Part shown: positions 1 through 59,987 of the stretch, in pieces | Layout of the letters: each line of letters begins with the position of its first letter | How positions within the stretch are numbered: the first letter of the stretch is position 1 | Virus record (IMG/VR): IMGVR_UViG_3300041779_000001 | Coordinates: 1 to 59,987 of that record | Source: a virus | Lineage: Duplodnaviria; Caudoviricetes | Length of the DNA: 59,987 nucleotides | Reading direction: 5' to 3' (one strand) | The notes under the pieces: generated by a model | Database searches by the model: none | What the model was told of the DNA's origin: nothing | The model's input: only the letters and a program-made list of their open reading frames with translations | Translations under genes and position numbers: made by a program

Positions 1-1
1 A

Positions 2-127
2 GACATGGCAATGCTAGAATACCTGCACAAGGAGAATAAGAATGCCTAGCACATGGATTCCGCCCAAAGGCAAGGTCTACACCATCGCGGTCGACTTCGA
101 CGGGGTCATCCATGACTACCATCGGGG
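2..127. repeat. 126-bp terminal direct repeat (circular assembly overlap) with 59862-59987
   Basis: Bases 2-127 are identical to 59862-59987; base 1 (a) differs from 59861 (t). Confidence 0.97.
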
Positions 128-527
128 ATGGCATGATGGCACCATCTATGGGTCATTGATCCCCGAAACCAAGGCTTCTTTGCAGTATCTGCTGAGTAAG
201 TACTCAGTCTTCGTCTTCACCGCCCGGGACCCCGAACAGGTCATGCCCTGGCTAGAACAGCACGGTTTCGATGTAACCATCGACGAGCGCTGCGGTGCCT
301 GCCTGGGTTCGGGAGGTTTTAGGGGCCCCGATGGGATGGATGGGGTCATTGGACCTTGGACTAACTGTCAAGGTTGCAAGGGCACCGGACAACTCATGTT
401 CTGGAATCTCAGGGATCAGATCCTGGTGACTAATCGGAAGCTGGCGGCTGGTGCTTACATCGACGATCGGGGCATTCGCTTCGAGACCTGGGAACAAACG
501 CTAGCTGACCTGGAGGCTGTACTGTGA
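42..527 (+). CDS. HAD-superfamily phosphatase/nucleotidase with inserted CxxCxGxG zinc-finger pair
   Basis: Motif I DFDGVIH, motif II FTAR, motif IV YIDDR; internal CGACLGSG and CQGCKGTG. Confidence 0.8.
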   Translation: MPSTWIPPKGKVYTIAVDFDGVIHDYHRGWHDGTIYGSLIPETKASLQYLLSKYSVFVFTARDPEQVMPWLEQHGFDVTIDERCGACLGSGGFRGPDGMDGVIGPWTNCQGCKGTGQLMFWNLRDQILVTNRKLAAGAYIDDRGIRFETWEQTLADLEAVL

Positions 528-1009
528 ATGATCGACCAAGCCGCGACTTCGTGCTGATGAACAATGCCGTCCTTTGGGGCATGCGTAGTACCTGCACTCG
601 GGCAGGAGTAGGGGTAGTAATCTCTAAGGATGGTCGCATTCTCGCCAGTGGGTACAATGGTGCACCCTCGGGCATGGACCACTGCGACCATAGCTGTAAC
701 TGCGACTGGTTGGTAGATGGTAACAAGGGCTTGCATGAGAGCGATTGCCGATATAAGCAGCCCTGCAAGAACGTGGTACATGCCGAGGCAAATGCCATCG
801 CTTTCGCCGCTCGGTTCGGGGTGGGAGTAGAAGGAGCCGAGCTGTTCACCACTAGGGTACCCTGTCTAACCTGTGCTGGAATGATCATCAATGCCGGCAT
901 CAAACGGGTAGTATGGAGCGAGGAACATCGGGACATGGAGGGCTTCCTGCGCCTTGGACAGGCTGGTCTGGAGGTGGTACAATATGACCATGACCAATCT
1001 GAAGCCTGA
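524..1009 (+). CDS. dCMP deaminase
   Basis: STCTRAGVG, SGYNGAPSG, HAEANAI and PCLTC zinc-deaminase motifs. Confidence 0.93.
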   Translation: MNDRPSRDFVLMNNAVLWGMRSTCTRAGVGVVISKDGRILASGYNGAPSGMDHCDHSCNCDWLVDGNKGLHESDCRYKQPCKNVVHAEANAIAFAARFGVGVEGAELFTTRVPCLTCAGMIINAGIKRVVWSEEHRDMEGFLRLGQAGLEVVQYDHDQSEA

Positions 1010-3560
1010 CCGTGGCTGTACTTCGTGCAAGCTCCATCGCAATGCTGAGACTGTCTGTGAGATGGGCACAGGCCCTCGGGATGCCGAGATCATGGTCATC
1101 GGCAAGATGCCCAACTCAGGTCGGTATCAGCAGTCTCTGGAATCTCAGCTAGAGGAAGTTGGCCTCGACCCGAACCGGGTCTACTTCACCGCTGCTCTGA
1201 AGTGCAAGAACTTCGAGGACAATGCCAGTAATGCCGATGTCAAGGCTTGCCGGCAGCATCTCGAGCGTGAGATCGAGGTCGTAAGGCCAAGTCACATCTT
1301 GGCTCTAGGTAATGAGGGACTGCTCGCATCCACTGGGCACTCAGGGATTACCAAGTACCGGGGCAAGCCCATTGATAAGGGCGAGTATACCGTAATCCCT
1401 ACCGTCTCCCCAGCTGCTGTCCTGCGTAACCCCGGCCAGCGCCCCGGCTATATGGCTGACCTGCGGCTCTTCGCCAATGACTACTTGGGCTTGACTACGG
1501 GGGTTAAGGTACCCCAGTTCGCCAGGATTGATACCAAGGCGAAACTCAAGGCTCTCAAAAAGATCCTGTACATGTCCCACACCATCAGTTTTGACATCGA
1601 GACTACAGTCAACCCTCTGGGTGAGTTCGACCCCAAAGCTAAGATGATCTCGTTGGCGGGGACATGTTTTGCTACGGTTACTAATGAGGATGGTAGTGAG
1701 ACCGAAAAGATTTTCGGTTTCGCTTTGCCCCTGTACCATCCTGAGTCGGTCTGGCAGCGATCTTGGAAATGGGTACTAAAGTTCCTTAAGGGTGCTCTCG
1801 AGAGTATCGATAAGGGCATCGCTCAGAATGGTAAGTTTGACTGTCGTTGGCTTAAGCACTTTGGTGTTAACATGAAGCATACCTTCGACACCATGCTGGC
1901 CATTCATGTTCTAAACGAGAACATTGCCAAGGGCCTCAAGCCCAATGCTATGGCTCGTCTAGGTGTAGCACCCTGGGGCAGAGATACTAAGAACCTGTTG
2001 GGTGACCCCCTCAACGAAGTCCTTGAATATAACTTCCTGGACACCTACTATACCTACCTGATCTATAAGCAGCTCAGGGATGAGTTGGTAGAGCAACCTC
2101 GATTGCTGCGACTCTTTATGAAGTTGATGATGCCGGCAAGTCGAGACCTAGTGGACATCGAAAGGCGGGGGATCTGGCTTGATGTTCAACGGCTTACCAA
2201 TAGGAAGCCGATCGCAGAGGCTAAACTGGCTGAGATCGAGGCTAGTCTTAGCGAGTATCTACCCGATCCCGAGTCAGATGACTGGCCCATGGATTCCAAG
2301 GGTAAGAAGAAACTGGAGATCAACTACAATGCCAGTATCTTTGCTCGGTGGTTTCTCTTCGAGTGGCTACAACTTCCTGTCCTCGAACGGGGTAAGGAAA
2401 AGCCCGACGGCTCGCCGGGTGACCCTAGCATGGCTGAGTCGATACTCCTCCACCTTAAAGATCGTCACCCCGCAGTACAGTTGATGCTTGATCGTGTGGG
2501 ATGGCAGAAGAACCTCAGTTCATTCTTCAATGCATACGAAGTCATGTACGATGACAACCATCGGGTCCACACAACCTTCAAGCTTGCCGGTACCGTAACT
2601 GGTCGACTCAGTTCTGGGAAGGCTGATGCTGAAAAGGTCGGGGGTCGCACTGACCTGCGCGGGGTCAACCTTCAGCAGGTACCTCGGGACCCATTCATTC
2701 GGGGCATGTTCGGAGCACCGCCGGGATGGACTTTTGTCGAAGCTGACTATTCTCAGATCGAACTGAGGATTGCCGCGTTCATCGCCCATGAGCGTCACAT
2801 GATTCAACTTTACCAAGAGGGTGCCGACATTCACATGATCACCACTATGGGAGTCACTGGACTACCCAAGGCGGGGGTCACAAAGGAGATCCGTAAGAAA
2901 GTGGGAAAGCCGGTTAACTTTGGTTTTCTCTATGGTATGGGTTGGAAAAAGTTCATCGAGACCGCGTTCAACAACTATGGCGCGGTATTCAATGAGAGCG
3001 AAGCTAGAGCTTATCGAGAAGCTTACTTCAAGCTTTATCCCGACTTGCAGCGATGGCACGAGAGGCAGCGAAGGCTCGTCAGAGAAAACGGTAGGGTGCA
3101 GAGCCCCCTTGGGCGAGTGCGCCACCTGCCTGACATCTACTCGCCTGAGAAGGGGGTCCAGGCCGAAGCAGAGAGGCAGGCAATCAACTCGCCGGTGCAG
3201 GGCTTCGCCTCTGACATGGCATTGCTATCCATGACCCTGATCAATGCCGAGTTCAGGCGGCAGGGTATTGCCGGCAATTGCCTGGGACTGGTACACGACG
3301 CAATTAACTTCGAAATCCGAGACGATGATCTCGGGCGGGCCCTCCCTATCATCAAGGATACCATGGAGGATCCAGAACCTCTTAGGCAGAAATTCGGTAC
3401 TATTCTCACCATTCCGATTGTAGCTGACCTCAAACTGGGTCGTCACTGGGGTGACTCGAAGGAAGTTGAGAACCCAGAGGTGATCTACAGCGCGACTGAT
3501 CTGGCCTTCTGGATGGCTCAGAACCACCCCGCTTATCAGCACGGATCATTGGTTGCTTAG
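984..3560 (+). CDS. polA: Family A DNA polymerase with N-terminal uracil-DNA-glycosylase-like domain and 3'-5' exonuclease
   Basis: Exo I FDIET; TGRLSS, NLQQVPR, motif A ADYSQIELR, motif B KPVNFGFLYG, motif C VHD; N-terminal CxxCxLH...GPRDAEIMVIG...PAAVLR family-4 UDG pattern; ATG 984 follows GGAGG. Confidence 0.95.
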   Translation: MTMTNLKPDRGCTSCKLHRNAETVCEMGTGPRDAEIMVIGKMPNSGRYQQSLESQLEEVGLDPNRVYFTAALKCKNFEDNASNADVKACRQHLEREIEVVRPSHILALGNEGLLASTGHSGITKYRGKPIDKGEYTVIPTVSPAAVLRNPGQRPGYMADLRLFANDYLGLTTGVKVPQFARIDTKAKLKALKKILYMSHTISFDIETTVNPLGEFDPKAKMISLAGTCFATVTNEDGSETEKIFGFALPLYHPESVWQRSWKWVLKFLKGALESIDKGIAQNGKFDCRWLKHFGVNMKHTFDTMLAIHVLNENIAKGLKPNAMARLGVAPWGRDTKNLLGDPLNEVLEYNFLDTYYTYLIYKQLRDELVEQPRLLRLFMKLMMPASRDLVDIERRGIWLDVQRLTNRKPIAEAKLAEIEASLSEYLPDPESDDWPMDSKGKKKLEINYNASIFARWFLFEWLQLPVLERGKEKPDGSPGDPSMAESILLHLKDRHPAVQLMLDRVGWQKNLSSFFNAYEVMYDDNHRVHTTFKLAGTVTGRLSSGKADAEKVGGRTDLRGVNLQQVPRDPFIRGMFGAPPGWTFVEADYSQIELRIAAFIAHERHMIQLYQEGADIHMITTMGVTGLPKAGVTKEIRKKVGKPVNFGFLYGMGWKKFIETAFNNYGAVFNESEARAYREAYFKLYPDLQRWHERQRRLVRENGRVQSPLGRVRHLPDIYSPEKGVQAEAERQAINSPVQGFASDMALLSMTLINAEFRRQGIAGNCLGLVHDAINFEIRDDDLGRALPIIKDTMEDPEPLRQKFGTILTIPIVADLKLGRHWGDSKEVENPEVIYSATDLAFWMAQNHPAYQHGSLVA

Positions 3561-3614
3561 AAGATTGACCGATGGTTTGAGGAATGGTAATATGCCTAGT
3601 AAAGGAGGTCTATC

Positions 3615-3842
3615 ATGTCGAAGCGAAACCGTTCCTCAAACTACCCGATCTGCAAGCGAGCTAACAAGAAGATCCTGGTCGACCGTATTCAAGCTGATCT
3701 CCTGTTGGAGTATATTCAGCTGAATGCCAGGCGTACTATCCACGAAGAATCCCGAAGCTACCACTGCAATTTCGGTAATCACTATCATTTGACTTCAGAG
3801 GATCAGCGGACCGAGAATCATAACTCGCCGCATTCCGCGTAG
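3615..3842 (+). CDS. Small hypothetical protein with probable zinc ligands (YHCNFGNHYHLTS)
   Basis: AGGAGG RBS and upstream TTGACC promoter-like element. Confidence 0.65.
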   Translation: MSKRNRSSNYPICKRANKKILVDRIQADLLLEYIQLNARRTIHEESRSYHCNFGNHYHLTSEDQRTENHNSPHSA

Positions 3843-3844
3843 GG

Positions 3845-3898
3845 TTGACCCTCAGCCTCCCCGGCCGATAGGATGACTTTACAGCCTTGACCGAGGAG
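3845..3898 (+). promoter_or_regulatory. Sigma70/HrdB-type promoter plus TGACCGAGGAG leader motif
   Basis: TTGACC-N18-TAGGAT; motif at 3888-3898 before GTG 3905. Confidence 0.7.
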
Positions 3899-3904
3899 AA
3901 CTAG

Positions 3905-4963
3905 GTGCCTGGACTTTATTTTGATGAGAGCGTTGGGAAGTATGTTGTAACCCAATCCATGCTGAAGCTTTTCAAAACGTGCCCTCGGCAGACTCTGTAC
4001 AAGCAGGTAGAGCGCCTTAAGCCCCGAGTACTCTCCAAGCCTCTCAAGCGAGGCACATGGATGCACCACCTGCTGGAAGAACACCATGCCGGCAGAGACT
4101 GGCGAAAGATGCATGCCCAGTTGAGTACCCAGTTCGCCGGGTTGTTCGACGAGGAAAAGGATTTCTACGGCGATCTGCCAGTTGAATGTCTCGCTTTGAT
4201 GGAGTCTTACATCTGGCATTATGAGGCCGATCCCTGGATTGTCCATGAGACAGAGTTCACAGTCGAAGCAGAGTTCCCTGATGGCACCCTTTATCGAGGC
4301 AAGGTTGATGCTCTCATTGAGAACCAGTTCGGCCTCTGGATCGTAGACCATAAGACTCATAAGGTTCTGCCTAGTCATACTTTCCGTGTGCTAGATGCTC
4401 AGTCCGCCCTATACATCTGGGCAGCTAAGAAGATGGGTCTAAAGATCGAGGGCTTCATTTGGAACTACCTCAAGACTGTCGCCCCCTCCAAGCCCAAGCT
4501 TATCAAGAGTGGTGCTCGGTTGTCCAAGGTTATGGGGGATACTGACTATCTAACCTATACCCGAGAAATTCGACGACTGAAAGCCGAGCACGGCTATAGG
4601 ATCACGTCGGAGAATGTCGAGTTGTCTCGCCGACTAAAGGGTCATCGTTACGTACCTGGCGAACCCCAGCTCTCCGAGTTCTTCCGTAGGGATATCCTCG
4701 AGAAAGACGATGCGATGCTTCGGCGAGTTGCATCAGAGGCTTTCCACACCACCAGGCGCATGGCTAAGTATAACTTCGAACAGCGTGATGCAGTGGAGCG
4801 AAACTCCAACCGAAGTAACTGTGACTACATGTGCAGTTACCAAGATCTCTGTACAGTGGAACTCATCGGAGGCAATGTCGGGGCACTGCGTAAGAACTAC
4901 ACAATCGGCAACCCGCAAGATTATTACCAAGACAGAGCCGGCGAAGTAAAGGGGTCAGAATAA
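3905..4963 (+). CDS. PD-(D/E)XK (Cas4/RecB-like) exonuclease
   Basis: CPR, GTWMH, GKVDAL, IVDHKT, Q..LY and C-terminal CDYMCSYQDLC. Confidence 0.85.
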   Translation: MPGLYFDESVGKYVVTQSMLKLFKTCPRQTLYKQVERLKPRVLSKPLKRGTWMHHLLEEHHAGRDWRKMHAQLSTQFAGLFDEEKDFYGDLPVECLALMESYIWHYEADPWIVHETEFTVEAEFPDGTLYRGKVDALIENQFGLWIVDHKTHKVLPSHTFRVLDAQSALYIWAAKKMGLKIEGFIWNYLKTVAPSKPKLIKSGARLSKVMGDTDYLTYTREIRRLKAEHGYRITSENVELSRRLKGHRYVPGEPQLSEFFRRDILEKDDAMLRRVASEAFHTTRRMAKYNFEQRDAVERNSNRSNCDYMCSYQDLCTVELIGGNVGALRKNYTIGNPQDYYQDRAGEVKGSE

Positions 4964-4966
4964 GTT

Positions 4967-5206
4967 ATGCCAAAGTTCCGTAAGAAGCCCATCGAGATTG
5001 AAGCTATCCAGTTCATCGGCAACTTTGCCGAGCTTGAACGGTTCGTCGGCGGTGACGCCGAGCTCCGTAACGGCGAACTGGTGATTGCCACGCGGGAGGG
5101 CGCGATGCACGCCTCACCCCTTGACTGGATCATCAAGGGCGTCCAGGGCGAGTTCTACCCCTGCAAGCCGGACATCTTCACCGCCACCTACGAGGAGGTC
5201 AAATGA
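4967..5206 (+). CDS. Conserved small phage protein (KKP.EIEA...[11 protein letters not shown] family)
   Basis: Recognisable widespread phage motif; strong GC3 codon bias. Confidence 0.8.
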
Positions 5207-6003
5207 TGGCAGAAAAAGACTACTCCGCCATTGCTAGGCAGCGTATCCAGCGCCCGGCTGACACTGATCGACTGCCCAAGTTCCACGTCTACTCACGACA
5301 GAAGAAGGGCAAGACTACCTTCAGCACATCGGCGGGTGTGGAGAACACGCTGATCCTTGACCCGGAACATGGCACTGACGCCATGAAGACAAAGAACCCT
5401 CATGTCTGGCACATCGAGAAATGGGAGGACATGGATGAGGCCTGGAATTTCGCCAGGTCGGGTAAGCATGACTATCAGTGGTTCTCAGTCGATGGGCTAA
5501 CCAAGCTCTCCCAGATGTCCCTGAAGTATACTATGAGAATCCAGGAAGAACGGTCAATCGATCGTATTCCCGGTCAGGTACAGCAGCGAGACTATGGTCG
5601 TGCCGGCGAGGTCATGAAGACCATGCTGACGAACTTCCATAACCTGCCTTATGGGGTTGTCTTCACCTCCCAGGAGCGAGCCAATGAGGCGGCCGACTCA
5701 GAAGAAGATGACGAGGTCGAGTCGGAGACCATGGAATATGTCCCGGATCTCCCCAAAGGGGTTCGTGGCTACGTCAACTCTATGGTCGATGTCATCGGTC
5801 GACTCTACGTCGCAAAGGTAGATCTAACTGATGGAACTACCAAGACTCAACGTCGTATGTGGTTGGGGGAAAGCTTGAAGTACGACACTGGGTATCGATC
5901 CGATTACACCCTGCCTGATATGCTCAAGATGCCCACCATCCCCAAATTGGTGTCACTCATGGAAACAGGGAAGATCCCGGTTAGAAAGAAGGCCGCCAGC
6001 TGA
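5203..6003 (+). CDS. AAA_24/Sak4-like ATPase (recombinase)
   Basis: Degenerate Walker A (SRQKKGKTT), [13 protein letters not shown]; lies between exonuclease and SSB. Confidence 0.8.
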
Positions 6004-6025
6004 GAATGGCCTTTGCCACGGCGAG

Positions 6026-6096
6026 TTGATTTCCCGTAAGGCCCCAGATAGCATGATCTACATACGCCTCGCCCTATTGAGGCTGACCGAGGAAGG
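6026..6096 (+). promoter_or_regulatory. Promoter plus TGACCGAGGAAGG leader motif
   Basis: TTGATT-N17-TAGCAT; motif at 6084-6096 before GTG 6105. Confidence 0.65.
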
Positions 6097-6104
6097 TACC
6101 ATCA

Positions 6105-6848
6105 GTGGCTGAATCTGCAACCTCCATGATCCTTGACTTTACTAACGTCAAGGACGGCGGTAATTTCAACACCAAGCGGGTACCAGCGGGTGACTATCTC
6201 GCTAAGGTGACCAAGGTCATCGACGCCCCGACCAAGAAGAAGGATGACGGCAGCGGGGGGGACCCCCAGTGGACCTTCACCGTTGAGCTGGTCGACAAGT
6301 ACTCGGATCGCAAGTTCCCGTACCGTTGCAAGCTGGAGGCCAACCAGCTCTGGAAGATCCGCAACCTGTTCATCGCCGGCGGGATCGTCATCCCGAAGAA
6401 GAAGATGAAGGTCGACCCGAACAAGGCCGTAGGTCGTCTCATCGCCGTCTCGCTCGATGATGACGAGTACGATGGCAAGATGCAGTCAGTGATCTCTCAG
6501 GTCTTCCCGGCCAGTGAACTCGATGATGCCGGCACTGACACCGACGATGTCGATGAGAACGAAGAGGAGGATGACGAGGAGGAAGAGGAGGAGCCCGCCC
6601 CCGCGCCTGCTCGTCGCAAGAAGGCTGCCCCGGAGCCGGAGCCCGAGGAAGACGAAGAGGACGAGGAAGAAGCTGAGGACGACGAGGAAGAAGAGGAAGA
6701 GGAGCCGGCACCGCCCGTAAAGGCGCGGGCCAAGGCGAGCATTCCCGCTCAGCGCAAGGCTTCTCCCACGGCCACCAAGACCCGAGCCAAGGCGAAGCCG
6801 GTCGTCGAGGACGACGAACTCGAGGAGCTCGACCTCACCGAGATCTGA
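6105..6848 (+). CDS. Single-stranded DNA-binding protein (DUF669-like) with long acidic/Ala-Lys tail
   Basis: VPAGDYLAKV OB-fold-like N-terminus, acidic C-terminus, Sak4-SSB synteny. Confidence 0.7.
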   Translation: MAESATSMILDFTNVKDGGNFNTKRVPAGDYLAKVTKVIDAPTKKKDDGSGGDPQWTFTVELVDKYSDRKFPYRCKLEANQLWKIRNLFIAGGIVIPKKKMKVDPNKAVGRLIAVSLDDDEYDGKMQSVISQVFPASELDDAGTDTDDVDENEEEDDEEEEEEPAPAPARRKKAAPEPEPEEDEEDEEEAEDDEEEEEEEPAPPVKARAKASIPAQRKASPTATKTRAKAKPVVEDDELEELDLTEI

Positions 6849-6938
6849 TCTTCTCGGGATGAGCAACGAGCTAAAAAATCTATCCTCCGTCCGAAGTCTA
6901 GCCTTGACGTTTCATCGACCGAGATGAGATGATTGGCT

Positions 6939-7070
6939 TGGTTCGATCGCAGATTCCACCCGAGAGGCCCCCACACCTTTGGGATTTGCAATCGGACCAC
7001 CAAGTTCGGGCAGTCCGGTTTCCTAAAAAACCCTCCTCGGTCAAAGTAGGGGGAGACCGGACTGCCCTTT
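6939..7070 (+). ncRNA. Candidate two-hairpin small RNA
   Basis: TTGACG(6904)-N18-GATGAT upstream; stem 6939-6958/6980-6999 (20 positions, 3 G.U, 1 mismatch); 16-bp stem 7008-7023/7052-7067 followed by TTT. Confidence 0.65.
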
Positions 7071-7088
7071 GTCGTAAGAGGAGAAGCG

Positions 7089-7256
7089 ATGACATGGATC
7101 AAGTCCTCTCACTGCGGAGCTAATAACTCTTGCATCGAGGTCAACATCGAAACTGAGACAGTCCAGGTTCGAGACTCAAAGGATGATCAGAGCCCAGTAC
7201 TCACGTTCTCTCGAGAAGCCTGGGTAGACTTCCTCGTGATGGCCCCGAACAACTGA
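7089..7256 (+). CDS. DUF397 (BldB-like) protein, 55 aa, absent from the ORF track
   Basis: MTWIKSSHCGANNSCIEV...VQVRDSKD..SPVLTFSREAWVDFL matches the W.KSS..C.EV..VRDSK..W..F signature; GAGGAG RBS. Confidence 0.9.
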   Translation: MTWIKSSHCGANNSCIEVNIETETVQVRDSKDDQSPVLTFSREAWVDFLVMAPNN

Positions 7257-7257
7257 C

Positions 7258-7557
7258 ATGACAACACAACGCGAGTCTCGTATCAGTGGAAACATCTTGG
7301 ATGCCCTTCGTGCTCGAGGGGTATTCTGCTTCAAGATCCAGGGTGGTCCGACGATGATGAGGGGACTGCCGGACATCATCGCTTGTGTGGATGGCCACTT
7401 CGTGGGACTGGAAACAAAGGTTCCAGAAAAACGAGGTAATGTAAGCGTCATCCAGAGACGAGTTCATGAGTTGATGCGTCAGGCTGGAGCTACAGTGGTA
7501 GTAGTCTGCGGAGTGCAGGAAGCACTGGCAGTGATCGATCGAGTAAAGGGTGCATGA
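7258..7557 (+). CDS. VRR-NUC domain nuclease (Holliday junction resolvase-like)
   Basis: GLPDII...FVGLETK...Q pattern. Confidence 0.88.
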   Translation: MTTQRESRISGNILDALRARGVFCFKIQGGPTMMRGLPDIIACVDGHFVGLETKVPEKRGNVSVIQRRVHELMRQAGATVVVVCGVQEALAVIDRVKGA

Positions 7558-8138
7558 TGATTGCCTGGTACGATACGGAATTTCACGAGAGGGGCCATCA
7601 CTTCCCGATCGACCTTATCAGCATCGGGTTGGTGCGCCAAGATGGCTTCCAGTACTATGCCATCTGTTCAGAGTTTGACTTCGAGGCTGCCTGGAATAAC
7701 CCAGGCAAAGATGGCGACTACTGGTTGAGGGAGAATGTCCTCAAGCAACTACCCCTGATCTGGCCCGAGAATCGATCCACACCTAAGCTGGATAAGGCCC
7801 ATGCTAGTGTTCGTAGTCGGGCAGCAATCCGACGCGAGCTGATGGTCTTCCTCGGGCTAGATGGCCTGAACCCCGCTGAGATCGAGCTCTGGGCATGGTA
7901 TGCCGACTACGATCACGTCGTACTCTGTCAGCTCTTCGGGACTATGGCTGAACTGCCTGCTGGCATGCCTATGTTCACCCACGACCTCAAGCAGGAACTC
8001 GCCCTACATGGCAACCCGCCCATGCCGGCACAGGTGAGGGGGCATCACAACGCCCTCGATGATGCTTTGCACCTCAAGTATATGTGGTCGCATGCCAAGG
8101 CTCGAGGACTCGTCAACAAGACCACACCTATCAACTAG
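7554..8138 (+). CDS. DEDDh 3'-5' exoribonuclease, Rv2179c/RNase AS-like
   Basis: YDTEF, IDLISIG, WAWYADYDHV.LCQLFG.M..LP, HHNALDDA. Confidence 0.88.
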   Translation: MMIAWYDTEFHERGHHFPIDLISIGLVRQDGFQYYAICSEFDFEAAWNNPGKDGDYWLRENVLKQLPLIWPENRSTPKLDKAHASVRSRAAIRRELMVFLGLDGLNPAEIELWAWYADYDHVVLCQLFGTMAELPAGMPMFTHDLKQELALHGNPPMPAQVRGHHNALDDALHLKYMWSHAKARGLVNKTTPIN

Positions 8139-8145
8139 GAGTACC

Positions 8146-8481
8146 ATGAGAATCGAACAGGCATGGCTTCGGCTGCGCGCCGGCGATCGTATCCGCAATG
8201 CCCACTGGGCTGAGGAGATGTGGATCGTCCTGCAAGAGGGTTACCCCGAAGGTATCCCCATCAATGCCAACACGGCAAGGGCAACTCACATCCCTGAGGG
8301 TACGGTTAAGGCCTTCCGGCCCTACATCATGCTGCACTGCGTAGATGGCAGCTTCGTGCCTTATGTCGCAACCCAGTCTGACCTGCTGACCGAACACTGG
8401 CAAGTCATTCACGGCGATGGTACTCAGGACCAGTACGCCGTCGTCATCGGGCGCCCGCTTAAGGATAATCCGCAGGCGTAA
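8146..8481 (+). CDS. DUF2829 / Tad2-like protein
   Basis: A...LRAGDRIR...W, PYIML, VPYVATQSDLLTEHW; ATG 8146 after AGGAG. Confidence 0.75.
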   Translation: MRIEQAWLRLRAGDRIRNAHWAEEMWIVLQEGYPEGIPINANTARATHIPEGTVKAFRPYIMLHCVDGSFVPYVATQSDLLTEHWQVIHGDGTQDQYAVVIGRPLKDNPQA

Positions 8482-8488
8482 CGCCAAC

Positions 8489-8523
8489 CGGCCCTGCCCT
8501 CGATGGTGATGAGGGCAGGGCCG
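8489..8523. terminator. Hairpin between convergent genes
   Basis: CGGCCCTGCCCTC...GAGGGCAGGGCCG. Confidence 0.65.
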
Positions 8524-8530
8524 AGAGGTG

Positions 8531-8737
8531 TCAGAATCCCCAGAGAATTAGGCCGTGTCGGTCAGTACTAATGACCCCGACATCAAAGAATCCGCAGTTT
8601 CGCTTCAGCCAGAAGATCCACTGGGCACTGGATGAGGGATCGGTATCGACTCGAGCTTGACCATCGCGGCGGAGATCAGCAGCGAGGTCGCCCAGCCGAT
8701 CGATATCCAGCCCTTGGGGTTCAAGGGGAAAGGTCAT
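8531..8737 (-). CDS. Hypothetical protein, 68 aa, coupled to a 13-aa leaderless upstream ORF (8775-8734)
   Basis: ATGA overlap at 8734-8737; upstream promoter TTGACT-N17-TAGCAT. Confidence 0.5.
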   Translation of the reverse strand: MTFPLEPQGLDIDRLGDLAADLRRDGQARVDTDPSSSAQWIFWLKRNCGFFDVGVISTDRHGLILWGF

Positions 8738-9008
8738 GGCCGGATCACCTTTAGGCGGTGCGGGTATTTGGTCATGCCTCAATGCTATGGGCAGGGGGCA
8801 TACGAGTCAAGGCGCATAGGGCTATCCTCAAGCGATGGGCTCGCCATCATCGCCCAATCATGCCTACTCGCTAGCCCATGCGATTAGGAATATCCGTAGG
8901 GCTCTCTAATGGGTGATTGCGCATGACTGATCGATGCGCGATGCGAGCTATTAACCACGCCAATGAAGGCCGGCCCTGGCGCGGGCCGACCCTCGGGTGT
9001 GTGGGAGA

Positions 9009-9494
9009 TCAGCAGTCCTTTTCCCACTGCTGGGAGATTATGTTGCGGACAGTTTCCCGGGCGGAAGCACCGTCGATGTAGTTCTTCTCGAGGTCGGCGT
9101 AGTGAGGTAGTGACTCACCATTGGTGTGATACCCGTAAAGTATCTCCACTTGATCCACCCAACCCTCGAAGAAATGGGTGTACTTGTCGGAGGTCTCAAG
9201 GACCGCATCTCCTATGCGATCCATGTCAACCTCTCCTTCACCCAGGGGGCGGAACTGCTCGACCAAGAACTTGAACCGCGCCTCCTTTATCTTCTCGCTG
9301 CGGTGAACGAAGATGCCCTTGTCTCGAGCCTTGTTGTTGGCCCAAGTGCCGGAGTAACCGCAGCCCGACTCCTTGCAAGAAGCGAAGTGCCCCATGATTT
9401 TCCGGCCCTTATGGGTGATGGGGGAATAGTATCTGCGCATCTCGTGGAACGTAGGGTCAGTCCCAGGCAGGGGGTTCGGCTTGGTCTTGGTCAT
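9009..9494 (-). CDS. Hypothetical protein
   Basis: TGACCGAGGAGG leader (9499-9510) and TTGACG-N17-TACTAT promoter. Confidence 0.8.
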   Translation of the reverse strand: MTKTKPNPLPGTDPTFHEMRRYYSPITHKGRKIMGHFASCKESGCGYSGTWANNKARDKGIFVHRSEKIKEARFKFLVEQFRPLGEGEVDMDRIGDAVLETSDKYTHFFEGWVDQVEILYGYHTNGESLPHYADLEKNYIDGASARETVRNIISQQWEKDC

Positions 9495-9617
9495 GAATCC
9501 TCCTCGGTCAGGGGGGCAGCTGATGTAACCATAGTATCCTTCTTATAATGCCCCGTCAAGGCTTTGCCGGCAAGCATTACTTACACACCACGAGGGCCGC
9601 CGAAGCGGCCCCCGAAG

Positions 9618-10043
9618 TTAGTCCCAGTCAAGGGGTATGGGATGAACTGTCATTCTTCCTTCACCCGACCGAGGAAGGGAAGAGGGCTCGAGCATCGCAG
9701 TCTCGTGGAGCTTGGCGAAATACTCCGACTTGTCTCGGCGCTCCCGAAGTTCCTTCGCCAGCTCCCGTTCCATTATCCGCCAGTCACGGATAAAGTCCCC
9801 ATGGTGCCGAGTCATGAGTCGACCAGTGGGGTCAGCTCGAAAGACGTATTCCCCTCCACACCATGCCCTGAAGATCCTGCCTTCGTTCTTGGACTTGATG
9901 CTGTTCGTGTCTCGCCCCCGGGTCATACCAAGAGCTGCGATCTGGTCAGCCCGTTTCTGAGCCTCGCTCGCATACCAGTATAGCTGGTCGTGAGCAGCTA
10001 TCGAGGTCGGTACCCTGGGTGTAGAGAAGATCTTAAATGTCAT
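9618..10043 (-). CDS. Hypothetical protein
   Basis: Overlaps the upstream gene stop; GGAGG RBS. Confidence 0.7.
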   Translation of the reverse strand: MTFKIFSTPRVPTSIAAHDQLYWYASEAQKRADQIAALGMTRGRDTNSIKSKNEGRIFRAWCGGEYVFRADPTGRLMTRHHGDFIRDWRIMERELAKELRERRDKSEYFAKLHETAMLEPSSLPRSGEGRMTVHPIPLDWD

Positions 10044-10596
10044 CCTCCACCTCGCTGAAGTCGAGAGTCTGTGGTTCTGGCGTGGTGATCAGTCCCTCAG
10101 TTTGCTTCGCGGGATGATCTTCGGGTAGTGATTCGACCAAGCCCGGGATTTTATTGAGAGGGAGCTGAGGGACGAACCTACCCTGCTTCATCGTCAACCC
10201 GTGTCGCTGCATACGGGCACCGATGCCGGCAAAGCGTTCCTGCAAGGTATCGCCATCGAGGGCGTTGCGGTGAAGCCCCTGCTTGTTGTCCTTGTCGACC
10301 CTCGGTCGTGGTGTGGGACTATCCTTGCGCTGCCCCGGGATCAGGCCGGCCGTGGTGGCGAGCTTGACCTGAGGAGAAGGCTGCCGATTGCGCCGAGTTC
10401 GGGTGGAATTCCAGGTGTCGAAGGCCTTCTTGATGACCGGTACATCCTCCTCAGGAAAGTCATAGCGACCCCCCTGCCCCACCGCAGTATACCCCGAGTC
10501 CTTGTCTCGGAGAAACTTGCGCAGCTGCTTTGCGTCAGTGCCGATCCTGGAAGCGACTTGCTTGGCTGAGTAGGTTTTTTTGCCATCTTCTGCCAT
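10033..10596 (-). CDS. Helix-turn-helix DNA-binding protein
   Basis: YSAKQVASRIGTDAKQLRKFLR...VGQGGRYDF; leader motif 10603-10614; TTGACT promoter. Confidence 0.75.
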   Translation of the reverse strand: MAEDGKKTYSAKQVASRIGTDAKQLRKFLRDKDSGYTAVGQGGRYDFPEEDVPVIKKAFDTWNSTRTRRNRQPSPQVKLATTAGLIPGQRKDSPTPRPRVDKDNKQGLHRNALDGDTLQERFAGIGARMQRHGLTMKQGRFVPQLPLNKIPGLVESLPEDHPAKQTEGLITTPEPQTLDFSEVEDDI

Positions 10597-10748
10597 GGTC
10601 ACCCTCCTCGGTCATAGGTGGTGTGCCCTAAATAGGGTAGGGCAATACTGCCATACTCTTGGCTGATAAGTCAAGGTGAACGACAGGGCCGTTTGAACAT
10701 ACCTCCTCCTCTCATCTCGGTGGATGAGATTATGAGGAATGAAGCGAT

Positions 10749-11033
10749 TTACCGATCGCGGTCAGCGGGGTCGAAAGGCGCCATCCTATCCTCTGCGATC
10801 ATACGAAGGTTGTTGCGTCTGACGAGGCTAAAGTCATGCTCGATGATGTGATGGAACAGGGACCGGATCGCGGCCTTGGGGATGACGATGAAGTCGATAC
10901 CCCAGCATTTGGGGCAGGCATAGATGGTAAATCCCGCGACTACCATCTCATCCAGGTGTGCGAAGATAACTTCGCAAGAGGACTCACTGCACTGGTAGAG
11001 CTCGTTGCTCTTCGGCTCAAAGTCTTCGCCCAT
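10749..11033 (-). CDS. Hypothetical zinc-ribbon protein
   Basis: CSESSC...CPKCW; leader motif 11040-11051; TTGACG-N17-TAGGGT. Confidence 0.7.
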   Translation of the reverse strand: MGEDFEPKSNELYQCSESSCEVIFAHLDEMVVAGFTIYACPKCWGIDFIVIPKAAIRSLFHHIIEHDFSLVRRNNLRMIAEDRMAPFDPADRDR

Positions 11034-11121
11034 TATGTGCCTCCTCGGTCAAAGGTGGGTGATGCAGCTACCCTACCTCGGCATCATGTGGGCGTCAAGG
11101 CTCTTGGCCAAATTTAATTCT

Positions 11122-11319
11122 TCAACGACTGATACAGTGTGATGAATTGATCGGTAAGGGCGAAGCCTGCCCAGGCAGTGAGCCTACATCATGCCGAGGT
11201 CTAACACTGAGATAGCATCCGGAATCTGGCATATCGGGGCCCCAGAGTAGGGCCGATATTATTGCCAAGGCCGCGAGGAATATACTCACGATGATTGCCG
11301 GCATGAAGTCACGATCCAT
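11122..11319 (-). CDS. Small membrane protein
   Basis: One hydrophobic helix; AAGGAG RBS. Confidence 0.55.
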   Translation of the reverse strand: MDRDFMPAIIVSIFLAALAIISALLWGPDMPDSGCYLSVRPRHDVGSLPGQASPLPINSSHCISR

Positions 11320-11379
11320 AACATAACTCCTTACAAGCCGAGAGCCCGGGTCGCCCCGGGCCCCGACGGTCAGTGTAAA

Positions 11380-11880
11380 CTAGTGGGCGTCATTCGGGAA
11401 CCTGGTGTCAGGCTCGAACGTAAGCCCCGTGTGAGGCTTGTCCTTGCCGTACATGTACAGGCCGTACCTCTCGGAAAAGTCCATTACCGGCTGAGACCAA
11501 ATCCATGCGGAAAATCCCGCGCGGACCTCATCATTCTGCAGGTACTTGCTCAGCGAGTCGGCCGGGATACTGACCAGGTCCATCCCGGGGTCCTCATCAT
11601 TCCATGCCTCCCCGAAGAAAAGAACATCCCCCACGATGGGGTGAGCGAGGGGATAGCCGGAGAGGAACTGGGCCCGCCGGTTGACCGGCAGACCTCGGCT
11701 ATGTCCATCATCGTCGACCAGCATCACGCAGTTGGTATCTGCCAGATGCCGGGTCCTGACGATCTCGGGCATACCGATGTCGGCCCGCTTCAGGAGGTCC
11801 TTGAGAGCCTCCTCATATACCCCAGTCTTGACTGTCTCATCCGAGGGCAGGAGAAAGCCCTTGAGTACTCGGTCGGTCAT
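11380..11880 (-). CDS. DUF3846-like protein
   Basis: LVDDDG...GLPVNRRA...PIVGDVLF; TTGACA-N17-CAGCAT promoter. Confidence 0.65.
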   Translation of the reverse strand: MTDRVLKGFLLPSDETVKTGVYEEALKDLLKRADIGMPEIVRTRHLADTNCVMLVDDDGHSRGLPVNRRAQFLSGYPLAHPIVGDVLFFGEAWNDEDPGMDLVSIPADSLSKYLQNDEVRAGFSAWIWSQPVMDFSERYGLYMYGKDKPHTGLTFEPDTRFPNDAH

Positions 11881-11942
11881 CGGATCGTCCCCTCATTTGG
11901 TTGATGTGGCATTAGCAATGCTGCCATTGCGCGGGGCTGGTG

Positions 11943-12164
11943 TCAAGGCAAGCTGACCTCTTCGATGCTTACCATGCACGGGGCGCTGGACGAAGCGGCG
12001 GTCAAGGGCTCGCCGCAAACTCCACACCCAACTTGTTCGCCGACGGGCATTCCCGGCCACTCGACGACCAAAGGCACCCCGGTGAACGGATCCACGATGA
12101 CGTCCACCGGAACTACTGTTACCTTGCTCCACTCGTGCAAGACTACCGGAGTTTGAGTTGTCAC
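11943..12164 (-). CDS. Hypothetical protein with CxxC
   Basis: GTG start just after the upstream stop; GCGVCGEPL. Confidence 0.55.
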   Translation of the reverse strand: MTTQTPVVLHEWSKVTVVPVDVIVDPFTGVPLVVEWPGMPVGEQVGCGVCGEPLTAASSSAPCMVSIEEVSLP

Positions 12165-12172
12165 GTGACGTC

Positions 12173-12796
12173 CTATCGACGAGTTCGGGGGCGCTTTGCG
12201 GTGAGATAGGCACGGGGGTCGAAGTGTGGGGGACGAGCGGTGGTGGATACGGTGCGGTTGAACTCTTCGCGAACCCCACAGATCGTGCACCGACGACTCG
12301 AGGTGTCAACCATGTTGTGAAGCCCGGCGGCTTTGATCGCGTGATGGTTGAGGAACCATCGGAAGACGACTGGTCGACGGCAGTATGTACACCAGGTATG
12401 ACTCTCTTCAGAAGGTTCGATGCGGGGTCGCCAGAGGACACTTTTAGTGACCTGGATGGGTAGGCCATCAGCACCGAGAATGCGCTGACCGTTGCGCTCG
12501 TGATAGACGGGCCGACCACCCTGAGTGATCTTGACGATCCGCTCGGGAGGGCCGTAGGCGATACCTCGAGACTGGATGGTGCCGTCATGTAGCCTACCGC
12601 TCTTGATGTACTTCCGAATGGTCTTGAAAGCGTCGACATAACGTACGTACTCCTTCTTGCCCCATGGTCCGTTTGACTTCTGCTGTACATATACTCGCCA
12701 GGGCTTTTCGCCCTCCGAGGGTTCCAAAGTCTTAGGCACCGTAGTGAAGTACTGCTTGTACTTCGGATCGTCCAGCAACTCGGCGAGGGTGATCAA
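12173..12796 (-). CDS. Hypothetical zinc-binding protein
   Basis: WCTYCRRP..F..F..HHA...RCTICG; the leader motif at 12806-12816 favours a TTG start at 12796. Confidence 0.75.
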   Translation of the reverse strand: MITLAELLDDPKYKQYFTTVPKTLEPSEGEKPWRVYVQQKSNGPWGKKEYVRYVDAFKTIRKYIKSGRLHDGTIQSRGIAYGPPERIVKITQGGRPVYHERNGQRILGADGLPIQVTKSVLWRPRIEPSEESHTWCTYCRRPVVFRWFLNHHAIKAAGLHNMVDTSSRRCTICGVREEFNRTVSTTARPPHFDPRAYLTAKRPRTRR

Positions 12797-12978
12797 TGCC
12801 CCAGGCTCCTCGGTCATTTGGTGAATGGTGCAGCATCACAATATCGACCAGAGCACTGGGCGTCAAGGCACGTGGCATTGCTACTGGAATACAGCAACCT
12901 GTGAAGTTTGACAATAAATTGACGTCAATAAATAATGAAGTGACCAACCAACCATTTTCAACTTGGAAAGGACTAGAG

Positions 12979-13230
12979 ATGGCCTTCACACCCCCCGAAA
13001 ACCTCCCTGAAACGGAGGAAGACCTAGACAGTGCCCTGGCAAAGGTATATCTGGAGGGTAAGCGGGACGGCAAACGAGACTTGAGGTCGGAAATCAAGGA
13101 GTATCTTACCACTAAGTTCTACGGAGCCAAAGGCCGGGATCGTAGAGCTAACCCGGATGACCCGAAGATCCAGGCCATTCGGGAACTCATGCAAACACTG
13201 TACAGTAAGTTCGAGGATGGGTCTCTATGA
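12979..13230 (+). CDS. Hypothetical protein
   Basis: AAGGA RBS; ATGA overlap with primase-helicase. Confidence 0.65.
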   Translation: MAFTPPENLPETEEDLDSALAKVYLEGKRDGKRDLRSEIKEYLTTKFYGAKGRDRRANPDDPKIQAIRELMQTLYSKFEDGSL

Positions 13231-15272
13231 CAACTCCCAAGCCGGCAGTCGACCTCGGCAAAGCCCTTCGCATTATCTCGCGTGCATGGGGTAAGCAGTC
13301 TGGTTATGCCTTCTTCCCTTATATCGACCGAGCAGAACAGGAAGAGGCTGGACAGCGCCGAGCAGGCTTCCACGAGGGGCGGGCCTACGAGTGGCCCAAG
13401 GAAAAGGCCCAGATTCTTGAACACATGGCTGAGAACATCGGCCGTGATCTGTACTGGTGTCCCAACCTCTTCGAGGGCCCGGACCGCAAGTCAGAGCTCG
13501 CCATGGATGAACATGCCATGTGGGCAGATCTGGATGAAGCTGACCCTCGGATACTCAGTAATGAGTCCGACTTCAAACCTACAGTAGCTTGGGAATCCTC
13601 TCCCGGTCGGTATCAGGCATTGTGGCTGGGTAACCCCGATGTGGGTGATTTCCAGGGAGCTAGCTGGCCGGGTAACGAGAATCAGCGACTGAGCTATTAC
13701 CTCGGCGCTGACAAATCGGGCTGGGATACAACCCAGCTACTCCGGATTCCGGGTTGGCCCAACTGGAAACCTGAGTATCGCCGGAACGGCAAACCCCGCA
13801 TGGGTAAGCTGCTCTGGGATCGAGGGCCCATGTACAGCATGGAGGACTTCAAAGATCTCCCAGAGGTCAGAGGAGCCCTCACCCAGGACAAACTCGGCGA
13901 CATTCTTGAATCCGAAATCGATAACCTCGATCGATCCAAGATCATCGCTCGGATAAAGCTTAAGCTCAACCAGGTAGCTCGCGATCTGCTCACCTCCCGC
14001 ACAGCTGAGGGTCCACAGGGCTCGAGAGGGGATAATCTCTGGTACCTGATTAGATGCCTAGCAGATGCGGGCTGCACGGTTCAAGAGATCGTGGCAGTCG
14101 TTCGACCTTCGGTGTGGAATAAGTTCGAAGGCCGGCATGATGAGCTCAAGCGCCTGATCACTGAGGCGACGAAGGCCATCGATCAGCGCGATCCGGAAGT
14201 CGCGGAAGCTGTTGAGGAAGAGCAGGCACCCAAGTCGAGGCCCCAACGCCTCGCGGCCTTTCTCAAGAACGTGAAGCCGCCAACCTGGCTCGTGGATGGT
14301 ATCGCCACCGAGGGCAGCGTAGGCTTTATCGCCGGTTCACCGAAAAGTTTTAAGTCCTGGTTTGCCCTCGATCTCGCCCTATCCATCGCTACAGGTAGTC
14401 TCTTCCTCGATTACTTTCGGGTAGTCAAACCGGGTCGGGTACTATACATCCAGGAAGAAGATCCCGCTAGTACGGTCAAGGCTCGCACCAAGAAAATCTG
14501 GCGCAGTAAATCTTCAGATAAGATGACCATGGAACAGGGTGATGTACTCTGGTTGCCCGGTAATGACGACGACTTCGACCCCAACATCGACATTTACCTC
14601 ATGGAGGGCTTCGTAGTTTCTGAGGGTCATTGGCAAGAATGGCTCGATCAGGTAATGACTGAGGCCGCCGCTGAAGATGATCCCTACGTCATGGTTATTG
14701 TAGACACCCTCATGAACGTTGCCGGCGACGTTGAGGAAAACAAGTCACAAAGCATGACCACGAAGATCTTCAAGCCCATCAAGGTACTGATGAGGAAGCA
14801 CAATTCAGCTTTCCGTTTCGTTCACCACATGGGTAAGGGTGGCGATGATGGTACTAAACGAGGCGGTCAACGAATGCTGGGGGGCACAGCCAACCATGCC
14901 TGGGCTGAAGATAGTCTCTACATCTCAAGGGATAGTAAGCCTGGTCGAGTCAAGGTAGAGTTCGAATCCAAGTCAGCTCCCGAACAGCTTTACACCATCA
15001 GCGGTCTCGATAACCGCCTCTGGACTCCCTTCTTCGAGCCGGTACCCAAAAAGGATTCTCCCACACCCACAACGCCTGGCCGCGCACCGAGAGCCAAATC
15101 AAGCCAGCCTCACCCTGTCATGGAACTGCTCGGTCAAGGTGGTTCCTGGACTACACACGATGTCGCTGAGGCTACCGGAAAGCCCTACAATTCAACCTAC
15201 AAATCACTTCAGCGCTTCGAAGCGCGGGGTCTAATTACCAAGTCAGGCAAGGCCTGGCGACTAGGTACCTGA
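13227..15272 (+). CDS. Primase-helicase (RepB-like primase, AAA_25/RecA-like helicase, C-terminal wHTH)
   Basis: WADLD, WESSPGRYQALW, LLRIPG; Walker A GSPKSFKS; VLYIQEED; VIVDTL; FVHH. Confidence 0.88.
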   Translation: MTTPKPAVDLGKALRIISRAWGKQSGYAFFPYIDRAEQEEAGQRRAGFHEGRAYEWPKEKAQILEHMAENIGRDLYWCPNLFEGPDRKSELAMDEHAMWADLDEADPRILSNESDFKPTVAWESSPGRYQALWLGNPDVGDFQGASWPGNENQRLSYYLGADKSGWDTTQLLRIPGWPNWKPEYRRNGKPRMGKLLWDRGPMYSMEDFKDLPEVRGALTQDKLGDILESEIDNLDRSKIIARIKLKLNQVARDLLTSRTAEGPQGSRGDNLWYLIRCLADAGCTVQEIVAVVRPSVWNKFEGRHDELKRLITEATKAIDQRDPEVAEAVEEEQAPKSRPQRLAAFLKNVKPPTWLVDGIATEGSVGFIAGSPKSFKSWFALDLALSIATGSLFLDYFRVVKPGRVLYIQEEDPASTVKARTKKIWRSKSSDKMTMEQGDVLWLPGNDDDFDPNIDIYLMEGFVVSEGHWQEWLDQVMTEAAAEDDPYVMVIVDTLMNVAGDVEENKSQSMTTKIFKPIKVLMRKHNSAFRFVHHMGKGGDDGTKRGGQRMLGGTANHAWAEDSLYISRDSKPGRVKVEFESKSAPEQLYTISGLDNRLWTPFFEPVPKKDSPTPTTPGRAPRAKSSQPHPVMELLGQGGSWTTHDVAEATGKPYNSTYKSLQRFEARGLITKSGKAWRLGT

Positions 15273-15499
15273 CTTTCCTTATGCGCGCACGCCGGCCCGG
15301 ACAAGCTCCTTCCACGGATGGACCAACCATTATCCCACCAGGCGTTATGCCAGATAAGTTGAGACGTCAATGTAGTATCTACCCAACCCACGAAAGTCCC
15401 CTATGCGCACGTAATAATACCCGCGTAACAGCGAATGTAATGAGCTGGTAAGTATAGAATATACTTACTTACCCGCTGCAACCAAAAAAGGAAACCCCC

Positions 15500-15796
15500 A
15501 TGGACGAAACTGACCCCCTCGAAGCTCGAGATCAACGCCTCGCCCAACTCCGTACCACAGATCCAGTAGCCTGGGCCATCACACAGGGCAAACGAGGCCT
15601 TCTCACCATTGCCGAGTTCCTCCGCCTACCCCCCAACCAAGTAACCCCCGAGCTCCAACGACTCATTCGCACCAAGCAGGTAAAGGCCATCCCCTACCAT
15701 GGAACCAAGTCCTACCGACCTCAAAGCCAAGAAATGAAGAGACTAACTCGCCGAGCATATACGGTGAGAAGAAAAGAAGATCCTACCCTACGGTGA
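15500..15796 (+). CDS. Hypothetical protein
   Basis: AAGGAA RBS; shares LRxTDPxxWA...G motif with the next gene. Confidence 0.6.
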   Translation: MDETDPLEARDQRLAQLRTTDPVAWAITQGKRGLLTIAEFLRLPPNQVTPELQRLIRTKQVKAIPYHGTKSYRPQSQEMKRLTRRAYTVRRKEDPTLR

Positions 15797-15886
15797 AGAA
15801 GGCCCTGGCATTGCCATCGCCGCTCGATCGCTCCGCGCTCGCGCCGTGACAACACAAGATCAATTCTACCTCGGGAGTAATGGGAA

Positions 15887-16234
15887 ATGCAGGACTGGGC
15901 AGACGAAGTAGACGTTACCATCGAACAAGCTGACCACCTCAATGATCTCCAAAAACTCAGAGAAACTGATCCCATCCTCTGGGCTCTCATGCTAGGCCTC
16001 CGCACCAGCCGTTCCATCGCCCGCCACATCACCCAGCCCCACTACTACGTCCTCCGATACCTCCGAGCCTGCAAAATGGAAACGGGCCACGTCACTGACC
16101 GGGAAGGTCGCCGCTCGGTTGAGTGGGTGCTGACGGAAAAACTGCCCAATGAACTCTGGGAACTCACACTATGGGTACGGGCAGAACTCAAGCCCGGGGG
16201 CCTCTTCAATCCAAACGAGGAACGAGAAGCCTAA
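15887..16234 (+). CDS. Putative winged-helix protein
   Basis: LRETDPILWALMLGLRTSRSIARH...W. Confidence 0.6.
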   Translation: MQDWADEVDVTIEQADHLNDLQKLRETDPILWALMLGLRTSRSIARHITQPHYYVLRYLRACKMETGHVTDREGRRSVEWVLTEKLPNELWELTLWVRAELKPGGLFNPNEEREA

Positions 16235-16286
16235 CCTCACCGACAGGGTGATTGCGGGGCCCGGCTGGCTGATATAGGGTGGGGCC

Positions 16287-16505
16287 ATGCGAATCACACT
16301 GGCAGTAATAGCGGCCGCACTCATCCTGGGCTATACCCACATCTGGTGGCTGGCTGCCGGCGGGGGGATAATCGCCTACTTCTGGGTCCCCCGTCCGGCC
16401 TCCGCAAAGCGCGTGCTGGTCGAAGACCTCGAGAAGGGCACCGTCCGCATACAGCCCATGGACCGCGACACCGAGCACTACCTCAAAACTCGAAAGGACG
16501 TATAA
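16287..16505 (+). CDS. Small membrane protein (leaderless)
   Basis: Two hydrophobic segments; TAGGGT-N6-ATG. Confidence 0.65.
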   Translation: MRITLAVIAAALILGYTHIWWLAAGGGIIAYFWVPRPASAKRVLVEDLEKGTVRIQPMDRDTEHYLKTRKDV

Positions 16506-16509
16506 CTGA

Positions 16510-16677
16510 ATGGAAGCTGAAGAAATAGTCCGGGCCCTCGAATCATCCCCCGCAGAAATCCCCGACAATGCCGAGGTCAGCATACTCACCCCCGAGGCCA
16601 TGGTCTACAAAGTGGTCGAGGTCGAATATGAGGCCGAGACCAACACCGTCTGGCTCAAGGTAGAGGAGGTCGAGTAG
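16510..16677 (+). CDS. Small acidic protein, 55 aa, absent from the ORF track
   Basis: MEAEEIVRALESSP...VWLKVEEVE; fills the gap; AAGGA upstream. Confidence 0.65.
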   Translation: MEAEEIVRALESSPAEIPDNAEVSILTPEAMVYKVVEVEYEAETNTVWLKVEEVE

Positions 16678-16679
16678 TC

Positions 16680-17174
16680 TTGGCTCGAGAGATTCGACCC
16701 CTAGCTGACCCGGGTGTGGACGCCCTCGATGACAAGGTCCGCGCTCGGCTCGCTGAGATCAGGGCTGCGGCAGGCGTTCCACACAGCCAGATCTCGCTGG
16801 AGGTACTCTACTTCTTGCCCAAGGCCTTCCTGACGCAGTATGAGCAGATGTTCACGAGGGCTCTCAAGGCTGATGGTGGGGAAAGCCAGCGCAATGCTTC
16901 TCAGCATGAGGCTGGGCAAGTGGGTAAGGCCACTGGGGGACGAACTGGTGGTGCCGGCAAGAAGTACAAGAAGACCTTCGTGGTGCTAGATGAACGGGCT
17001 CTCCATCTGAAGACTGGGATGGATAAGCGACTACGCATGATAGCTCGGGATATCGAGGCTGGGCTGCTTGGGACGACAGTCGAGGCTAAGCAGGCGAACT
17101 GCGGCTCGTGTGGGATGTTCGTGAAGGCCGATTGGAAGTTCTGCCCCATGGATGGCATGCTGCTTGCCGATTGA
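16680..17174 (+). CDS. Hypothetical protein with C-terminal zinc ribbon
   Basis: CGSCG...WKFCPMDG; GAGGAGG RBS. Confidence 0.7.
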   Translation: MAREIRPLADPGVDALDDKVRARLAEIRAAAGVPHSQISLEVLYFLPKAFLTQYEQMFTRALKADGGESQRNASQHEAGQVGKATGGRTGGAGKKYKKTFVVLDERALHLKTGMDKRLRMIARDIEAGLLGTTVEAKQANCGSCGMFVKADWKFCPMDGMLLAD

Positions 17175-18722
17175 TGATGACGGGCTTGGAGCAGGGCACG
17201 GATTGATGGAAGTAGTGGGCACTAGAATATTATCCTGCTCACTACTTTCATCGTGTAGGGGCCCTCTCAGGGACAGTTTAGAGAAGCACTGCTGATCGCT
17301 GATCGATCGCATATCGAAGGGCATTAACCACGATGGATAATACACGCTTGGAATGGATCGAGTGCGAGCTCTGCGGTATGCTGTATACATGGTTCAGGGT
17401 GGAGGTTATTGAAGGGCTTGTGATGTATGGGTGGCTGCATAAGACTGATGGTGACTGCAGTAAGGACGGAGGATTGCAATGGAGTGAGTGACTACTTGGA
17501 GTGAGTAGGTCGAGGTGACTGACTACATGGGGCTTTGGTCCGAACTTGATGGGGTATCGGGGTTAGTGAGTTAGCTTACGGGGGAACCGGGACAGAGTGA
17601 CGAGGCTCGGGGATAAGGGGTGAAAGGACTACTGCCTGTCCGGGCCTTGATGGAGGAACGTGGTGTGTATGGTTGACTGCGGGTGAATTTCGATTAAAGC
17701 CTACGTTCACTACGGAGTTGGACCAAACACGGATCTGACGTACCGGTCGCTGGGGGGTAAACTGACACTGTCTAGAGGACTACTGGGATTCCGTAGAACA
17801 CTCTAGAGAGCACTACCCGAACCTGGGAGAAAACACGGGGAAAACACGGGGAAACTCGAGGCTTTTTTCGGGACTTTTCCTGGGAAAAAACAGGGAAATT
17901 CTCTGGGAAAAGACCCACCAATATACATATGTATACTATGCAGGACTTCAAGTCTATACCCGGGAGATGGTACTGTATCCCAGGGTACAAATCCTGGCTT
18001 TTCCAGTCTTTTCTAGTAGATAATCGTGTTGTCAATGTCAACGTCAACTTTTACATGGCTTAGGTTTATAGGTATTGACATTATGGTTGGTCGCAGAAAT
18101 TGACGTCAATGTGACATACATAGGAACCAACTTTAGGTTCGAGTTCCGGGTCAATTTCTCTGTCTGGAGTTTGTCTATACCGTAGCTGCAGCGCTTCCGG
18201 TCCGGTATTACGGGAGCTGCTGGGGTTTGGAGCCCAGGGAGTTGGCATCTTGGATGTCAGAACTTATTGGGAAACTTCAGGATACGTCGTAATAAAGTGC
18301 CATGTATCCCGAGTTAATACCCAGTACCATCCAAATCGGACATTGTCCCCGTTGCGTCCAAAGGGGAGGAAGGGGCGGTATGCCTCAATGCTACCATCTC
18401 CGTCATTGGGACCATAGGCGATGTTTGGGATTAATCTCCGGGAAGCGACGATCATGCGAAAACGGACATTGTAGATCATGTCGGCCTTGGAGCCCATATC
18501 CCCGTGAGGGGGCTAGGTGCATGATGAATCGACGCGATACGCTCTGTCAGTCGCCACGTGAGGGCGTAGGGGGGCATGCCCTGAAGCTAGCTATCCGGGC
18601 GAGGGTCACCCCCTCAGTGACGGCGTCAGGGGCCGCATCGACTCCCCTCACGCGCGCATGATCGCGAGTATGGGGGGCATAATCCTGGCATATGCCACCT
18701 CGGGGTTGATCATGGTATCGAC

Positions 18723-18752
18723 TTGACAAGGGGGGCGAGGGGATGCAATAAT
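18723..18752 (+). promoter_or_regulatory. Sigma70-type promoter
   Basis: TTGACA-N18-AATAAT with G-rich spacer. Confidence 0.65.
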
Positions 18753-18796
18753 GATGACATCACCGCACGACACGACGATACGAAGGACTGATCATC

Positions 18797-19219
18797 ATGA
18801 CCGCATACAACACTCGCTCCCTCGCCGAGGCGCTGATCGGCGACGACGGCAAGCAGGCGACGCGCACGACTCGCAAATTTCTGCGCGATGAACTCGGCGG
18901 GGGAAAGGCAGTGGTCGGCAAGGGGGGGCGCTACAATCTCGACTACAATAAGCGCGAACTGACCGCCCTCACGAAGAAGTTTAAGGCATGGGAAACCGCT
19001 CAGGAAGCGGCGAAGATCGCTCGCGCCGCCGAAATGGCCGAAAGGGCCAAAACGGCCGGGACCGCCGTTATCCTCCCCGATGACTCGAACGGGGACGACG
19101 CCGACATCCTCGACGAAAACACCGAATCGGACAACCCGGCCACCGGGCCCACCGACGAGGAAATGGCCGAAATGCTGGCCGAAGGGGACGACGAGGACGA
19201 AACGGACATCGAGGACTGA
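18797..19219 (+). CDS. HTH-like DNA-binding protein with acidic tail
   Basis: RKFLRDE...VGKGGRYNL resembles 10033-10596; GAAA-loop hairpin at ~19228-19245 follows. Confidence 0.75.
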   Translation: MTAYNTRSLAEALIGDDGKQATRTTRKFLRDELGGGKAVVGKGGRYNLDYNKRELTALTKKFKAWETAQEAAKIARAAEMAERAKTAGTAVILPDDSNGDDADILDENTESDNPATGPTDEEMAEMLAEGDDEDETDIED

Positions 19220-19361
19220 TCGCCCAAGGCCCCCGAAAGGGGGCCGAAGGGTGTGTAATCGCCAGGGGGCGTTCTGCGCGCAGCAATCGGGGTGTGGAAT
19301 GCTAGCATACACCCCGCGATGATCTTGCCTTACAACGTCATACAAAGCTTCGGCGATTTCC

Positions 19362-19390
19362 TTGACACCGTGGGGGCGAGGGGGTAAAAT
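19362..19390 (+). promoter_or_regulatory. Near-consensus promoter for a leaderless gene
   Basis: TTGACA-N17-TAAAAT-N6-ATG. Confidence 0.8.
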
Positions 19391-19396
19391 AAAGGT

Positions 19397-19612
19397 ATGA
19401 ACAACGACGATGCAATCGACAATGCAATTGACGCCCTCGATGAATTCCTGACCCGCGCGATCGACGCTCTGCCGATCACCGCCTTCGAAATCTCTTCCGA
19501 TGATGCTAATGCCATCATCGCATCGATCCCCGAATCGATGATCAAACTCTCCGACGCCCTATACGATGCTTTCATCGAAAATATCCCCGATTTCACTTCG
19601 CCTGACGCCTAA
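19397..19612 (+). CDS. Small highly acidic protein
   Basis: Leaderless start; D/E-rich with one K and one R. Confidence 0.7.
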   Translation: MNNDDAIDNAIDALDEFLTRAIDALPITAFEISSDDANAIIASIPESMIKLSDALYDAFIENIPDFTSPDA

Positions 19613-19700
19613 ACTGATCTCCCCCTGCCCCCTTGACACGGGGGGGCAGGGGGGGGTATGATTGACTTATCAACCCGACGACCACGAAGGACTGATTCAA

Positions 19701-19901
19701 ATGCCCGTTTCCCTCGCCAAAAACCTTGACATTTGCTCCAACTGCGGCCGCGACTGCGCGCCGACGCCCTCGATCGAACTTGACCCTCTCTGCTCCGCCT
19801 GCATCGCCGACTTCCGCGCCCGCGATATCAATCTCCCCATCGACACCCTGCACGACCTCGCCCCCATCCTCGCCGATCACATCACCGACTACCTCCGCTG
19901 A
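19701..19901 (+). CDS. Small zinc-finger protein
   Basis: CSNCGRDC...LCSAC; GAAGGA RBS; TTGACA-N18-TATGAT promoter at 19633. Confidence 0.65.
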   Translation: MPVSLAKNLDICSNCGRDCAPTPSIELDPLCSACIADFRARDINLPIDTLHDLAPILADHITDYLR

Positions 19902-20015
19902 TCGACCCCCTGACGCCCCCTACGGGGGGCTGATGGGCGTGCGCATCATTGCCGTATGCCAGCATTCTCGACGCCCAGGGACGCCCTCAGAGGGCGCGTC
20001 AGCGCCCCCCTCGAG

Positions 20016-20231
20016 TCAGTGCGCGATATTGCGCGCGTTGCAGAGTTTGATCATCGCGTCGGAGATCAGTTGAAGATCGGTGGAGGGGTCGTAGTCGATC
20101 TTGTCGTGAATCAAGATCGTTTCGGCGATATCGGCGAAATCGTCGTCGTTCAGCGCAGTGGGGGTCGGGTCGTAGTCGAGAAGATCAGCGAGGGCGATTT
20201 CAGCGATTCGGTTGATCGTGTCGTTGTTCAT
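20016..20231 (-). CDS. Small acidic protein (leaderless)
   Basis: TTGACA-N17-TAGAAT-N6-ATG on the minus strand; shares MNND and MIKL with 19397. Confidence 0.7.
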   Translation of the reverse strand: MNNDTINRIAEIALADLLDYDPTPTALNDDDFADIAETILIHDKIDYDPSTDLQLISDAMIKLCNARNIAH

Positions 20232-20362
20232 ACTTCGATTCTATACTGCGTCAGCGACGGTGTCAACAATGCATGCATGCTGAACCCTTCCTTGACGCCC
20301 CCCTCGCATCATGGTAAAGTATACCTATCAACCTGAACCGCGACCCTGAGGGACTGATCATC

Positions 20363-20644
20363 ATGACCCGCACGACGATTCACACCTCCGACGGCGATAC
20401 CTATTACCGATCAGGCGCCGCCCGCACGCTGATCACCCGCGCCCTGCTCGGCATTCTGATCTTCGCCGCGCTGATCATCGCCATCGCCGCGGGAATCGGC
20501 TTTTCCCAGGCGGGGAATTCGAATTCCCCCTCCCCCAAGGAATTCTCCATTCTGCACAATGCGCAAAAGGAAATGCCGAATGGGAATTGCCGCCTCGAAT
20601 GGAATTCCATTCAGAAAGGGCATGAAGTAATCTGCGATCGCTGA
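20363..20644 (+). CDS. Membrane-anchored protein
   Basis: One TM helix; TTGACG-N17-TAAAGT promoter at 20292. Confidence 0.65.
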   Translation: MTRTTIHTSDGDTYYRSGAARTLITRALLGILIFAALIIAIAAGIGFSQAGNSNSPSPKEFSILHNAQKEMPNGNCRLEWNSIQKGHEVICDR

Positions 20645-20803
20645 ATTGCCCTCGCCCCCTCCGGGGGGCTGAGCGGCGTCGTAAGGCATGATCCTTCCTA
20701 CAGGAATGCTGGCATACGGGACGGGATGATCATGCCCCCACACCCCCAAAGATTGCTACGTCAGGTCCTTGACACTACCCGGCCTAGGGGGTATATTTAA
20801 GGC

Positions 20804-21367
20804 ATGACAACGACACCGCACACCGACTGCCACCACCCCGCGACGAAGGCCGCCCGCGCGAAGTGCCGCAAGGCCCGTGCGGTGCAGGTCGAGGCCCCCC
20901 GCACGATGAACCTTGACGAGGTGATCAAAGCCTACTACAATAACTCCCTTGACATGGAGGAAATCGCCTCGCGGCTGATCGCCCTCGCCCCCAAGGCCGC
21001 CGAGGGATTCTACAACAACTCCCTCACCAACGAGGAAGTCATCGCCGAGGCCATGAAGGCCCTCAACGGCCCCACTGAGGCCCCCGCGACCGCCCCCGAA
21101 CCTGAGGCCACCCGCATCCATCCGATGCTTCTCGACGCCGTTAACCCCATGATCACCCTCACCGCGAATGACTCCTCAACTGAGGTTCCCTACCTCGACC
21201 TGAAGCTGATCATGCGCACCCCCCACCCGAGCCGGGTAATGGCCGGGGGAATGGGAAAGGCAATGCTTCGCCACCGCCAAATCCTTCGCTCCCTTACCGC
21301 GGCATTGGGAATCACCGAGGATAAGGCAATCGCCCTCGCCAATGCCGCGGTAATGGAATTGCAATAG
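20804..21367 (+). CDS. Hypothetical protein with N-terminal HxxCxHxxTKAARAxCR motif (leaderless)
   Basis: TTGACA-N17-TATATT-N6-ATG; internal YNNSL..EE repeat. Confidence 0.7.
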   Translation: MTTTPHTDCHHPATKAARAKCRKARAVQVEAPRTMNLDEVIKAYYNNSLDMEEIASRLIALAPKAAEGFYNNSLTNEEVIAEAMKALNGPTEAPATAPEPEATRIHPMLLDAVNPMITLTANDSSTEVPYLDLKLIMRTPHPSRVMAGGMGKAMLRHRQILRSLTAALGITEDKAIALANAAVMELQ

Positions 21368-22025
21368 GGGGCCGGGGGCCTATATAGGGTCCTTTCCCCT
21401 GTGTATTCCCATATTGCCGGGGCGCATATAGGCGGGGGCATTGGGCATGCGCATTGCGCCCCATATCCCTGCCCCTATCCCTGCCTTTATGGATAGGCAA
21501 TGCATGCATCATGCGCATTGGTGATGAATGCATATTGCCGGCATATATATCCGGGGGGCTATAGGCTGGGGGTATGGGTATGGGCCCCTATTCCCAATCA
21601 ATTGATCTGATGTTATATCCCATTGATTCATCATGCATGCATTGTTCTAATCGGAATGATCTGATGCGCGCATGCATTGTTGATAGGGAATGATCCGGTG
21701 TATGATTGATGCGGCATGAATGCATAGGGATAAGCGGGATCTATCCGTGTTTATTCCGGAATATTCCATTGTATTCTAGTATGTTCCGGTGTGGTCGGAT
21801 TGGTCTAGTTCAGTCTAATTTGGTTAGATCTTACGATTTGTGATGAATGTCCGTTCCCAGAGGTATGAACCCCCCGGGATAAATATCCCCCATGTCCGGT
21901 TTGTACCCGTCCGGACCATAGTGCCCGCGTGCTCTTCCTTCTTTCCCAGAAACCCTATCCACGTATAGCCACCTAAAAATGAAGCGCCTGTCGAGTACCC
22001 GCACGAGATCTGATAGCATAGCCCC

Positions 22026-22286
22026 ATGACCGACAACGACGACGACGACGACGAATTGACCGGTGAATGGGCCCACGAGGTCTACATCCCCCAGCTGCAA
22101 CTCGACCTCCAGGAAGCCCAATACTTCGAACCGCCCGACATTAGCTTCGACGACGTCCTAGAGCCCGAGCCCTGGACCTGCAAGTATCGCGCCCCGGCTT
22201 GTGTGGACGGCTATCACGGGGCGACCTGCGATAACTCCTGCGACCGATTCCGTACAGCCCAGCTCAGGCGGGAAGGGAAGATCTAG
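22026..22286 (+). CDS. Acidic, Cys-containing hypothetical protein
   Basis: TAGCAT-N6-ATG; first gene of a plus-strand run. Confidence 0.6.
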   Translation: MTDNDDDDDELTGEWAHEVYIPQLQLDLQEAQYFEPPDISFDDVLEPEPWTCKYRAPACVDGYHGATCDNSCDRFRTAQLRREGKI

Positions 22287-22291
22287 CACCC

Positions 22292-22735
22292 ATGACCGAC
22301 GAGCACCTCGAGAAGTTCCTGATCTCAGGCCATGGCGACAACAGCCTACTGATTTGCGCGGCTGAACCATGTGAGTGGTACATGCCTTTCCCAACGGCCC
22401 ACTCACTCCTCCGCATGATGCACCAGGCAGACCTGCACGCCACCACCAATCACGGCTACATACCCCCGGTTCGTGTGGAAGGATACCTGCCGCCGGGAAC
22501 CACCGTATACGAGAGTGAGGCCGACTACCGCAAGAGACGCTACAACCCCGTCGACAAACGGTGGCTTTACCCCGAGGAGAGTGACTACGAGCCCGAGCCT
22601 CCGCCGAAAGAGCCCAACGACACTCCACACCCCTTCGTGCCCAGAGCAACTTTTGGGGCGGTCTCCAAGCACTGCGAGGAGTGCTACCCCACTCGTCGCC
22701 GGCAGGGTCACCCGATTCATACACAGAGAGACTGA
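22292..22735 (+). CDS. Hypothetical protein
   Basis: Operon packing; C/H ligands. Confidence 0.6.
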   Translation: MTDEHLEKFLISGHGDNSLLICAAEPCEWYMPFPTAHSLLRMMHQADLHATTNHGYIPPVRVEGYLPPGTTVYESEADYRKRRYNPVDKRWLYPEESDYEPEPPPKEPNDTPHPFVPRATFGAVSKHCEECYPTRRRQGHPIHTQRD

Positions 22736-22738
22736 GTC

Positions 22739-23161
22739 ATGACCGATGAGTTCCAGTACCCGCCCGGCATCACCGACAAGGCAGCCTACGACGCCCAGAC
22801 CTACCTGGAGGGCGGTACTGAGGAGGCTATGGCGGCTGCGGCTCGTATGGATGCAGCCCCTGCTTGTGTCACCCACGCCTACGGTACCTGCGATGGCACT
22901 ACTAGAGACTGCGTACTTCTCAAGAAGAAAGAGACACCCATGCATTCTTTCGAGGCCCCGTCGGGCACCACGTACCACCACAACGGCGACTTCAGCGGCA
23001 ACATCGTCATGGACGGAGAAGATCGACTGGGTGGGGACATCGAGATTCCGTTCGAGGACATCCGGGCTCTGTACCTGGAGTCCCTGCGCCGCAGCAAGAT
23101 CTCGGCACTCGAGCAGGCATCTGCTGACTTCCTAGAAGAAGCTGCTCGGAGGGGACTGTAA
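22739..23161 (+). CDS. Hypothetical protein
   Basis: Operon packing; HHNGDFSG segment. Confidence 0.6.
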   Translation: MTDEFQYPPGITDKAAYDAQTYLEGGTEEAMAAAARMDAAPACVTHAYGTCDGTTRDCVLLKKKETPMHSFEAPSGTTYHHNGDFSGNIVMDGEDRLGGDIEIPFEDIRALYLESLRRSKISALEQASADFLEEAARRGL

Positions 23162-23442
23162 TGAAGATCAGGGATCGGAACCCCGATAATCCCCGGGCGG
23201 TATGTATCCACTGCGGCACGTGGGTATGCCATGAGTGCTGGGATTGGCATCGTAATGGGGCTGCTCGGAACGGTCATCAGATCTGCATCAAGTGTGGGGG
23301 GATCGAGGGGGAGTTCATCGCGGTCCGGCATAACAAGGAGGGTCACGATGTACTCTCCGCTCCTGCCCCGTTGATCCTGCACCGGATGTTCGTAGTCGGC
23401 CCTAAAGGGCAAATCAGCCTTTGGCGGCCGGGCTGGAGATGA
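23161..23442 (+). CDS. Cys-rich zinc-finger protein
   Basis: CIHC, CHEC, CIKC; TAATG overlap. Confidence 0.6.
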   Translation: MKIRDRNPDNPRAVCIHCGTWVCHECWDWHRNGAARNGHQICIKCGGIEGEFIAVRHNKEGHDVLSAPAPLILHRMFVVGPKGQISLWRPGWR

Positions 23443-23633
23443 TAGCATAATTCCATGGCGCCCCGGATACTGACCCGATTGTACTGACGAAGGCGGAGAG
23501 AGATTCGCCGCAGGAAGAATTGGGAGGCTTTCTGCTTTAACTATGCGCCCGCGGATAAGTGGTACAGGGTCCAGGAAGAAAATAGGGTCCTGGGCATCTG
23601 GGACGGCACCTATGAATTGCCGGAGGAGAAAAA

Positions 23634-24212
23634 GTGACACTACAGGACGCGATCATCGAGATCTTGGCTGACGGGGGTCCAATGACCCTCGATAATCTCC
23701 GACTTCAGTTGGCTGGGGAACTGCCGGGTAACGGGGTCACTGGGATAAACCCCATCAACATCAACAATGCCCTAACTGACCTGAGGATCGCGGGTCGGGT
23801 CACCAATGAGTGGCGACTGAGCGGGCCTGACGAGGGTTCGACGACGGGCATTGATCCGGGGGTGCGTGAACAGGCCCTGGACATGGCGATTCGGGCCTAC
23901 AGGCCCAACCCCATCGACAACCCGAAGACCCTCCGAACTCAGCTGCTGGCGATGGCTGAGGAGTTCTATGCCTTCTTGATGGGGGCAGAAATCCAAACCG
24001 AGGCGGTTCGGCCTTCACGTCAGTACTCGGGGGGCATGGTCCGGCTCGACGCCAGCAAGTCTCCCAGTGACCCTTCGGCTGTCACAAAGGCTGATGAGCC
24101 CATGCCCGAGGGCTTCCATCGGAAGACTTCTGGGGAGCGCCCGGTCAAGACCAAGTCCTTCACCGACGACTTCGCGGAGATGAACGAGTACAATAGCCCC
24201 GAAACCGACTAG
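23634..24212 (+). CDS. Hypothetical protein with N-terminal winged-helix-like domain
   Basis: AIIEILADGGPMTL...L..L...GRV...W; GGAGG RBS. Confidence 0.6.
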   Translation: MTLQDAIIEILADGGPMTLDNLRLQLAGELPGNGVTGINPININNALTDLRIAGRVTNEWRLSGPDEGSTTGIDPGVREQALDMAIRAYRPNPIDNPKTLRTQLLAMAEEFYAFLMGAEIQTEAVRPSRQYSGGMVRLDASKSPSDPSAVTKADEPMPEGFHRKTSGERPVKTKSFTDDFAEMNEYNSPETD

Positions 24213-24281
24213 TCGTACTATCTCACCCCCGTCCCTAGATTGGGGTTGACTCGCCCCTGACCCTTCGGGTAGAGTTCTCTT

Positions 24282-24620
24282 ATGAAGCCTTCGGAGCTCC
24301 GATATGCGGCTCGTGTGGAAGAGAGAAACCCTACCGACCGGGTCAGGGGCACCGTTGTTAATGTGGATTCTTCAGGTATGTTCGTTGTAAAATACGACAA
24401 TGGGGATTATCTGGCCTTCCAACGGGAGCAGGCTCAGGATTTTGATTCCATTCCTGAGAAGCCTATCCCGGGCCATGCACGAGAGCTGATGCGGCGAATC
24501 TATGACACCCATGGGCGTACACCGCCGGAGGATGTGATCGGCGTTGCCGGCAAGGTGCCCGGGGCTCGTCGGGGGGTTGCCTTGACTCGTGATGCTGCGC
24601 CCCCTACAATCGAGGCATGA
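24282..24620 (+). CDS. Hypothetical protein (SH3/DUF4314-like), leaderless
   Basis: RGTVVNVD...VKYDNG; TTGACT-N18-TAGAGT-N6-ATG. Confidence 0.6.
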   Translation: MKPSELRYAARVEERNPTDRVRGTVVNVDSSGMFVVKYDNGDYLAFQREQAQDFDSIPEKPIPGHARELMRRIYDTHGRTPPEDVIGVAGKVPGARRGVALTRDAAPPTIEA

Positions 24621-24868
24621 CACTAAGACTAATCACAGAGCTTGAAGCAGTCCACGAGGTTCACGAGATCATGGCTCTGGTGACTCGAGCTAAGCAAAAT
24701 CGCGAGCACCAGAAACTGGATCTCGCTCAGGACCGCAAGGAAGCTTTGTTCGAGCGAGTGGTTAACACCGTCGCTAAGGCCCCGATTTTCGTCGACAAGC
24801 AGGAACTTCGCAGTATAGCTCTGACTGCCGCGAAGTTGACGGATCCTGATCTTTGGAACATGGAGTAA
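24617..24868 (+). CDS. Hypothetical protein
   Basis: ATGA overlap. Confidence 0.6.
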   Translation: MTLRLITELEAVHEVHEIMALVTRAKQNREHQKLDLAQDRKEALFERVVNTVAKAPIFVDKQELRSIALTAAKLTDPDLWNME

Positions 24869-24938
24869 CTAAGACTGAGGGCATGCTCTGGGTGTCGTAG
24901 GGTTTACCCTTGCATCTGCATTGGGGCGGTGGTAGCCA

Positions 24939-25196
24939 ATGTACGACGAACTCCCGAAGGACATAGAGATCAACTCTTGCCACTATTGTGGGGAGGAGAT
25001 AGAGTACCACCAGATGGGCCTGGGAGTGATGAGGTTCCACAGAAGGACGGGCGGATTTGGCTGCCCACCCAACGCCAAGCGATTACCCTTAAGGAAGTAT
25101 AAGAACGATGCCCCAGGTAGTGTTCATCTGGAGTCAGGATCCCGATCCACCGGCGAAGAAACACGCGATACTGGAGCAGGTGCCGGCGGTGGGTGA
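24939..25196 (+). CDS. Hypothetical protein
   Basis: CHYCGEEI motif. Confidence 0.45.
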   Translation: MYDELPKDIEINSCHYCGEEIEYHQMGLGVMRFHRRTGGFGCPPNAKRLPLRKYKNDAPGSVHLESGSRSTGEETRDTGAGAGGG

Positions 25197-25305
25197 CTTA
25201 GTAATCGCCCCGGGAGAAACCTTGCCCCGTAACGTTCGAGCTCGAGAGTGGGATTGCAGCCGGGGTAACGGCAAGAATGCCATAATCCACATCGCGCTCG
25301 ATTAG
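25108..25305 (+). CDS. Hypothetical protein
   Basis: VPAVGDLV motif; terminator hairpin at ~25343-25380. Confidence 0.5.
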   Translation: MPQVVFIWSQDPDPPAKKHAILEQVPAVGDLVIAPGETLPRNVRAREWDCSRGNGKNAIIHIALD

Positions 25306-25479
25306 AAGCTCCCCTGCCTGGTGCGAACAGGCAGGGTAGACCGAGGGCCCCTCTCAATCACTGGCTGAGAGGGGCTCTTTGGTGTTCTTGGAAGATTACG
25401 GGCATGGCCCTGGCCATGATGCCTTGCCATGGCGGGTGGGGGATGGTAGATTTGCCTTATTCAACCGAGAGGAGGGGTT

Positions 25480-25926
25480 ATGGAACTCAAGGCACGACTC
25501 GAGACGATAGGCCTCGTAGGCACTGGGGCTGCAGCAGCTCTAGTAGTCTGGATGGCCCTGACGGGGGTAACTACCTCGAAGCCTGAGCAGCACTGGGATC
25601 AACCGGCCGCGGTGACGATGCCCCCATTGACGGTACCGTCATCTTCAACACCGGCGATCTCTCCGAAGGCGACCATAAAGATCATGGTTACGCCCTCGAA
25701 GGCCCCGGCAAAGCAAGTTCGGCAGGCTGTGATCGCCCCCCGTGTGGAGGTTCAGGATACCCCCACTGACGAGGTCTCGCCGACGCCCGAACCGACCACC
25801 ACGGTATCCCCAGGGGCTGATTACAACCCGCCGCCGAACCCGACAATCTCCCAAGTCGAACCGAAGCCCCCGACTCCGACCATCGATATCCATTCGGGGG
25901 AACCCACTCCTGAGGTGCCGCGATGA
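25480..25926 (+). CDS. Membrane-anchored Pro/Thr-rich protein
   Basis: N-terminal TM, PT-rich tail; GAGGAGG RBS. Confidence 0.7.
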   Translation: MELKARLETIGLVGTGAAAALVVWMALTGVTTSKPEQHWDQPAAVTMPPLTVPSSSTPAISPKATIKIMVTPSKAPAKQVRQAVIAPRVEVQDTPTDEVSPTPEPTTTVSPGADYNPPPNPTISQVEPKPPTPTIDIHSGEPTPEVPR

Positions 25927-26450
25927 ATACTCCTCAACCGGGGGATTTCTTCCTGGCCCCCATCTCTGGGCTCGGTGGTGCCGCTATCAAGGCGGGAGAA
26001 TGGCTCAACGGGGATGGGTTTCTCACCGTTCAACATGCCGGCATCTATCTGGGCCAGGGCCTGACGATCGAGGCCATGCCCGGAGGTGCTATCCAGGGCG
26101 ACATCGGACAGTATGACCCCGCATCGCTGGTGTGGAGCTCGGGTACCATCGAGTTCACCATTCCGGCTACTCGACAGTTGGTCTGCGATGCCGCGAAGAA
26201 GTACATCGGGGTGCCATACAGCGGCCTGGACTACCTGGCGATCGCCGCTCACCGGATGCATCTTCCCACACCCGGGCTCAAGGAGTACATCGCCTCAACC
26301 AAGCACATGATCTGCAGCCAGTTGGTCGACCAGGTCTATCTTGACGCCGGCGTGCACCTGTTCAGTGATGGTCGGTGGCCGGGATACGTGACCCCGGGGT
26401 CGCTCTACGCACTGCTCGGTGACCACAAGTTCCCCGGGAAAGACTTCTGA
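25923..26450 (+). CDS. Permuted papain-like NlpC/P60 (YiiX/YebB-like) hydrolase
   Basis: QPGDFFL, HAGIYLG (His) before ICSQLV (Cys), YIGVPY, VTPG. Confidence 0.85.
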   Translation: MNTPQPGDFFLAPISGLGGAAIKAGEWLNGDGFLTVQHAGIYLGQGLTIEAMPGGAIQGDIGQYDPASLVWSSGTIEFTIPATRQLVCDAAKKYIGVPYSGLDYLAIAAHRMHLPTPGLKEYIASTKHMICSQLVDQVYLDAGVHLFSDGRWPGYVTPGSLYALLGDHKFPGKDF

Positions 26451-27012
26451 TGTACCTAGTTCTGGGGAAGTAGTGGACTTTCAGATCCAGTTCGTGCATG
26501 CCGGCACATCGAGGGAGCGGGCTCAGATCACATTCCGAGATGACGATGGAACGATGATCCATCAGCCCATCGAGATCACTGAGTGGAGTCAGAGTGGTGA
26601 CTCGGGCGTACGAACTGTACAGGGGCGACTAGTAGGTATCGCCGGTATTCATCTGGTCGAAGAGAAGGATCTGCTCGAAGGAGAATAGGATGGACCGCAT
26701 GAGCTGTGACGATATCAATCGTCGGCATGCTGAACTCAAGGGAAGGGCCGACGGAGCCCTGGGAAGGCTGCTGGACTTACGGGCACGGCTCATGCGGGCA
26801 TCATCAAGCGTCATCAATGCTGGATTCCGTGACGAGCTCATAGAGTTCATCGACAGGGGACACTGAGATGGGTCATGCACTGCAATGGGCGATCGTGGCA
26901 ATATTCTGCCTGCCTGTCGGACTGGGGGGTTTCACAGCAATAGGACTGAGTTTCCGGGATGACCGTCAGCGCAAGCGGGACGGTGCGGCCGCAATGAGAG
27001 CAAGGCTGGAGA

Positions 27013-27441
27013 GTGGCAGAGAAGAAGATTAAGCCTGACGAGGTCGACATCGAGATAACTCGGCTACTAGGTAGAGGATATACCTCGTTGGATGCCGGGA
27101 TCGAAATCGGACTCGGGCGCCATGCTTTGAGGAATCGGATGCATCGTCTCCGAGTCCTTACCGGCACAGTATCTCAGGCTAACCTAGTTTACTGGATGTT
27201 GACCGAAGGTCATATCTGGTATTGGTCCAGGTGGGAGCGCAACAAGCATCGCCCTAGTGATGCGCAGCTCCAGGTAGTAGAGTTGATAGCTGCGGGTCTA
27301 TCAGAGGAGACTATTCGTCGACAACTTCATCTGAGTACTGGAGGTTTTGGTAGGCGAGTTCGGGATGCTCGAATTAAAACCTCCACCAAATCTCAAGCTC
27401 ACTTGGTAGCCATTTGCTGGGCACAGAATTGGATAGCATGA
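27013..27441 (+). CDS. Tandem LuxR-type HTH regulator
   Basis: Two repeats: EITRLLGRGYT...SQANLV and QVVELIAAGLS...SQAHLVA. Confidence 0.8.
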   Translation: MAEKKIKPDEVDIEITRLLGRGYTSLDAGIEIGLGRHALRNRMHRLRVLTGTVSQANLVYWMLTEGHIWYWSRWERNKHRPSDAQLQVVELIAAGLSEETIRRQLHLSTGGFGRRVRDARIKTSTKSQAHLVAICWAQNWIA

Positions 27442-27523
27442 ATCACCGAATCTTGCTAGACTGTATATCCCTCGGCTGTGTGGGTGTGGCCATGGTTCTC
27501 GCATTGTTCGGAGGGCGACACTG

Positions 27524-27898
27524 ATGACACGAGCATTCAAACTTTACCGAGACAAGGACCTCAATGGCGTCTCGGGCACCGGGCTTATCTGCGAGGGGGC
27601 ACTATTCAGCGATGGGCACGCGGTAATCCATTGGCTCGGCCAGTATCCTCTGACGACGCCCCACCCCGACGGCCTCAGCTCCATTTTCGCCATCCATGAC
27701 CATGGCGGTAAGGGGGACTTGCGCCTGGTGTGGGAGGATGATCTCGGCGATGAAAAGGGGTTCTCTGAGAGGGACATAGAGTTTCTACACGAGGTGATGG
27801 GAAAAGCCTCGTATGCAATGCGGGGTAATCTACTGCTGAATAAGATCCGACGGGTGATGGCAGGACAGTCCCGTAAGGAATCAACCAACCGGGGGTAG
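27524..27898 (+). CDS. Conserved phage hypothetical protein
   Basis: RDKDLNGVSGTG..CEGALFSDG...W motif. Confidence 0.7.
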   Translation: MTRAFKLYRDKDLNGVSGTGLICEGALFSDGHAVIHWLGQYPLTTPHPDGLSSIFAIHDHGGKGDLRLVWEDDLGDEKGFSERDIEFLHEVMGKASYAMRGNLLLNKIRRVMAGQSRKESTNRG

Positions 27899-28056
27899 CT
27901 CCTTGACAGGTCGTCCATAAGATGCGATACTCAACATGATCCCGCCGGAGCGGGCCCCTTGCTTACAATTCCTAAGATCTCGCCACCCGACGGCCCGGTC
28001 CAAGGAAGAGCTCGGGGCTCGCTTCGGCCGGAGTTGTCATAGTTGAGGAGGAGATC

Positions 28057-28731
28057 ATGACGGAGCGAATGGCCGCACCCCGAGTGATTGACTTCCGTGA
28101 TGCCGAACGAAGCCCCACAGAGGATGCTCGGCCTACCAACTCTGCCGGCAAGCTGATGACCGCGAAGCAGGTCAGATCCCGAGCCCGGCGTACGCTAGAT
28201 AAGGGTAAACGTCTCGACGACGAAACCTTTGAGGCATGGTCGGGCAAGCCAATCGACGAGTGGGATCTAGAAGAGCTCGCGAGAGGTCGCACTAGGGATG
28301 GCGGTGGACGCTTTCGGGGTAAGCCGCCCAAGTATATGCCGCGCGCCGTGCACGAGAGGATCGCTGAGCGATTCAAGTTGCTGGTGCGCGACCAGATGAA
28401 CCAGAACTCAGTAATGGCTTTGGGAGTTATCGGCAATCTTCTCAGTAGTGAAGATACCGATGACAAGGGCAAGCCCATCGTTTCTGCCTCAGTAAAACTG
28501 GATGCAGCCAAGTGGCTAGTAGAGCATGTAATTGGCAAACCGGTTCAGCCGACCCAGCAGGATATCTCGGTTAAGCTTCAGGGCATTCTTGGCGCCGTCA
28601 TGGTTCAGCCGGTCCTGGATGAAGATCACCCCGATCGGGTGGCGCTTCCGAGGGGTTATACTGCCGGTCACTTCGGCACTCGCGGAGAATCCGTCATTGA
28701 CGTTGAGAGCGAGTGGGAAGATGACGACTAG
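28057..28731 (+). CDS. Probable terminase small subunit
   Basis: First gene of the virion operon, upstream of TerL; TTGACA-N17-GATACT promoter at 27903. Confidence 0.55.
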   Translation: MTERMAAPRVIDFRDAERSPTEDARPTNSAGKLMTAKQVRSRARRTLDKGKRLDDETFEAWSGKPIDEWDLEELARGRTRDGGGRFRGKPPKYMPRAVHERIAERFKLLVRDQMNQNSVMALGVIGNLLSSEDTDDKGKPIVSASVKLDAAKWLVEHVIGKPVQPTQQDISVKLQGILGAVMVQPVLDEDHPDRVALPRGYTAGHFGTRGESVIDVESEWEDDD

Positions 28732-29026
28732 TTGCGCAATCTGCGGTGAGTACGATGAAGCCAAGCACAGGGCCTCCGAACAACTTGGTTCGCTTAATCA
28801 TCAGTGGTCGACGACTGGGGTATTGATTCCCACACAGCGCGATGGTACTAAGCGACCGAGTCGACCTCAGACACCCATTTTGGTCGTTGGTGCCATCGAC
28901 ACTGCTCTTCGACAGATTCTACTCAGTAAAGGGATCCTTACAGATGAGGACTTCAGTACTGTTCTCCACCCTGGATCTGGCACTGAGGGAGATCGAGGAA
29001 CTGGGGAGACTCCGCCAGCCGAATGA
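28721..29026 (+). CDS. Hypothetical protein
   Basis: CAICG..H..H; overlaps both neighbours. Confidence 0.55.
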   Translation: MTTSCAICGEYDEAKHRASEQLGSLNHQWSTTGVLIPTQRDGTKRPSRPQTPILVVGAIDTALRQILLSKGILTDEDFSTVLHPGSGTEGDRGTGETPPAE

Positions 29027-29321
29027 GGCTTGCGGAATTCTCCTCGATATGTCCTGGCGGAAGCCTGACGGCAGTATTAGCTGGGTTAAAGAACTGCCTA
29101 ATCGCTCGATGGACGGTGAGGGCACCTACCGAATCGATGCAGAGGACATCAGGATGGTCATGGAAGGCCTTGAGGAAGTCGAGGATGTTGCTATTTGGCA
29201 TACTCACCCCTCGGGGCTTGTGGGGCCATCCAAGGGCGATATGAGAAATCGTCCTGAGGATAATATCTACATGGTCGTAATTGCCCTGACCCCCGATGGG
29301 CCGATCGCTTCTTGGTTCTGA
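28944..29321 (+). CDS. JAB/MPN (JAMM) metalloprotease
   Basis: PNEACGIL...IWHTHPSG..GPSKGD, a complete E-HxH-S-D motif. Confidence 0.88.
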   Translation: MRTSVLFSTLDLALREIEELGRLRQPNEACGILLDMSWRKPDGSISWVKELPNRSMDGEGTYRIDAEDIRMVMEGLEEVEDVAIWHTHPSGLVGPSKGDMRNRPEDNIYMVVIALTPDGPIASWF

Positions 29322-29333
29322 GAGGAGGTTCTG

Positions 29334-29693
29334 ATGCCGGAATCCTTTGGTGCAAACTACAACCGCCTTACACCTCGTCAGCGGGGTGGGTCTGAATATA
29401 GCGGGGTGGGAGAAACTCGGAACACCTTGCAGCCCAAGGGTGCTGAAGCCATTTCCTCCTCGGATGAACTTCGACTTGGTTATCTTACCGGCGATGGAGC
29501 GAAGGACCCTCTTCAGCTTACTATCATGAGCCTGGAAGATCGCCGGCAAATGGTCGGGTTGAAGCCCAGCAGTGATCTCCGACCGATCTGGTTGTCCAAT
29601 ACCGGTCGTACAGCAGAGGCTGAGATCGCGGGTGCGGAATACCCCGATGAGCTGAGCACCTTCGATCCATATGTTCCTGGGATGGGTGACTGA
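29334..29693 (+). CDS. Hypothetical protein
   Basis: GAGGAGG RBS; TGATG overlap with TerL. Confidence 0.7.
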   Translation: MPESFGANYNRLTPRQRGGSEYSGVGETRNTLQPKGAEAISSSDELRLGYLTGDGAKDPLQLTIMSLEDRRQMVGLKPSSDLRPIWLSNTGRTAEAEIAGAEYPDELSTFDPYVPGMGD

Positions 29694-31081
29694 TGGCCAG
29701 TCTCCACTTGCCCAAGGGTAAGGTACTGAAGAAGGATCTCTACTTCGCCGAGACTGGTTATGATCCCCACATGGGTCAACGAATCGTACACTACAGTACG
29801 AATGCTCGGCACCGAGTGCTGGTAAATGGTCGCCGATGGGGTAAGACTCTCGCCGGCGCCAAAGAAGCCGAGATCATGACATTCATCCGAAATGGCTTTG
29901 GGCAGCCACAGATCGGATGGATCATCGGCCCCGAGTACAGTGACTGCGAGAAGGAATTCCGCGTCATTCATGACTCGCTGCGCAAGCTTGGTGTGGACCA
30001 GGTTAGTACTCGGTTTACAAATAATGCCGAGAATGGTAACATGCACATCCGCACCAAATGGGGTTTCGATCTCCAGTGCCGTTCTGCTCGCCACCCGGAA
30101 AGCTTGGTTGGTGAAGGTCTTGACTTTGTACTCATCGTTGAGGGTGGCCGTCACAAACGAAAGATGTGGGGTGACTACGTTCGCCCCGCTCTCTCCGACA
30201 AGCGAGGTTGGAGTTTTACCTCCGGAGTTCCTGAGGGAGCTACTGAGACCTCGCTTCTATACTCTCTCTATCAGCGAGGCCAGGATACCACTAAGAAGTC
30301 TTGGTGGTCCATGCAGATGCCTTCCTGGACTAACGATGTCATCTTTCCCGGCGGTCGCAGTGACCCCGAGATCGTCGAGGCTCGAGATGACCTGACCGAC
30401 GATGAATTCCGCCGTCAGTACGGTGCTGAGTTCGTCGATAACATCGGTCGAGTCATGAAAGAGTGGGATGATGATGACCATGTCAAGGATCTAGAGTATA
30501 ACCGTAAGTGGCCGCTGTATGCTGCGGTTGACTTTGGGTATACTAATGCCTGGGTGTGGCTCTGGATTCAAACTGATGAGTGGATGAACGTCTATGTCAT
30601 CGGCGAGGAGCGATTCTATCTTCGAGACACCGAGGACATTGCTCGGCTCGAGTTCAAAAATCATCCTCTACTCCCACGGCTTTCAACCATTTACGTAGAC
30701 CCAGCTGCCCCGGATGATGCCAATATTCTTCGTCGTACTCTTGATAAGTCAACAGCCAACAACACGGGTGGCGAACTCAAGACTCGACTCGGCTTGATTC
30801 GGAATGCCCTTAAACTTAAGCCCAGTCATCTTCCCGATGGCCACCCGGAGAAGCGAAGCTCACTGCAGATTGATCGCAGTTGCGAGAAACTGATCTGGGA
30901 GATGCGGGAAGGGTATCGGTGGCCCGAACGACGATCTGAAGATCGTAACGACTCGGAACTGCCGATGGACAAGGATAACCACGGCCCTGAAGCTCTCGGG
31001 CGATTCTACAAGGGCCACATGGAAAAGCGAACCGTGGTCGGCCGATCGCGGCAGTCTAGTATCAAGGTGAGGAGGCGCTGA
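29693..31081 (+). CDS. terL: Terminase large subunit
   Basis: Walker A GRRWGKT, LVGEGLDFVLIVE, FRRQYGAEF, nuclease AVDFG, DNHGPEAL. Confidence 0.93.
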   Translation: MASLHLPKGKVLKKDLYFAETGYDPHMGQRIVHYSTNARHRVLVNGRRWGKTLAGAKEAEIMTFIRNGFGQPQIGWIIGPEYSDCEKEFRVIHDSLRKLGVDQVSTRFTNNAENGNMHIRTKWGFDLQCRSARHPESLVGEGLDFVLIVEGGRHKRKMWGDYVRPALSDKRGWSFTSGVPEGATETSLLYSLYQRGQDTTKKSWWSMQMPSWTNDVIFPGGRSDPEIVEARDDLTDDEFRRQYGAEFVDNIGRVMKEWDDDDHVKDLEYNRKWPLYAAVDFGYTNAWVWLWIQTDEWMNVYVIGEERFYLRDTEDIARLEFKNHPLLPRLSTIYVDPAAPDDANILRRTLDKSTANNTGGELKTRLGLIRNALKLKPSHLPDGHPEKRSSLQIDRSCEKLIWEMREGYRWPERRSEDRNDSELPMDKDNHGPEALGRFYKGHMEKRTVVGRSRQSSIKVRRR

Positions 31082-31082
31082 G

Positions 31083-32813
31083 ATGACCACGTTCAATGAA
31101 CTTGGTCCGTATGCCAACGCTCTTCAGCTTGGTGGGACTGACGATTACGGTTGGTTGCCTGAGGCAGCTAGGGATCGGGCCAAGGCCTACCAGAAATACG
31201 ATCAGATCTACTGGAATGATAACAACCAGTTCTCCATTCGGTACCTGGCCGGCGAAGTTCCGGTTTACATTCCAAATGCCCGTACCATGGTTGACACCAC
31301 GGCTCATTATTACCTCAAGGGCCTGAGTGTTAATGTCAAGGATGCCGAGAATAACCCCGAGACGGATAGTGCTCTCAAGACCTTCCTCAAGCGAGAGATG
31401 TTCTATTCGACTTTCCACACAGCGAAGCATACGGGGGTGGCCCGAGGTGACTATGTCCTGCACCTGACAGCTGACCCTGATAAGCCCGCCGGCAAGCGAA
31501 TCTCGGTTAACTCGATTCATCCTTCCAAGGTAATTCTGGACACTGACCCCAGTAATCGTAACAGGGTCATTCGGGCTCACTTGGTTGAGAAGGTGCCTCA
31601 CCCTCAGCCCGATAAGAAGGGCGAGTTCGCGGTAAAGGAACTCCTCTATTGGTATGAGGGCGACGAGGGGGAGATCGAAGAGGAGGAGGCCCCCTACCCC
31701 GATCAGCTCGTCCGAGACGATGAGCCTACTCCCGGTGTCCGCCGAGTACTTCGGGTGGAAAAAATCTGGTCTATGGATAAGCCATGGTGGGATGAAGAAC
31801 AGCGGGAGTTGATCTCGGTAACTCTCGATGAGGAAGCTCTTCCCGAGCCTATCGACTGCATTCCTGTTTACTGGTTCACTAACCTCGGTTGGGACGAGGG
31901 ACCCTATGGTTACTCTGATCTTCGGGGCTTTGAACGCCAGTTCCAGAGTATTAGCCAGGTCACTACCGACCAGAGTACTTCTCTCGGTCTCGAAGGCCTC
32001 GGTGTCTATGCCACCGACGGTGGTAAGCCAGTAGATAATAATGGCGCCGAGGTAGAATGGGAAGTCGGACCAGGTAAGGTCATGGAAGTGACCACCGGGG
32101 CTTACTTCAGGCGAGTCGAAGGTGTGGGGTCAGTTCGTCCCAACATTGACCACATCGACTACTTGGAGTCTAAGCTTCGTGAGGCGGATGGACTTTCCGA
32201 CGTAGCCCTCGGTCGAGTAGATGTACAGACAGCCGCCTCTGGTATTGCTCTGGCGATCAAGTTCATGCCTACCCTGGCTAAACTGGATCAGCGAGACAAG
32301 GCGGGGATCGACCGTACTAACCAGTTCTTCTATGACTGGAAGAATTGGCACCAGGCTTACGAGGGCCCCCAGCTGAACGGTGACATTGAAGTTACCATCG
32401 GCGATAAGCTTCCGACTGACCGCACCGGTCGGATTAACGAGCTGAACAACATGCTCGACCGCGGAGTTATTTCCAAGGCATACTACCGCGACGAGATGCA
32501 GAAGCTCGGGTATGAATTCCCCAAGGATATTGAAGACCAGATCGACGCGGAGGATGAGAAGGCAGCTGAAAAGGCTGCTGCAGCGGCTCCTCCCGGTCTT
32601 CAAGATAATGCGGTTGATGCGGCCTCCGGAGCTAAGGCTCCTCCTCCCGGCAACCAGCCGGGTCAGGTGACCCAGAAGAGGACGGTAGTCAACCGTAGCA
32701 ACAACAAGGCGAAACCCAATGAATCGGGTGGAACCGAGGCCAATCAGAGGGTCGGAAGACAGGCAAGGGGCGGGAAGCCCACTGTCAACAAACGGGTTCC
32801 GACTGCCAAGTAA
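31083..32813 (+). CDS. Portal protein
   Basis: Follows TerL; 576 aa; YGYSDL and ASGIAL segments. Confidence 0.85.
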   Translation: MTTFNELGPYANALQLGGTDDYGWLPEAARDRAKAYQKYDQIYWNDNNQFSIRYLAGEVPVYIPNARTMVDTTAHYYLKGLSVNVKDAENNPETDSALKTFLKREMFYSTFHTAKHTGVARGDYVLHLTADPDKPAGKRISVNSIHPSKVILDTDPSNRNRVIRAHLVEKVPHPQPDKKGEFAVKELLYWYEGDEGEIEEEEAPYPDQLVRDDEPTPGVRRVLRVEKIWSMDKPWWDEEQRELISVTLDEEALPEPIDCIPVYWFTNLGWDEGPYGYSDLRGFERQFQSISQVTTDQSTSLGLEGLGVYATDGGKPVDNNGAEVEWEVGPGKVMEVTTGAYFRRVEGVGSVRPNIDHIDYLESKLREADGLSDVALGRVDVQTAASGIALAIKFMPTLAKLDQRDKAGIDRTNQFFYDWKNWHQAYEGPQLNGDIEVTIGDKLPTDRTGRINELNNMLDRGVISKAYYRDEMQKLGYEFPKDIEDQIDAEDEKAAEKAAAAAPPGLQDNAVDAASGAKAPPPGNQPGQVTQKRTVVNRSNNKAKPNESGGTEANQRVGRQARGGKPTVNKRVPTAK

Positions 32814-32850
32814 CTAGGGCGAGATGCCCTAGCAATAAAGGGGACGCGAG

Positions 32851-33537
32851 ATGCGACCGATGATCGATCCGAAGAACCAGTCCTGGTGGCTCACTCTCAA
32901 CCGACCCATTCTCGGTTTTGAGGATGAGGGCGAGGGTGCGGGTGCGGGTGATGAGGGCACCGAGGGAGAGCCTGGAGAGGGTCAAGAGGCTGAGGGCGAG
33001 CCTGATGATAAGTCAGGTAAGGTCGATGACACCGCCGGCCTGAAGAGTGCCCTCGAGAAGGAGCGGGCTGACCGCAAGAAGCTCGAGAAGGAGCTCAAGA
33101 TCTTCCGAACGGCCAAGCAGGCCGCGGATGATGCTGAGAAGGACGACGTAGATCGCCTGACCGCCGAGCGCGACCGAGCAGCTGAGAAGGCCGTCAAGCT
33201 GGCTGCGGGATTCAAGACCTCCGCTGTAGAGGCTGCGGTCATCGCTGCCGCCGGCAAGGCCAAGTTCCGTGACCCCAGTGACGCCTTGCGCCCCGAAGTT
33301 CTCTCGATCATCGGTGTGGAGCAGGATGATGATGACCCGACTAAGGTCACCATCGATGCCGCATCTCTGGATCAGGCCATTAAGGACCTGGCCAAGAATA
33401 AGCCTCACTATATCGGCATCGAAGAAAAGAAGCTGCCCAAGAGTGGTTCGACTTACGGCGGCAAGCCGAGTGATGGTAAGGGCGACGCAAACGCAGAACT
33501 GAAGCGTAAGTACCCAGTGCTGCGCAACCTTAAGTAA
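32851..33537 (+). CDS. Capsid scaffolding protein
   Basis: Acidic N-terminus, LKSALEKER coiled coil, synteny. Confidence 0.8.
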   Translation: MRPMIDPKNQSWWLTLNRPILGFEDEGEGAGAGDEGTEGEPGEGQEAEGEPDDKSGKVDDTAGLKSALEKERADRKKLEKELKIFRTAKQAADDAEKDDVDRLTAERDRAAEKAVKLAAGFKTSAVEAAVIAAAGKAKFRDPSDALRPEVLSIIGVEQDDDDPTKVTIDAASLDQAIKDLAKNKPHYIGIEEKKLPKSGSTYGGKPSDGKGDANAELKRKYPVLRNLK

Positions 33538-33560
33538 TTCCTAGGAAAGGGTAAGCCGTC

Positions 33561-34013
33561 ATGGCTGGAGCTCGCTACGACAAGTATGACCCGATCAACG
33601 GTGGATTCCGTGCCCCTCTCGCTGCAGACCTGACCTTTGATGCCTCGGGTCACTATGGTCCGAAGGTCATCTCGCTGAACACCAGCGGACAGGTGGTCGA
33701 AGGTACCGCGTCCAACTCCGGTGGGGTTGGGGTCCTGGTGAAGAATGTGCCGCTCTACCCGAACCTGGGTAACATCCCGGGTGCGATCAATGCGGGTGTC
33801 CCCATCGGCGGTAAGGCCGGTAACGTGGTCGACGTCATGACCCAGGGAGAGATCGTCAGTATTCCCGGGCTGGTTGCCGGTACCAGTTACTATGCCGCAG
33901 CCAATGGCACCCTGACGGCTACTCCGCCGGCGACGGGAGTCAATGGGTGGAAGGTGGGTCACACCGTTGAGGCAGACCGCCTGGTCGTTCGCTTTCAGGC
34001 AGTCCAGGGCTAG
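33561..34013 (+). CDS. Capsid decoration/minor capsid protein
   Basis: Gly/Thr-rich beta protein immediately before the major capsid gene. Confidence 0.65.
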   Translation: MAGARYDKYDPINGGFRAPLAADLTFDASGHYGPKVISLNTSGQVVEGTASNSGGVGVLVKNVPLYPNLGNIPGAINAGVPIGGKAGNVVDVMTQGEIVSIPGLVAGTSYYAAANGTLTATPPATGVNGWKVGHTVEADRLVVRFQAVQG

Positions 34014-34058
34014 TACTTCTACTACGCTCTCAACCTTGAGGAGTAAGGAACCCACACC

Positions 34059-35255
34059 ATGACTTTCATTCGCGTGAACGAGCGACTCACCCCGAAGCAG
34101 CAGCTGATGCTGGGGATGACCGGCTCCATCTTCGGTTTCGATGGCCCGGGTAACCAGGGCGGCGTCAACGAGCGCGCTGACATTCTGACCCAGGCCGGTG
34201 ATGGTTCCGATCTCAATGAGATCTGGACCGAGATCGCCGCCACCCTGGCAATCTGGAACCGGCAGCGAACTGGGCTCATCGCTCAGCTCACCTACAATGT
34301 CGGCGAGGCTATCGAGCACGTCGGTGTTCCCGGGCAGACGGACTTCGAGGAAGCCTCTGAGTACGGGCAGCCTCGTGGAGCGAGTGGTTACACCTACCTG
34401 AACCGTGGGTATGACTTCAAGTTCTACGATCTGGCCATGCGGTTCACCTGGATGTTCATCGCTGAGGCCGGCGCGGACCAGCTGCGGAACCTGAACAACC
34501 AGGCTCTTGAGGCGGATAACCGCCTGCTGTTCAACAAGGTCTTCAAGACCATGTTCAACCCGACGAACCTCCAGGGTATCGCGGACAAGAACATCCCGAC
34601 TACCGTCGTTAAGTTCTACAATGGTGACGGCGAAGTTCCGCCGATCTACAAGACCAACACGTTCACTGGTTCTCACACGCACTACAGTACCACCCAGACT
34701 CTGGGTGCGTCGGCGACGCTGAACTCGGCTACTGTAGATGCAGTCGAGGCTGACCTCAAGAAGCACGGCTATGCTCCTCAGCAGTCTGGGACTCGCCTGA
34801 TCATCACGGTGAACCCCCAGGAGGGGGCTATCATCCGTACGTGGAAGGTGACCTCCGGGGCGAAGTACGACTTCATCCCGAGTGCCAACTACGGCGGTGG
34901 CATCTTCCTGCCGATGAACGGGGGCATCATCGCTCGTCCCGAGGGGGTCGTGGATGAGGAGATCGGTACTTACGGTCCCTTCCACATCGTCGAGGAGGAG
35001 TACACGCCGGCCGGTTACCTGGCTTGCCTGGCTTCCGGTGGTGAGTTCTCCCTGAACAACCCGATCGGCATCCGGGAGCACTCGAACCCGACCTACCGCG
35101 GCCTGACTCACATCCCCGGTCAGCGATCGGACTACCCTCTGATCGACTCCTTCTACCGTCGCGGCTTCGGTACTGGCATCCGGCAGCGAGGTGCGGGATT
35201 CATCGTCCAGGTCACTAGCTCGGCAACCTACACGGTACCGGGTATCTACGCCTAG
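34059..35255 (+). CDS. Major capsid protein
   Basis: 398 aa, strong codon bias, FEEASEYG, synteny. Confidence 0.85.
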   Translation: MTFIRVNERLTPKQQLMLGMTGSIFGFDGPGNQGGVNERADILTQAGDGSDLNEIWTEIAATLAIWNRQRTGLIAQLTYNVGEAIEHVGVPGQTDFEEASEYGQPRGASGYTYLNRGYDFKFYDLAMRFTWMFIAEAGADQLRNLNNQALEADNRLLFNKVFKTMFNPTNLQGIADKNIPTTVVKFYNGDGEVPPIYKTNTFTGSHTHYSTTQTLGASATLNSATVDAVEADLKKHGYAPQQSGTRLIITVNPQEGAIIRTWKVTSGAKYDFIPSANYGGGIFLPMNGGIIARPEGVVDEEIGTYGPFHIVEEEYTPAGYLACLASGGEFSLNNPIGIREHSNPTYRGLTHIPGQRSDYPLIDSFYRRGFGTGIRQRGAGFIVQVTSSATYTVPGIYA

Positions 35256-35295
35256 CCCAAGCATCGGCAAACTACAACCTAGGGAGGATCGCGGT

Positions 35296-35661
35296 ATGTC
35301 TGAGACTAACCCCCTGGATGACATCGTTGATGAGTTGGTGGTCTTCAAGCACGAAGATCCCAACCATCACGACGGTCAGTACTTCAGCAATAACCCCATG
35401 TGGGCTGACAGCCGAGTTCGAGAGCATTGGATGAAGCGCAATAGCGACGAAGCCAAGGCCGCTCAGAACGACGTCGAGGACGACGAGGACGACGAGGACG
35501 AGGATTCCGAGGAGGTCGACTATAACGTCATGACCAACGAAGATCTTCGCGCTGAACTGCTTACCCGGGGTCTGGCCCTCGATGGTAAGAAGGTCGACCT
35601 GATCCAGCGACTCGAAGAGGACGACGCAACCGAGGAGAACGACGCAACCGGGGAGAAGTAA
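35296..35661 (+). CDS. SAP-domain protein
   Basis: MTNEDLRAELLTRGLALDGKKVDLIQRL. Confidence 0.75.
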   Translation: MSETNPLDDIVDELVVFKHEDPNHHDGQYFSNNPMWADSRVREHWMKRNSDEAKAAQNDVEDDEDDEDEDSEEVDYNVMTNEDLRAELLTRGLALDGKKVDLIQRLEEDDATEENDATGEK

Positions 35662-35664
35662 GCC

Positions 35665-35997
35665 ATGACTATGCCCCCCACGTCTCTAGATCTCCTGCGG
35701 CTTTACATCGACGATGTCAAGACGTTGGATGGTAGTGACCCGATGTTCACTGATGCCGAACTTCAGGGGGCATTGGCTTCATGCCTGGATAACCCAGAGC
35801 GAGCAGCAGTTGAGGGTTGGCGCTGGAAGGCTGCCAAGTACTCAGCTCTGGTCGATGTGACCGAGGGCAATGCTTCCCGAGCGATGTCCGACCTCCAGGA
35901 TCATGCTCTTAGCATGATACGGCACTATGAGGCTTCTCGATCTGGGCCTACTGAGGGTCGGACTCGCATCGGGTCGATTCGGAGAAGGAGTTTCTGA
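35665..35997 (+). CDS. Head-to-tail adaptor
   Basis: LRLYIDD..FTDAEL..W..KAA..VDVTEG; synteny. Confidence 0.7.
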   Translation: MTMPPTSLDLLRLYIDDVKTLDGSDPMFTDAELQGALASCLDNPERAAVEGWRWKAAKYSALVDVTEGNASRAMSDLQDHALSMIRHYEASRSGPTEGRTRIGSIRRRSF

Positions 35998-36401
35998 TGG
36001 ACGCCACAATGACCCCCCATCTGCGCAGGGTCATGGCGGAGTTCATCAAGGCGGATGGTCGGGAGATCTCATTGCATCGCCCGACCTTCACCAAGACTGC
36101 CACTGGTGGGTATGATAAGAGTTCTTTCGAGACTCTGGATCCCCAGATCTTCCGACTCGTCATGTATCGCCGGCGATTGACCGATCTGACTACCCCCAAG
36201 GCTGACGGAGAAGTTCCGACTCTGCCGTACGTTCTTATCGGGTACTATAATAGCAATGTTCAGAGGATGGATGAATTTACTCTGGATAACGTCTATTATC
36301 GTATTCAAGGTATCGAACCTCACACCAATGACCGAGTCCACACTGATCGAGTAGTCGCTCAGTTGATCGGCCTCGACCAAGCAGGTGTGACATGGGCCTG
36401 A
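35997..36401 (+). CDS. Head-to-tail stopper
   Basis: Synteny; beta-rich. Confidence 0.6.
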   Translation: MDATMTPHLRRVMAEFIKADGREISLHRPTFTKTATGGYDKSSFETLDPQIFRLVMYRRRLTDLTTPKADGEVPTLPYVLIGYYNSNVQRMDEFTLDNVYYRIQGIEPHTNDRVHTDRVVAQLIGLDQAGVTWA

Positions 36402-36751
36402 GCGGCATTTTCCTCAAGGATAGCTTGACCTCGGGCATAGCTCGGGCGGAGGTAGTATTCCGAAAAGCTCTTGAGGACGATGTCCTGAATACTGCTACTG
36501 AGGCTCTGGATTATGCCAAAGAGCAGGCACCCTGGGAAGACCGCACTGGCGATGCCCGCGAGGGCCTGGATACTGACGTCCGATGGGAAGGCGAGACCAT
36601 CGTATGGGAACTATACCATACAGTGGACTATGGTCTTTACCTCGAAACTATCCAGAATGGCAAGTTCGCCATCATCATGCCGACTCTAGAGATGTATGCT
36701 AGCCATGTCGGTATGAGCCTGAGTGAGAGTATGGGGGGCGATGATGGCTAG
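36392..36751 (+). CDS. HK97 gp10-like neck protein
   Basis: APWEDRTGDAR, VDYGLYLE. Confidence 0.75.
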   Translation: MGLSGIFLKDSLTSGIARAEVVFRKALEDDVLNTATEALDYAKEQAPWEDRTGDAREGLDTDVRWEGETIVWELYHTVDYGLYLETIQNGKFAIIMPTLEMYASHVGMSLSESMGGDDG

Positions 36752-37154
36752 TAGTCAAGTCCGAACTTGGGTCCATTCTCGCCTGTCCACCGATTCGGAC
36801 CTCTCGACAATCACCGCAGATAGAGTCTGGCAACAGGGCGGGATACTTTCATCTCAGGAAGTCAAGCCTTACCTAGTTCACCACTTCGGTAATAACACCG
36901 ACGAAGGTATGGCTGACGAGGATAGTTTCCAGCCCAACCGTCAGTTTCTGCAAGTATTCATCCATTGTAATCAGGGTGACTACGGGCCGATCGATGACAT
37001 CATGCCTCTCGTAAAGAAGGCGCTGGCAAGTCTCGAGGGTCGACCAAAGGCCCTGATTGCCATACAGTATCTGGAGACTAGCCAGGATCTCCAGGATGAT
37101 CTTCTCCAAACCTATTTCCGCTACATGCGTTTCCAACTGATCCTCTCGGAGTGA
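36741..37154 (+). CDS. Tail terminator
   Basis: Synteny; PYLV. Confidence 0.6.
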   Translation: MMASSQVRTWVHSRLSTDSDLSTITADRVWQQGGILSSQEVKPYLVHHFGNNTDEGMADEDSFQPNRQFLQVFIHCNQGDYGPIDDIMPLVKKALASLEGRPKALIAIQYLETSQDLQDDLLQTYFRYMRFQLILSE

Positions 37155-37157
37155 GCT

Positions 37158-37430
37158 ATGGCGACTAAGATCAAGTACTCGGGTGGTTCTCATTTTCGGG
37201 AGCTGCTCGAGGAGGACTTCAAGAAGCTGGGTGTGGAGGGTCAGAAGGCCCTGACGTTTGCTCGGCATGAGGTGACCCTCGTCGAGGATGACACGGCTGA
37301 TGCCATCATGAAGTTCCTCGGCGAGGAGTTTACCCAGGTCAAGAGTGATACCTCAGCGATGGTGAAGGATGCTACTGCTGACGCCCCGCCGGCGACTTTG
37401 CCCGAGGATGAGGTCGAAGGGCCCGCCTGA
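37158..37430 (+). CDS. Hypothetical virion-region protein
   Basis: Operon packing. Confidence 0.65.
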   Translation: MATKIKYSGGSHFRELLEEDFKKLGVEGQKALTFARHEVTLVEDDTADAIMKFLGEEFTQVKSDTSAMVKDATADAPPATLPEDEVEGPA

Positions 37431-37555
37431 TCAAGTGGGCCGTAAAGCCTTCTTCACGAAGCCTGGATGAGAGTCCCTGACTAAAGGTACCCATCACAGG
37501 CATGATTAGGTGAACTTGATTACCCTAATCATCACGGACTCGCTAGGAGCGTCGC

Positions 37556-37762
37556 ATGATCGAACTCCGATGCAGCGGCACCATGCATGGAAAGCTGGCC
37601 ATCCTCGATGGTAAGCTGGAAGTCAAATGCGGGCGACGTGGCTGCGGGGCCAAGCGAGGGGTTGTGGTTCTCCACACCTTCGATCTAACAACCGGAGATC
37701 TGGTCGCAACCAATAGGTTCGCCGACCCCGTAAGAAACGAGGAAACCCATGCCTCTCGGTAA
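37556..37762 (+). CDS. Small zinc-ribbon (Mu Com-like) protein
   Basis: IELRC...HGKL...LEVKC...C. Confidence 0.6.
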   Translation: MIELRCSGTMHGKLAILDGKLEVKCGRRGCGAKRGVVVLHTFDLTTGDLVATNRFADPVRNEETHASR

Positions 37763-38294
37763 TACCCTTCCGTTCGGCCTCCGCGATGTTAAGCTCTGGC
37801 CGCTTGATGTTACCGGTGCCCGAGCTGCAGTTGGCATCGACCTGCCAGTGTCTCAGACCTTCAGCTTCAAGGAGACTGTGTCCTCTGAGCAGCTGATGGG
37901 TGACGACGTCATTCAAGGCAGTCATGACTATGACCCGATCATCGAGTGGGAACTGGATGCAGGGGGCTACTCGCTCGAGGCTTACGTAGTCCTCTCTGGC
38001 GGCACCCTCACCACGACCGGTACCACACCGGCTCAGAAGAAGGTCCTGTCCAAGCTCACCACGAACCAGCGGCCGTACTTCGAGGTTGAGGGCCAGGCCA
38101 TCTCTGACAGCGGTGGTGACATGCACGTGGTCGTCTATCGGGCCAAGTGTGATGGCGACCTGGATGGCAAGTTCGAGAACGGCGGTTTCGCTCTGACCAA
38201 GGCCACTGGTAAGGCTTACGGGCGAATCGACAACCAGAAGCTCTGGGACTTCGTCCAGAACGAGACGACTATCTCGATTGTTGCGGGGCCGTAA
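37749..38294 (+). CDS. Major tail protein
   Basis: LPFGLRDVK, RPYF..EGQA; position before the chaperone. Confidence 0.8.
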   Translation: MPLGNTLPFGLRDVKLWPLDVTGARAAVGIDLPVSQTFSFKETVSSEQLMGDDVIQGSHDYDPIIEWELDAGGYSLEAYVVLSGGTLTTTGTTPAQKKVLSKLTTNQRPYFEVEGQAISDSGGDMHVVVYRAKCDGDLDGKFENGGFALTKATGKAYGRIDNQKLWDFVQNETTISIVAGP

Positions 38295-38537
38295 AGTAGG
38301 ACAATCATCACGTCACGAAAAAGTTGAGATGATCGGCGGGACTGTCAACTTTTCATGATCATCAGGCATAAAAAATGTGTGCCGAGGGGTGGCCACCCCC
38401 AAAAATAGTTGGTTTGTCATTGACAGCCTATCAGCTCACTGATTAGGCATGTCATATGACATAACTCAACTGATTTATTGGTAGGGTAATGCCCCACCCT
38501 GAGGCCTTGAACGAACCAACCAAGAAGGAAGACGGCC

Positions 38538-39077
38538 ATGACCGCACCCCGTAAGACCGGTAAGACTGGTAGCCGTAACCCCGCAGCCAAGCCGACGTCA
38601 GTGAGTGCCTGGAAGAAATCTTCACTGGCGCCGGTGCTGGAGTTGCCCTCGGGCAAAGCCATGCGGGTGAAGAAGGTGGGCCTGCCGACTCTGATGAAGC
38701 TGGGTATCATGCCGAACTCGCTGATGGGCATTGCTCAGAAGGCGGTAGGCAAAGGTACGGGCAAGGCAGATGAGATGTCCCAGGAAGAGATGGCCGAGCT
38801 CATCTCTGACCCCAAGAAGATGAACGACATCGCTGATGCGATGGACGGGGTTTTGATCTTTGTCGCCCAGGAACCCCAGGTTTACCCGCTGCCCGGCGAT
38901 GGTGTGGAGAAGGATCCTGAACTCCTCTACGTCGACGAGGTGGATGATGAGGACAAGCTCTTCGTTTTCCAGGCAGTGACGGGGGGGACCACTGAGGTGG
39001 AAAGCTTTCGTGAAGAACACGTCGCAGGTATGGCTGCTATTCGTGGACTCCAAGACGTGGAATTGCCGGCCGAGTGA
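38538..39077 (+). CDS. Tail assembly chaperone
   Basis: Between major tail and tape measure; LELPSG, LYVDEVDDEDK. Confidence 0.8.
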   Translation: MTAPRKTGKTGSRNPAAKPTSVSAWKKSSLAPVLELPSGKAMRVKKVGLPTLMKLGIMPNSLMGIAQKAVGKGTGKADEMSQEEMAELISDPKKMNDIADAMDGVLIFVAQEPQVYPLPGDGVEKDPELLYVDEVDDEDKLFVFQAVTGGTTEVESFREEHVAGMAAIRGLQDVELPAE

Positions 39078-39291
39078 CCTGGTAGCTATCGAGGATCCCT
39101 ATGTAGCTTACTGCTTCGACCAAGCTGTAGGACACATCGGCCGATCAATCGAGGCTGAGTTGGACAAGGTCGAGTCCAAATCTGTAGCTGAGGGTGAGCA
39201 AAAGAGAAAGATTGTGCTTGAGCGATTCCTGGGCGACCCGGAGAAGCCCAGCAAGGGTCTGTATGCTGATCCAGCTGCAATGATGACATAG
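39007..39291 (+). CDS. Tail assembly chaperone extension in the +1 frame (frameshift product)
   Basis: Overlapping ORF open from 38980 with RPSDL...YCFDQAV; no clear RBS. Confidence 0.65.
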   Translation, partial: FVKNTSQVWLLFVDSKTWNCRPSDLVAIEDPYVAYCFDQAVGHIGRSIEAELDKVESKSVAEGEQKRKIVLERFLGDPEKPSKGLYADPAAMMT

Positions 39292-39301
39292 GGAGATCAC
39301 G

Positions 39302-42139
39302 ATGGCTAGATCGCTTGGAGCTATATCGGGCCAAGTGAGGCTTGACGCAGCTTCAGCGATTGCCGCGTTCGCAGCTGTTCGATCGGCTTCAGCTAGAACT
39401 GCCACCGAGGTCAATGCGGCGGGAACAAAGCTCAAGGCCTTCGGTAAGGTTTCCATGGTTGCCGGCCTGGCACTCGTGGCGGGGTTCGCGGTGGCTATCA
39501 AGGCTGCCGCGGACTTCGAAAAGAAAATGGACTACTTCGGTGCGGTTAACAACGCAACCGCTGCCGACATGGAGAAAGTTCGCGCCAAGGCACTGGAACT
39601 TGGTCGGGACAGTCAGTTCTCTGCGGGGCAGATCGCGGATGCCTTCGTTGAGATGGGCAAGGCTGGCATATCCGTTACTGATATTACGGGTGGTCTAGCC
39701 GATGCCATCGTCAACATGGCGGCCGCGGCTGACATTAGCCTCGACCAAGCCACAAACATTGTCACTTCTCAGATACAGGCCTATGGGCTAGCGGTAAAGG
39801 ACGCGGCTCACATCACCAACATCATGGCGGGTGCGGCTAACGCATCCATTATCGATGTTGAAGACTTGGGCGTATCACTGAAGTATGTCGGTGGTGTGGC
39901 ACATGCCCTGGGCATTTCTTTTGATTCTACGGTCACAGCTCTATCGCTCTTGGGTAAGGCCGGCATCAAGGGTTCTACCGCCGGCACCTCGCTACGCCAG
40001 ATCATGGTCTCACTCGCCGGCGGTACCTCGAAGGCTAAGGATGAGCTCAAGGCTCTTGGTATCATTACGAAGAGTGGCAGTAACCTCTTCTTCGATGCTA
40101 CCGGTAAAGCCAAGTCCCTCGATCAGGTCTTCCAGATCTTGCAGGATCACACTCGTGGTCTGACGCAAGAGCAGCAGTTGATGGCTTACCGTACTATCTT
40201 CAACAACCGAGCTCTTGCCGCTGCCGAGATTCTGACCAAGAGCGGTGCCGCTGGGTTCGCCCAGATGGCTACTCAGATGAGTAAGACTACGGCAGCTGAC
40301 GTCGCAGCTAAGAGGATGGATAACCTCTCCGGCGACATCAAGCACCTGAAGTCCTCGATCGATACCCTGATGATCCAGGCTGGAACTCCGTTCCAGAATA
40401 TGCTTCGGGGAATAGTACAAAGTCTGACCAAGCTTATCAATGCCTTCATTGATATGCCGTCTGGTGCTCAGACTACCATCCTAGCTTTCATAGCAATCAC
40501 CGGAGTCACCCTGACCATGATCGGGGCTATCGCCCTGATCGGGGGTACACTGTTCAAGGCTGCCGCAGTTATGAGGCAGACGGTTGGGGCTTATCGGGCC
40601 CTAGTGGCGATAACCCGAATACTCACCGCGGCTACCTGGGAAATGACCATAGCTGCACTGAGTAACCCTTATGTCATCATCGGGGTTGCGATCGTTGCTC
40701 TAATCGTGGGTATGTATCTACTGTATCAGCGCAGTGAAAAATTCCGGGCTATCCTGAGTGCCATCGGTAGTGGCATTAAGACGGGGTTCCTTGCCACCGT
40801 AAACTGGTTCAAGAGTCTGCCGGGGTTCTTCGAACGTCTCTGGCACGACATCGCTGGCTGGTTCATGACTGGGGTGAACTGGGTAGTTAAACTCTGGGAT
40901 TCTCTCGGGAGTAAAATCAAATCCTCCCTTGACTATATCTCAGGGATGTGGACTTACTTTGGTCTGAAGATCATAAACTTCTTCGAGGGCATTCCCTACG
41001 CACTTGGTATGCTGGTAGATCAGGCGATGATGATCATCGTCACCTTCTTTAAGAATCTGCCGTATGAAGTCGGTTATGGTCTTGGTTATATCTTGGGTCT
41101 CCTCGTACGAGGATTCCTGAATATGAACAAGGCAATCTACAACTTTGCCATGACCGCTACCAAGGATGTCGGAGACTTCTTTGTTGCCCTACCCGGGCAT
41201 ATAGAGAATGTCCTGGTTGCTATGACGGTGGCCTTCGTCAAGTGGGCCAAGAGCTTTGGCATCTCAGTAAAGAACTGGGCCGTTAATGCCTACAATGTAA
41301 CTATCACCTGGTTCTCTAAACTGCCCGGACGAGTTGCCTCATTCTTCACTAGTCTCTGGCACAACTCAGTAAAGGCTTTCGATAGTTTCACCGTGGCTTT
41401 GACCCGGTGGTTGATCAATACTTACAATGCTACCGTAACTTGGTTTGCCAAGCTACCGGGTCGAGTTTACTCTGCATTGGTTGACTTGAAGAACAGGGCC
41501 GTCAGCGCCTTTAATGCTACGGTCAGTGCCGCCAAGAACTTTGGCAAAGAAGTTTACGATGGCGCCATGAACTTCATCAACAAGATTCCGGGGGCTGTGT
41601 GGGGCGCCCTAAACAATGCCATCGGAACCTTTAAGAGTATGATCTCCTCAGCTTACAACTCTGCCAAGGACTTTGGTCAGGGCCTCTGGGATGGTTTCAA
41701 GCACGGTATGGGTATCAACTCGCCCTCGTATATAGAGAAGGCGATGGTCCAGGTGACCAAGGTTACCGATGCAGAAACTAAGAAGCTGGGTAATCAGGTC
41801 AAGGTTCTAAGGGGGTTGGCTGGACAGATAACTGATACAAACCCAGCTAAGGCTTCAGCCGCCCTAAACACCTCGACCATGGCCGGACTAACTCAGAACC
41901 TTGCCCAGCAAGCCTTGATGTTGCACGCAGCTTCTTCGGCACTTTATCCGATGGGTGATGCGAACTCGATTGCGCGAGCGAGTGCATCAAGCGGGCCGTC
42001 AAGTACTTCCTCAACGAGCTGGGATAAGGGTGGGGATCAGCGGGCTATCAATGTGACTGTCAACAATCCAGTCGCTGAACGCGCATCCGATTCGACCGCA
42101 CGGAAGCTTCGCACTCTTACTTCAATGGGGGCTTTCTAA
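39302..42139 (+). CDS. Tape measure protein (TP901-like core)
   Basis: FEKKM...ALELG...FSA, AGIKGSTAGTSLR, MDNLSGD; W/F repeats. Confidence 0.93.
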   Translation: MARSLGAISGQVRLDAASAIAAFAAVRSASARTATEVNAAGTKLKAFGKVSMVAGLALVAGFAVAIKAAADFEKKMDYFGAVNNATAADMEKVRAKALELGRDSQFSAGQIADAFVEMGKAGISVTDITGGLADAIVNMAAAADISLDQATNIVTSQIQAYGLAVKDAAHITNIMAGAANASIIDVEDLGVSLKYVGGVAHALGISFDSTVTALSLLGKAGIKGSTAGTSLRQIMVSLAGGTSKAKDELKALGIITKSGSNLFFDATGKAKSLDQVFQILQDHTRGLTQEQQLMAYRTIFNNRALAAAEILTKSGAAGFAQMATQMSKTTAADVAAKRMDNLSGDIKHLKSSIDTLMIQAGTPFQNMLRGIVQSLTKLINAFIDMPSGAQTTILAFIAITGVTLTMIGAIALIGGTLFKAAAVMRQTVGAYRALVAITRILTAATWEMTIAALSNPYVIIGVAIVALIVGMYLLYQRSEKFRAILSAIGSGIKTGFLATVNWFKSLPGFFERLWHDIAGWFMTGVNWVVKLWDSLGSKIKSSLDYISGMWTYFGLKIINFFEGIPYALGMLVDQAMMIIVTFFKNLPYEVGYGLGYILGLLVRGFLNMNKAIYNFAMTATKDVGDFFVALPGHIENVLVAMTVAFVKWAKSFGISVKNWAVNAYNVTITWFSKLPGRVASFFTSLWHNSVKAFDSFTVALTRWLINTYNATVTWFAKLPGRVYSALVDLKNRAVSAFNATVSAAKNFGKEVYDGAMNFINKIPGAVWGALNNAIGTFKSMISSAYNSAKDFGQGLWDGFKHGMGINSPSYIEKAMVQVTKVTDAETKKLGNQVKVLRGLAGQITDTNPAKASAALNTSTMAGLTQNLAQQALMLHAASSALYPMGDANSIARASASSGPSSTSSTSWDKGGDQRAINVTVNNPVAERASDSTARKLRTLTSMGAF

Positions 42140-43005
42140 TGACAGCTACGACTGCCGAAACCCTTACCGTCGATGGGGTTTTGCTCAACACCCTCGCCAA
42201 GAACATCGAATCTATCGCTGGTCGACTCAGTGTTCCGGTCATCCGGACAGACAATGTTGCCGTACCCAGTAGGCATGGTCGACTAAGGACTACCCAGAAG
42301 TTCTATGATGAGGGTCAACTGGTCCTGCCTATGTGGGTTAAGGGGTGTGATGACAATGGAAACGTTCCGACCAGTGCTCGGCAGATGTTCTACTCCAACG
42401 TCAATGCCCTGAGCAACCTATTCAGGCCGGGTAGTGGCATGATGACTATGGTCCACACACTGCCCGATCATAGTATTCGCCGGGCGATGGTGGAATGTAC
42501 AGAGGCGATTAACTTCTCAGTACTCGGGGGTAACAATCCTCTCGGTAAGTTCTCGGTAGCTCTGAGGGTACCCAAAGCTTTTTGGGAAGATGTAAATCCC
42601 TTCTCGATCGATCTTACCTCAGTCCAGAATGGGGCAGTAACAACCTTCGATGGAACGACAGCTCCAGTCGAGGACTCGGTTATCACGATCACCGGCCCAG
42701 CTACCGGCTGCAAGATTGAAGCTCGATACGGAGGCAATGCCCTCGAGAACCCTTCCTGGGTACAGTATAATGGTACCTTGACCGCTGGGCAAACCCTGAT
42801 CATCGACTGCGGTAATTGGACCCTGACCGGTACTGGGGGCCTGGTAGTTAACTATAGTTTTCTCGCTCATGCCGGCGGGGCCCGATGGTTTACTATGGTA
42901 CCCGGACCGCCAAGTCTTCCTCCCGAGGTCAAGATAACAGCTACGGGTACAACTGGGGCCACCAAGATAAACATTTCGGCCCGACGAAAGTTCTTGGTGG
43001 GTTAA
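42139..43005 (+). CDS. Distal tail (Dit-like) protein
   Basis: Follows the tape measure; ITITGPAT. Confidence 0.75.
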   Translation: MTATTAETLTVDGVLLNTLAKNIESIAGRLSVPVIRTDNVAVPSRHGRLRTTQKFYDEGQLVLPMWVKGCDDNGNVPTSARQMFYSNVNALSNLFRPGSGMMTMVHTLPDHSIRRAMVECTEAINFSVLGGNNPLGKFSVALRVPKAFWEDVNPFSIDLTSVQNGAVTTFDGTTAPVEDSVITITGPATGCKIEARYGGNALENPSWVQYNGTLTAGQTLIIDCGNWTLTGTGGLVVNYSFLAHAGGARWFTMVPGPPSLPPEVKITATGTTGATKINISARRKFLVG

Positions 43006-43006
43006 C

Positions 43007-46000
43007 ATGGCACCCCAATTTATGCTGCGTACGGTTACTTCGGTTGGCAACCTCGATCAATTTTTGCCCGATGTTCAAAGCCTAACTCTCTCGCCTGTAT
43101 TCTCTCAGGCTGGCTCGGTAATCTTCACATATCCTCAGAGTGGCAAGAATTACAACTTGCTGGTTGAAGATACTGAGATTGCCGTGATGATCGACGGGGT
43201 CGAGGCTGGGGCACTTCGATGCATCCTCGAACAGATCGAGGGAGATGATGCCAATGAGGCTGCCGATGGTATGGTGTGGACATTCACTTGCCGCACAACC
43301 ATGGCTCTCTTTGACCGGGCGGTAGTTTATCCTAAGGGTTGGCCTGGTGCTAATAATCCCCCGACCCATAGTTGGACTACCACCACTGCTGGGGGAGTCC
43401 TCAAGGACCTGGTGGCTAAGGCCCAAGGTCGAGGAACACTCACCGATCTCACTTTGGCCTTCGACAATGTCCATGACTCGGCTGGACAAGCATGGGCAGA
43501 AAACCTCGACAACCTAAGCTACGATGCTGGCACTAAGTATTCTGATATCATCCAGGGTCTGGTTGATGGTGGATACTTGGAAGTATCGATGGATAGGCGA
43601 ACTCTGTCAGCCTACAATCCCGGTACTCTCGGCGTCGATAGATCAACCGGTACTAATCCTCTGAGGTTCCATGAGGGTCGGGATCTAAGTGAGTCTCCCC
43701 GTAAGGTAAGTACTCGGGATCTAGCCACCTACTTGTTGGTTGCCGGCACGAATAATGCCTATGTTGAACAGGGCTCCGCTTCTGACATCGTCACCCAATG
43801 GGGTCGACGGGAATCGTATTACTCCGCTAATAACTCTGATGCTGAGGGTGTGCTCAGAGTAACGGGGTCATGGAAACTTGCTACCCTCAACCGGCCTCTA
43901 CTCGAGGTCACCCACGGTCTAGTTTTTGAAGACTCATCAAACCCCCGGCCTATTCGAAACTTTGGCCTAGGTGACTGGGGTCTAAGCGATGTAGGGCGAG
44001 GGTGGGAACGATACCGGATCAAGCAATGGGTCATGGTATTGAATGCCGACGGAACTGTTAATGGTTCTGTAACCCTGAACGACCTCATTGCCGAGCAGAT
44101 CGATAAGCTCAATTCTCGTCTTGGGGGTATCGAGAATGGGAGTTCGGCTACTGGCGGATCTGACGAGGTCGACGATGGAAAAGCTCCGGCAGTTCCCACG
44201 GGCTTGAATTTGACCAGTGATTACTACCTCAGTGGTACTCAAGCTCTGGCTATCATTACTGCGAACTGGGTAGCAGTTACCACAAATGCCGATGGATCTG
44301 TTGCGACCGACCTCAACTACTATTTGGTAAGGTGGAAGTACTCTACCGATACCAACTGGCGGACTACGCAGCGAATCGACAACGGCGATACTGTCGCCTA
44401 CTTCGACGGGTTGTTCCCGAATCAAACTGCTCAGGTTCAGGTTGAGGCGGTCGACAAGTATAACCGAGTCAGTGGATGGTCCCCAACCGTATCAATCACT
44501 ACAGCCTTGGATACTATCCCCCCAGTAAAACCCTCGGCACCGGTAGTAGTATCCAACGTTGGAACTCTTCGGGTAACTTGGAGTGGCCTCGATTACCTGG
44601 GCAGTCAGCAGGCACCCGACTTCAAGGGTGTGGAGGTACACATTGGAACTAATGGTACTTTCACCCCCGATAACACCACACTAAAGGATTTCCTTACCTC
44701 TCGGTCCACTACTTCAACCACCATCACCGGGTTGACTTATGGAACTGATTGGTTTGCTCGACTGGTCGCTGTAGATACTACGGGCAACCGAAGTGCCCCC
44801 TCTGACCTGACCTCGACTAGTCATGCTGTACTCAACCAGATAGTCAGTGTTGAAATTGGTACTGGGCAGGTTGGTCTCAACAACACCGCATTCAGTGACG
44901 TTGGTAACCTGCTCGACGATGGATCCTTCGAGATAGCTACCAAGCGAGCTGATCGCCAGACTCAGATCAACGGCACTCACTTGGCCTTTGATTCCTCAGT
45001 CTCCTCGAGTGGGGCCTGGAGTCTGAGAAGTGATTCATTCGTCGCGGGTACGGTCGAATACTTCACCCTCCAGGATGCGCTTCCAGTCAAACCTGGAGAG
45101 CGAATTTTCGGTGCGCTTGACCTCAGGGCCACTAGCGGCTTCACCGGGGCGGTTAATCTCGACATCGCCTGGTTCAATGGAACCGGTACCCAGATAGATT
45201 CTGCCGGCAACCCCATTGCCAACTTCTATACTCTGGCTGGTACAGCTAATACCGTAGCAGATAATAACTGGCATGCTCGGGTGACTGGAGTATCATTGGT
45301 GGCACCCCCCGGGGTAGCTACCATGCGACTGCTATTGTATACTTCTGGACGAACTGCTGGTACCGTCTGGGCAGATGCAATCGAGGTACGTAAGCAGATA
45401 GATACTCTGCTGATCCAACAGGCTGCTATCACCACGGCATTGATCGCTAACTTGGCGGTTAATAATGCCAAGATCAGTGACTTGAGCGTCGGTAAGATCA
45501 CCGCCGGTACCTTGAATGCCGATATCATCGTCGGCTCGAGAATTAAAACGGCTGACACCGGGGCCAGAACTGAGATGAATACTTCAGGCTTCGGGGCCTG
45601 GGATTCTTCTAACACCCAGACTTTCTCGGCCTCATCTTCTGATGGCTCCATTGTCATAATTGGTAGCCTTAAATCTGGGCCTGCCGGTAACCGGGTTGAG
45701 ATCAACCCTTCGGGAGGGTTGCCCGAGATAAGGTTCTACCCCTCAACGGGTAGTAACTATGCATTCATCAACGCGTTTAGCCCAACCGGATCTGGGTCAG
45801 CCTTCCTGGGACTTAACTCGGGACAATCTACGCTGAATGGGCAAACTTCGTCATTCCGAATTTTCATGGCGGATGACCAAGCTTCTTTCGAGACTATCAT
45901 ATCGGCAACCCAGGCAAAACTGGGTACCTATATAACTCTCTTCGAGACCGATGCTGCTTTTGCCTACTGCAATTCTGACGGTAGCGATGCGGGGTTCGTC

Positions 46001-46360
46001 TATGTCGGAAAGACCTCGACTACCGTCGGGTACAGCAGTACAAGCGACAGCAATGATACTTGGTGGTATTTCAACAATGACGGTACAACCGGGCTAGTTG
46101 GTCGATTCCCAAATAGCCCCAGTGTAGGACATAATGAGGCTATCTGGACGGGAGATGGCTCGGTAAGTTCAGCTTTCCAGGGGGTGGCATTTGGGTACGG
46201 AGTAACCATGCTCACCACTCCTCGGCCTTTGACCAGTCTATACTATGTGGGTGCTAGCCAACCCTTCTCCTGGGTCAGTGCCCGATCTACCACCGGGTTC
46301 ACCGCATCCTGGAATATCGCCCTCAGTATTACCGTGCAGTGTCTAGCTTTCAGGATGTGA
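43007..46360 (+). CDS. Baseplate hub/central fibre with fibronectin-III and carbohydrate-binding-like domains
   Basis: FN3 signatures (PAVPTGL, VEAVDKYNRVSGWS, AVDTTGNRSAPS); GNLLDDGSFE; AITTALIANLAVNNAKI repeats. Confidence 0.8.
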   Translation: MAPQFMLRTVTSVGNLDQFLPDVQSLTLSPVFSQAGSVIFTYPQSGKNYNLLVEDTEIAVMIDGVEAGALRCILEQIEGDDANEAADGMVWTFTCRTTMALFDRAVVYPKGWPGANNPPTHSWTTTTAGGVLKDLVAKAQGRGTLTDLTLAFDNVHDSAGQAWAENLDNLSYDAGTKYSDIIQGLVDGGYLEVSMDRRTLSAYNPGTLGVDRSTGTNPLRFHEGRDLSESPRKVSTRDLATYLLVAGTNNAYVEQGSASDIVTQWGRRESYYSANNSDAEGVLRVTGSWKLATLNRPLLEVTHGLVFEDSSNPRPIRNFGLGDWGLSDVGRGWERYRIKQWVMVLNADGTVNGSVTLNDLIAEQIDKLNSRLGGIENGSSATGGSDEVDDGKAPAVPTGLNLTSDYYLSGTQALAIITANWVAVTTNADGSVATDLNYYLVRWKYSTDTNWRTTQRIDNGDTVAYFDGLFPNQTAQVQVEAVDKYNRVSGWSPTVSITTALDTIPPVKPSAPVVVSNVGTLRVTWSGLDYLGSQQAPDFKGVEVHIGTNGTFTPDNTTLKDFLTSRSTTSTTITGLTYGTDWFARLVAVDTTGNRSAPSDLTSTSHAVLNQIVSVEIGTGQVGLNNTAFSDVGNLLDDGSFEIATKRADRQTQINGTHLAFDSSVSSSGAWSLRSDSFVAGTVEYFTLQDALPVKPGERIFGALDLRATSGFTGAVNLDIAWFNGTGTQIDSAGNPIANFYTLAGTANTVADNNWHARVTGVSLVAPPGVATMRLLLYTSGRTAGTVWADAIEVRKQIDTLLIQQAAITTALIANLAVNNAKISDLSVGKITAGTLNADIIVGSRIKTADTGARTEMNTSGFGAWDSSNTQTFSASSSDGSIVIIGSLKSGPAGNRVEINPSGGLPEIRFYPSTGSNYAFINAFSPTGSGSAFLGLNSGQSTLNGQTSSFRIFMADDQASFETIISATQAKLGTYITLFETDAAFAYCNSDGSDAGFVYVGKTSTTVGYSSTSDSNDTWWYFNNDGTTGLVGRFPNSPSVGHNEAIWTGDGSVSSAFQGVAFGYGVTMLTTPRPLTSLYYVGASQPFSWVSARSTTGFTASWNIALSITVQCLAFRM

Positions 46361-46362
46361 TC

Positions 46363-46914
46363 ATGGACTACCATCTGGTTTCTGTAGATTCTCACGATGA
46401 TGACTTTCGGTTCATGGCTGCATTCAAGCCTCCCACGGGTAAGCTCTTGGCTTATTTCTTTCCACACCATTCGCTAGAGGCTAGAGCGGGTGAATATGGA
46501 CTAGATCCCACGGCTGATCGAGATACTCTGCTAGACATCCTTCTTCACGAGCCGTTCATGGATCCTCTACCTGAGGCTCAACTGAGGCGCGATGCTGAGG
46601 GTGCCGAGAGTAAAAAGGGTGATCTGATTCACCTGTTCAATGCTCCCACGATCGAGGATGCCAAGAAGGCCCTATTGGACCGAGTCGCTAAGACTAAGGC
46701 CGAGGGAGTCAAGGTCATCTGGGATGCTGATACCGCCCAGGTGCTGAAGAATCACCCGGTCGACCCTGTTCGTGTGGAGGAACATCGCCAACGCATCTTC
46801 ACTACTAGGGGTCGACTCGGTCGAGAAATTCTTCCCCCTAAAGCCCAGCAACCTCAAGCTTATGATCCCGCAATTCGCCGGCGAGGGGTGACAGTAGCCC
46901 TCCTGGATACCTGA
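46363..46914 (+). CDS. Hypothetical tail-region protein
   Basis: Operon packing. Confidence 0.65.
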   Translation: MDYHLVSVDSHDDDFRFMAAFKPPTGKLLAYFFPHHSLEARAGEYGLDPTADRDTLLDILLHEPFMDPLPEAQLRRDAEGAESKKGDLIHLFNAPTIEDAKKALLDRVAKTKAEGVKVIWDADTAQVLKNHPVDPVRVEEHRQRIFTTRGRLGREILPPKAQQPQAYDPAIRRRGVTVALLDT

Positions 46915-47004
46915 CGAGAATGATGGGTAAGGTCTAGGGAATCGAGATAGAGCATCTCCTGATATTATCGCATCAAGGTATTCTCGGAGATGGGGAACTA
47001 GGTT

Positions 47005-47253
47005 ATGGCTGACGGTAACAATTCATTCGAGGTAGATCCAGAACTTCTCCAGCGAGTGTATAAGCAGAGGCTGGCAGAGGCGACTGAGCAGAATCTTCTG
47101 CTGACGGCAGCGGCTACCCAGCTTCAGAATCAGCTGCAGGGGGCCCATGATCGGATTACCATGCTGGAGGACCAGCTCGAACTCTACACTGGCAATGAGG
47201 CCGATACCCCCGATAGCTCGGAAGTTCCAGATGAGGTTGTTAAAGCTGGCTGA
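47005..47253 (+). CDS. Coiled-coil hypothetical protein
   Basis: Heptad pattern. Confidence 0.65.
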   Translation: MADGNNSFEVDPELLQRVYKQRLAEATEQNLLLTAAATQLQNQLQGAHDRITMLEDQLELYTGNEADTPDSSEVPDEVVKAG

Positions 47254-47283
47254 TCCCAGCTGGCGGGATGGGAGGAACCTGAG

Positions 47284-47622
47284 TTGAACCTGGGATCCCT
47301 ACCGGTAATCCCGACTGGGGCGACTGGGTTTGTAACCCTCATCGTCGCCATGATTCTCAGGGGAAAGCTAGTCCTTAAGTCTGCTGCAGATCAGAGGATG
47401 GTTGAACTTGAGAACCGACTCCTCGAGGTAAAACAGGATCGGGATATGTGGAAAGCCACTTACCACAGCGAAGTTAGAACTAACGTTCAACTTGTGGGTC
47501 AGCTCAATAGTCTGATGGAAGTAGGCCGGACTACCGATCACGTAATGCGGAGTCTATCTACCTCATCAGAATTGGTGGGAGGTGGGGATGATCAGGTTTC
47601 ATCGACACCAATCTCACCCTGA
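47284..47622 (+). CDS. Membrane protein of the lysis cassette
   Basis: N-terminal TM, ILRGKLV, RDMWKA; GGAGG RBS. Confidence 0.7.
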   Translation: MNLGSLPVIPTGATGFVTLIVAMILRGKLVLKSAADQRMVELENRLLEVKQDRDMWKATYHSEVRTNVQLVGQLNSLMEVGRTTDHVMRSLSTSSELVGGGDDQVSSTPISP

Positions 47623-47821
47623 CCTCTCAGAGCTTCCTAAGATCTCGCCGAAAGAAAAAGCTGAGGTCCAGGAGGAACTCCGCAAATCTGAGATGAGATT
47701 TCTAGAGATAAGCAGGAGGTGGCCGGAAGTGATGGGGGTAGTAAATTCTCTCATAGAGATAAGACGAGAGAATAACTTCCAGGCCAAGATACGAAATGCA
47801 CTGACAGGGGAGAACCCATGA
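47588..47821 (+). CDS. Small lysis-cassette protein
   Basis: RRENNF motif; overlaps neighbours. Confidence 0.6.
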   Translation: MIRFHRHQSHPDLSELPKISPKEKAEVQEELRKSEMRFLEISRRWPEVMGVVNSLIEIRRENNFQAKIRNALTGENP

Positions 47822-48114
47822 CCGGCGGGCAGTTGGCCAATGGCATAGGTAGTGCGGTGGCAGCACTCTCCAGTGGTGGGTTCATCCTTACTTATGGGGT
47901 TTTGGCTAGATGGTATAGGACAGTAACCGGTCGATTTCTCATGGTACTGGCCGTCTCAACTCTAGCAACCTGCTTCATAACTCTGAATATCACGGCTAAG
48001 GGATTTACATCCCAAGCTGATTGGCTTCGGTATCTGCAAGCCGTAGTCTGGATATCGATCGGAGCTACCTACATCTACCAATCATGGTTGGTGTGGAAAG
48101 AACAAAGGAAGTAG
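47818..48114 (+). CDS. Three-TM membrane protein (holin-like)
   Basis: Three hydrophobic helices; WYRTVTGRFLM. Confidence 0.7.
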   Translation: MTGGQLANGIGSAVAALSSGGFILTYGVLARWYRTVTGRFLMVLAVSTLATCFITLNITAKGFTSQADWLRYLQAVVWISIGATYIYQSWLVWKEQRK

Positions 48115-48119
48115 GTCAG

Positions 48120-49001
48120 ATGATTAAGATCGTAGATGTATCGTCTCATAACTCGGCGACTGGATACTCTATCGCAGGGTGTGACGGGGTCATCGTCAAG
48201 GCAACTCAGGGTACAACCTACACCAACCCCAATCATGCGGCCCAGGTCAAGCGAGGTCGAGACAATGGGCTGGGCATCGGGCACTATCACTACTCTGAAG
48301 GTACTGATCTCCATGCCCAGGTAGACTACTTCCTGAAGCAGGCTAAGCCTCAGCCTCATGACTGGTTGGCGCTTGACTGGGAGAACCCTGAGGTCAGTTC
48401 AGCAGAAAAGGATGACTTCCTGGCTTACTGCCGATCTCGAGCTGCGGGTCGAAAGATCTTGCTCTACTGCAACACTGACTTCTGGTTGCATCGAGAATCG
48501 GGGGCTCACCGAGCTGACGGCCTTTGGGTCGCAGCTTACAATGGTAGGCCTGGCAATCCGGGTATCAAGGACTCCTGGTGGGGTCATCAGTACACGGACA
48601 CTCCAGTTGACCTCACAGTCGCCCAGTTCTCGACTCGAGCTCAGCTCTTGGCTTGGGCTGGGGCTACCCCGACGCCGACTCATCTTCCGGTGATCTCTCT
48701 GGCTCACGCGACCAAGGCTTTCCACACTGATCCTAGTGCGAAGCAGGGTCATCAGACCTATGGCAGCGAGATCAAGATCCTCGAGCATGCCCTGGTCAAG
48801 GTAGGATGCATGCACACCTCGAAGTACACCGAGGATGGATCTGCCGGTACCGAAACTGTCAAGAGCTACAGTGATTGGCAGAAGAAGTACAGCCGAGCCC
48901 ACAAGCTCAACTGGGGTGGCTCCGACGTCAACGGATTCCCGGGGATGACTTCTCTCAGGGCGCTGGGTGCTCAGTCTGGTCTGTTCTCGGTGGTGAAGTA
49001 A
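48120..49001 (+). CDS. Endolysin, GH25 muramidase with C-terminal peptidoglycan-binding domain
   Basis: VDVSSHN, VKATQG, GHYHY, ALDWE, LWVAAY, HQYT; DGSAG and NGFPG..SL. Confidence 0.92.
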   Translation: MIKIVDVSSHNSATGYSIAGCDGVIVKATQGTTYTNPNHAAQVKRGRDNGLGIGHYHYSEGTDLHAQVDYFLKQAKPQPHDWLALDWENPEVSSAEKDDFLAYCRSRAAGRKILLYCNTDFWLHRESGAHRADGLWVAAYNGRPGNPGIKDSWWGHQYTDTPVDLTVAQFSTRAQLLAWAGATPTPTHLPVISLAHATKAFHTDPSAKQGHQTYGSEIKILEHALVKVGCMHTSKYTEDGSAGTETVKSYSDWQKKYSRAHKLNWGGSDVNGFPGMTSLRALGAQSGLFSVVK

Positions 49002-49282
49002 TGACCATACCGAGTGAAACTCCAGTCGAGGTCAACAACACCTGGATCAAGACCGCCAAGCAGTACTGGAAGGATTTCCGAGAGCGAGCCCTGTCGACCT
49101 TCTGGCAGGCTGCGGTACCCATCCTGGTCGCAGCCCCGCCGGCAACGAACTGGGGTGGCCTGCAGACCGTGGGTTGGGCAGCAGCAGTTGGCGGTGGTGC
49201 TGCGGTTCTTTCCATGGTGAAGTCGACCTATGTACGAAACCGAGGCGTGAAGAACTCGGCAAGCTCTAATTCTGCAGTCTGA
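49001..49282 (+). CDS. Holin, r1t-like
   Basis: WKDFRERALSTFWQA...AVLSMVKS. Confidence 0.8.
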   Translation: MTIPSETPVEVNNTWIKTAKQYWKDFRERALSTFWQAAVPILVAAPPATNWGGLQTVGWAAAVGGGAAVLSMVKSTYVRNRGVKNSASSNSAV

Positions 49283-49335
49283 CTGAGGTGACCGGGGTGG
49301 CGGGGCCCCGGTCATCCTAACTCCCAGGGGAGACT

Positions 49336-51258
49336 ATGCCAACGCCGGAAGGCCTGAAGACTACCGTAATCCATGGTCAATATGCAGAGCCTAATCTGGC
49401 GGGTACCCCTCTGCAGGGTGTCGTAACATTTTCAGTGACTCCGTCAATTCTCACCTTTCCCGATCAGAACATCATCATTGCCGGCACCGAGACTGCGACC
49501 CTCGATGCCAATGGCGAGTTCATCATTGAACTCATCGCTACGGATACGGTCAATGAAAACCCCACGGGCTGGCTCTATACAGTAACTGAGAAGCTCATCG
49601 GGGTAGTCCAGAGAACCTACACCATTGCTCTGCCCTACAACAATGGTGTAACAGTAGAACTCTCGGACATCACTCCCACCACCGCAGCTCCTACGTATAT
49701 TCCGGTCATCGGGCCCACTGGGCCGCCGGGATCGATCACCAATGTGAATGGTCATACGACCACCGTTGTTACCCTGACCGCCGCAGATGTTAGTGCTATC
49801 GCAACCTCCGCTCGAGGCGCGGTCAATGGGGTAGCCTCCCTCGATGGCAGTACCAAGGTACCGGTCGTTCAATTGCCCGACCTGAGTGGTACCTACGTAA
49901 CCGTAAGTCGAATAGGGGCAGCTAATGGGGTTGCAGGACTAAGTGCCTCCTCCCTGGTACCGTCGACACAACTTGACATCTCAACAACAACCCCGCTATC
50001 GGTGGCAACTACCGGGGCCGTGGGTACAGCCACCAAGTTGGTCAGGGAAGACCATGTTCACCCCGGTGTAGACCTCAGTTCAGCCCAAACTATCGCTGGG
50101 CTTAAGACCTTCAGCGCGGGCACTCGAAGTGTTCAGCTTGGTGTGGGAGTGGCTCCCGGCACCTATAGGGCTCACGTAGTATCTACTGTCGATGAGATCG
50201 TAATCCAAGCGGATCAGGTTACCATAACTGGGGCCAACCCGGTTATCGGAGTCACAACCTTCGATGCTACGATGAATGCTTTCTCGGCAAAGGTTAGTGG
50301 CGACTCGATCAACCGAGTCTCCATAAAGAGCTCGGGTAACATCGAGTTCGGTACTGGGGCCATTACTCGCGATGTGACCTTCTATCGATCCGCAGCTGGT
50401 ATCCTGAACTCCACAGGCCAGTTCGCGAGTGATAGTGCGGCGCCTACCCTCGCAGCTCACCTAACTCGCAAAGACTATGTCGATGCGATCAATACCTCGG
50501 CAGCCCACATTGCCGGCACGGAGACTATCACCGGTGCTAAGACCTTCACTGGTGGAGTAACTGTTACTACCCTGAGTATGTTGGTTGAGGGTTCCGCCAC
50601 AACTAGCACCATCTATCGGGGTCGAGTTACTGCTGATACTCAGTCTCGAATCCTGATCACGGCAGATGGTAAGATAACTTGGGGAACTGGCGCGGCAGTC
50701 GGGGATACTAACCTATACCGATCCAATACTAGTGAGCTTACCACCGACGATGCCCTGATCGTCTCGTTGAACCTTTCCACACTGGGGGACCTCAGCATCA
50801 AGGGCCGGGGCATGGGCCGAGGGCTGCTAGGCCAGATCACTCGGACTGCCTCAGTTACAATCCCTAATGCCACGCCAGGCGTTCTGATGACCTTGCCCTC
50901 GGTGACTTTCCAGGATGGTCGGGCATACAGAGTCACTGTCTGGGGTCACCAAACTAATGCCACCGCAAGTACTTACTGCGTATACAGCCTGGTCAAGGGA
51001 ACAACTACTGGTGGTACTGTATACGTAACTGGCATCCGAGTTCCCGGACTCCCAGTAACTGGTGCTGATGCGGCCGTATCCTTGGTATTCCACCTGAGTA
51101 ATACTACCGGTGCTCCCGTTACAACTCAGATGGTACTCACAGGTTCTTCCGCCTCTGGTACTGGTACATGGAGTGCTGATGCTGCCGGGTTGATGTCTTA
51201 TGTAACTGTAGAAGATATTGGCCTTGCCGCTGACTGGCCGGGATCACCGGTCACCTGA
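49336..51258 (+). CDS. Tail fibre / receptor-binding protein
   Basis: TLDANGEF.IELIATD anchor, short GPT repeat, GAxNGVA.L repeats, TITGAKTF; Thr/Gly-rich. Confidence 0.8.
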   Translation: MPTPEGLKTTVIHGQYAEPNLAGTPLQGVVTFSVTPSILTFPDQNIIIAGTETATLDANGEFIIELIATDTVNENPTGWLYTVTEKLIGVVQRTYTIALPYNNGVTVELSDITPTTAAPTYIPVIGPTGPPGSITNVNGHTTTVVTLTAADVSAIATSARGAVNGVASLDGSTKVPVVQLPDLSGTYVTVSRIGAANGVAGLSASSLVPSTQLDISTTTPLSVATTGAVGTATKLVREDHVHPGVDLSSAQTIAGLKTFSAGTRSVQLGVGVAPGTYRAHVVSTVDEIVIQADQVTITGANPVIGVTTFDATMNAFSAKVSGDSINRVSIKSSGNIEFGTGAITRDVTFYRSAAGILNSTGQFASDSAAPTLAAHLTRKDYVDAINTSAAHIAGTETITGAKTFTGGVTVTTLSMLVEGSATTSTIYRGRVTADTQSRILITADGKITWGTGAAVGDTNLYRSNTSELTTDDALIVSLNLSTLGDLSIKGRGMGRGLLGQITRTASVTIPNATPGVLMTLPSVTFQDGRAYRVTVWGHQTNATASTYCVYSLVKGTTTGGTVYVTGIRVPGLPVTGADAAVSLVFHLSNTTGAPVTTQMVLTGSSASGTGTWSADAAGLMSYVTVEDIGLAADWPGSPVT

Positions 51259-51260
51259 GT

Positions 51261-51300
51261 TGATATCCCCCTCGGTAACTGGTCCGCCGGGGGGGGTATC
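51261..51300. terminator. Hairpin at the convergence of tail-fibre and minus-strand genes
   Basis: GATATCCCCCTCGG...CCGGGGGGGGTATC. Confidence 0.6.
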
Positions 51301-51418
51301 AGTGTGTTGGGCCCTCGATTTATGAAGTGCGATGGGCGCGATAATGCACCATTGGAAGGCTGTAGGGAATGTCCTAATCGAGTAGGCATATAGGGTGCGA
51401 TGAATGAGGCGCACCATA

Positions 51419-51721
51419 TTACCGCTTGACCTGGAGCATCTCCGGGGCGAGCAAATCCCACTCGGCCATTTGATGGGCACGATCCCGAACCATGCGGCAG
51501 GCGAGTTTAAAATCCCAATCGGTAATGCCCTGTTCCTGGGCAACCTCATAGAGTGTGACCTCGTGAATAAGGTTGTCATACCCCTGTTGCCGTGCCCGGC
51601 GAACGAAGACGAACGTGTGATTGACCAGCATATCTGTAGACTGCCTCATCGACTCGCGCCGGCAAATGGCTCGAGCAGCCTTGGTGTGGGGGTGATCGCA
51701 GTAAGCATGTCGGTTTGCCAT
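51419..51721 (-). CDS. Hypothetical protein with HxxCxHxxTKAARAxCR motif (leaderless)
   Basis: TTGCCA-N18-TATACT-N6-ATG. Confidence 0.65.
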   Translation of the reverse strand: MANRHAYCDHPHTKAARAICRRESMRQSTDMLVNHTFVFVRRARQQGYDNLIHEVTLYEVAQEQGITDWDFKLACRMVRDRAHQMAEWDLLAPEMLQVKR

Positions 51722-51792
51722 GGCATTAGTATACCATTCCCACACCGAGGGTGGCAAGGACACACGCCGAAGCGGCCCGAAGGCCGCCCCAG

Positions 51793-52020
51793 TCAGTTGC
51801 GCGGTCGGTACGGCTCGACCGGAATCGGCCGATACTGGGTGATGGCTTCTTTGACCGCCGGCAGGAGGATGGTGCGGGGGTCGATCTCGCCGAGCCCCTG
51901 GAAAAACAGGAGAAGTTCCCTGTCGGTCAGGACCTCGAATACCTCGGGCGGGATCGCATCGAGAACCCGTCGCAGGATGTCGCCGTATTCTTCGCGCATG
52001 TCGTCGTTCATCATCGTCAT
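51793..52020 (-). CDS. Hypothetical protein (leaderless)
   Basis: TTGACG-N17-TATACT-N6-ATG. Confidence 0.65.
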   Translation of the reverse strand: MTMMNDDMREEYGDILRRVLDAIPPEVFEVLTDRELLLFFQGLGEIDPRTILLPAVKEAITQYRPIPVEPYRPRN

Positions 52021-52185
52021 GGCAGTAGTATACCAACTCCCTCCGCCCCCGTCAAGGCGGCACACCAAGAGACCCGATCCTTGGCTGGGGGGGGGTAGCC
52101 TTAGATCGGGTCTCGAGGTGGGCGCCTGTCATGTATAGGTCATTTAAGCCCGAGCATCAGCATTGCTGGGCCCCCGGGTGAATCA

Positions 52186-52283
52186 TGGTAGATCGGAGTC
52201 GAACCGATTTCCTGTTGAGGTGATTAGTCTCCAGGTGGGGCCAGATACTTGGGTAATCAGCCCTTTCTCATTCCCCCCTACCA
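52186..52283 (-). ncRNA. tRNA-like element 1 (T-arm plus acceptor-like stem)
   Basis: ATCGG-TTCGACT-CCGAT followed by CTACCA, which pairs with 5' TGGTAG. Confidence 0.4.
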
Positions 52284-52295
52284 GTTTGGGGTGGA

Positions 52296-52454
52296 TCAGT
52301 AGGTCAGGGTGCCGTCACCGAGGCCGTTGGCGATCTGGTCGTAGCCCGCGCTGTCGTCCTTCTTGAAGGCGATGACCTCCTTGTTGCTGATCTCCTCGCC
52401 GGCCGCGTTCTTGCCGAAGTAGGCCTTGACAGCTGCGATATTGGCCTTAGCCAT
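52296..52454 (-). CDS. Small protein, 52 aa, absent from the ORF track
   Basis: MAKANIAAVKAYFG...QIANGLGDGTLTY; leader motif 52461-52470; TTGACG promoter; strong codon bias. Confidence 0.8.
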   Translation of the reverse strand: MAKANIAAVKAYFGKNAAGEEISNKEVIAFKKDDSAGYDQIANGLGDGTLTY

Positions 52455-52550
52455 GTTATGCTCCTCGGTCGGTAGTTGAGCCCCTCAGCAGGGCATGCCC
52501 AAATGCTATATCGTCCCGTGGGGGGCGTCAAGGCAGCATTTTAACAACGA

Positions 52551-52587
52551 GAAAGCCCCTCTCCGTTCGTAGAAAAGAGGGGCTTCC
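52551..52587 (-). terminator. Hairpin terminator
   Basis: AAGCCCCTCT...AGAGGGGCTT. Confidence 0.65.
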
Positions 52588-52680
52588 TTGTGACAGTCTC
52601 GGAGTGGGCCGCAGACTATCGATTATCTTTAGTATTCCTCATGGTTTCTAAAGGCTCTAGGCCACCTGAGGTCACCCACC

Positions 52681-52764
52681 CAGTGGAGGTGGGGGATTTG
52701 AACCCCCTCGGTGCCCGCTCTCGGTCACACCTTTACCATGCCAGCGTCCTGGCCCTCCCCACTG
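52681..52764 (-). ncRNA. tRNA-like element 2
   Basis: GGGGG-TTCAAAT-CCCCC T-arm; CAGTGGGG/CTCCACTG closing stem; GCCAG/CTGGC and GGTG/CACC arms. Confidence 0.5.
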
Positions 52765-52931
52765 ATGGCAGTAGCATGACCGAACCACCCGTCCTCGAAG
52801 GGTACCGCAGTGGACTTTACCTGCCCGCACTACCATCAAGCTTATGCGGGGTACCCTCCCGCTCCCGACCTGCGCTGTTACTCTCAAGCGCAGCACCCTA
52901 CGGTATCGTCGGCCCTTGTGTGGAACTGGTG

Positions 52932-53567
52932 TTACTCGTCGTCCTCGTCCATGTCGAGCTCTTCGTCGTCCTCGACCTCTTCGACGGGAGCCGGCTTGGC
53001 CTTCCGCTTGGCCGTGGTCTTCTTGGCGGCGACCTTCCGCTTCGGCGCGGGGGTCTCGTCCTCGTCGTCCTCCTCGACCGAGGCGGTGGCCTTCTTGGCC
53101 GCGGTCTTGGCGGCCTTGTTCTCCTTCAGAGCCTTGAGCTTCGCCTGCTTCTCAGCCTCGAGCTCTCCGCCCTGGTAGGCCTTGACGATGGCGACGACCT
53201 CGGGGTCGTTCGGGCCAGACCAGTCGTAGCGGCTGCGGTTGCCGGCGACGATCTCGCGCTGGACTCGACCGGAGTCATCGCGAGCCATCTTGCGGATCAG
53301 GGTACGAAGGCCGCGAGCGTCAACATCCTCGCCCGTCTTCTTCTTGATCAGGGCTCGAAGGTCGTTGATGCCGAAGGTGACCTCCTGGGCGGTGGACTTC
53401 TTGGTGGCCGGCTTGGTCTCGGTCACCTCGTCCTCCTCGAGCTCGTCCATGTCCTCGAGATCGCCGTCATCCTCGGTCGACTCAGTGTCAAGCTCCTCGT
53501 CGGGCTCGACCTCGGGGGCGGGCTTCGCAGCCTTGGTGGAGGTCCGTCGGCCCTTGGTGACAGCCAT
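52932..53567 (-). CDS. DNA-binding protein with acidic and Lys/Ala-rich low-complexity arms
   Basis: Core RGLRTLIRK...RSRYDW; GAGGAG RBS; TTGACG promoter; strong codon bias. Confidence 0.75.
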   Translation of the reverse strand: MAVTKGRRTSTKAAKPAPEVEPDEELDTESTEDDGDLEDMDELEEDEVTETKPATKKSTAQEVTFGINDLRALIKKKTGEDVDARGLRTLIRKMARDDSGRVQREIVAGNRSRYDWSGPNDPEVVAIVKAYQGGELEAEKQAKLKALKENKAAKTAAKKATASVEEDDEDETPAPKRKVAAKKTTAKRKAKPAPVEEVEDDEELDMDEDDE

Positions 53568-53744
53568 TGTAATTCTCCTCAAGTGGGGGATGTTATCATA
53601 AGCCCTAGGTGCTGGGCGGTGATGGGTAAAATATATCCTTCTAGTGGGGCGGCGTCAAGGCGGCCAGGCGGTTACGGGAACATTGACTCCTCATGCGCGC
53701 AGCATTAGCATTGCCTCATCAACCTCCTATTGACCGAGGCTAAA

Positions 53745-54098
53745 GTGACAAGGTATCTCCTGATCGAGTTCGACGACAACAATGCAGCAGAACGTATGTG
53801 GGGACAGATCGATGCTGCCACCCAGGCGGGAAAGGGTATGAGGGTGGCGGGAATGTTCGGGGTACCTACCCAATGGTGCAAATGTCCGACAAGTGATGGA
53901 TATCACAAGCACGAAATTGTCCGGGGGGCAAAATTGGGCTGGTGGGTTCACAAGCTGTGTAAGCGAGCTCGCCCAGGGTCACATAACCTGCAGAACTTGA
54001 TCCGACCTGCCGACAGATCGTATGGTGTGGAAACCGGCAGGGCTTGCGTAGTAACTACGGTGAATGTCTTCGAGGCTCCTGTACAGAACCTGCGTTGA
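53745..54098 (+). CDS. Hypothetical protein
   Basis: TTGACT-N17-TAGCAT promoter, TTGACCGAGG leader, GTG 53745; CKC...HKLC. Confidence 0.7.
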   Translation: MTRYLLIEFDDNNAAERMWGQIDAATQAGKGMRVAGMFGVPTQWCKCPTSDGYHKHEIVRGAKLGWWVHKLCKRARPGSHNLQNLIRPADRSYGVETGRACVVTTVNVFEAPVQNLR

Positions 54099-54182
54099 TT
54101 TCATTCCTTCCGAGAGGGCTGGGTCGGTTGACCCGGCCCTCTTGGCGTGATACCATCGGAATGACATCAGAAAGGCGGGATA

Positions 54183-54470
54183 ATGGACTGGCAAAAGGTC
54201 TCTTTGACAGTTATCGCTAGATATGGCATGAGTGATACGCCTGAGGCATATGTCATACATGAGGTAAATCCCGATCGAACAACTGCCTGGATCCGTCATG
54301 GTTTTCCAGGGGCTACGACGTATTATGTAAATTTCTATTGTCGCAAGAGACCGAGGAAAGTCAGGTTGTTCACTCGGATACCAAAGGGTTTCAAGGTCTG
54401 TAAGACATGTACCATGAGGAAGGTCCATGGCCCCCTAACCCGCAGCGAGGAGCAAAGTGACCAAGTATAG
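54183..54470 (+). CDS. Hypothetical protein
   Basis: CKTC; precedes the helicase. Confidence 0.5.
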   Translation: MDWQKVSLTVIARYGMSDTPEAYVIHEVNPDRTTAWIRHGFPGATTYYVNFYCRKRPRKVRLFTRIPKGFKVCKTCTMRKVHGPLTRSEEQSDQV

Positions 54471-55944
54471 GTGGAAAACTAAGCCCTACAAGCACCAGGT
54501 GCTGGGGGTTAAGAAGTTGCTCTCTACTGGGTTCGGCGGGGCTTTGCTGATGGCTCCTCGGACGGGCAAGACTAAAACCATGATCGACTATGGCTCATGT
54601 CTCTATGCCCTCGGAAAGGCCCAGCGTATCCTGATCTTCTGCCCACTTTCAGTCATCGGGGTGTGGGAACAAGAGATTGCTGCTCACTGCCCCTTCGACT
54701 ACCGTATCACCGTTTGGGATAAGGAGGCTAGAAAGAAGGGCGTACAGCTCCCTCGATCTGGGGGTAAGTCCTTGGACTGGGTGATCATCAACTATGATGC
54801 TCTTTCCACACCAGGCGCAATCGTCAAGGAGGATGCCTATGGCAATAAGATTCGATCGCGCCGGCGCGGGGGTCGATACGATATCTTGAAAGCTTTTACC
54901 CGGTGGCAGCCTCACGTCATTGCCCTGGATGAATCCCATCGTATCAAGTCTCCAACTGCGGTCAAATCTCGGATGATGCATAAACTGGGGCAAACTGCAG
55001 AGTATCGGGTTATCATGACGGGTACTGTGGTAACCAAGAAGAAGCGTATCTTCGATATCTGGTCACAGTGGAAGTTTCTGTATCCCGATCGATTCGGACA
55101 TATGACCTTTGGGGAGTTCAAGTCAGAGTATGGCGTCTGGGTACAGATGCAGGGCTATTCTAAGTGGATCAAGAACAAAAACGAAGATGGCCTACATGCG
55201 ATGATTCACCAGGACGCCTATGCCATCAGTCGAGAGGAATGCTTCGACCTGCCCCCACGAAGGCATCAGATCATCCCGATCGAACTGGAAGAATCTGGGG
55301 ACTCTTACGATCAGATGGCTAAGGAGATGGTTGCCAAGATTCACACTGGAGAAATTACTCAGGCATCCATCGCCCTCGTACAGAGTCTTCGACTGAGGCA
55401 AATTACCTCAGGTATTGCTAAGACCGAACCAACGGCTGACCACCCCAACGGTCGACTGGTTCGTGTGGGGCATGAAAAACTCAATGTCATGAAGGATCTA
55501 CTGTCGGATCTCTTTGAAGCTGATGAGAAGGTGGTGGTTGGGGCTCACTTCATTGGCGATATCAACGCTATTGCGGAGATGTGCAGGGAACTCAAGGTTA
55601 CCGTATTCGTACTGAGGGGTGGGGTGCCTCGCCGGCAACGCGATGCAGATATCCTAGCCTTCCGTCGGCATTCCGGACCTGCTTGCTTCGTGGCTCAGCC
55701 CCAGGCTGCATCCCTGGGCATTGACCTATCAACTGCCTCGATCTGCATTTGGTTTTCACTGACCCCCAGCTACGTGGACTTTACTCAGTTTGAAGATCGT
55801 ATCGCCCTGTCGAATCGCAGTACCATGTTCATGTACCTGCTAGCTGAAGGTACAGTCGATGAACTCCTATACGAAACACTACAGGAAGATGGCGAGGTAG
55901 CCAAGGCAATTATGGCCTCACCGGAACGACTATTGCGAGAATGA
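54457..55944 (+). CDS. SNF2-like superfamily 2 helicase
   Basis: PYKHQ, RTGKT, LDESHRIK, MTGT, GIDLSTA, QFEDR. Confidence 0.9.
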   Translation: MTKYRWKTKPYKHQVLGVKKLLSTGFGGALLMAPRTGKTKTMIDYGSCLYALGKAQRILIFCPLSVIGVWEQEIAAHCPFDYRITVWDKEARKKGVQLPRSGGKSLDWVIINYDALSTPGAIVKEDAYGNKIRSRRRGGRYDILKAFTRWQPHVIALDESHRIKSPTAVKSRMMHKLGQTAEYRVIMTGTVVTKKKRIFDIWSQWKFLYPDRFGHMTFGEFKSEYGVWVQMQGYSKWIKNKNEDGLHAMIHQDAYAISREECFDLPPRRHQIIPIELEESGDSYDQMAKEMVAKIHTGEITQASIALVQSLRLRQITSGIAKTEPTADHPNGRLVRVGHEKLNVMKDLLSDLFEADEKVVVGAHFIGDINAIAEMCRELKVTVFVLRGGVPRRQRDADILAFRRHSGPACFVAQPQAASLGIDLSTASICIWFSLTPSYVDFTQFEDRIALSNRSTMFMYLLAEGTVDELLYETLQEDGEVAKAIMASPERLLRE

Positions 55945-56027
55945 CCAATTGCCATGGCATTTGACTGATGCCTGACGGAAAGGATAGCATTTACTTATAC
56001 CGCCCCGACCGAGGAGGAACTGCTGCT

Positions 56028-56651
56028 GTGCTAATTGTCGAGGGTCCGGATGGAGGGGGAAAATCCACCCTTGTCCGGTTCTTGAGTTCTCGGTTGAAAC
56101 TTCCAGTGGCCAACAAGGTGGTCGGCTCTAATACTGAGCCGCTCACCGACCTGGTAGCTTGGACTGAGAATAACGTAGCTCGAGGATTCCAGGGCATGAT
56201 CTTCGATCGTCACCGCCTGATCTCTGAGCCCATCTACTCGCCGCTCAAAACGAGTAATCCCTCTGGGAAATTCCTGGACCTGGGCTGGATGGCTGAAGTA
56301 ACCTGGGGTTTCTATGCCTGTCACCCCATCATCATCTACGCCTTGCCCGGGTTTGAGGCAGTCCAGGCTAACGTGGAAAACCCCGAGACTGACAATGAGT
56401 TCGTAAGGGATTGGATCCCACACATCTATGCTGGGTATGTCGCTCGAGCCTCGGCAGATCTGACTCGCAAGAACGTTCGGTTGTACAACTACAACACCAC
56501 TCGGCCTGACGACATCGTCGGCTGGGTCAAGCGAATCCTCGACGAAAGGTCCCCTCAGGATGTCGAACGCCCGCGTATCCCGCGCCAGTCTGCCGATTCC
56601 CCGTCAGTCGCCCGAATCGGTCGCCAAGCATCGGGCTGGGTTTCCGACTGA
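56028..56651 (+). CDS. dNMP (thymidylate-like) kinase
   Basis: IVEGPDGGGKST, IFDRH.LISE.IY; GACCGAGGAGG leader; TTGACT-N18-TAGCAT. Confidence 0.85.
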   Translation: MLIVEGPDGGGKSTLVRFLSSRLKLPVANKVVGSNTEPLTDLVAWTENNVARGFQGMIFDRHRLISEPIYSPLKTSNPSGKFLDLGWMAEVTWGFYACHPIIIYALPGFEAVQANVENPETDNEFVRDWIPHIYAGYVARASADLTRKNVRLYNYNTTRPDDIVGWVKRILDERSPQDVERPRIPRQSADSPSVARIGRQASGWVSD

Positions 56652-57045
56652 GTTGCCCCAGGTAAACTACCTCGAGATGATCTTCGAGGGCCAGAAGCAC
56701 CTCATGGTAAAGTACCACGCCATCGAGGCCGCGAACGGCTCGCCGGTCATCACTCGGGAGGAAGAGGGCAACCTCGACGACCGCAAGGTCCAGGCCCGCA
56801 TCCACGAGTTGTTCGGCTACCTCATCCGAGAACTCGCCGAGGCGATGCAGGAGCTCAAGCTCAAGCCGTGGAAGAAATCCGGCGAGCTCACGGTCACCGA
56901 GAACTTCGTGGAGGAAATGGCAGACTCCTTCCACTTCTTCGTTGAGATGTGCATCACCGCCGGCATGAGTGCTGAGGACCTGCACCGGGCCTACTTCAGG
57001 GCTCACCGCAAGAATGTCGATCGGATCGAGGGGGGTACTTACTGA
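56560..57045 (+). CDS. Dimeric all-alpha dUTPase/dCTPase (MazG-like fold)
   Basis: ELAEA...KPWKK...EEMADSFHFF...KN..R; start uncertain. Confidence 0.82.
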   Translation: MSNARVSRASLPIPRQSPESVAKHRAGFPTELPQVNYLEMIFEGQKHLMVKYHAIEAANGSPVITREEEGNLDDRKVQARIHELFGYLIRELAEAMQELKLKPWKKSGELTVTENFVEEMADSFHFFVEMCITAGMSAEDLHRAYFRAHRKNVDRIEGGTY

Positions 57046-57314
57046 TGGCGGCAAAGGATAGCAAGTATCAGGGGGTGCGAGATGATCAACACCCCAGTGA
57101 GGGTACTTGGGTACAGGTAGTCCATGACTGCGTGACGCCAAGTCAGAGTGAAATCGCGGCCAAAGCTGCCGCGGTAAACACTATTTGGAGCTGCGGTAAT
57201 TGCTCCGACAAGTGGAAGCTGATCCTTCACGGTCAGCAAGGGAGTTTCGGGGGAGTAACTAAAACCGAGCTCACGTGGGTTCGTATTACGCCTAAGGGCG
57301 AGGACGGGGAATAA
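57045..57314 (+). CDS. Hypothetical protein
   Basis: HDC...WSCGNC; TGATG overlap. Confidence 0.6.
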   Translation: MAAKDSKYQGVRDDQHPSEGTWVQVVHDCVTPSQSEIAAKAAAVNTIWSCGNCSDKWKLILHGQQGSFGGVTKTELTWVRITPKGEDGE

Positions 57315-57317
57315 GAG

Positions 57318-57473
57318 TTGACTCGGGCAGTATCCCTCTTGAAGCGAGAAGCTATACGTGAGAGGGCCCGAACCACTAAGGCCGTCGCCGCGGCTATTGC
57401 GATGAGTTTTCTCGCGGTAGTCGCGGCGGCTGCCGCCGTCGCTATGACTCGAGCTTTGATTTGGATGTGGTGA
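57318..57473 (+). CDS. Small membrane protein, 51 aa, absent from the ORF track
   Basis: TTG start, Ala-rich TM helix, TGATG overlap with the next gene. Confidence 0.5.
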   Translation: MTRAVSLLKREAIRERARTTKAVAAAIAMSFLAVVAAAAAVAMTRALIWMW

Positions 57474-58513
57474 TGAGAACCTACAAAGCTGATACCATGA
57501 CAGAGCTCCATGACAAGATGATTCTGTCTCTGGTGCAGGCCTCAGATAAGGACCTCGATGTAATCTCCAATGTCGACGTCCAGATTCACAATGTCATGGG
57601 CTATGCCGAAACTATGGACTGGGACTTCGATCTGAAGACTCTGTGGCTCACCAAGTCACGCTGGTCCATGATGGTCAAGCAGTACCTCGACCCCGATGAA
57701 CTGACGGCCTGGATCGATCAGTGCACGGCAAGGATCGGTCGCAAGGGCCGAGGGATCGCCGTCCTACGCACTCGGATCGTAAAGCCGAGGGGTGGGGCCG
57801 CAACTGGGCATACGAATCGAGAGACTCGACGCTGGGGCTCCTGTATGCTGAATCTCAGCTACAAAGCCTTGCCCCGACCGCAAATCACCTTGCACTCGCG
57901 TACCTCCTATCTTGGTTACATCGGAGCTCTCGATCTCTCAGTTGCCTGGATGGCCGCCAAGTATTTGGCTGATGAGATGGGGATGGAGGTCAAAGACTTC
58001 TCCTTCCTTTGGTACAACGAGGCCATCCAGTGGCACAACTTCAAGAGCATGGCTTGGATGCTCTGCAATCCCGATCCCGAACTCAGGTCGATGTATCGGC
58101 GGTTCTTGACCAAGCCGATGTCCAAGCTCTCTGAGGTCGAGCTCGCGGTCATCGCTGAATCGCCGGCAATTCGCATGACCAGGGCATGGCTCCTCAAGGT
58201 GCGCAAGGAAGATGCGGCAGGGGCCACCTATGGTGACATGACCTACAATACTTACCGACGTATCAGACGACGCTGGCATACCGAGGTACTCGGCCTCGAG
58301 AAAGCCAAGACCTTCGAGGGCTGGTCCAAGTACAGGGTCGGTCCGAAGGTCGGTGAGAACAAGGAGTTCTTCAAGGCATATCACGAGCTGCCGTCGGTGT
58401 GGATCAGCGAATGCGATTTCTCGGCAATCAAGATGCCGGCAGGTCAGCGATACGGAGGAGACTATGTGCAGGGGATTGACGGGGAGGAAGATGAGTTCGA
58501 TGACAACGAGTGA
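57473..58513 (+). CDS. Divergent thymidylate-synthase-fold protein
   Basis: GSC-x18-R(TSYLGYIGAL)D resembles the TS C146...R166...N177 spacing; V.QYLD. Confidence 0.6.
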   Translation: MRTYKADTMTELHDKMILSLVQASDKDLDVISNVDVQIHNVMGYAETMDWDFDLKTLWLTKSRWSMMVKQYLDPDELTAWIDQCTARIGRKGRGIAVLRTRIVKPRGGAATGHTNRETRRWGSCMLNLSYKALPRPQITLHSRTSYLGYIGALDLSVAWMAAKYLADEMGMEVKDFSFLWYNEAIQWHNFKSMAWMLCNPDPELRSMYRRFLTKPMSKLSEVELAVIAESPAIRMTRAWLLKVRKEDAAGATYGDMTYNTYRRIRRRWHTEVLGLEKAKTFEGWSKYRVGPKVGENKEFFKAYHELPSVWISECDFSAIKMPAGQRYGGDYVQGIDGEEDEFDDNE

Positions 58514-58970
58514 AAATGACTGCGGAGGTCTCTGGAACTGCACTTTGCCTGCCGGGCATAACAAGGGCAAAGCTGATATTCGGGAGAATCATCATAACTG
58601 CAGCACGTGCCAGTGCGGCTACTGTGATGGTGGACCTTGTTGCCGGGGGGTGTTCAGTGTAGATGAAGCTCAACCTTATCCCCCCAAGCCCAAAGGAGCT
58701 TTCCAGGGTGATGACAAAGTTCTGGGTATGACTGAGGGGACCTTCAAACCTGGGCCTAGTAGTCTAATCAACATTAGTGACCCCTTCTCTCCACTCCAAC
58801 TTCAGCTGGTGGTCACCCACAATAACGAGAAGGTCACCTATCACCCCGTCGGTACAGATAGGCCCTGGAGGATCGATGCTGGTCTTCGCGAGCTGGTAAT
58901 TGGCAAGGGTGTTGGTAGGGTGATGCTGCCCCTCTGCAATATCCTGTACTACTCGCTAGAGCAATACTGA
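58500..58970 (+). CDS. Cys-rich hypothetical protein
   Basis: CGG..NC...GH, CSTCQCGYC..CC. Confidence 0.55.
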   Translation: MTTSENDCGGLWNCTLPAGHNKGKADIRENHHNCSTCQCGYCDGGPCCRGVFSVDEAQPYPPKPKGAFQGDDKVLGMTEGTFKPGPSSLINISDPFSPLQLQLVVTHNNEKVTYHPVGTDRPWRIDAGLRELVIGKGVGRVMLPLCNILYYSLEQY

Positions 58971-59024
58971 ACTTGAGGCGGGGCGGCTTCCCTCGGGAGG
59001 TCGCCTCGCGGTGAGGAAAACCCC

Positions 59025-59909
59025 ATGAGGTTGTACGCATCCAGTACATTCGAGGATCTGCCCAAGATGATCATCCGAGACTTTGTTGAACGAGCCGAGG
59101 AGGTTGATGTCGGCGAATGGCAATCGCGCGATATCAAGGGCGATCGCTCAAAGGTCACTTGGGAGCTCAGGGAAGCATCTCTGCATTTCGGGCTCATCAA
59201 CTCGATCGTTGGGGCAGCACAGGCGATCCAACCAAACCTGCCCTGGGCTGAGGACCACTTCCGCGAACGAGTCGGGGGAGAACCACTTAACCCGCCGCCT
59301 TCCCAGGCCTGGTGGCCGTTTGCCCAGGAAGGCCATAAAGATCACCTCGTCGGGGGAAAATTCTCCCACACCTATCCTGAACGATTCTGGCCCAAGCATG
59401 CGGCCCATGATCGATCGAATTGTCCCCATGTTGCCGAGATGCAAGACGGCAAGGATTCTGGCTACTACAGTAATTCCTGGGGTTGTAGCTACGGTGACCA
59501 TCGCGGGGTCAGGTTCGAGTATGGCGACTACAATGACGTGATCGATCGTCTGGTCAAGAACCCCCTCACTCGTCAGGCCTACCTCCCCATCTATTTCCCC
59601 GAAGATAACGGGGTGCCGGAGGGTGAGCGCGTGCCTTGTACGCTGGGGTATCTGTTCATGGTACGCAACAACCAGCTCCACCTCACCTACTACATGAGGT
59701 CCTGTGACTTCATGCGGCATTGGCGAGATGACGTCTATATGGCCAATCGTCTGGCTATAGACGCTATGGATCAACTGAACTACCACCTGTCCCCGGATCA
59801 CCCTCAGATCACCCTCGGGGACATGGCAATGCACATCGGCTCTCTGCACGTCTTCGAGGGTGACATGGCAATGCTAGAATACCTGCACAAGGAGAATAAG
59901 AATGCCTAG
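59025..59909 (+). CDS. Thymidylate-synthase-family enzyme, dCMP hydroxymethylase-like
   Basis: TRQAYLPI, VPCTL, YMRSCDFMRHWRDD, IGSLHVF; Asp at the N177-equivalent position. Confidence 0.85.
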   Translation: MRLYASSTFEDLPKMIIRDFVERAEEVDVGEWQSRDIKGDRSKVTWELREASLHFGLINSIVGAAQAIQPNLPWAEDHFRERVGGEPLNPPPSQAWWPFAQEGHKDHLVGGKFSHTYPERFWPKHAAHDRSNCPHVAEMQDGKDSGYYSNSWGCSYGDHRGVRFEYGDYNDVIDRLVKNPLTRQAYLPIYFPEDNGVPEGERVPCTLGYLFMVRNNQLHLTYYMRSCDFMRHWRDDVYMANRLAIDAMDQLNYHLSPDHPQITLGDMAMHIGSLHVFEGDMAMLEYLHKENKNA

Positions 59910-59987
59910 CACATGGATTCCGCCCAAAGGCAAGGTCTACACCATCGCGGTCGACTTCGACGGGGTCATCCATGACTACCATCGGGG
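59862..59987. repeat. Second copy of the 126-bp terminal repeat
   Basis: Identical to 2-127. Confidence 0.97.

What the first reader, a model, noticed from the sequence alone, without database searches (positions are those of the whole stretch)
6904..7070. Candidate phage sRNA whose loop is antisense to the leader/RBS motif of nine phage genes
Seen: a promoter-like TTGACG-N18-GATGAT, then hairpin 1 (6939-6958/6980-6999, 3 G.U) and hairpin 2 (7008-7023/7052-7067, 16 bp) ending in TTT. G.U pairs point to selection on RNA structure. The hairpin-2 loop contains ACCCTCCTCGGTCAAAG, perfectly complementary to the leaders at 11040-11054 (15 nt), 10601-10614 (14), 9499-9510 (12), 3887-3898 (12), 12806-12816 (11), 56007-56017 (11), and 6084, 52461 and 53730 (10 each). 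Read on the minus strand this copy has no start codon after it, so it is not itself an RBS. Inference: one trans-acting RNA covers the ribosome-binding sites of an early/middle regulon (nuclease, SSB, kinase operon, HTH gene) as a temporal switch, and it might also hit host GGAGG sites. I know of no description of this system.
Basis: partly seen in the sequence, partly recalled or inferred. Interest (0 to 1): 0.92.

Follow-up and report, generated by a model that had tools for sequence, protein, structure and literature searches.

The report
Phage hairpin RNA complementary to gene leaders
A conserved RNA hairpin in this phage carries a loop that is the exact complement of a ribosome-binding leader motif heading about eight of its replication and regulatory genes; loop and leaders change together in related phages, which points to an RNA switch on their translation.

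Summary
All nine complementary sites sit at the stated coordinates. Eight are true leaders; 53730 is not.

- **Setting.** The window is a complete 60-kb actinophage genome from a metagenome. The element lies between an SSB-like gene and a DUF397/resolvase operon.
- **Conservation.** Homologous elements occur at the same place in 22 other uncultured phage contigs. Each has a promoter-like TTGACN-N17/18-GATGAT site and a strong hairpin.
- **Structure.** The stem shows compensatory changes: 9 of 16 pairs among six close relatives.
- **Loop.** It keeps a C(U/C)CCUCGGUC-like core, the complement of the leader motif GACCGAGGAG.
- **Co-variation.** Where the loop differs (G007, L217, L209, L205, L208, L178), leaders in the same phage carry the matching change. 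Two whole genomes and eight further loci lack both features.

Base pairing between this RNA and the leaders is the best explanation. No expression data exist. Most copies lack a U-tract and sit 20-27 nt before the next start codon, so the RNA may be an mRNA 5' leader rather than a free sRNA.

A similar arrangement holds the single reverse-oriented SAS of Cluster K1 mycobacteriophages. It is not universal in Cluster K.

The parts
6904..6933 (+). Promoter-like site TTGACG-N18-GATGAT with TG one base before the -10 hexamer. The spacer carries an imperfect inverted repeat (T)TTCAT...ATGAGA.
   Evidence: The same TTGACN-N17/18-(G/C)A(T/A/C)GAT arrangement is upstream of the hairpin in L010-L014, L003, L112 and L115. 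L111 has TTGACA-N17-TAGAGT. The inverted repeat CTCAT-N-GAGATGAG is present in 4 of 5 close relatives.
6934..7002 (+). Hairpin 1: 26 predicted pairs, 4 G.U, C-rich apical region. Variable and dispensable in relatives.
   Evidence: It is present with unrelated sequence in L010-L012 and absent in L013 and L014.
7008..7067 (+). Hairpin 2: a 16-bp outer stem (7008-7023/7052-7067) and a weak inner helix that partly sequesters CCCUCC. The apical loop exposes UCGGUCA.
   Evidence: Covariation among six phages: 9 of 16 pairs changed on both sides and 92.7% of cells paired, against 0-2 pairs and 35-51% for slid controls. The covariance model finds one copy per genome.
7033..7042 (+). Anti-leader core CUCCUCGGUC inside the invariant 14-mer CTCCTCGGTCAAAG (7033-7046). 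It is the complement of the leader motif GACCGAGGAG.
   Evidence: The 14-mer is invariant in 6 of 6 close relatives. A C(T/C)CCTCGGTC core is kept in 10 of 10. Variants occur in more distant phages.
7068..7088 (+). Pyrimidine-rich tail TTTGTCGTAAG, then the RBS of the next gene. A weak or partial terminator at best.
   Evidence: Relatives read YNTCGTAG without a run of three or more T. No terminator is called here by the scan, whose loop limit is 8 nt.
7089..8138 (+). Downstream operon: DUF397 gene (7089-7256), Holliday-junction-resolvase-like nuclease (7258-7557), RNase H/Rv2179c-like exonuclease (7554-8138).
   Evidence: In L011-L014, L111, L112 and L115 the resolvase gene follows the hairpin directly.
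3887..3898 (+). Leader of the PD-(D/E)XK exonuclease gene (GTG 3905): TTGACCGAGGAG, 12 nt complementary to the loop. It follows a TTGACC-N18-TAGGAT promoter-like site.
   Evidence: The orthologous leader carries the motif in G001, G002, G003 and G005.
6084..6093 (+). Leader of the SSB-like gene (GTG 6105): TGACCGAGGA, 10 nt, directly after a small 5' hairpin.
   Evidence: The motif is conserved in the SSB leaders of G001-G005.
9499..9510 (-). Leader of a 161-aa gene (ATG 9494): TGACCGAGGAGG, 12 nt. It follows TTGACG-N17-TACTAT.
10601..10614 (-). Leader of the HTH DNA-binding gene (ATG 10596): TGACCGAGGAGGGT, 14 nt.
   Evidence: The motif is conserved in all five close relatives.
11040..11054 (-). 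Leader of a 94-aa gene (ATG 11033): CTTTGACCGAGGAGG, 15 nt. It follows a TTGACG-N17-TAGGGT site that I read by eye; the scan did not list it.
12806..12816 (-). Leader of a 207-aa gene (TTG 12796): TGACCGAGGAG, 11 nt.
   Evidence: The motif is conserved in G001-G004.
52461..52470 (-). Leader of a 52-aa gene (ATG 52454): GACCGAGGAG, 10 nt.
   Evidence: The motif is conserved in G002 and G003.
56007..56017 (+). Leader of a thymidylate-kinase-like gene (GTG 56028): GACCGAGGAGG, 11 nt. It follows a TTGAC...TAGCAT site.
   Evidence: The motif is conserved in G001-G004.

Best explanation
A plus-strand RNA starts at the conserved promoter near 6940. It carries a very stable hairpin (7008-7067) whose apical region displays CUCCUCGGUC. 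This sequence pairs in trans with the motif (U/C)GACCGAGGAG. That motif forms the Shine-Dalgarno region and its 5' extension in the short leaders of about eight phage transcription units: exonuclease, SSB-like, HTH regulator, thymidylate-kinase-like and four genes of unknown function.

Pairing would cover the ribosome-binding site and lower translation, and perhaps stability, of these mRNAs as the hairpin-bearing transcript accumulates.

**Inferred detail**
- The exposed UCGGUCA of the loop nucleates on the phage-specific UGACCG part of the leader.
- The duplex then spreads into CCUCC, which a weak inner helix otherwise half-hides. This would spare ordinary host GGAGG sites.
- The RNA is probably the 5' leader of the DUF397/resolvase/RNase H-like operon mRNA. 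A short form may arise by partial termination or processing.

**Shown versus inferred**
- Shown: sequence, structure, conservation, stem covariation, loop-leader co-variation and favourable pairing energies.
- Inferred: transcription, the sign of the effect and its timing.
For: 1. **Complementarity is real and beyond chance.**
2. **The hairpin is under structural selection.** 9 of 16 stem pairs carry compensatory changes among six phages, while a 14-nt loop segment is invariant. All 10 first homologues and 13 more distant ones fold the same way, with the core at the apex.
3. **The leader motif is conserved at orthologous genes.** This holds in the five whole-genome relatives G001-G005. The motif lies at a fixed distance from start codons but a variable distance from promoters. 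TGACCGAGGAGG with at most 1 mismatch occurs 7-10 times per genome, against 0 for the reversed control.
4. **Loop and leaders change together.**
   - The window and five relatives (six genomes, loop CUCCUC) have 32 leaders with GACCGAGGAG and 1 with GACCGAGGG(G/A).
   - G007 (loop CCCCUC) has 1 and 7 (Fisher p 2.8e-6, though this is one lineage event).
   - Further variants: L217 loop GGUG with CACC/UACC leaders; L209 GGUG plus CCCUC with CACCGAGGG; L205 GGUUG with CAACCGAGGAG (11 nt); L208 GGGG plus CCCUC with CCCGAGGG; L178 CAGU with ACUGAGGAGG.
   - In a cross-test of 21 phages against 13 distinct loop 12-mers, the phage's own loop scored strictly best in 8. That includes 4 of the 7 variant-loop phages.
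5. **Co-absence.** Whole genomes G006 and G008 have neither motif leaders (0 and 0) nor an anti-leader loop. Eight further loci of that clade show neither.
6. **Energies.** Duplex plus opening costs gives -8.3 to -17.7 kcal/mol for the 8 leaders. For 56 other start regions the mean is +0.2, sd 5.6 and best -12.9. Opening the loop costs 6.1.
7. **Precedent.** C-rich loops of the actinobacterial 6C sRNA bind mRNAs without chaperones (abstract of PMC6486639).
Against: - There is no RNA evidence of any kind. No run could be listed, and all 23 carriers are uncultured contigs.
- No homologue other than the window has a run of three or more T right after the hairpin. The hairpin sits 20-27 nt before the next start codon in 9 of the 10 examined closely. 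This fits a cis role in that mRNA as well as a trans role.
- The + strand is energetically preferred in only 7 of 10 homologues. Strand assignment therefore rests mainly on the promoter and gene orientation.
- The CCUCC part is partly paired in the predicted fold.
- Four of the 8 targets do not beat the best control start region in energy.
- Co-variation would also arise if one DNA-binding protein read the motif in both orientations.
- In the cross-test, L178 (7 other loops better), L189 (6), L208 (1) and several close relatives did not rank their own loop first. L210, L201 and L112 gave no informative leaders in the 9-15 kb held.
- L115 shows the hairpin, but neither its exonuclease nor its SSB leader has the motif in the 5.3 kb held.
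- Leader candidates were pre-selected by a pattern requiring YYGAGG. This favours the family.
Confidence: 0.6

Rival explanations
1. The 10-12 bp motif is a double-stranded DNA site for a phage regulator, for instance the HTH protein whose own leader carries the best copy. The regulator binds just downstream of a set of promoters as a roadblock repressor, like the stoperators of Cluster A mycobacteriophages. The copy inside hairpin 2 is one more site, in reverse orientation, controlling the resolvase operon.
For: - The motif is asymmetric, intergenic, multi-copy and oriented with transcription.
- A shared protein site would co-vary across all copies just as observed.
- The HTH gene is conserved next to the cluster.
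- Pope et al. contrast SAS with L5 stoperators and leave protein binding open (PMC3203893, passages).
Against: - The motif keeps a fixed distance to start codons (5-12 nt) and contains the Shine-Dalgarno core. Its distance to the -10 element varies from about 13 to about 29 nt. That points to the RNA level.
- The reverse copy always sits at the apex of a hairpin whose stem is kept by compensatory changes. A duplex DNA site does not require that.
- Leader variants such as UACC opposite GGUG (L217) are tolerated as G.U pairs but are plain mismatches for a DNA site.
Confidence: 0.12
2. The hairpin is purely a cis element of the resolvase operon mRNA, or of the upstream SSB transcript. It could be a partial terminator or attenuator, a 5' stabiliser, or a structure setting the translation of the gene 20-27 nt downstream. 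The pyrimidine-rich loop resembles an anti-SD for local reasons.
For: - Placement before the next start codon is tight in 9 of the 10 homologues examined closely, even where the downstream gene differs: DUF397 in the window, a 31-aa membrane peptide in L010.
- YNTCGTAG is conserved after the stem.
- Other leaders in these phages also begin with small GC-rich hairpins.
- The cultured relative Triscuit has a C-rich-loop hairpin after its SSB gene without any leader motif.
Against: - A cis role does not explain why 10-15 nt of the loop match leaders elsewhere, including on the opposite strand.
- It does not explain why the phage-specific GGUC part, not only CCUCC, is conserved and co-varies with those leaders.
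- The downstream genes' own RBSs are not conserved complements of the loop.
Confidence: 0.13
3. The pairing is real but runs the other way. Abundant motif-bearing mRNAs act on the hairpin-bearing transcript as a sponge or activator. They would tune resolvase operon expression or titrate the RNA, rather than being repressed by it.
For: - About eight leaders face one loop per genome.
- The hairpin abuts the RBS region of the downstream gene.
- Complementarity is symmetrical, and nothing here gives direction.
Against: - A 16-bp GC-rich stem (hairpin 2 at about -38 kcal/mol) is unlikely to be remodelled by loop pairing. A route from pairing to downstream translation is therefore not obvious.
- In the Cluster K1 parallel, the anti-motif sits in the gap where late transcription appears to begin (PMC11373665). 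That fits repression of earlier genes better.
Confidence: 0.08

Closest known systems
Start-associated sequences (SAS/ESAS) of Cluster K mycobacteriophages (Pope et al. 2011, PMC3203893, passages read; Adephagia 2024, PMC11373665, passages read; Yasnaya_Polyana 2025, PMC12699233, passages read)
   Same: - A short asymmetric motif containing the SD core lies a few nt before the start codons of 11-19 non-structural genes.
- The motif is often preceded by a promoter.
- It is conserved across related phages.
- It occurs in one orientation, apart from a single reverse copy not linked to a gene start.
- In Anaya, that reverse copy lies in the 10-nt apical loop of a hairpin downstream of a conserved TAGACT box. 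This is the same anatomy as here.
- In Adephagia, late transcription 'appears to initiate' in that same gap.
- The function of SAS is still called unknown in 2024 and 2025.
   Different: - The motif sequence is different: GGGATAGGAGCCC against GACCGAGGAG. The phages and hosts are unrelated.
- No one has proposed the reverse copy as an RNA partner in the texts I could search.
- In Cluster K the anti-SAS loop is not universal. It was seen in 5 of 11 sampled phages.
- Ekdilam keeps 13 exact SAS copies, but its loop is only partly complementary. Keshu's loop is unrelated, and Yuna and SirPhilip lack the loop.
c4 antisense RNA of phages P1 and P7 (Citron and Schuster 1990, recalled; described in passages of PMC8198154)
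   Same: A phage antisense RNA is encoded at the head of an operon. It acts by base pairing on sites in mRNA to block expression of downstream genes. An operon-borne rather than free-standing regulator is a precedent for a 5'-leader-borne RNA.
   Different: c4 targets sites in its own operon (icd/ant), not a dispersed regulon. There is no sequence or structural homology (no Rfam match). That c4 is processed from its precursor is recalled, not tested.
6C sRNA of high-GC Gram-positive bacteria (PMC6486639, abstract read)
   Same: A stable hairpin RNA in Actinobacteria whose C-rich loops bind many mRNAs through G-C-rich pairing without a chaperone.
   Different: 6C is a host RNA with generic C-rich loops. 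Rfam's 6C model does not match here at any threshold I used. Here the loop carries a phage-specific extension and a matching dedicated leader motif.
T4 RegA and RegB control of early mRNAs (PMC3014915, search listing and start of abstract only; mechanism recalled)
   Same: A phage-encoded factor acts on the ribosome-binding regions of many early or middle mRNAs to shut them down after their time.
   Different: Those factors are proteins: a translational repressor and a GGAG-cutting nuclease. Here the candidate factor is an RNA.

Membership tests
Trans-acting base-pairing sRNA (anti-SD, C-rich-loop type) | Own promoter giving a discrete transcript | tested here: inconclusive
   A promoter-like site is conserved in the 10 homologues examined closely. 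There are no transcript data.
Trans-acting base-pairing sRNA (anti-SD, C-rich-loop type) | Intrinsic terminator (stem plus U-tract) ending the RNA | tested here: inconclusive
   The stem is strong. The tail has 5 T in 8 in the window and in L011, and 3-4 in 8 in most of the others. No run of three or more T directly follows the stem outside the window. One search did not call it, but its loop limit is 8 nt.
Trans-acting base-pairing sRNA (anti-SD, C-rich-loop type) | Accessible seed complementary to several mRNAs at their ribosome-binding sites | tested here: met
   Eight leaders have 10-15 nt of complementarity. Accessibility-corrected energies are -8.3 to -17.7 kcal/mol.
Trans-acting base-pairing sRNA (anti-SD, C-rich-loop type) | Co-evolution of seed and targets | tested here: met
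   G007, L217, L209 and L205 are clear. L208 is partial. L178 is mixed.
Rfam families (6C, c4 and all others) | Match to a curated covariance model | tested here: not met
   No hit at gathering score in the whole window. The best sub-threshold hit is gntR-DTE at 20.1 bits against a required 63.6.
Cluster K start-associated sequences | Asymmetric SD-containing motif a few nt before start codons of many non-structural genes, in one orientation | tested here: met
   eight genes, 5-12 nt before the start, all oriented with transcription.
Cluster K start-associated sequences | The consensus GGGATAGGAGCCC | tested here: not met
   The motif here is (T/C)GACCGAGGAG. This is an analogue, not a member.
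Cluster K start-associated sequences | A single reverse-oriented copy without a gene start | tested here: met
   There is one reverse copy per genome, in the hairpin loop. Pope et al. describe the same for K1 phages.
Stoperator-type DNA operator sites (Cluster A) | Bound by the phage repressor as duplex DNA | not testable with these tools
   No binding data. The placement arguments are given under the rival explanations.
tRNA, tmRNA or protein-coding gene | tRNA fold, or an ORF conserved across relatives | tested here: not met
   ARAGORN finds nothing here. All three + frames carry stops in the homologues, and hairpin 1 is missing in two of them.

The most novel reading that the evidence does not exclude
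Start-associated leader motifs of actinobacteriophages are docking sites for a phage-encoded 'anti-leader' hairpin RNA carried at the 5' end of a later transcript. As that transcript accumulates, its loop pairs with the ribosome-binding leaders of a whole set of earlier genes and switches off their translation. The system has arisen, or been kept, in at least two unrelated phage groups: the 23 uncultured Microbacteriaceae-like phages here and the Cluster K1 mycobacteriophages. This would give a function to the SAS motif, which has stood unexplained since 2011.
Probability: 0.3. Interest if true: 0.9.

Novelty: new variant of a known kind. Interest (0 to 1): 0.8.

Why it matters
Antisense RNAs that cover ribosome-binding sites are known. 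A phage regulon in which about eight leaders share a dedicated motif, matched by one conserved hairpin loop, has not been described in the texts I could search (open-access papers and bioRxiv only).

If real, it is a compact RNA-based timing device for phage gene expression.

It also turns a 15-year-old open question into a bench test. Cluster K1 phages such as Adephagia grow on the laboratory strain M. smegmatis mc2 155 and already have RNA-seq. Their single reverse SAS has the same hairpin-loop anatomy, in the gap where late transcription appears to start.

Tried and rejected
**Searches that gave nothing**
- Rfam at gathering score on the whole window gave no hit. Permissive thresholds on 6800-7150 gave only sub-threshold noise.
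- tRNA/tmRNA: nothing in the region.
- Nucleotide search of the intergenic region against cultured phages gave no match. The 7-kb neighbourhood gave only short MazG-like hits.
- RNA runs: none was listed.

**Methods dropped**
- RNAcofold net energies. That program cannot form loop-to-target pairs across a closed stem, so the numbers are meaningless for this question. I replaced it with duplex plus opening energies.

**Ideas tested and set aside**
- Minus-strand gene start: no start codon follows the motif copy in any of six genomes. I saw no convincing minus-strand promoter.
- Small ORF through the hairpins: rejected.
- Operator idea: the inverted repeat CTCAT-N-GAGATGAG in the promoter spacer is in 4 of 5 close relatives. 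A second copy near the HTH gene exists only in the window. I left it as a note.

**Relatives without the system**
- The cultured relatives Triscuit, Huwbert and Shrew (Sak4 58-60%) share the gene order. I examined only Triscuit. It has ordinary AAGGAG leaders and a leaderless resolvase with its own promoter. So no cultured carrier of the system was found.
- Genome contigs gave 2 metagenome-assembled contigs without the motif. The host stays unknown.
- A search for closer kin of G007 found only G007 itself.

**Limits of the comparisons**
- The covariance model did not recover the G007 hairpin. I found that hairpin by eye.
- The count of leaders with at least 9 contiguous matches per loop class discriminated poorly, because the classes share the core.
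- Supplementary tables of the SAS papers were not available to me. They may list the reverse sites in more phages.
Full report
**What the window is.** It is a whole IMG/VR virus record of 59,987 bp, rated 100% complete. It has a 126-nt terminal direct repeat and 55% G+C. Its large terminase is 62-63% identical to those of Curtobacterium phage Shrew and Microbacterium phages Triscuit and Huwbert. It is therefore an uncultured actinophage, probably of a Microbacteriaceae-like host. The finding lies in the 240-nt gap between an SSB-like gene with an acidic tail (6105-6848) and a DUF397 gene (7089-7256). A Holliday-junction-resolvase-like nuclease and an RNase H-like exonuclease follow. Upstream are a PD-(D/E)XK exonuclease and a Sak4-like annealing protein.

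**The observation.** The + strand folds into two hairpins at z -6.05. The loop of the second carries ACCCTCCTCGGTCAAAG. All nine complementary sites are exact at the stated coordinates. Complementarity far exceeds shuffled sequence: 24 non-self 10-mer word hits against a mean of 2.29. Eight of the nine sites are genuine leaders, 5-12 nt before a start codon. 53730 is not.

**Most targets follow promoter-like sites.** Most of the eight sit 13-29 nt after a TTGAC...TAG(C/G)AT-type promoter-like site. They are therefore the first genes of transcription units. The motif's distance to the start codon is fixed, while its distance to the promoter varies. That is the argument Pope et al. used to place Cluster K SAS at the level of translation.

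**Relatives.**
- Searching with the neighbouring Sak4 and SSB proteins and with the loop string gave five phages with 71-82% Sak4 identity (G001-G005). All have the element in the same place.
- They share the promoter-like TTGAC(G/A)-N17/18-GA(T/A/C)GAT with an upstream TG. Hairpin 1 is variable and is absent in two of them.
- Hairpin 2 has a stem that differs in sequence but keeps pairing. 9 of 16 pairs changed on both sides and 92.7% of cells are paired. Slid controls give 0-2 pairs and 35-51%. Shuffles reach the observed number of such pairs in 1 of 500.
- A 14-nt loop segment, CTCCTCGGTCAAAG, is invariant.
- More distant carriers followed: G007 (found by eye), L111, L112 and L115, and 13 of 59 further viral loci searched with the covariance model. 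That makes 23 contigs in all. The model finds one copy per genome.

**The leader motif in relatives.** TGACCGAGGAGG with at most 1 mismatch occurs 7-10 times in each of G001-G005, against 0 for the reversed control. It heads the orthologous genes. GACCGAGGAG is the most repeated 10-mer in the window (8 copies).

**Loop and leaders change together.**
- The window and five relatives (six genomes, loop CUCCUC) have 7, 5, 6, 6, 4 and 4 leaders with GACCGAGGAG. They have 0, 0, 0, 1, 0 and 0 with GACCGAGGG(G/A).
- G007, whose loop reads CCCCUC, has 1 and 7. This is one evolutionary event, so the Fisher p of 2.8e-6 overstates it.
- The distant carriers add others: GGUG loops with CACC/UACC leaders (L217, L209); GGUUG with CAACCGAGGAG (L205, 11 nt); CGGGGG plus CCCUC with CCCGAGGG (L208, 8 nt); CCUCAGU with ACUGAGGAGG in the exonuclease leader (L178, 10 nt).
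- I scored 21 phages against 13 distinct loop 12-mers, using the three longest in-register matches among leader candidates. The own loop was strictly best in 8: the window, G003, G005, G007, L192, L217, L209 and L205.
- Of the seven variant-loop phages, four ranked their own loop uniquely first. L208 had one better, L178 had seven better, and L210 had a single uninformative candidate.
- Several close relatives ranked a near-identical loop, differing at one end position, above their own. L189, L201 and L112 gave little or nothing in the stretch held.
- The candidates were pre-filtered by YYGAGG, a start codon within 3-12 nt, an ORF of at least 45 aa and an upstream in-frame stop within 75 nt. 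Sites failing these were dropped.

**Co-absence.** Whole genomes G006 and G008 have no motif-bearing leaders. Their SSB-resolvase gaps hold an ordinary terminator plus promoter, or an unrelated hairpin. Eight loci of the G006-like clade show neither motif nor model hit.

**Energetics and geometry.** With opening costs included, the loop pairs with the eight leaders at -8.3 to -17.7 kcal/mol. For 56 other start regions the mean is +0.2 and the best is -12.9. Four targets beat every control. In most homologues the predicted fold half-buries CCUCC in a weak inner helix and leaves the CGGUC part exposed. From this I infer, but have not shown, that nucleation uses the phage-specific half of the motif. 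That would give specificity over host Shine-Dalgarno sites.

**What kind of transcript.** Among the 10 homologues examined closely, no run of three or more T follows the stem outside the window. The stem ends 20-27 nt before the next start codon in nine of them, and about 40 nt in G007. In seven the next gene is the resolvase itself, with no promoter in between. The RNA is therefore likely the 5' leader of that operon. A short species could arise by partial termination or processing. The P1 c4 RNA is a precedent for an operon-borne antisense regulator.

**A parallel in Cluster K mycobacteriophages.**
- Pope et al. noted that the K1 phages each have one SAS in reverse orientation without a gene start. 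They left open whether SAS bind an RNA or a protein.
- In Anaya that copy lies in the gp96-gp97 gap. The + strand places CCUCCUAUCC in the 10-nt apical loop of a two-tier hairpin (z -3.99). It lies downstream of an invariant TAGACT box and a first hairpin.
- The region is conserved in 142 Mycobacterium phage records, 138 of them over at least 80% of its length.
- Against a general rule, only 5 of 11 sampled phages have the anti-SAS loop. Ekdilam, Amgine and TClif have other pyrimidine-rich loops. Keshu's loop is unrelated. Yuna and SirPhilip lack the loop. Ekdilam still has 13 exact SAS copies.
- The parallel is therefore suggestive for K1, not a law.

**Rivals.**
- A duplex-DNA operator read in both orientations would co-vary as well. 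It does not explain the hairpin context or the fixed spacing to start codons.
- A purely cis role for the hairpin fits its placement. It does not explain the co-variation with distant leaders.
- The direction of regulation is not determined.

**Limits.** There are no expression data. All carriers are uncultured. The distant carriers are known only as 9-15 kb loci. Gene calls are my own crude ones. The search of earlier findings and paper supplements were closed.

Noticed in passing
window, genome-wide (e.g. 5335, 14111, 16713, 19291; 36 sites); also G006 (56 sites): The octamer GGTGTGGR is strongly over-represented on both strands, mostly inside coding regions, roughly every 1-1.6 kb. My back-of-envelope expectation is about 3-4 per genome. 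One copy lies, as its complement, in the loop region of hairpin 1 (6970-6977). Another lies in the loop of the G006 terminator after SSB. It may be a Chi-like or other DNA-level signal.
   Followed up: partly
L139:39700-39990 (Mycobacterium phage Anaya, record about 59700-59990) and homologues L140-L149: A conserved unannotated region near the right end of Cluster K phages, found in 142 records. It has an invariant TAGACT box, a small hairpin, hairpin A and hairpin B. The apical loop of hairpin B is the reverse SAS in K1-type phages. It lies in the gap where Adephagia late transcription is reported to start.
   Followed up: partly
window 7089-7256; L010:5894-5990: The gene right after the hairpin differs between close relatives. 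It is a DUF397 protein in the window, a 31-aa hydrophobic peptide in L010, and nothing (the resolvase follows directly) in L011-L014. This slot accepts small inserted genes while keeping the hairpin and the RBS spacing.
   Followed up: partly
window 6910-6933 and 10711-10728; G001, G002, G003 and G005 promoter spacers: An inverted repeat CTCAT-N5/6-(C)GAGATGAG overlaps the spacer and -10 of the hairpin's promoter. It may be an operator. A similar palindrome stands upstream of the HTH gene in the window only. L115 has a different perfect palindrome, TAGTCATGACTA, in the same place.
   Followed up: partly
window 6063-6083, 10625-10645, 52480-52500 (minus-strand leaders) and orthologues: Small GC-rich hairpins (GCCCC...GGGGC) directly abut the 5' side of the leader motif in the SSB, HTH and 52-aa gene leaders of several relatives.
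   Followed up: no
window 19359-19400, 20766-20807, 24579-24621, 8771-8813: Repeated near-consensus promoters (TTGACA-N17-TAAAAT or TACAAT) followed within a few bases by ATG. This looks like a separate promoter class with leaderless or very short-leader genes.
   Followed up: no
window 45681-45754: ARAGORN calls a tRNA-Pro(CGG) inside what my crude ORF list treats as a 1117-aa reading frame (43007-46360). Either the ORF call or the tRNA call needs checking.
   Followed up: no
window 2-127 and 59862-59987: A 126-nt exact direct repeat at the two ends of the record. It could be terminal redundancy or a circular assembly overlap.
   Followed up: no
L216, L217, L209, L208, L210, about 40 nt upstream of hairpin 2: A second conserved pyrimidine-containing element, GG(C/T)GGCCGGAATCCT(C/G)C, precedes the hairpin in this distant subgroup. 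Its role is unknown.
   Followed up: no
L153:7760-7815 (Microbacterium phage Triscuit): After its SSB-like gene, Triscuit has a 12-bp hairpin with a 32-nt C-rich loop containing CCCUCCCC. A TGATAGGAT promoter follows, then a leaderless resolvase gene. Triscuit has no GACCGAGGAG leaders.
   Followed up: partly

Follow-up and report, generated by a model that had tools for sequence, protein, structure and literature searches.

Early gene block

The window (the whole stretch of DNA analysed here, a complete virus record of 59,987 bp, from a soil phage) contains an early block in which each gene has a promoter of its own and three small genes (genes 1, 2 and 3) occupy the centre. The parts of the block that are needed below are given with their window coordinates.

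18723–21367, plus strand: whole early block, with the HTH gene (18797–19219), genes 1–3, the membrane-like gene (20363–20644) and the gene at 20804–21367
19362–19390, plus strand: gene 1 promoter (TTGACA, 17 nt, TAAAAT; 11/12 consensus positions)
19397–19612, plus strand: gene 1, encoding a 71-aa acidic protein (16 Asp + Glu, 2 Lys + Arg)
19617–19657, plus strand: gene 1 terminator hairpin (19-bp stem, C-run in the 5′ arm, G-run in the 3′ arm)
19633–19662, plus strand: gene 2 promoter (TTGACA, 18 nt, TATGAT; 11/12 consensus positions)
19663–19700, plus strand: gene 2 5′ leader (38 nt)
19701–19901, plus strand: gene 2, encoding a 66-aa four-cysteine protein (CxxC...CxxC)
19902–20015, no strand assigned: convergent terminator region common to genes 2 and 3, GG/CC-rich
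20016–20231, minus strand: gene 3, encoding a 71-aa acidic protein (15 Asp + Glu, 4 Lys + Arg)
20238–20266, minus strand: gene 3 promoter (TTGACA, 17 nt, TAGAAT; 11/12 consensus positions)

Five promoters matching the sigma-70 consensus at 11/12 positions lie within ~2.1 kb (18723–20797), and a scan of 5.4 kb detected 10 promoter-like sites as against 4.2 ± 1.8 in shuffled sequences. Six bases separate the −10 hexamer from the ATG in gene 1 (AAAGGT) and in gene 3 (CGAAGT), and on the basis of this spacing the start sites would coincide with the ATG, that is, both mRNAs are predicted to be leaderless. The gene 1 terminator has a folding energy of −40.1 kcal/mol (z −5.17; 0/200 shuffles as stable), and the −35 hexamer of gene 2 (19633–19638) spans the end of its 5′ arm and the loop.

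Elsewhere the window encodes a family-A DNA polymerase with an N-terminal UDG domain, a RepB-primase/helicase, a PD-(D/E)XK nuclease, an SNF2 helicase, a GH25 lysin, a terminase, a portal protein and tail fibre proteins, together with a dCMP deaminase (524–1009; Pfam E 2.5e-20) and two thymidylate-synthase-like (TS-like) proteins. The terminase is 62–63% identical to those of Curtobacterium phage Shrew and Microbacterium phages Triscuit and Huwbert, all three of which are lytic siphoviruses, and we infer a host within the Microbacteriaceae. No near-identical phage record was found by megablast, and neither the gene 1 protein nor the HTH protein gave a tblastn match in the phage collection. A homologue search returned the query protein itself and one 65-aa JGI protein, a metagenome scan with a single protein returned one 2,993-base contig, and no Rfam family reached its gathering score. 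Among the sequencing runs listed for this DNA, one DNA run and no RNA run contained it, and a single contig of the DNA run covered 15000–24000 evenly. The Shrew and Triscuit counterparts of the early genes sit in the terminal direct repeat, which spans ~4.5 kb in Shrew (from duplicated coordinates) and ~3.8 kb in Triscuit (PMC7302621). By synteny with these two phages, the block would be the terminal-repeat end that enters the cell first, and its genes are probably the first to be read by host RNA polymerase; a reading made earlier from the sequence alone had assumed as much, and the five 11/12 promoters and the synteny support it as probable.

Extent of the dinucleotide exclusion

The coding strands of genes 1–3 are almost devoid of GT, GG and AG (hereafter, sites). 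The counts of GT/GG/AG are 0/0/0 in the 216 nt of gene 1 (19397–19612, plus strand), 1/1/0 in the 201 nt of gene 2 (19701–19901, plus strand) and 0/0/1 in the 216 nt of gene 3 (20016–20231, minus strand), exactly as the sequence-only reading had counted them by eye. The exceptions in gene 2 are a GT at Val3 and a GG at Gly16, the latter within GCGGCCGC, and the single AG of gene 3 belongs to an AAG Lys codon. Ordinary genes of this 59,987-bp phage carry ~20 sites per 100 nt. Genome-wide, the median 200-nt window contains 41 sites and the first percentile lies at 18; windows with ≤6 sites cover only genes 1, 2 and 3, each on its own coding strand; the bias does flip with gene orientation, as had been claimed. 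Among 134 chunks of 216 nt taken from 24 ordinary genes, the lowest density was 13.5 sites per 100 nt and no chunk lacked any one of GT, GG or AG. The exclusion is real and far beyond chance.

Guanine as such is not avoided—every G in the three genes stands in the context (C/T)G(A/C), CG occurs at about twice the genome mean and GA at 10.7, 6.5 and 12.6 per 100 nt in genes 1, 2 and 3 (genome mean, 7.4). The complementary dinucleotides AC, CC and CT together number 49, 70 and 59 on the three coding strands. No further trinucleotide structure beyond the dinucleotide content was seen relative to a first-order expectation.

The boundaries of the exclusion resemble those of transcripts, the ends of which are predicted. 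In both AAAGGT and CGAAGT, the hexanucleotides preceding the ATG of genes 1 and 3, forbidden pairs occur up to position −1, and none follows the predicted +1. The site-free run of gene 1 extends from 19397 to 19639 and includes the 3′ untranslated stretch; its first banned pair, at 19640, is the G-G that opens the 3′ arm of the terminator and is predicted to be base-paired in the RNA, so that gene 1 is without a site between its predicted +1 and the paired arm of the terminator. The leader of gene 2 contains AG and GG only within the Shine-Dalgarno-like GAAGGA (19686–19691), and site-free 3′ untranslated stretches follow the genes. As in a motif-free mRNA, the sense strand therefore lacks sites over the predicted single-stranded transcript, with exceptions at the gene 2 Shine-Dalgarno sequence. 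The spacers on the plus strand contain 44 sites in 177 nt (19220–19396), 17 in 88 nt and 20 in 114 nt, and intergenic segments of this strand carry 15–25 per 100 nt, GGCC included; the promoter spacers and terminators between the genes are rich in GG/CC. Next to the site-free genes lie arrays of repeated TATA-like boxes that carry G- or C-runs.

Depletion of GT alone reaches further. It occurs 4 times in the 423 nt of 18797–19219 and once in the 282 nt of 20363–20644, two genes in which the sequence-only reading had likewise found it scarce, and its sense-strand density is low in every gene of 18797–21367 (0–1.8 per 100 nt; genome mean, 5.5). All of the genome's lowest-1% GT windows fall within 18716–21349, and the AC minimum of the genome lies over the minus-strand gene. 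All early genes avoid GU, but only some of them avoid AG and GG: the early genes 18797 and 20804 have 10.7 and 6.4 GG per 100 nt, and many AG, despite equally good promoters.

A constraint on nucleotides rather than on protein

Protein composition does not account for the depletion. When codons were redrawn synonymously according to genome codon usage, with the protein kept, genes 1, 2 and 3 acquired on average 13.3, 18.6 and 10.7 sites (observed, 0, 2 and 1), and 0/5000 redraws were as low as observed for each gene; composition alone, which the sequence-only reading had named as a possible refutation, thus fails to explain the pattern. When the order of the codons was shuffled, the means were 8.6, 5.4 and 8.6 sites, and 0, 31 and 0 of 5000 shuffles were as low as observed. 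Amino acids, synonymous codons and the junctions between codons all show the exclusion. For each protein ~12 Gly + Val + Trp residues would be expected, and 0, 2 and 0 were observed: proteins 1 and 3 lack Val and Gly, as had been noticed before, and also Trp, and protein 2 has one Val and one Gly. Glu is encoded by GAA in 7/7 cases although GAG makes up 58% of Glu codons genome-wide, and Lys by AAA in 3/4 cases although AAG makes up 81%. These controls mean that the third base of a codon is chosen by the first base of the next codon, which only a nucleotide-level constraint explains. Selection acting on nucleotides, and tied to the direction of transcription, is therefore supported. A cause at the level of codons or tRNAs is ruled out by the junction control and by the untranslated stretches that the exclusion covers.

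The messages of the three genes are G-poor and C-rich, with folding energies of −43.1, −26.5 and −44.7 kcal/mol (−70.2 ± 8.6 kcal/mol for ordinary 216-nt chunks). Selection of codons for minimal mRNA folding is not supported for genes 1 and 3, in which 31 and 77 of 100 recodings, respectively, fold no better.

Encoded proteins

All proteins encoded by site-free genes, here and in the relatives described below, are strongly acidic (10–26 Asp + Glu versus 2–12 Lys + Arg; computed pI 4.05–4.47). The products of genes 1–3 have no Pfam match at E ≤ 0.1, and a search of PHROGs gave one weak match (E 0.0057) to a family of unknown function. The four cysteines of the gene 2 product have a zinc-ribbon-like arrangement. 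Gene 1 belongs to a family of three members with 17 invariant columns; the model of its product (pLDDT 69) consists of three helices and had 0 matches in the PDB at E ≤ 0.001. Genes 1 and 3 were considered as paralogues and rejected for lack of a BLASTP alignment, though both products begin with MNND and contain MIKL. Strong acidity is expected of nucleic-acid mimics or nuclease inhibitors. No sequence family or fold of the Ocr/ArdA-like DNA mimics was found in the gene products, which resemble these in acidity alone. Judged by position, size and charge, the small acidic proteins are probably counter-defence factors, for example, nucleic-acid mimics or inhibitors.

Exclusion in related phages

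Thirteen related records (Triscuit, Shrew, G001–G010 and L025) were scanned in full or as far as their sequence reaches. Windows of 150 nt with ≤6 sites occur in 9/13 records and zero-site windows in 4/13 (Shrew, G005, G009 and G010), whereas no exclusion zone was detected in the closest relatives, G001 and G003 (completeness of both rated at 100%), nor in G007 and G008, two fragments that yielded no early HTH gene. Absence in relatives had been put forward as evidence against selection; four of them prove to have zero-site windows, and the two closest have no zone. G009 contains an orthologue of gene 1 (18682–18909, plus strand; 75 aa, 39% protein identity) with 0 sites; there the site-free zone continues beyond the promoter for 325 nt in the upstream direction, across a C-rich repeat array. 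A 113-aa gene of L009/G005 (6388–6729) also has 0 sites, and Shrew gp8, gp9 and gp10 have 2, 0 and 0; the annotated Shrew gene 7 (0 sites) fits the pattern too but is doubtful as a gene. A weaker form occurs in Triscuit genes 6 and 7. In G009, L009 and Shrew, the site-free genes share the six-base spacing between −10 and ATG that leaderless mRNAs would be predicted to have.

In 8/8 credible genes with 0–2 sites (three in the window, one in G009, one in L009/G005 and Shrew gp8–10), it is the coding strand from which the set is missing, and this coding-sense polarity is independent of which DNA strand carries the gene. The junction control gave 0/5000 in all five of the relatives' genes to which it was applied (G009 18682–18909, L009 6388–6729 and Shrew gp8–10). 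That the two gene 1 orthologues share 39% identity and yet both have zero sites indicates persistence of the exclusion. Other orthologues are graded: that of gene 1 in G002 has 11 sites in 198 nt (5.6 per 100 nt), and those of gene 2 have 13.7 (G001), 8.5 (G003) and 1.0 (window) sites per 100 nt. Shrew gp8–10 in addition lack AC, CC and CT, so that 10/16 dinucleotides are used and the proteins are devoid of Gly, Val, Thr and Pro; the neighbouring non-coding stretch (Shrew 4138–4427) obeys the same ten-dinucleotide rule. As a rough outside control, 80 loci from other viral contigs (746,840 bases), a non-random sample drawn from the listed matches to a promoter-plus-start pattern (39 further matches lay beyond the list), were scanned. 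Among the matches listed, none of the 80 had a zero-site 150-nt window of either set, and 6/80 had 150-nt windows of ≤4 sites, all of them at a G+C content of ≤42%. That distant relatives exclude the same set points to one kind of agent, and the patchy strength of the exclusion points to an exposure that differs from host to host.

Interpretation of the exclusion

Three possible targets of selection remain: the RNA itself, the template strand and the displaced non-template strand of the DNA. Our leading candidate, to which we give somewhat less than an even chance, is that the first transcripts lack the dinucleotides at which some enzyme would cut or modify RNA in its single-stranded state. 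Genes 1–3 would be immediate-early genes, two of them leaderless and each with a near-consensus host-type promoter, and the single-stranded parts of their transcripts would contain no GU, GG or AG. The putative enzyme, active at the very start of infection, would attack single-stranded RNA at GU, GG and AG; it may be an endoribonuclease or an RNA modifier such as an ADP-ribosyltransferase, and would act as a host defence or toxin or, less probably, as a host-shutoff factor of the phage. As one attack would inactivate the message, every site would have been removed, with Gly, Val and Trp given up as the price, and once the early proteins had been made, later genes could do without protection. 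A sequence-specific host nuclease or toxin had been one of two suggestions in the sequence-only reading. It is favoured here in its RNA-targeting form, although motifs of known toxins and of mycobacterial RNase E (ACA, UAC, GCU, UCGCU, UCCU and RNCNU) are not depleted in the genes, and no enzyme or agent with GU/GG/AG specificity was found in the literature searched.

Three features favour RNA. The surviving sites lie in paired RNA (the terminator arm) or in a Shine-Dalgarno sequence that would be occupied by the ribosome. The exclusion is absolute and not statistical, which would follow if a single hit inactivated a message. Finally, GG and AG are tolerated in adjacent early genes whose promoters are the same, and a need confined to the very first proteins fits this better than does a permanent block of the template. 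The graded series of orthologues (13.7, 8.5 and 1.0 for gene 2; 5.6 for gene 1 in G002) would fit a per-site cost. A single RNA-level agent leaves unexplained the ban on AC, CC and CT in Shrew, which includes a non-coding stretch, and the zone of G009 that runs 325 nt upstream of the promoter means that the boundaries are not always those of a single transcript.

A cause acting on a DNA strand seems unlikely to us. It would be either a modification at AC, CC or CT of the template that hinders host RNA polymerase—the other suggestion of the sequence-only reading, which had tied it to a cytosine pathway—or a single-stranded-DNA-specific enzyme that attacks the non-template strand where very heavy transcription exposes it in the bubble. 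A zone confined to transcribed DNA that flips with gene orientation is compatible with both, and the dCMP deaminase, the two TS-like proteins and the UDG-domain polymerase suggest that the phage probably makes a non-canonical pyrimidine. Precedents exist: phage thymidine is hypermodified in sequence-specific contexts (PMC8989533), T-dioxygenases of phages favour NTC or NTG (PMC13229309), and DarT1 is a guanine-specific ADP-ribosyltransferase on single-stranded DNA, though one described as having no consensus motif (PMC11543638). The dCMP deaminase and TS-like proteins, however, point to a uracil/thymine-type pathway and not to cytosine modification, and both TS-like genes were found in 6/8 relatives searched (the two misses are partial records), including the zone-free G001 and G003, so that the proposed link to cytosine is not supported. 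Three unrelated dinucleotides would have to serve as modification contexts, and the terminator arms and the gene 2 Shine-Dalgarno sequence place CC runs in the transcribed template. Because genes 18797 and 20804, with equal promoters, tolerate GG (10.7 and 6.4 per 100 nt) and AG, a block of RNA polymerase at template CC or CT is hard to sustain. Of the earlier interpretation, nucleotide-level selection tied to direction is upheld; the template-modification idea is weakened, not refuted.

Translation offers an alternative that we consider distinctly improbable, namely a purge of pairing with the anti-Shine-Dalgarno sequence: AG, GG and GU are core steps of AGGAGGU, and leaderless mRNAs would be read from the 5′ AUG only, without 30S binding, pausing or false initiation inside the gene. 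It would fit the restriction of AG and GG in the gene 2 leader to the real Shine-Dalgarno sequence and the leaderless-type six-base spacing of genes 1 and 3 and of the site-free genes of G009, L009 and Shrew, and the ribosome, as a conserved agent, would fit a set that recurs across phages. Avoidance of Shine-Dalgarno-like words of 4–6 nt, however, requires neither a ban on isolated AG, GG and GU nor the loss of three amino acids. In the genes AG, GG and GU are gone in every context and GA is kept; although part of the motif, GA is even enriched in genes 1 and 3 (10.7 and 12.6 versus 7.4 per 100 nt). The leaderless gene 20804 and the G001 and G003 orthologues tolerate many sites, the 3′ untranslated stretches are likewise free of the set, and the AC/CC/CT ban of Shrew with its compliant non-coding stretch is unaccounted for.

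Another candidate is that the DNA entering first is purged of restriction sites or CRISPR PAMs, much as T5 is in its first-step-transfer region. This would agree with the probable position of the block in the leading terminal repeat (by synteny), with the fact that a ban on one strand removes all palindromes containing GG/CC, AG/CT or GT/AC, and with the ban of the set on both strands in Shrew. It is nonetheless contradicted by the boundaries and the strand asymmetry, and we regard it as very improbable: the promoter spacers and terminators, rich in GG/CC and with GGCC, leave the region as a whole unprotected, the single GG of gene 2 lies within GCGGCCGC, the complementary strands of the genes are rich in the set (49, 70 and 59 per gene) rather than depleted with the coding strands, and polarity follows the coding sense in 8/8 credible genes. 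Just as improbable is a by-product that involves no specific agent, whether of acidic composition, of selection for unstructured mRNA or of a transcription-linked mutation bias. The messages are indeed G-poor, C-rich and less stably folded than ordinary chunks, and all the proteins are acidic, but the codon, junction and folding controls contradict it: 0/5000 synonymous or junction draws were as low as observed (genes 1 and 3, and for junctions also the relatives' genes), native codon choice is not folding-minimal in genes 1 and 3, CG is doubled and G not avoided, and there is no extra trinucleotide structure. A mutation bias, moreover, would be expected neither to leave the promoter untouched as far as position −1 nor to let the proteins stay conserved.

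Going beyond the RNA-directed agent that we favour for the window, one may ask what phages of the Microbacteriaceae as a group encounter. It is possible, though on balance unlikely, that they face an RNA-directed dinucleotide effector with a preference for GU and purine-G, of immune or host-shutoff type, and that their early genes have been rewritten in response, with the acidic proteins as its inhibitors. The early genes would then be written in an alphabet of 13/16 dinucleotide steps in the window phage and 10/16 in Shrew, with proteins made of 15–17 amino acids.

Comparison with known systems

Short motifs that protect a message by their absence have a precedent in ACA-less mRNAs, which are resistant to the toxin MazF. 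As in those messages, a short motif is absent from the sense strand through the choice of synonymous codons, and the message would survive. Resistance to MazF and its like involves one word of 3–7 nt, whereas three dinucleotides are banned here (six in Shrew), and the ban is a natural one in phage early genes that removes whole amino acids. We know of no cognate enzyme for a GU/GG/AG ban. Another parallel is CmdT, studied as part of CmdTAC in E. coli with T-even phages, which ADP-ribosylates GA in RNA that is single-stranded, leaves double-stranded RNA unmodified and in this way blocks translation of the phage (bioRxiv 10.1101/2024.02.24.581662). It is a defence directed at mRNA, with dinucleotide specificity, and it spares double-stranded RNA, as sites survive in the hairpin stems of the window. 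Its target GA, however, is enriched rather than avoided in the window genes, which makes CmdT a precedent for the kind of agent and not its identification; evasion of a CmdT-type, GA-specific ADP-ribosylation was rejected because GA is not depleted (10.7, 6.5 and 12.6 versus 7.4 per 100 nt).

Restriction-site avoidance in leading DNA is known from the first-step-transfer region of T5 and the early region of T7, and the first product of T7, Ocr, is small and acidic. The likeness lies in avoidance where the genome acts before counter-defence is in place and in small acidic first gene products. In T5 and T7 it is double-stranded DNA that avoids the sites, irrespective of strand, whereas in the window the avoidance is strand-specific, stops at promoters and terminators and is based on dinucleotides. 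In animal RNA viruses, suppression of CpG and UpA is tied to ZAP and RNase L. There, too, dinucleotides are depleted from viral RNA under pressure from host immunity that senses or cuts RNA (CpG/UpA suppression: PMC10191365), but the depletion is statistical and genome-wide, whereas the exclusion described here is absolute and limited to a few early genes of a DNA phage. If Microbacteriaceae phages do face a dinucleotide effector, the exclusion would be a bacterial counterpart of this suppression.

Significance

No earlier description of dinucleotide-free phage genes was found in the literature searched, and the pattern is not mentioned in the Triscuit genome paper as excerpted (PMC7302621). 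As an instance of motif avoidance the exclusion is unusual in being dinucleotide-level, absolute, strand-specific, shaped like a transcript and strong enough to shrink the amino-acid alphabet. It illustrates that a constraint on nucleic acid can reshape proteins, from which whole amino acids are dropped while families are still recognisable at 39–50% identity. The dinucleotide rule provides a simple search key for early and counter-defence genes in other phage genomes, and the existence of Shrew as an isolate makes the question experimentally approachable. If the RNA-directed reading is right, sequence alone would mark the first-acting genes of a phage and the specificity of an RNA-targeting host activity, and would open a direct route to both the effector and its inhibitors.

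Starts of the early genes

The leadered early genes of the window share an upstream word, (G/A)AGGACTGAT(C/T)A, which looks like an extended Shine–Dalgarno sequence (AAGGA followed by UGAUC) and would pair with a longer portion of the 16S 3′ tail. The word lies upstream of these genes at:

18780–18796
19684–19700
20346–20362

Early proteins predicted from promoter spacing to be leaderless begin with Met-Asn-Asn or Met-Thr-Asn (ATGAACAAC or ATGACCAAC), and AAGG often falls within the six bases 5′ of their ATG, both in the window and in related phages. These Met-Asn-Asn or Met-Thr-Asn starts are found at:

window 19397
window 20231(−)
related record G009, 18682
related locus L009, 6388
orthologues in related records G001, G003 and G006

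Among genes 1–3, the small early genes with coding strands nearly free of GT, GG and AG, gene 1 has a terminator hairpin that overlaps gene 2's promoter (19617–19662): the −35 element TTGACA spans the loop and the end of the 5′ arm, and the promoter spacer is the G-rich 3′ arm. All three genes are also overlapped by long antisense open frames, which have no promoter and whose translations have a low-complexity look; we take them to be by-products of the skewed composition:

19330–19596(−)
19593–19880(−)
19956–20336(+)

Non-coding sequence around the early genes

Adjoining the early genes, in the window and in several relatives, is a non-coding array in which TATA-like boxes alternate with G-runs or C-runs:

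window 21368–21960
Curtobacterium phage Shrew (L003) 3990–4160
related locus L010, 13800–14400
G009 (L040) 18356–18680

The window's array contains a single AC between 21368 and 21860, and 28 of the 33 A residues within 21368–21560 precede a T. Both halves of the arrays in G009 and G010, read outward, are strands without GT, GG or AG. The array might act as a set of promoter-like decoys, as packaging signals or as an origin. Directly upstream of the early block, about 1.5 kb (17150–18700) holds no convincing gene; its plus strand is G-rich (GC skew of +0.26 in 17001–18000) and CC-poor, and a physical genome end or packaging site may be located there. GATC is very frequent throughout the window (451 sites, 7.5 per kb) and denser still in 18700–21400, at 12.2 per kb.

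Other genes and pyrimidine metabolism

The gene at 7554–8138, which encodes an Rv2179c-like 3′–5′ exoribonuclease domain (Pfam E = 1.9 × 10−8), lacks a counterpart in all of the eight relatives compared. The tRNA-Pro(CGG) called by ARAGORN at 45681–45754, within an open reading frame of 1,117 amino acids (43007–46360), is probably a false call. The window also encodes the following proteins:

524–1009, dCMP deaminase
954–3560, DNA polymerase I with an N-terminal UDG-family domain
57461–58513 and 59025–59909, two thymidylate-synthase-like proteins

An open frame (430–936) runs antisense to the deaminase gene. Together, the deaminase, the UDG-domain polymerase and the two thymidylate-synthase-like proteins suggest that the phage DNA contains a non-canonical pyrimidine.

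Follow-up and report, generated by a model that had tools for sequence, protein, structure and literature searches.

Organization of the locus

The DNA analyzed here (the window) is the whole 59,987-nucleotide stretch of IMG/VR record IMGVR_UViG_3300041779_000001, a single metagenomic contig that carries the label 'linear' in IMG/VR. Its TerL, portal and capsid genes mark it as a tailed phage. The closest cultured relatives by TerL were Curtobacterium phage Shrew (63% identity) and Microbacterium phages Triscuit and Huwbert (62%), with the identity to all three extending over 98-99% of the length, and the capsid genes are homologous to those of Triscuit and Shrew. A TerL search of 185,579 species genomes found no prophage. 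The phage is a soil actinobacteriophage, probably lytic, related to Triscuit and Shrew.

We focused on a tract in which the dinucleotide AC does not occur on the plus strand, and on the genes and conserved words around it. Features are listed in genomic order; here and below, a slash within a sequence marks the junction at which a terminal repeat ends or is predicted to end.

18797-19219 (+), 19397-19612 (+), 19701-19901 (+), 20016-20231 (-) and 20363-20644 (+), together spanning 18797-20644: small early-type genes of the predicted repeat
20263-20284: inverted copy TCAACAATGCATGCATGCTGAA of the tract's ATGCATGCATTGTT word (inverted pairs I5, I16)
20804-21367 (+): ORF of 187 aa that precedes the tract and overlaps it by 53 nt; N-terminus matches phrog_18656 and phrog_1342
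21315-21833 (+): tract lacking AC (equivalently, lacking GT on the minus strand), 0 AC versus 23-30 expected
21368-21600 (both orientations): modules of G- or C-runs adjoining TATA-like words (CCGGGGGCCTATATA, GGCGGGGGCAT, CCGGGGGGCTATAGGCTGGGGGTATGGG, CCCCATATCCC)
21498-21726: ATGCAT cluster of seven sites, mostly in CAATGCATGCAT or ATGCATGCATTGTT words (inverted pairs I4/I12)
21735-21835 (+): T/G-rich oriented segment with ~14 of the tract's 24 GT
21846-21853 and 21892-21899 (+): two direct ATGTCCG words that flank the invariant 16-mer in the alignments
21864-21879 (+): invariant 16-mer TATGAACCCCCCGGGA, exact in 6 related viral contigs and identical in all seven rows of alignment A1
21909-21916: GTCCGGAC palindrome; predicted right end of the direct terminal repeat after 21916, CGGAC/CATAG
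21957-21970 (+): conserved TCCACGT box lying past the predicted repeat end
22014-22286 (+): -10-like TAGCAT at 22014-22019, 6 nt before the ATG at 22026, and the first gene past the predicted repeat

Only the first 53 nt of the tract overlap a credible reading frame, the 3' end of the ORF at 20804-21367. Other tract ORFs of at least 25 aa had low-complexity translations only, none of them credible, so the earlier note was right to call the tract mostly non-coding. The upstream ORF had no match in Pfam, and both of its matching PHROGs are of unknown function. Each small early-type gene has its own predicted TTGACA-N17/18-TAnnnT promoter; promoter-like sites numbered 17 versus 8.1 ± 2.7 in shuffles, and five were 11-of-12 matches (18723, 19362, 19633, 20769 and, on the minus strand, 20266). 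The divergent genes 20016-20231 (-) and 20363-20644 (+) are separated by 131 nt; within this gap, which has promoters at 20266 (-) and 20292 (+), the TCAACAATGCATGCATGCTGAA site adjoins the -35 of the leftward one. On the other side of the tract, the first gene of the unique region begins ~110 nt past the predicted repeat end; the TAGCAT/ATG layout is repeated in relatives, and the gene starting at 22026 is probably leaderless.

The absence of AC exceeds chance expectation

Scanning the whole window, we found that 519 nt separate the AC at 21314-15 from the following one at 21833-34, which bears out the 518 or so AC-free nucleotides (21315-21833) claimed in the earlier note. This is the longest gap in the window for any of the 16 dinucleotides, the runner-up being AA with 383 nt. 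The dozens of AC said to be expected by chance amount to 23.3 from local base composition and to 30.4 from the genome-wide AC frequency of 0.0587, against 0 observed, while CA, described as abundant, occurs 29 times versus 23.3 expected. Observed and expected counts were 77 and 32.3 for AT and 24 and 43 for GT; GG and CC are both enriched within the tract. The asymmetry between strands (0 AC versus 24 GT) has a binomial p of 1.2e-7, and the longer interval up to the predicted repeat end (21315-21916) holds 4 AC in total. Across 20,000 local base shuffles the minimum AC count was 9. Under the Markov null that the note had proposed as a check, 300 first-order simulated genomes gave a maximum AC gap of 233 nt and a maximum gap for any dinucleotide of 411 nt.

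An independent Logan contig (28,424 nt), possibly from the same sample as the source, spans 19000-24000 with 0 differences, and the AC-free feature recurs in two cultured phages as well as in contigs that bear different IMG sample numbers. With a gap beyond the simulations, an identical second contig and the feature present in relatives, the reading of AC absence as chance or assembly artefact is already refuted, and the probability we leave to it is negligible. To this extent the note's proposal of a functional tract is supported, and the tract is conserved.

The AC-free state is conserved in related phages

Among six related contigs, identified through TerL, that reach this place, five have an AC-free tract there, with AC gaps of 274-435 nt (L002, L003, L005, L009 and L011). 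The sixth, the more distant L014, has the conserved element that lies next to the tracts and no AC-free run-up. Measured up to the xAACCCCCC word, the AC-free run-up spans 519(+34) nt in the window; the relatives have 315, 340, 382, 272 and at least 328 nt, Triscuit has 191 nt, and Shrew has 176(+205) nt with one AC between the two parts. The run-up halts at the element in eight of the nine sequences that cover at least 300 nt upstream, L014 being the exception.

A blastn search with 20800-22300 as query matched none of 50,697 phage records, and the small proteins flanking the tract (187 aa and 147 aa) had no relatives among viral contigs. Three of the tracts (G001, G005 and L005) are 62-69% identical, with 31-38% of aligned sites differing. 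Placing the same substitutions at random sites produced 12-15 AC; 1 was observed, and 0 of 5,000 simulations reached it. The AC-free state demonstrably persists while the sequence turns over.

The tracts end where the terminal repeats of cultured relatives end

Each AC-free tract runs to a conserved element, TATGAACCCCCCGGGA ... CCGTCCGGAC/CATAG, and the first conserved AC past every tract lies within the GAACC and GGACC of this element. Downstream of it, CCACGT is invariant in A1, and the TCCACGT box is also present in Triscuit, Shrew and L014. A contig of 36% GC (L021) also contains the 16-mer, there as an arm of a hairpin; we rejected this contig as a relative, since it is an unrelated element.

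Triscuit has an exact 3,795-bp direct terminal repeat, given as '3795bp DR' in PMC7302621, and Shrew an exact 4,512-bp repeat. Their right ends read ...CGCGGAC/CATAG and ...CACGAAC/GGTTCC, respectively. At the right border the order ATGAACCCCCC, ~36-37 nt, CGGAC/CATAG, TTCCCCAAA and CCACGT aligns in the window, five relatives and Triscuit, and the repeat end of Shrew falls in the same alignment column as the border of all of these. This junction homology consists of short conserved words in a MAFFT alignment in which the G002 row was disregarded. By blastn, the Triscuit and Shrew repeat junctions had no similarity to the tract or element region of the window, the five hits (E 0.007 to 0.53) lying at 18580-18613 in one case and elsewhere in the window in four.

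Because the tracts end at the conserved element where the repeats of Triscuit and Shrew end, the tract is most likely the inner end of a terminal repeat. In the window the repeat is predicted to end after 21916, a position derived from homology only; its existence, ~4-kb length and left border are likewise predictions, the window being one collapsed contig in which such a repeat would not be visible. End repeats of 70 and 127 nt in two relatives sit elsewhere and resemble assembly overlaps, and the contig ends of G004 and G005 lie inside the early region, not at repeat borders. A cos site would have short single-stranded ends and no long repeat; the closest cultured relatives carry repeats of 3.8 and 4.5 kb. 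Among the functions offered in the earlier note, a terminus or injection leader therefore fits best, given that the tract abuts the element at which the repeats of two cultured relatives end. Its suggestion of an ncRNA was not supported: Rfam gave 0 matches, fold z-scores of -1.13 (+) and -1.27 (-) gave no RNA structure signal, and in the neighboring conserved element no covariation was seen (covariation term 0.03).

The window shares with Triscuit and Shrew the conserved border words, a non-coding run-up, and a promoter and first unique gene just past the border; in Shrew the repeat closes with 616 nt of non-coding DNA, and a further 26 nt separate its end from the start of the following gene. 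The G-run/TATA and ATGCAT/ATGA word families are common to the window and Shrew. Both cultured phages differ from the window in their shorter AC-free run-ups. Triscuit differs further in its iterons (GGACGGACGGGAAG), which contain AC; the large non-coding part of its repeat holds AC freely, and a leftward HTH gene, MerR-like in Triscuit, occupies the place of the tract both there and in L014. In the repeat of Shrew six dinucleotides are missing over ~1 kb on both strands, three genes included, whereas in the window one dinucleotide is barred on one strand. Five amino acids are missing from three proteins of the Shrew repeat. The literature searched contained no description of such a six-dinucleotide absence.

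A restricted vocabulary inside the tract

Seven of the window's 19 ATGCAT sites fall in the AC-free tract, and five tracts together contain 31 copies in 2,200 nt versus 0.3 expected, an enrichment of ~100-fold that agrees with the palindromes reported in the earlier note. The clustered ATGCAT sites look like operators or iterons. The tract vocabulary consists of ATGCAT(TGTT) palindromes, G5/C4 runs beside TATA, and TATCCC; over the five tracts GGGGGCAT, GCATATA and TATCCC are enriched. A T/G-rich segment of the same kind as that in the window precedes the conserved element in relatives, Triscuit and Shrew. The non-coding gap at 21368-22025 (658 nt) contains 20 direct-repeat families and 13 inverted pairs. 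Low 4-mer diversity (142 versus a median of 203) marks a genome-wide minimum in the window, but not in relatives.

Within the tract, the base after A is T 78% of the time and A 11%; pooled over tracts, the base after A is T 395, A 55, G 44 and C 11 times. Cytosine deamination (AC to AT) was rejected as the origin of this bias, since it would supply at most ~119 AT beyond the 152 expected, against the 395 observed, and CC is enriched. Readings based on Z-DNA, UV dimers, Rho sites, a CRISPR PAM or McrBC were also dropped; each predicts different or symmetric depleted steps.

Alternative explanations for the missing dinucleotide

Because the tract is so repetitive, AC might be absent as a by-product: an oriented array of sites and palindromes, growing by duplication and slippage, whose words happen to lack AC with no selection on AC itself. 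We regard this as a serious possibility, although one that is probably wrong. In its favor, 6-mers repeated within their own tract cover 86-91% of tract positions, and the window tract has 363 distinct 6-mers versus 420 ± 7.8 in dinucleotide-preserving shuffles (7 sd lower). Motif families are common to relatives, in one of which (G002) GATGCATTGTTATTTCC-like units recur five or six times in direct orientation, and in the 216 nt without repeated 6-mers the AC deficit is weak (1 versus 4.9 expected). However, words free of both AC and GT run in both orientations (CATA 24 and TATG 24; GATG 41 and CATC 18), whereas every GT-bearing word runs in one orientation only. The pooled AC/GT counts, 11/103, are ~5.5x below the 119/201 predicted from base skew, whereas AG/CT and AA/TT deviate less than 2-fold from that prediction, and 31-38% divergence should have yielded the 12-15 AC described above. 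Coding genes of the repeat, in Shrew and in the window, also obey dinucleotide exclusions, even at codon junctions, so arrays of sites cannot account for these exclusions. (Gene-level dinucleotide counts are from hand-set genes, the automatic caller having taken antisense ORFs in 18.7-20.7 kb; for 19701-19901 they were made on 19702-19901, with the totals holding and its codon-junction figure not.) A different cause would be avoidance of pseudo-sites, in which the cut at the repeat end is made after G-R-A-C and the several hundred bases that the packaging motor meets beforehand are kept AC-free on that strand, preventing a premature cut. The mapped right ends follow this pattern (...CGGAC/ in Triscuit, ...CGAAC/ in Shrew), the left junctions of both repeats lie 1-3 nt after GAGAC, and the run-up halts, with the one exception of L014, at an element whose GAACC and GGACC hold the first conserved AC. 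Mapped ends come from two phages only, though, and we consider the explanation unlikely: no end forms at the GAAC in the invariant 16-mer, although it lies only ~47-52 nt before the mapped right end, and the left junctions have no AC-free run-up, their last 60 nt holding 3 AC in Triscuit and 2 in Shrew. We know of no described terminase with a core as short as GRAC.

Leftward transcription, yielding a tract RNA that avoids GU as neighboring early mRNAs do, seems to us quite improbable. On their sense strands the genes at 19397-19612, 19701-19901 and 20016-20231 (-) contain 0-1 GT, which partly upholds the earlier note's statement that nearby genes avoid this dinucleotide, but these three small genes lack AG and GG together with GT, a different rule from that of the tract. 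The minus strand of the tract has 39 GG and 19 AG and, with GG and CC both enriched, the gene rule is followed in neither orientation; the link drawn by the note between tract and genes is not supported. A leftward gene does adjoin the tract in G002, with a further 435-nt AC gap, and Triscuit and L014 have their leftward HTH gene at this place; in the window, 21300-22100 contains no leftward promoter-like site, and the tract has no credible ORF and a minus-strand fold z-score of -1.3. Little credence, likewise, attaches to a replication origin with iterons and easily melted AT steps, where AC is missing and AG scarce on the plus strand, so that no pppAC (or pppAG) primers could be made for plus-strand synthesis. 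T7 and T4 primers begin with AC and those of E. coli DnaG with AG, and A followed by C or G is indeed the most depleted class in the pooled tracts (AC 0.09 and AG 0.33 of expectation); iteron-like repeats occur in the tract together with palindromes, and the phage encodes a primase-helicase with a C-terminal HTH (13227-15272). That enzyme is, however, of the RepB/AEP type and its gene lies 6 kb away; DnaA boxes (TTNTCCACA, up to 1 mismatch) number 41 in the window versus 40.8 expected, with none in 21315-22025; cumulative GC skew dips over 19-23 kb with no clean extremum at the tract; and the position at a repeat border is better explained by end formation or entry. Barely plausible, in our estimate, is a modification-free zone: the phage DNA would carry a base modified in certain dinucleotide contexts, and one strand of the tract would avoid those contexts to stay readable by proteins. 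The window has a nucleotide-metabolism cluster in Triscuit gp62-70 order (thymidylate-kinase-like, NTP pyrophosphohydrolase, thymidylate-synthase-like and dCMP deaminase genes, and PolA fused to a UDG domain), and such sets accompany non-canonical pyrimidines in other phages (PMC5889632, PMC8989533). Yet no DNA-modifying transferase, kinase or methylase was found among 70 ORF queries (Pfam or PHROGs), the part of PMC8989533 available gives no sequence context, and context alone would not explain exclusion on one strand.

Interpretation and significance

Our favored reading, on which our judgement is evenly balanced, is that the tract forms the non-coding last ~550 bp of a ~4-kb early-gene terminal repeat, with AC kept out by selection. 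The repeat would carry the small early-type genes, each with a host-type promoter, and the tract would run up to the conserved end-forming element TATGAACCCCCCGGGA ... CCGTCCGGAC/CATAG, acting in cis as an array of protein-binding sites where the early-gene repeat meets the remaining genome. AC would be excluded by selection rather than missing by chance: if the repeat is the first DNA to enter the cell, it would meet nucleases before the phage's counter-measures exist, and a target read on one strand would need removal from that strand only.

A broader version, which we put forward tentatively and think more doubtful, is that selection acting directly on the nucleic acid confines the inner end of the clade's repeat, coding as well as non-coding, to a reduced dinucleotide alphabet. 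In the window's clade, the run-up would exclude AC on one strand only because AC would be the core of a strand-read target, either of the phage's own end-cutting nuclease, acting after G-R-A-C, or of a host nuclease encountered by the DNA that enters first. In Shrew the same pressure would clear six dinucleotides from both strands and would deprive three proteins of five amino acids.

Ever since the work on T5, the non-coding borders of long terminal repeats, essential sites that act in cis, have been hard to approach by genetics, and what stops, restarts or ends DNA at such borders is still debated. This phage group offers a simple, countable border signature, a dinucleotide barred on one strand and kept out while the sequence turns over, and the signature is stronger in cultured Shrew, where six dinucleotides are gone over ~1 kb including three genes. 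So sharp a signature narrows the candidates to a one-strand reader of very short words, and the cultured actinophages make direct experiments possible. If evasion of nucleases on incoming DNA is the cause, this would be restriction-site avoidance in a far more drastic form than known; if the reduced-alphabet reading is right, it would be a new and extreme kind of sequence avoidance, testable in cultured phages.

Comparison with known systems

Iteron origins and cos or pac sites resemble the tract in having arrays of short repeated words, protein-binding in those systems, beside a DNA-processing site. The tract differs from iteron origins in having no adjacent initiator gene and no DnaA boxes, and from cos sites in that its relatives carry long direct repeats and no cohesive ends. 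To our knowledge, no described origin or pac site misses a dinucleotide, and none was found in the literature searched.

Restriction-site avoidance offers a second comparison. In T5-like phages, defence sites have an effect only if they lie in the repeat that is transferred first, and an uneven distribution of sites between the strands allows escape from Type III enzymes (PMC10644984); an equivalent restriction applies to the DNA that Autographiviridae inject early (PMC12455610). These accounts, as far as the sources go, share with the tract the confinement to DNA that would enter first and the idea that clearing one strand may suffice. Known sites, however, are 4-8 bp long, whereas here a bare dinucleotide with no known cognate enzyme is missing on one strand, and palindromic 6-mers, ATGCAT among them, show enrichment and no avoidance.

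The closest parallel may be the injection-stop region of phage T5, of which the tract could be the counterpart in position and build. In the T5 annotation the injection stop signal is ~1 kb of non-coding DNA that closes the left terminal repeat on its inner side, a region of dense repeats and palindromes that is conserved among T5-like phages (bioRxiv 10.1101/866236). The differences are considerable: no dinucleotide is missing throughout the T5 region, although a 220-nt end of it is TC-free; its defining DnaA-box pairs are not in 21315-22025; the parts examined show no homology to T5, either in sequence or in genes; and the host of the window phage would be an actinobacterium. The likeness lies in the layout. 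As in T5 and BF23, a large untranslated region would sit at the inner end of a long repeat (predicted, in the window) with small early genes and host-type promoters; border words recur between divergent early promoters deeper in the repeat; and the last 220 nt of the T5 repeat, being TC-free, are strand-asymmetric too.

An AC-free tract kept in place and kind

A scan for dinucleotide gaps across the window placed one AC at 21314-15 and the next at 21833-34, leaving a gap of 519 nt that is the largest for any dinucleotide in the 59,987 nt (the runner-up is AA, 383 nt). AC was expected 23.3 times in the tract from local base composition and 30.4 times from its genome-wide frequency, and was observed 0 times. 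Every one of 20,000 local shuffles held at least 9 AC there, and 300 first-order Markov genomes gave AC gaps of up to 233 nt and, across all dinucleotides, gaps of up to 411 nt. The AC-free stretch described in the earlier note is therefore confirmed and is not a chance occurrence. The absence is strand-specific, with GT present 24 times (binomial p 1.2e-7), and AT is in 2.4-fold excess (77 versus 32 expected). Over 21315-21916, AC occurs only four times.

That note had also raised the doubt of a low-quality assembly, which is answered by a 28.4-kb Logan contig with 0 differences over 19000-24000; as this contig is possibly from the same sample, comparative evidence is the stronger argument against an artefact. 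Searching via the large terminase (TerL) yielded 15 related viral loci, six of which extend as far as the corresponding position, 7.5-10 kb upstream of TerL. The comparison with related genomes proposed earlier bears the observation out: AC gaps of 274-435 nt lie at this place in five of the six (L002, L003, L005, L009 and L011), the more distant L014 (TerL 70%) having no such gap there. Across five whole records of relatives, AC gaps of at least 230 nt are confined to the homologous place, and in one (G002) also occur in the adjoining leftward gene.

Tract identity among three relatives (G001, G005 and L005) is only 62-69%. Placing their observed substitutions at random sites produced 12-15 AC, against an actual 1, and none of 5,000 simulations was that low. 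What is conserved is thus its place and kind, not its sequence, and the AC-free state is maintained through sequence turnover; either selection or a process re-using AC-free words alone accounts for this.

The phage and its record

The window spans an entire IMG/VR virus record. Among cultured phages, its TerL is closest to that of Curtobacterium phage Shrew (63% identical), followed by those of the Microbacterium phages Triscuit and Huwbert (62%); the remaining matches are actinophages, all below 40%.

Genes encoded in the window
PolA fused to a UDG domain
RepB-type primase-helicase
PD-(D/E)XK nuclease
RecA-like AAA_24 protein
Large terminase (TerL), portal protein and major head protein
GH25 lysin, SNF2 helicase, dCMP deaminase and thymidylate-synthase-like gene
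55968-59909 and 42-3560, nucleotide-metabolism cluster, ordered as Triscuit gp62-70

Both ends of the window are arbitrary, because the Logan contig runs at least 1,703 nt past the left end and the gene order of Triscuit gp62-70 (nucleotide metabolism) continues across the ends. This cluster, comprising a thymidylate-kinase-like gene, an NTP pyrophosphohydrolase, phrog_13667, the thymidylate-synthase-like gene, dCMP deaminase and the PolA-UDG fusion, is a hint that the phage DNA carries a non-canonical pyrimidine.

Elsewhere, the ORF at 8059-8481 encodes a Tad2-like (Thoeris anti-defence 2-like) domain (E 3e-13). ARAGORN predicted a tRNA-Pro(CGG) at 45681-45754, within a 1,117-aa ORF (43007-46360); either the call is false or the ORF is not a single gene. 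Within ORF 52590-53708, a low-complexity stretch (52924-53570) is free of AA for 383 nt and also has runs without TA and runs without AT. Only one other part of the window is lower in 4-mer diversity, and in the relatives the counterparts of this stretch rank lowest of all.

The tract at a predicted repeat border

Every tract ends at a conserved element that includes an invariant 16-mer TATGAACCCCCCGGGA, a palindrome GTCCGGAC and a CCACGT box, followed by a promoter and then a gene that is probably leaderless. Exact direct terminal repeats are present in the records of Triscuit (3,795 bp, given as "3795bp DR" in the Triscuit passages of PMC7302621) and Shrew (4,512 bp). The right repeat ends at ...CGCGGAC before CATAG in Triscuit and at ...CACGAAC before GGTTCC in Shrew, the same alignment column of the conserved element, which corresponds to after 21916 in the window. 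The run-up to the xAACCCCCC word is AC-free for 191 nt in Triscuit and 176 nt in Shrew (plus 205 nt beyond one AC). The Shrew repeat closes with 616 nt of non-coding DNA, and its end lies 26 nt short of the next gene. No junction similarity between these two phages and the window was detected by blastn.

From the shared column and run-up, we infer that the window tract would be the final ~550 bp of a ~4-kb terminal repeat, which a collapsed contig cannot show. Of the functions first suggested for the tract, that of a terminus or injection leader thereby gains support from homology. The left border of the predicted repeat may lie in a second large region of ~1.5 kb with no convincing ORF (17175-18700). 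This region holds a tandem GAAAACACGGG repeat and TCTAGAG words resembling those of the Triscuit left end, as well as AAAxCGGACATTGT in two copies, which match, in inverted orientation, the ATGTCCG words next to the tract.

The Triscuit repeat (L047 136-150 and 2800-3150) carries at least five GGACGGACGGGAAG iterons, and the border element of the window has a similar word in reverse complement (CCCGTCCGGAC). In an unrelated contig of 36% GC (L021, 2810-2850), the 16-mer makes up one side of a perfect hairpin (TCCCGGGGGGT ... ACCCCCCGGGA), with a replication-protein-like ORF downstream; the strand bearing it is GT-rich and AC-poor over ~350 nt or more.

Anatomy of the tract

The tract lies within a 658-nt non-coding gap between ORFs 20804-21367 and 22026-22286; no credible coding was found in this gap, whose ORFs translate to low complexity only. 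Four zones follow one another from left to right, up to and including the conserved element.

Zones of the tract
Zone 1, TATA-like words adjoining runs of G or C, present in either orientation
Zone 2, cluster of ATGCAT-based words
Zone 3, T/G-rich oriented segment with most of the tract's GT
Zone 4, conserved element, at the right end

ATGCAT occurs 31 times in five tracts (2,200 nt), against 0.3 expected from the genomes, and the window tract holds seven of the window's 19 copies. Two further copies lie in an inverted copy of a tract word at 20263-20284, between divergent early promoters, an operator-like position. Repeated 6-mers of the same tract cover 86-91% of tract positions, and distinct 6-mers fall 7 sd under dinucleotide-preserving shuffles. 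In six pooled tracts, the base after A is T 395 times, A 55, G 44 and C 11. Neither strand of the tract shows a sign of structured RNA, which leaves the non-coding RNA proposed in the earlier note unsupported.

Early genes and dinucleotide exclusion

Between 18.7 and 21.4 kb lie small genes. Each has its own near-consensus TTGACA-N17/18-TAnnnT promoter, whose spacer is G-rich, and is followed by a hairpin; promoter-like sites number 17, versus 8.1 +/- 2.7 in shuffles. At four promoters (19385-19399, 20792-20806, 22014-22028 and, on the minus strand, 20229-20243) the -10 box stands 6 nt ahead of the ATG, a spacing that suggests leaderless mRNAs, whereas other early genes (18782, 19686 and 20348) have a conserved GGACTGATCATCATG leader instead. 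As in T5, such a layout is that of an early or host-takeover module lying inside a terminal repeat.

Small genes with 0-2 AG, GG and GT in total on the sense strand
19397-19612, plus strand, small gene
19701-19901, plus strand, small gene
20016-20231, minus strand, small gene

At codon junctions, AG, GG and GT are wholly absent from the first and third of these, compared with 8.5 and 7.4 in codon-order shuffles (0 of 2,000 as low). The exclusion tracks the direction of transcription and so operates on the RNA or on a single strand of the DNA. Nearby genes had been said to avoid GT; these three are nearly without it, but their rule (AG, GG and GT) is not the tract's, since the latter is enriched in both GG and CC. 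Their acidic proteins begin MNND..., resemble Shrew gp8-10 by eye and matched no PHROG family.

In the last ~1.7 kb of the Shrew repeat (record PQ868981), gaps reach 912 nt for CC, 895 for GG, 824 for AG, 706 for CT, 687 for AC and 618 (twice) for GT. These six dinucleotides are nearly absent from both strands over 2800-4400, where GC drops to 28-40% from ~60% nearby, and make up 22 of 1,050 dinucleotides over 2940-3990. All three Shrew genes there encode acidic proteins without Gly, Pro, Thr or Val, two of them also without Trp. No comparable exclusion was seen in Triscuit, and literature searches, which for PMC7302621 covered the Triscuit passages, turned up no account of this pattern.

Why AC is missing

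We give about even chances to the tract being a cis-acting, protein-binding run-up of reduced vocabulary at the repeat's inner end, from which selection would keep AC out. The main rival, rather unlikely in our judgement, makes the absence a by-product of oriented repeats whose few words happen to lack AC. The tract's high repetitiveness permits this, and outside repeated 6-mers (216 nt) the AC deficit is only 1 versus 4.9. Yet words lacking both AC and GT occur in both orientations while GT-bearing words all keep a single one, and the AC/GT ratio is ~5.5-fold under the base-skew prediction, AG/CT and AA/TT being off by less than 2-fold. Point substitutions should moreover have made AC, and dinucleotide exclusion in the repeat extends beyond binding-site arrays into genes of the window and Shrew. 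For these reasons we hold direct selection somewhat more likely than a pure by-product; exclusion of a target, as proposed in the earlier note, may be its cause. Lesser alternatives are avoidance of pseudo-sites for an end-cutting nuclease, a leftward GU-free transcript, a replication origin or primer-exclusion zone, and a modification-free zone.

Comparison with known systems

Closest among known systems is the injection stop signal region, the untranslated DNA at the border of the terminal repeat in T5/BF23; the comparison draws partly on portions of bioRxiv 10.1101/866236 and PMC10644984. That border matches the window tract in position and is just as dense in repeats and palindromes, and it too has related copies deeper within its repeat. 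In T5 (AY543070), the final 220 nt of the left repeat (9990-10210) lack TC and are strand-asymmetric and C-poor, a loose parallel. Unlike the T5 signal, however, the window tract has no DnaA boxes, and no homology to it was seen in the window; the tract is therefore not a member of that family. According to the passages of PMC10644984 and PMC12455610 drawn on here, defence sites matter solely in first-entering DNA, and a one-strand site bias can defeat enzymes requiring inverted sites. These precedents offer a rationale for excluding AC, although published avoidance concerns defined sites of several bases and the window tract a bare dinucleotide.

Follow-up and report, generated by a model that had tools for sequence, protein, structure and literature searches.

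Closest described systems

Xp12, PaMx74 and metavirome contigs with modified cytosine make 5-methyl-dC, and a deaminase in these systems makes dTTP from 5-methyl-dCTP (bioRxiv 10.1101/2024.12.05.627091). According to the same preprint, a thymidylate synthase (TS) gene occurs within 3 kb of 104 of the 149 dCMP deaminases from modified-cytosine contigs, vs. 17 of the 277 from unmodified contigs, and the top neighbors include PRA-PH and PolA (bioRxiv 10.1101/2024.12.05.627091). The residues at positions 177 and 147 of ThyA are the ones that best tell TS homologs on modified metavirome contigs apart from those on unmodified contigs (PMC8670742; we use the numbering of E. coli ThyA throughout), and published mutagenesis shows that replacing Asn with Asp at position 177 switches the preference to dCMP. 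T4 has gp42 (dCMP hydroxymethylase, or dCH), gp1 (dNMP kinase), gp56 (dCTPase/dUTPase) and Cd, and T4-like hydroxymethylases are reported to have an acidic residue, Asp or Glu, at the position of L143 (PMC13326640). Two other comparisons are with MilA (PDB 5b6d), a CMP 5-hydroxymethylase from mildiomycin biosynthesis, and with the flavin-dependent 5-hydroxy-dCMP synthases (RB69 gp48, DLP3 gp80 and HY126 AfhB), which have the TS fold, Asp177, and a cytosine mononucleotide as the substrate. Asn at position 169 (D169N) is diagnostic for these synthases (PMC13326640).

We analyzed the whole 59,987-nucleotide stretch of a virus record (the window). The original prediction, which was made from the sequence alone, was that this genome carries a T4-like pathway that makes a C5-modified cytosine at the nucleotide level. 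This prediction is partly supported, and a C5-cytosine pathway at the nucleotide level is still the best reading. A TS homolog (TS-likeD) has the Asp signature, and adjacent analogs of gp42, gp1, gp56 and Cd match all of their roles in the cassette. But T4 is not the closest parallel. The similarity to dCH is remote, the kinase of the cassette has a TMPK/dNK fold, the cassette includes an extra TS-fold protein (TSfold1), and we did not find a glucosyltransferase. Among published systems, the Xp12/PaMx74/MetaGPA cassette comes nearest, with its Asp177 TS homolog, deaminase, pyrophosphatase (PRA-PH/MazG-like) and PolA. The gene neighborhood is equivalent, and the deaminase adjoins the TS homolog and PolA. 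Even so, TS-likeD is only 33% identical to ThyA from PaMx74 (over 95 residues), and PaMx74 has no detectable homolog of TSfold1.

Gene order in the closed genome

The virus record is closed (59.9 kb, with 100% completeness according to CheckV). Since the overlap between its ends closes it (Table 1), the run of genes truly crosses the junction, as had been claimed, and TS-likeD is directly followed by the genes for the HAD-like protein, the deaminase and the polymerase. The order is TMPK/dNK-fold kinase, dimeric-dUTPase-like NTP pyrophosphatase, TSfold1, TS-likeD, HAD-like protein, dCMP deaminase, and a DNA polymerase with a UDG-like domain (UDG4-PolA). Most of the gene names in the original prediction hold up (the kinase, the dUTPase-like protein with its KPWK motif, the two TS-fold proteins, the deaminase and UDG4-PolA), but the assignment of the HAD protein is weak.

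Table 1. Features of the cassette and its surroundings
Feature	Coordinates	Strand	Basis or remark
HAD-like protein, possible nucleotidase	42..527	+	phrog_1238 1.4e-13
dCMP-deaminase-family zinc deaminase	524..1009	+	PF00383 2.5e-20; phrog_174 1.6e-51
DNA polymerase I with N-terminal family-4 UDG-like domain (UDG4-PolA)	954..3560	+	NF004397 9e-82
SNF2-family helicase	54457..55944	+	PF00176 2.7e-18; PF00271 2.7e-7
P-loop (deoxy)nucleotide kinase, TMPK/dNK fold	55968..56651	+	phrog_761 'thymidylate kinase' 3.5e-8
All-alpha dimeric-dUTPase/MazG-like NTP pyrophosphatase	56560..57045	+	PF08761 dUTPase_2 1.9e-7; phrog_12184 2.6e-25
89-aa ORF	57045..57314	+	not conserved
TSfold1, 346 aa, predicted TS-superfamily fold	57473..58513	+	phrog_13667 (uncharacterized family); AF2 model, Foldseek
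Cys-rich 156-aa ORF, start uncertain	58500..58970	+	tblastn match in 5/22 related loci
TS-likeD, divergent TS homolog	59025..59909	+	PF00303 2.9e-6; phrog_160 1.3e-27
End overlap, closes genome	59862..59987	n/a	126 bp, 100% identical to 2-127

To quantify conservation, we compared the proteins of the cassette to 22 related loci with tblastn. The kinase, the deaminase and UDG4-PolA were each found in 21 of the 22 loci, and the pyrophosphatase in 16. TS-likeD lies just downstream of TSfold1 in 21 loci, and the remaining locus is cut by the end of the contig. In 21 of the 22 loci, a homolog of the SNF2-family helicase precedes the cassette (43-85% identity), so we regard it as a conserved upstream neighbor. 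The HAD-like protein was found in none of the 22 loci and occupies a variable slot, outside the conserved cassette; it has no match in Pfam, its NCBIfam hit (HAD-IIB, 0.0028) is below the cut-off, and the best HAD protein among its matches in PDB has E = 0.09. The 89-aa ORF was also absent from all 22 loci, has no match in Pfam, PHROG or NCBIfam, and is not similar to the small ORF at the equivalent position in GTE2. The Cys-rich ORF has no match in Pfam and no similarity to Triscuit gp65.

The kinase probably starts at the GTG at 56028, which gives a protein of 207 aa, and an identical 207-aa gene call exists (P0391). It has no Pfam match. The best PDB folds for its AF2 model (pLDDT 88.8), as ranked by Foldseek, are YorR (9.1e-6), deoxyadenosine kinase and thymidylate kinases. 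The pyrophosphatase probably starts at the ATG at 56674, scores 31.9 bits against PF08761 (cut-off 22.9), and matches the dUTPase of C. jejuni (1w2y) weakly. The best solved relative of the deaminase is T4 Cd (1vq2, 2.1e-22), and the UDG-like domain of UDG4-PolA spans residues 22-171 (TIGR00758 UDG_fam4, 4e-16).

The active site of TS-likeD

TS-likeD scores 27.1 bits against PF00303 (gathering cut-off 24.3), and its catalytic Cys and phosphate-binding Arg are present, so it belongs to the TS superfamily. The best matches of its family profile in PDB are MilA (1.3e-8), T4 dCH (1.9e-5) and AfhB (3e-5), which means that its similarity to the characterized cytosine enzymes is remote (profile E-values of 1e-8 to 3e-5). 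We aligned TS-likeD to E. coli ThyA with hmmalign, using the family profile. The two proteins share the fold, the catalytic Cys (C205 = C146), R225 = R166 and D228 = D169. They differ at D236 = N177, T206 = H147, M224 = Q165, R202 = L143 and H232 = G173, as well as by R127Q.

The original prediction was right that Asp replaces Asn177 in this protein. All 39 members of the family that we aligned have Asp at this position, and so do all 23 proteins that we read from the window and its related loci, a degree of conservation far beyond chance. In profile-to-PDB alignments, D236 pairs with an Asp in MilA, T4 dCH and AfhB. Thr after the catalytic Cys (position 147), Met before the Arg (position 165), and Asp177 are common to TS-likeD and these three enzymes; in L. 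casei TS, positions 147 and 165 are occupied by His and Gln. TS-likeD thus carries a cytosine-type active-site signature, and we propose that TS-likeD would modify C5 of dCMP.

If TS-likeD were an ordinary thymidylate synthase, then the deaminase and the dUTPase would provide dUMP, TS-likeD would convert it to dTMP, the kinase would form dTDP, and TSfold1 would be an unrelated accessory. The database annotations of Zuko, Triscuit, GTE2 and Muddy say so, the announcement of Gordonia phage Azira takes four genes as thymine synthesis (PMC10353413), and TS-likeD does exceed the cut-off for PF00303. However, it falls far below the cut-offs for the ThyA equivalogs in NCBIfam (17.2 vs. 108 for TIGR03284 and 16.4 vs. 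327 for NF002497), and it has Asp, Thr and Met instead of Asn177, His147 and Gln165, so we rejected it as a canonical ThyA; the mutagenesis of position 177 also speaks against dUMP as its substrate. Furthermore, in Microbacterium phage Triscuit, a canonical ThyA (PF00303 3.8e-123, with L143, H147, Q165 and N177) adjoins the Asp-type homolog and the TSfold1 gene, so the Asp-type enzyme is not simply a dTMP synthase. Overall, we consider ordinary thymidylate synthesis to be quite improbable.

We also asked which of the cytosine enzymes TS-likeD might resemble in its product. Position 143 is Leu in ThyA and Asp in MilA, and T4-type dCMP hydroxymethylases have an acidic residue there. In the TS-likeD family it is an invariant Arg (R202), so we did not classify TS-likeD as a T4-type hydroxymethylase. 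Nor does it look like a flavin-dependent 5-hydroxy-dCMP synthase: D228 is invariant, and the diagnostic Asn at position 169 is absent. A dCMP methylase of the Xp12/PaMx74 type would be defined by its methyl product and by a water-excluding residue at position 143. But PaMx74, which is said to make 5mC, has Asn at this position (by BLASTP/hmmalign), and it has Pro and Leu in place of T206 and M224, so the rule for position 143 does not decide the case of TS-likeD. Arg fits neither the methyl nor the hydroxymethyl class, so this position does not assign a product to TS-likeD. MilA differs from TS-likeD in having Gly173 instead of His, as well as in its ribonucleotide substrate and its role in antibiotic synthesis rather than in a phage replication module. 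In the TS-likeD family, an invariant Arg231-His232 replaces L172-G173 of ThyA; together with the Arg at position 143, this implies that its chemistry may differ from that of every characterized member.

TSfold1, a second protein with a predicted TS fold

TSfold1 is the new part of the finding. It has 1076 homologs, and it has no match in Pfam, NCBIfam or the sequences in PDB. None of 71 family members match PF00303 at E <= 0.1, a search of PDB with the family profile found no TS, and a comparison to the TS-likeD family with hhalign was not significant (4.7% probability). The predicted structure (AF2, pLDDT 92) points to a TS fold: at E <= 1e-3, the top ranks from Foldseek in PDB were from the TS superfamily only (TM-scores of 0.3-0.54), led by AfhB (9iqu, 5.8e-7), and followed by MilA, T4 dCH and TS. 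In BFVD, the first three matches were uncharacterized proteins, and then TS/dCH. With TS-likeD recognized by PF00303 and TSfold1 by its AF2 model, the cassette does have two TS-fold genes, as noticed originally.

C124, R143 and D154 of TSfold1 are invariant in all 71 members, and Ser142-Arg143 is invariant or nearly so. The spacings between the three residues are 19 and 11, vs. 20 and 11 in ThyA, so we tentatively mapped them to C146, R166 and N177; this mapping is by spacing and by the order of secondary structure, not by superposition. Three residues after the invariant Arg, TSfold1 has a Tyr (85% conserved), which matches neither the Asp169 of folate-dependent members nor the Asn of 5-hydroxy-dCMP synthases. 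TSfold1 always sits directly upstream of TS-likeD and keeps a Cys/Arg/Asp set of its own. Most likely, a cytosine nucleotide undergoes a second reaction that TSfold1 catalyzes, although its substrate may instead be a uracil nucleotide.

Distribution of the cassette in cultured phages

TSfold1 is present in 85 phage records, including that of Muddy. All 85 phages infect actinobacteria, so the description as an actinophage holds for the relatives of this uncultured virus and would be a prediction for the virus itself. Many actinophages that are in culture carry the same cassette, which has gone unrecognized in them. The kinase, the pyrophosphatase, the upstream protein and the TS homolog are also kept in Serratia phage Tlacuache and Brevundimonas phage Strzyga, which lack an annotated deaminase. 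Our literature searches found no measured DNA composition or enzyme activity, either for this virus or for a relative. Cultured carriers are sequenced and handled routinely, and our searches found no reports of odd DNA from them, which is an absence of reports rather than a test.

Proposed pathway

We think it reasonably likely that the genes of the cassette form a pre-replicative pyrimidine-nucleotide module, which would make a C5-substituted deoxycytidylate and feed it to the phage's own PolA. The phage probably replaces the ordinary cytosine of its DNA with the modified form. We infer each step from homology. First, the pyrophosphatase, as a proposed dCTPase/dUTPase, would hydrolyze dCTP (and dUTP) to the monophosphate. 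Second, Cys205 of TS-likeD would attack C6 of dCMP, and a one-carbon unit would be added at C5; Asp236 would read the N3/N4 face of cytosine, and Asp228 is retained as in the folate-dependent members. Third, the kinase is proposed to phosphorylate the modified dCMP. Fourth, the deaminase, which we assume acts on dCMP or on 5-modified dCMP or dCTP, would supply thymidylate from dCMP or, as in the Xp12-type phages, from the 5-methyl compound.

This last step could also be the whole purpose of the cassette: TS-likeD would make 5-methyl-dCMP, the deaminase would turn it or its triphosphate into thymidylate as another route to dTMP/dTTP, and little or no modified cytosine would enter the virion DNA. 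5mC-selective deaminases beside Asp177 TS homologs have been proposed to make dTTP from 5mdCTP (bioRxiv 10.1101/2024.12.05.627091), neither a canonical ThyA nor a ThyX is encoded in the window, which counts for the main reading as well, and an adjacent deaminase occurs in 21 of the 22 loci. But in the published cases of Xp12 and PaMx74, this route coexists with full replacement by 5mC (bioRxiv 10.1101/2024.12.05.627091), and replacement would better account for the dedicated kinase and the dCTPase-like enzyme. Also, Triscuit encodes a canonical ThyA in addition, and Tlacuache and Strzyga keep the other genes without an annotated deaminase. A thymidylate by-pass alone seems unlikely to us.

Modified thymine is another product to consider. 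The pathways of SPO1-type 5hmdU phages combine a deaminase, a dUTPase-like enzyme, a kinase, a TS homolog and a nucleotidase, which resembles this cassette with its possible nucleotidase. The deaminase would make dUMP, and a TS-fold enzyme would make 5-hydroxymethyl-dUMP for an SPO1- or M6-like modified thymidine. However, every homolog of TS-likeD has Asp, not Asn, at position 177, and Pfam scans of 20 other ORFs of the window revealed neither a 5-hmdU DNA kinase nor another enzyme family for hypermodification. We view replacement of thymine as very improbable.

Returning to a modified cytosine, 5-methyl- and 5-hydroxymethyl-cytosine are conservative guesses for the final base. No DNA glycosyltransferase came up when the genes of the cassette and the 20 other ORFs were scanned with Pfam, and the original prediction had suggested that the base may be new for this reason. 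That does not follow, since plain 5mC or 5hmC would not need one. A new base might arise in another way, if TS-likeD and TSfold1 act in series on the mononucleotide. TS-likeD would add the one-carbon unit to dCMP, and TSfold1, which lacks the Asp (position 169) that marks the folate-dependent members, would exchange or extend it with its Cys at C6, giving an undescribed C5 adduct that is fully assembled ahead of replication. This idea is rather doubtful, but if it is true, then TSfold1 would be a new class of reaction within the TS fold, and a new DNA base would be present in this virus and in over 80 cultured actinophages, one of which is the therapeutic phage Muddy.

A cassette that may modify cytosine before replication

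This genome carries a run of genes that we read, with moderate confidence, as a pre-replicative module. Its enzymes would turn dCMP into a C5-substituted dCMP before replication, and this nucleotide would then be incorporated into the phage DNA. A second enzyme with a thymidylate synthase (TS) fold, which we call TSfold1, would take part in making it. Beyond the fold, the motifs, and the synteny, we infer all of this reading.

The final 126 bases of the window are an exact repeat of bases 2-127, and the completeness of the record according to CheckV is 100%, so the genome is closed. Therefore, the gene for the TS homolog, which ends at 59909, directly precedes the HAD-like, deaminase, and PolA genes (see table). 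As in the original prediction, the run of genes crosses the junction.

Genes of the cassette and other window genes discussed in the text
Feature	Position	Strand	Remarks
SNF2 helicase	54457-55944		First gene of the shared cassette order
P-loop protein; TMPK/dNK-fold nucleotide kinase by modeled structure	55968-56651		phrog_761 "thymidylate kinase" (3.5e-8); no Pfam match
dUTPase_2-type protein	56560-57045		Pfam dUTPase_2 above cut-off; phrog_12184 (2.6e-25); KPWK motif
TSfold1 (predicted TS fold)	57473-58513		phrog_13667, which has no assigned function
TS homolog	59025-59909
HAD-like protein	42-527		Weakly HAD-like
dCMP-deaminase-family enzyme	524-1009		Best solved relative is T4 Cd (2e-22)
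PolA with N-terminal family-4 UDG-like domain	954-3560
ORF with low-complexity tails	6105-6848	+	No family match in a Pfam scan
Rv2179c-like 3'-5' exoribonuclease domain	7554-8138	+	PF16473 (1.9e-8)
Candidate anti-defense gene	8059-8481	+	140 aa; Tad2-like (Thoeris anti-defense 2) domain, PF11195 (3.1e-13)
Primase-like protein	13227-15272	+	681 aa; RepB-type primase N-terminal domain and AAA_25; weak C-terminal TrmB-like helix-turn-helix
ORF with low-complexity tails	52932-53582	-

Database gene calls start the kinase 20 codons further in, which gives a protein of 207 aa. Its AF2 model (35 homologs; pLDDT of 88.8) matches B. subtilis YorR, deoxyadenosine kinase, and many thymidylate kinases, which indicates a nucleotide kinase of the TMPK/dNK fold. 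The next gene was rightly described as a KPWK-type dimeric dUTPase-like gene. A HAD phosphatase had also been assigned to the cassette: there is a weak likeness to HAD proteins, but the gene is present in 0 of the 22 related loci that we compared, so it occupies a variable slot outside the core of the cassette. We also considered an 89-aa small ORF as the counterpart of the small ORF at the same place in phage GTE2, and a 156-aa small ORF as the counterpart of the one in phage Triscuit. We rejected both because the proteins are not homologous.

Elsewhere in the window, two ORFs (see table) have long low-complexity tails that are acidic and Glu/Asp-rich or are Lys/Ala-rich. Near both of them, high-GC ORFs on the opposite strand look spurious.

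The cassette is widespread in actinophages

A megablast search with the cassette region found no match in the phage collection. When we compared proteins (tblastn, 1e-5), the TS homolog's family was found in 130 of 50,697 phage records (Gordonia 72, Clostridium 10, Mycobacterium 9, Serratia 6, Pseudomonas 5, Streptomyces 4, and others). TSfold1 was found by tblastn in 85 of the 50,697 records, and these are actinophages without exception (Gordonia 68, Mycobacterium 9, Streptomyces 4, Microbacterium 2, Curtobacterium 1, and Mycobacteroides 1).

The phages Zuko, Triscuit, GTE2, and Muddy have the same order of genes: helicase, kinase, pyrophosphatase, TSfold1, TS homolog, deaminase, and PolA. 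For example, in Muddy, gp47 is the homolog of TSfold1, gp46 is 41% identical to the TS homolog and retains the key Asp (see below), and gp45 (7667-8209 of that Mycobacterium phage's record), which is annotated as hypothetical, is 42% identical to the window's deaminase. More broadly, we compared 22 related loci, namely 19 IMG/VR relatives from a single protein search with TSfold1 plus Zuko, Triscuit, and GTE2. In 21 of the 22, TSfold1 is followed by the TS homolog, and the remaining locus is cut off by the end of its contig. Searches by tblastn detect the deaminase, PolA, and the kinase in 21 of the 22 loci each and the pyrophosphatase in 16.

This order recurs in Serratia phage Tlacuache and Brevundimonas phage Strzyga, where a protein of ~270 aa is encoded ahead of the TS homolog. 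These proteins give marginal matches to the TSfold1 HMM (E = 0.013-0.016 at Z = 1000), and they contain a Gly-x-Cys motif and an Arg-Ser-Thr motif that is followed 11 residues later by Asp. They may be homologous to TSfold1, which we treat as a lead only.

A Streptomyces sp. assembly also contains a 58,676-bp contig with homologs of both TS-fold proteins. This contig is probably a related phage that was carried in the Streptomyces culture, and it hints at the host range.

The TS homolog has the Asp of dCMP-specific enzymes

To our knowledge, whenever a phage modifies cytosine at the nucleotide level, the pathway begins with a TS homolog whose residue 177 (E. coli ThyA numbering) is Asp. The window's TS homolog is a distant relative of ThyA: it scores 27.1 bits against PF00303, barely over the cut-off of 24.3, and it is far under the cut-offs of NCBIfam's ThyA equivalogs. 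We aligned 39 homologs (44-100% identity), hand-chosen among 120 matches listed of 3169, and aligned E. coli K-12 ThyA to the family profile. C205, R225, and D228 correspond to ThyA's C146, R166, and D169; T206 and M224 to H147 and Q165; R202 to L143; R231-H232 to L172-G173; and R183-Q184 to R126-R127. D236 corresponds to N177, as predicted. All 39 aligned members have this Asp, as do 23 of 23 proteins that we read from the window, from 18 IMG/VR loci, and from Zuko, Triscuit, GTE2, and PaMx74, which is far from chance.

The best solved relatives of the family profile include MilA (1.3e-8), T4 dCMP hydroxymethylase (1.9e-5), the HY126 dCMP hydroxylase AfhB (3e-5), and an entry for L. casei TS with Asp at position 177. 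D236 aligns with the Asp of each of these. The His that follows the Cys in TS and the Gln that precedes the Arg are replaced by Thr and Met in the TS homolog, as they are in MilA, the T4 enzyme, and AfhB. Two other features differ from known enzymes. Position 143 is an invariant Arg in this family, while it is Leu in ThyA, Asp in MilA, and, by alignment, Asn in PaMx74, which is said to make 5mC. Positions 172-173 are invariably Arg-His, which none of the characterized members in the alignments that we compared has, and G173 is listed in an NAR paper among the positions within 6 Å of C5. Judging by these residues, the active site is unlike any characterized one.

According to PMC13326640, N177D is the determinant of activity on dCMP, an acidic residue at position 143 is typical of hydroxymethylases, and D169N is diagnostic of flavin-dependent 5-hydroxy-dCMP synthases. 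Our family keeps Asp169, so by that published marker its members are not 5-hydroxy-dCMP synthases. In PMC8670742, positions 177 and 147 best separate the TS homologs of metavirome contigs with modified cytosine from those of unmodified contigs.

Residues about 125-160 of the TS homolog form an insertion with Cys and His. Some of the 39 aligned homologs share it, and the others have short or unrelated stretches in its place. Its role may be to bind metal or to regulate the enzyme.

The genes nearby are informative as well. A preprint (bioRxiv 10.1101/2024.12.05.627091) reports that 104 of 149 dCMP deaminases from modified contigs are encoded less than 3 kb from a TS gene, versus 17 of 277 from unmodified contigs, with PRA-PH pyrophosphatase and PolA as frequent neighbors. 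The window's neighborhood (TS, deaminase, pyrophosphatase, and PolA) has this published signature, so Xp12 and PaMx74 are nearer parallels than T4. The pathway had been described as T4-like: the roles of gp42, gp1, gp56, and Cd do match, but T4 is not the closest parallel. In PaMx74, gp55 (a hypothetical protein of 333 aa) has a similar position to TSfold1; both BLASTP and HMM comparisons rejected it as a homolog.

A second enzyme with a TS fold

TSfold1 (346 aa) has no match in Pfam or NCBIfam or among PDB sequences, and searches of PDB sequences with either the protein alone or the family profile found nothing related, and no TS. One search gave 1076 homologs (193 representatives at 50% clustering), and we aligned 71 near-full-length members chosen among 150 listed matches. 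The AF2 model has a pLDDT of 92, and its best fold matches in PDB are all in the TS superfamily (AfhB at 5.8e-7, MilA, T4 dCMP hydroxymethylase, and many TS); the TM-scores are modest (0.3-0.54). In a viral structure library, the three best matches are uncharacterized phage proteins, followed by TS and dCMP hydroxymethylases. A protein-language search leads to PF00303 clusters too. So the claim of two TS-fold genes is right by fold, yet the relationship is invisible in sequence: 0 of the 71 members match PF00303, and hhalign of the TSfold1 family against the TS homolog's family gave 4.7%, which is not significant.

Y71, G122, C124, R143, D154, and W180 are invariant in all 71 members, and R63 and S142 reach 99% conservation. 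The Arg comes 19 residues after the Cys and the Asp 11 residues after the Arg, compared with 20 and 11 in ThyA (C146-R166-N177). In the model, the order of strand, strand, and helix fits TS. The spacing and this order suggest that TSfold1 has a Cys nucleophile and a cytosine-reading Asp. Three residues past the Arg, TSfold1 has Tyr (85% conserved) instead of the Asp169 of folate-dependent members. An uncontrolled complex prediction for a heterodimer of the two TS-fold proteins yielded no answer (a score of 0.00 and a mark of 0.32), and binding is neither supported nor disfavored by it.

Thymidylate or modified cytosine?

One alternative is ordinary thymidylate synthesis. The announcement of phage Azira (PMC10353413) reads the cassette genes as thymine synthesis, and it is the only paper on these genes in an actinophage that a limited literature search found. 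Triscuit argues against this reading. Its genome contains a row of three TS-fold genes (6530-9607 of its record): TSfold1 (gp64), the Asp-type homolog (gp66), and a canonical ThyA (gp67; PF00303 at 3.8e-123, with L143, H147, Q165, and N177). With a canonical ThyA beside it, the Asp-type enzyme probably has another job, and we consider thymidylate synthesis quite improbable. Replacement of thymine is, in our view, very improbable.

In the window, we found neither ThyA nor ThyX, which fits either a supply of dTMP from the host or a route from 5-methyl-dCMP or 5-methyl-dCTP through the deaminase. According to the bioRxiv preprint cited above, such deaminases can prefer to convert 5-methyl-dCTP to dTTP in phages like Xp12 and PaMx74. 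The cassette might thus be a by-pass via 5-methyl-dCMP to thymidylate, with no modification of the DNA, which we think is unlikely. Modification of the phage's cytosine remains our preferred reading.

In this genome, Pfam scans of 20 further ORFs (about half of which had no match) identified no glycosyltransferase, methyltransferase, or dioxygenase. The original prediction took the lack of a glycosyltransferase as a sign that the base may be new. That argument fails: 5mC and 5hmC need no glycosyltransferase, so its absence is uninformative about novelty. Across the whole window, palindromes of 4 or 6 bases show no strong avoidance. The lowest ratios of observed to expected counts are 0.78-0.84 (GGCC, TGCA, and GTAC), and AGCT (1.29) and GCCGGC (1.52) are over-represented; these ratios are too weak to use for or against modification. 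In a limited search of the literature, we came across no description of modified cytosine in actinophages that carry the cassette, and nothing relevant on AfhB.

Implications

This type of pathway is already known. What is new is the pairing with a second, uncharacterized TS-fold enzyme, the unusual active site (Arg at 143 and Arg-His at 172-173), and the presence of the cassette in many cultured actinophages whose genes are annotated otherwise. Among the carriers are phages of Gordonia, Mycobacterium, Streptomyces, Microbacterium, and Curtobacterium that grow readily in culture, with these genes filed under thymidylate synthesis. Both the TS homolog and TSfold1 may catalyze new nucleotide chemistry. 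Should the DNA prove to be modified, this would affect how these phages fare against restriction and other DNA-targeting defenses, as well as the behavior of their DNA in cloning, engineering, and nanopore sequencing, and it would extend pre-replicative modification of cytosine to the actinophages.
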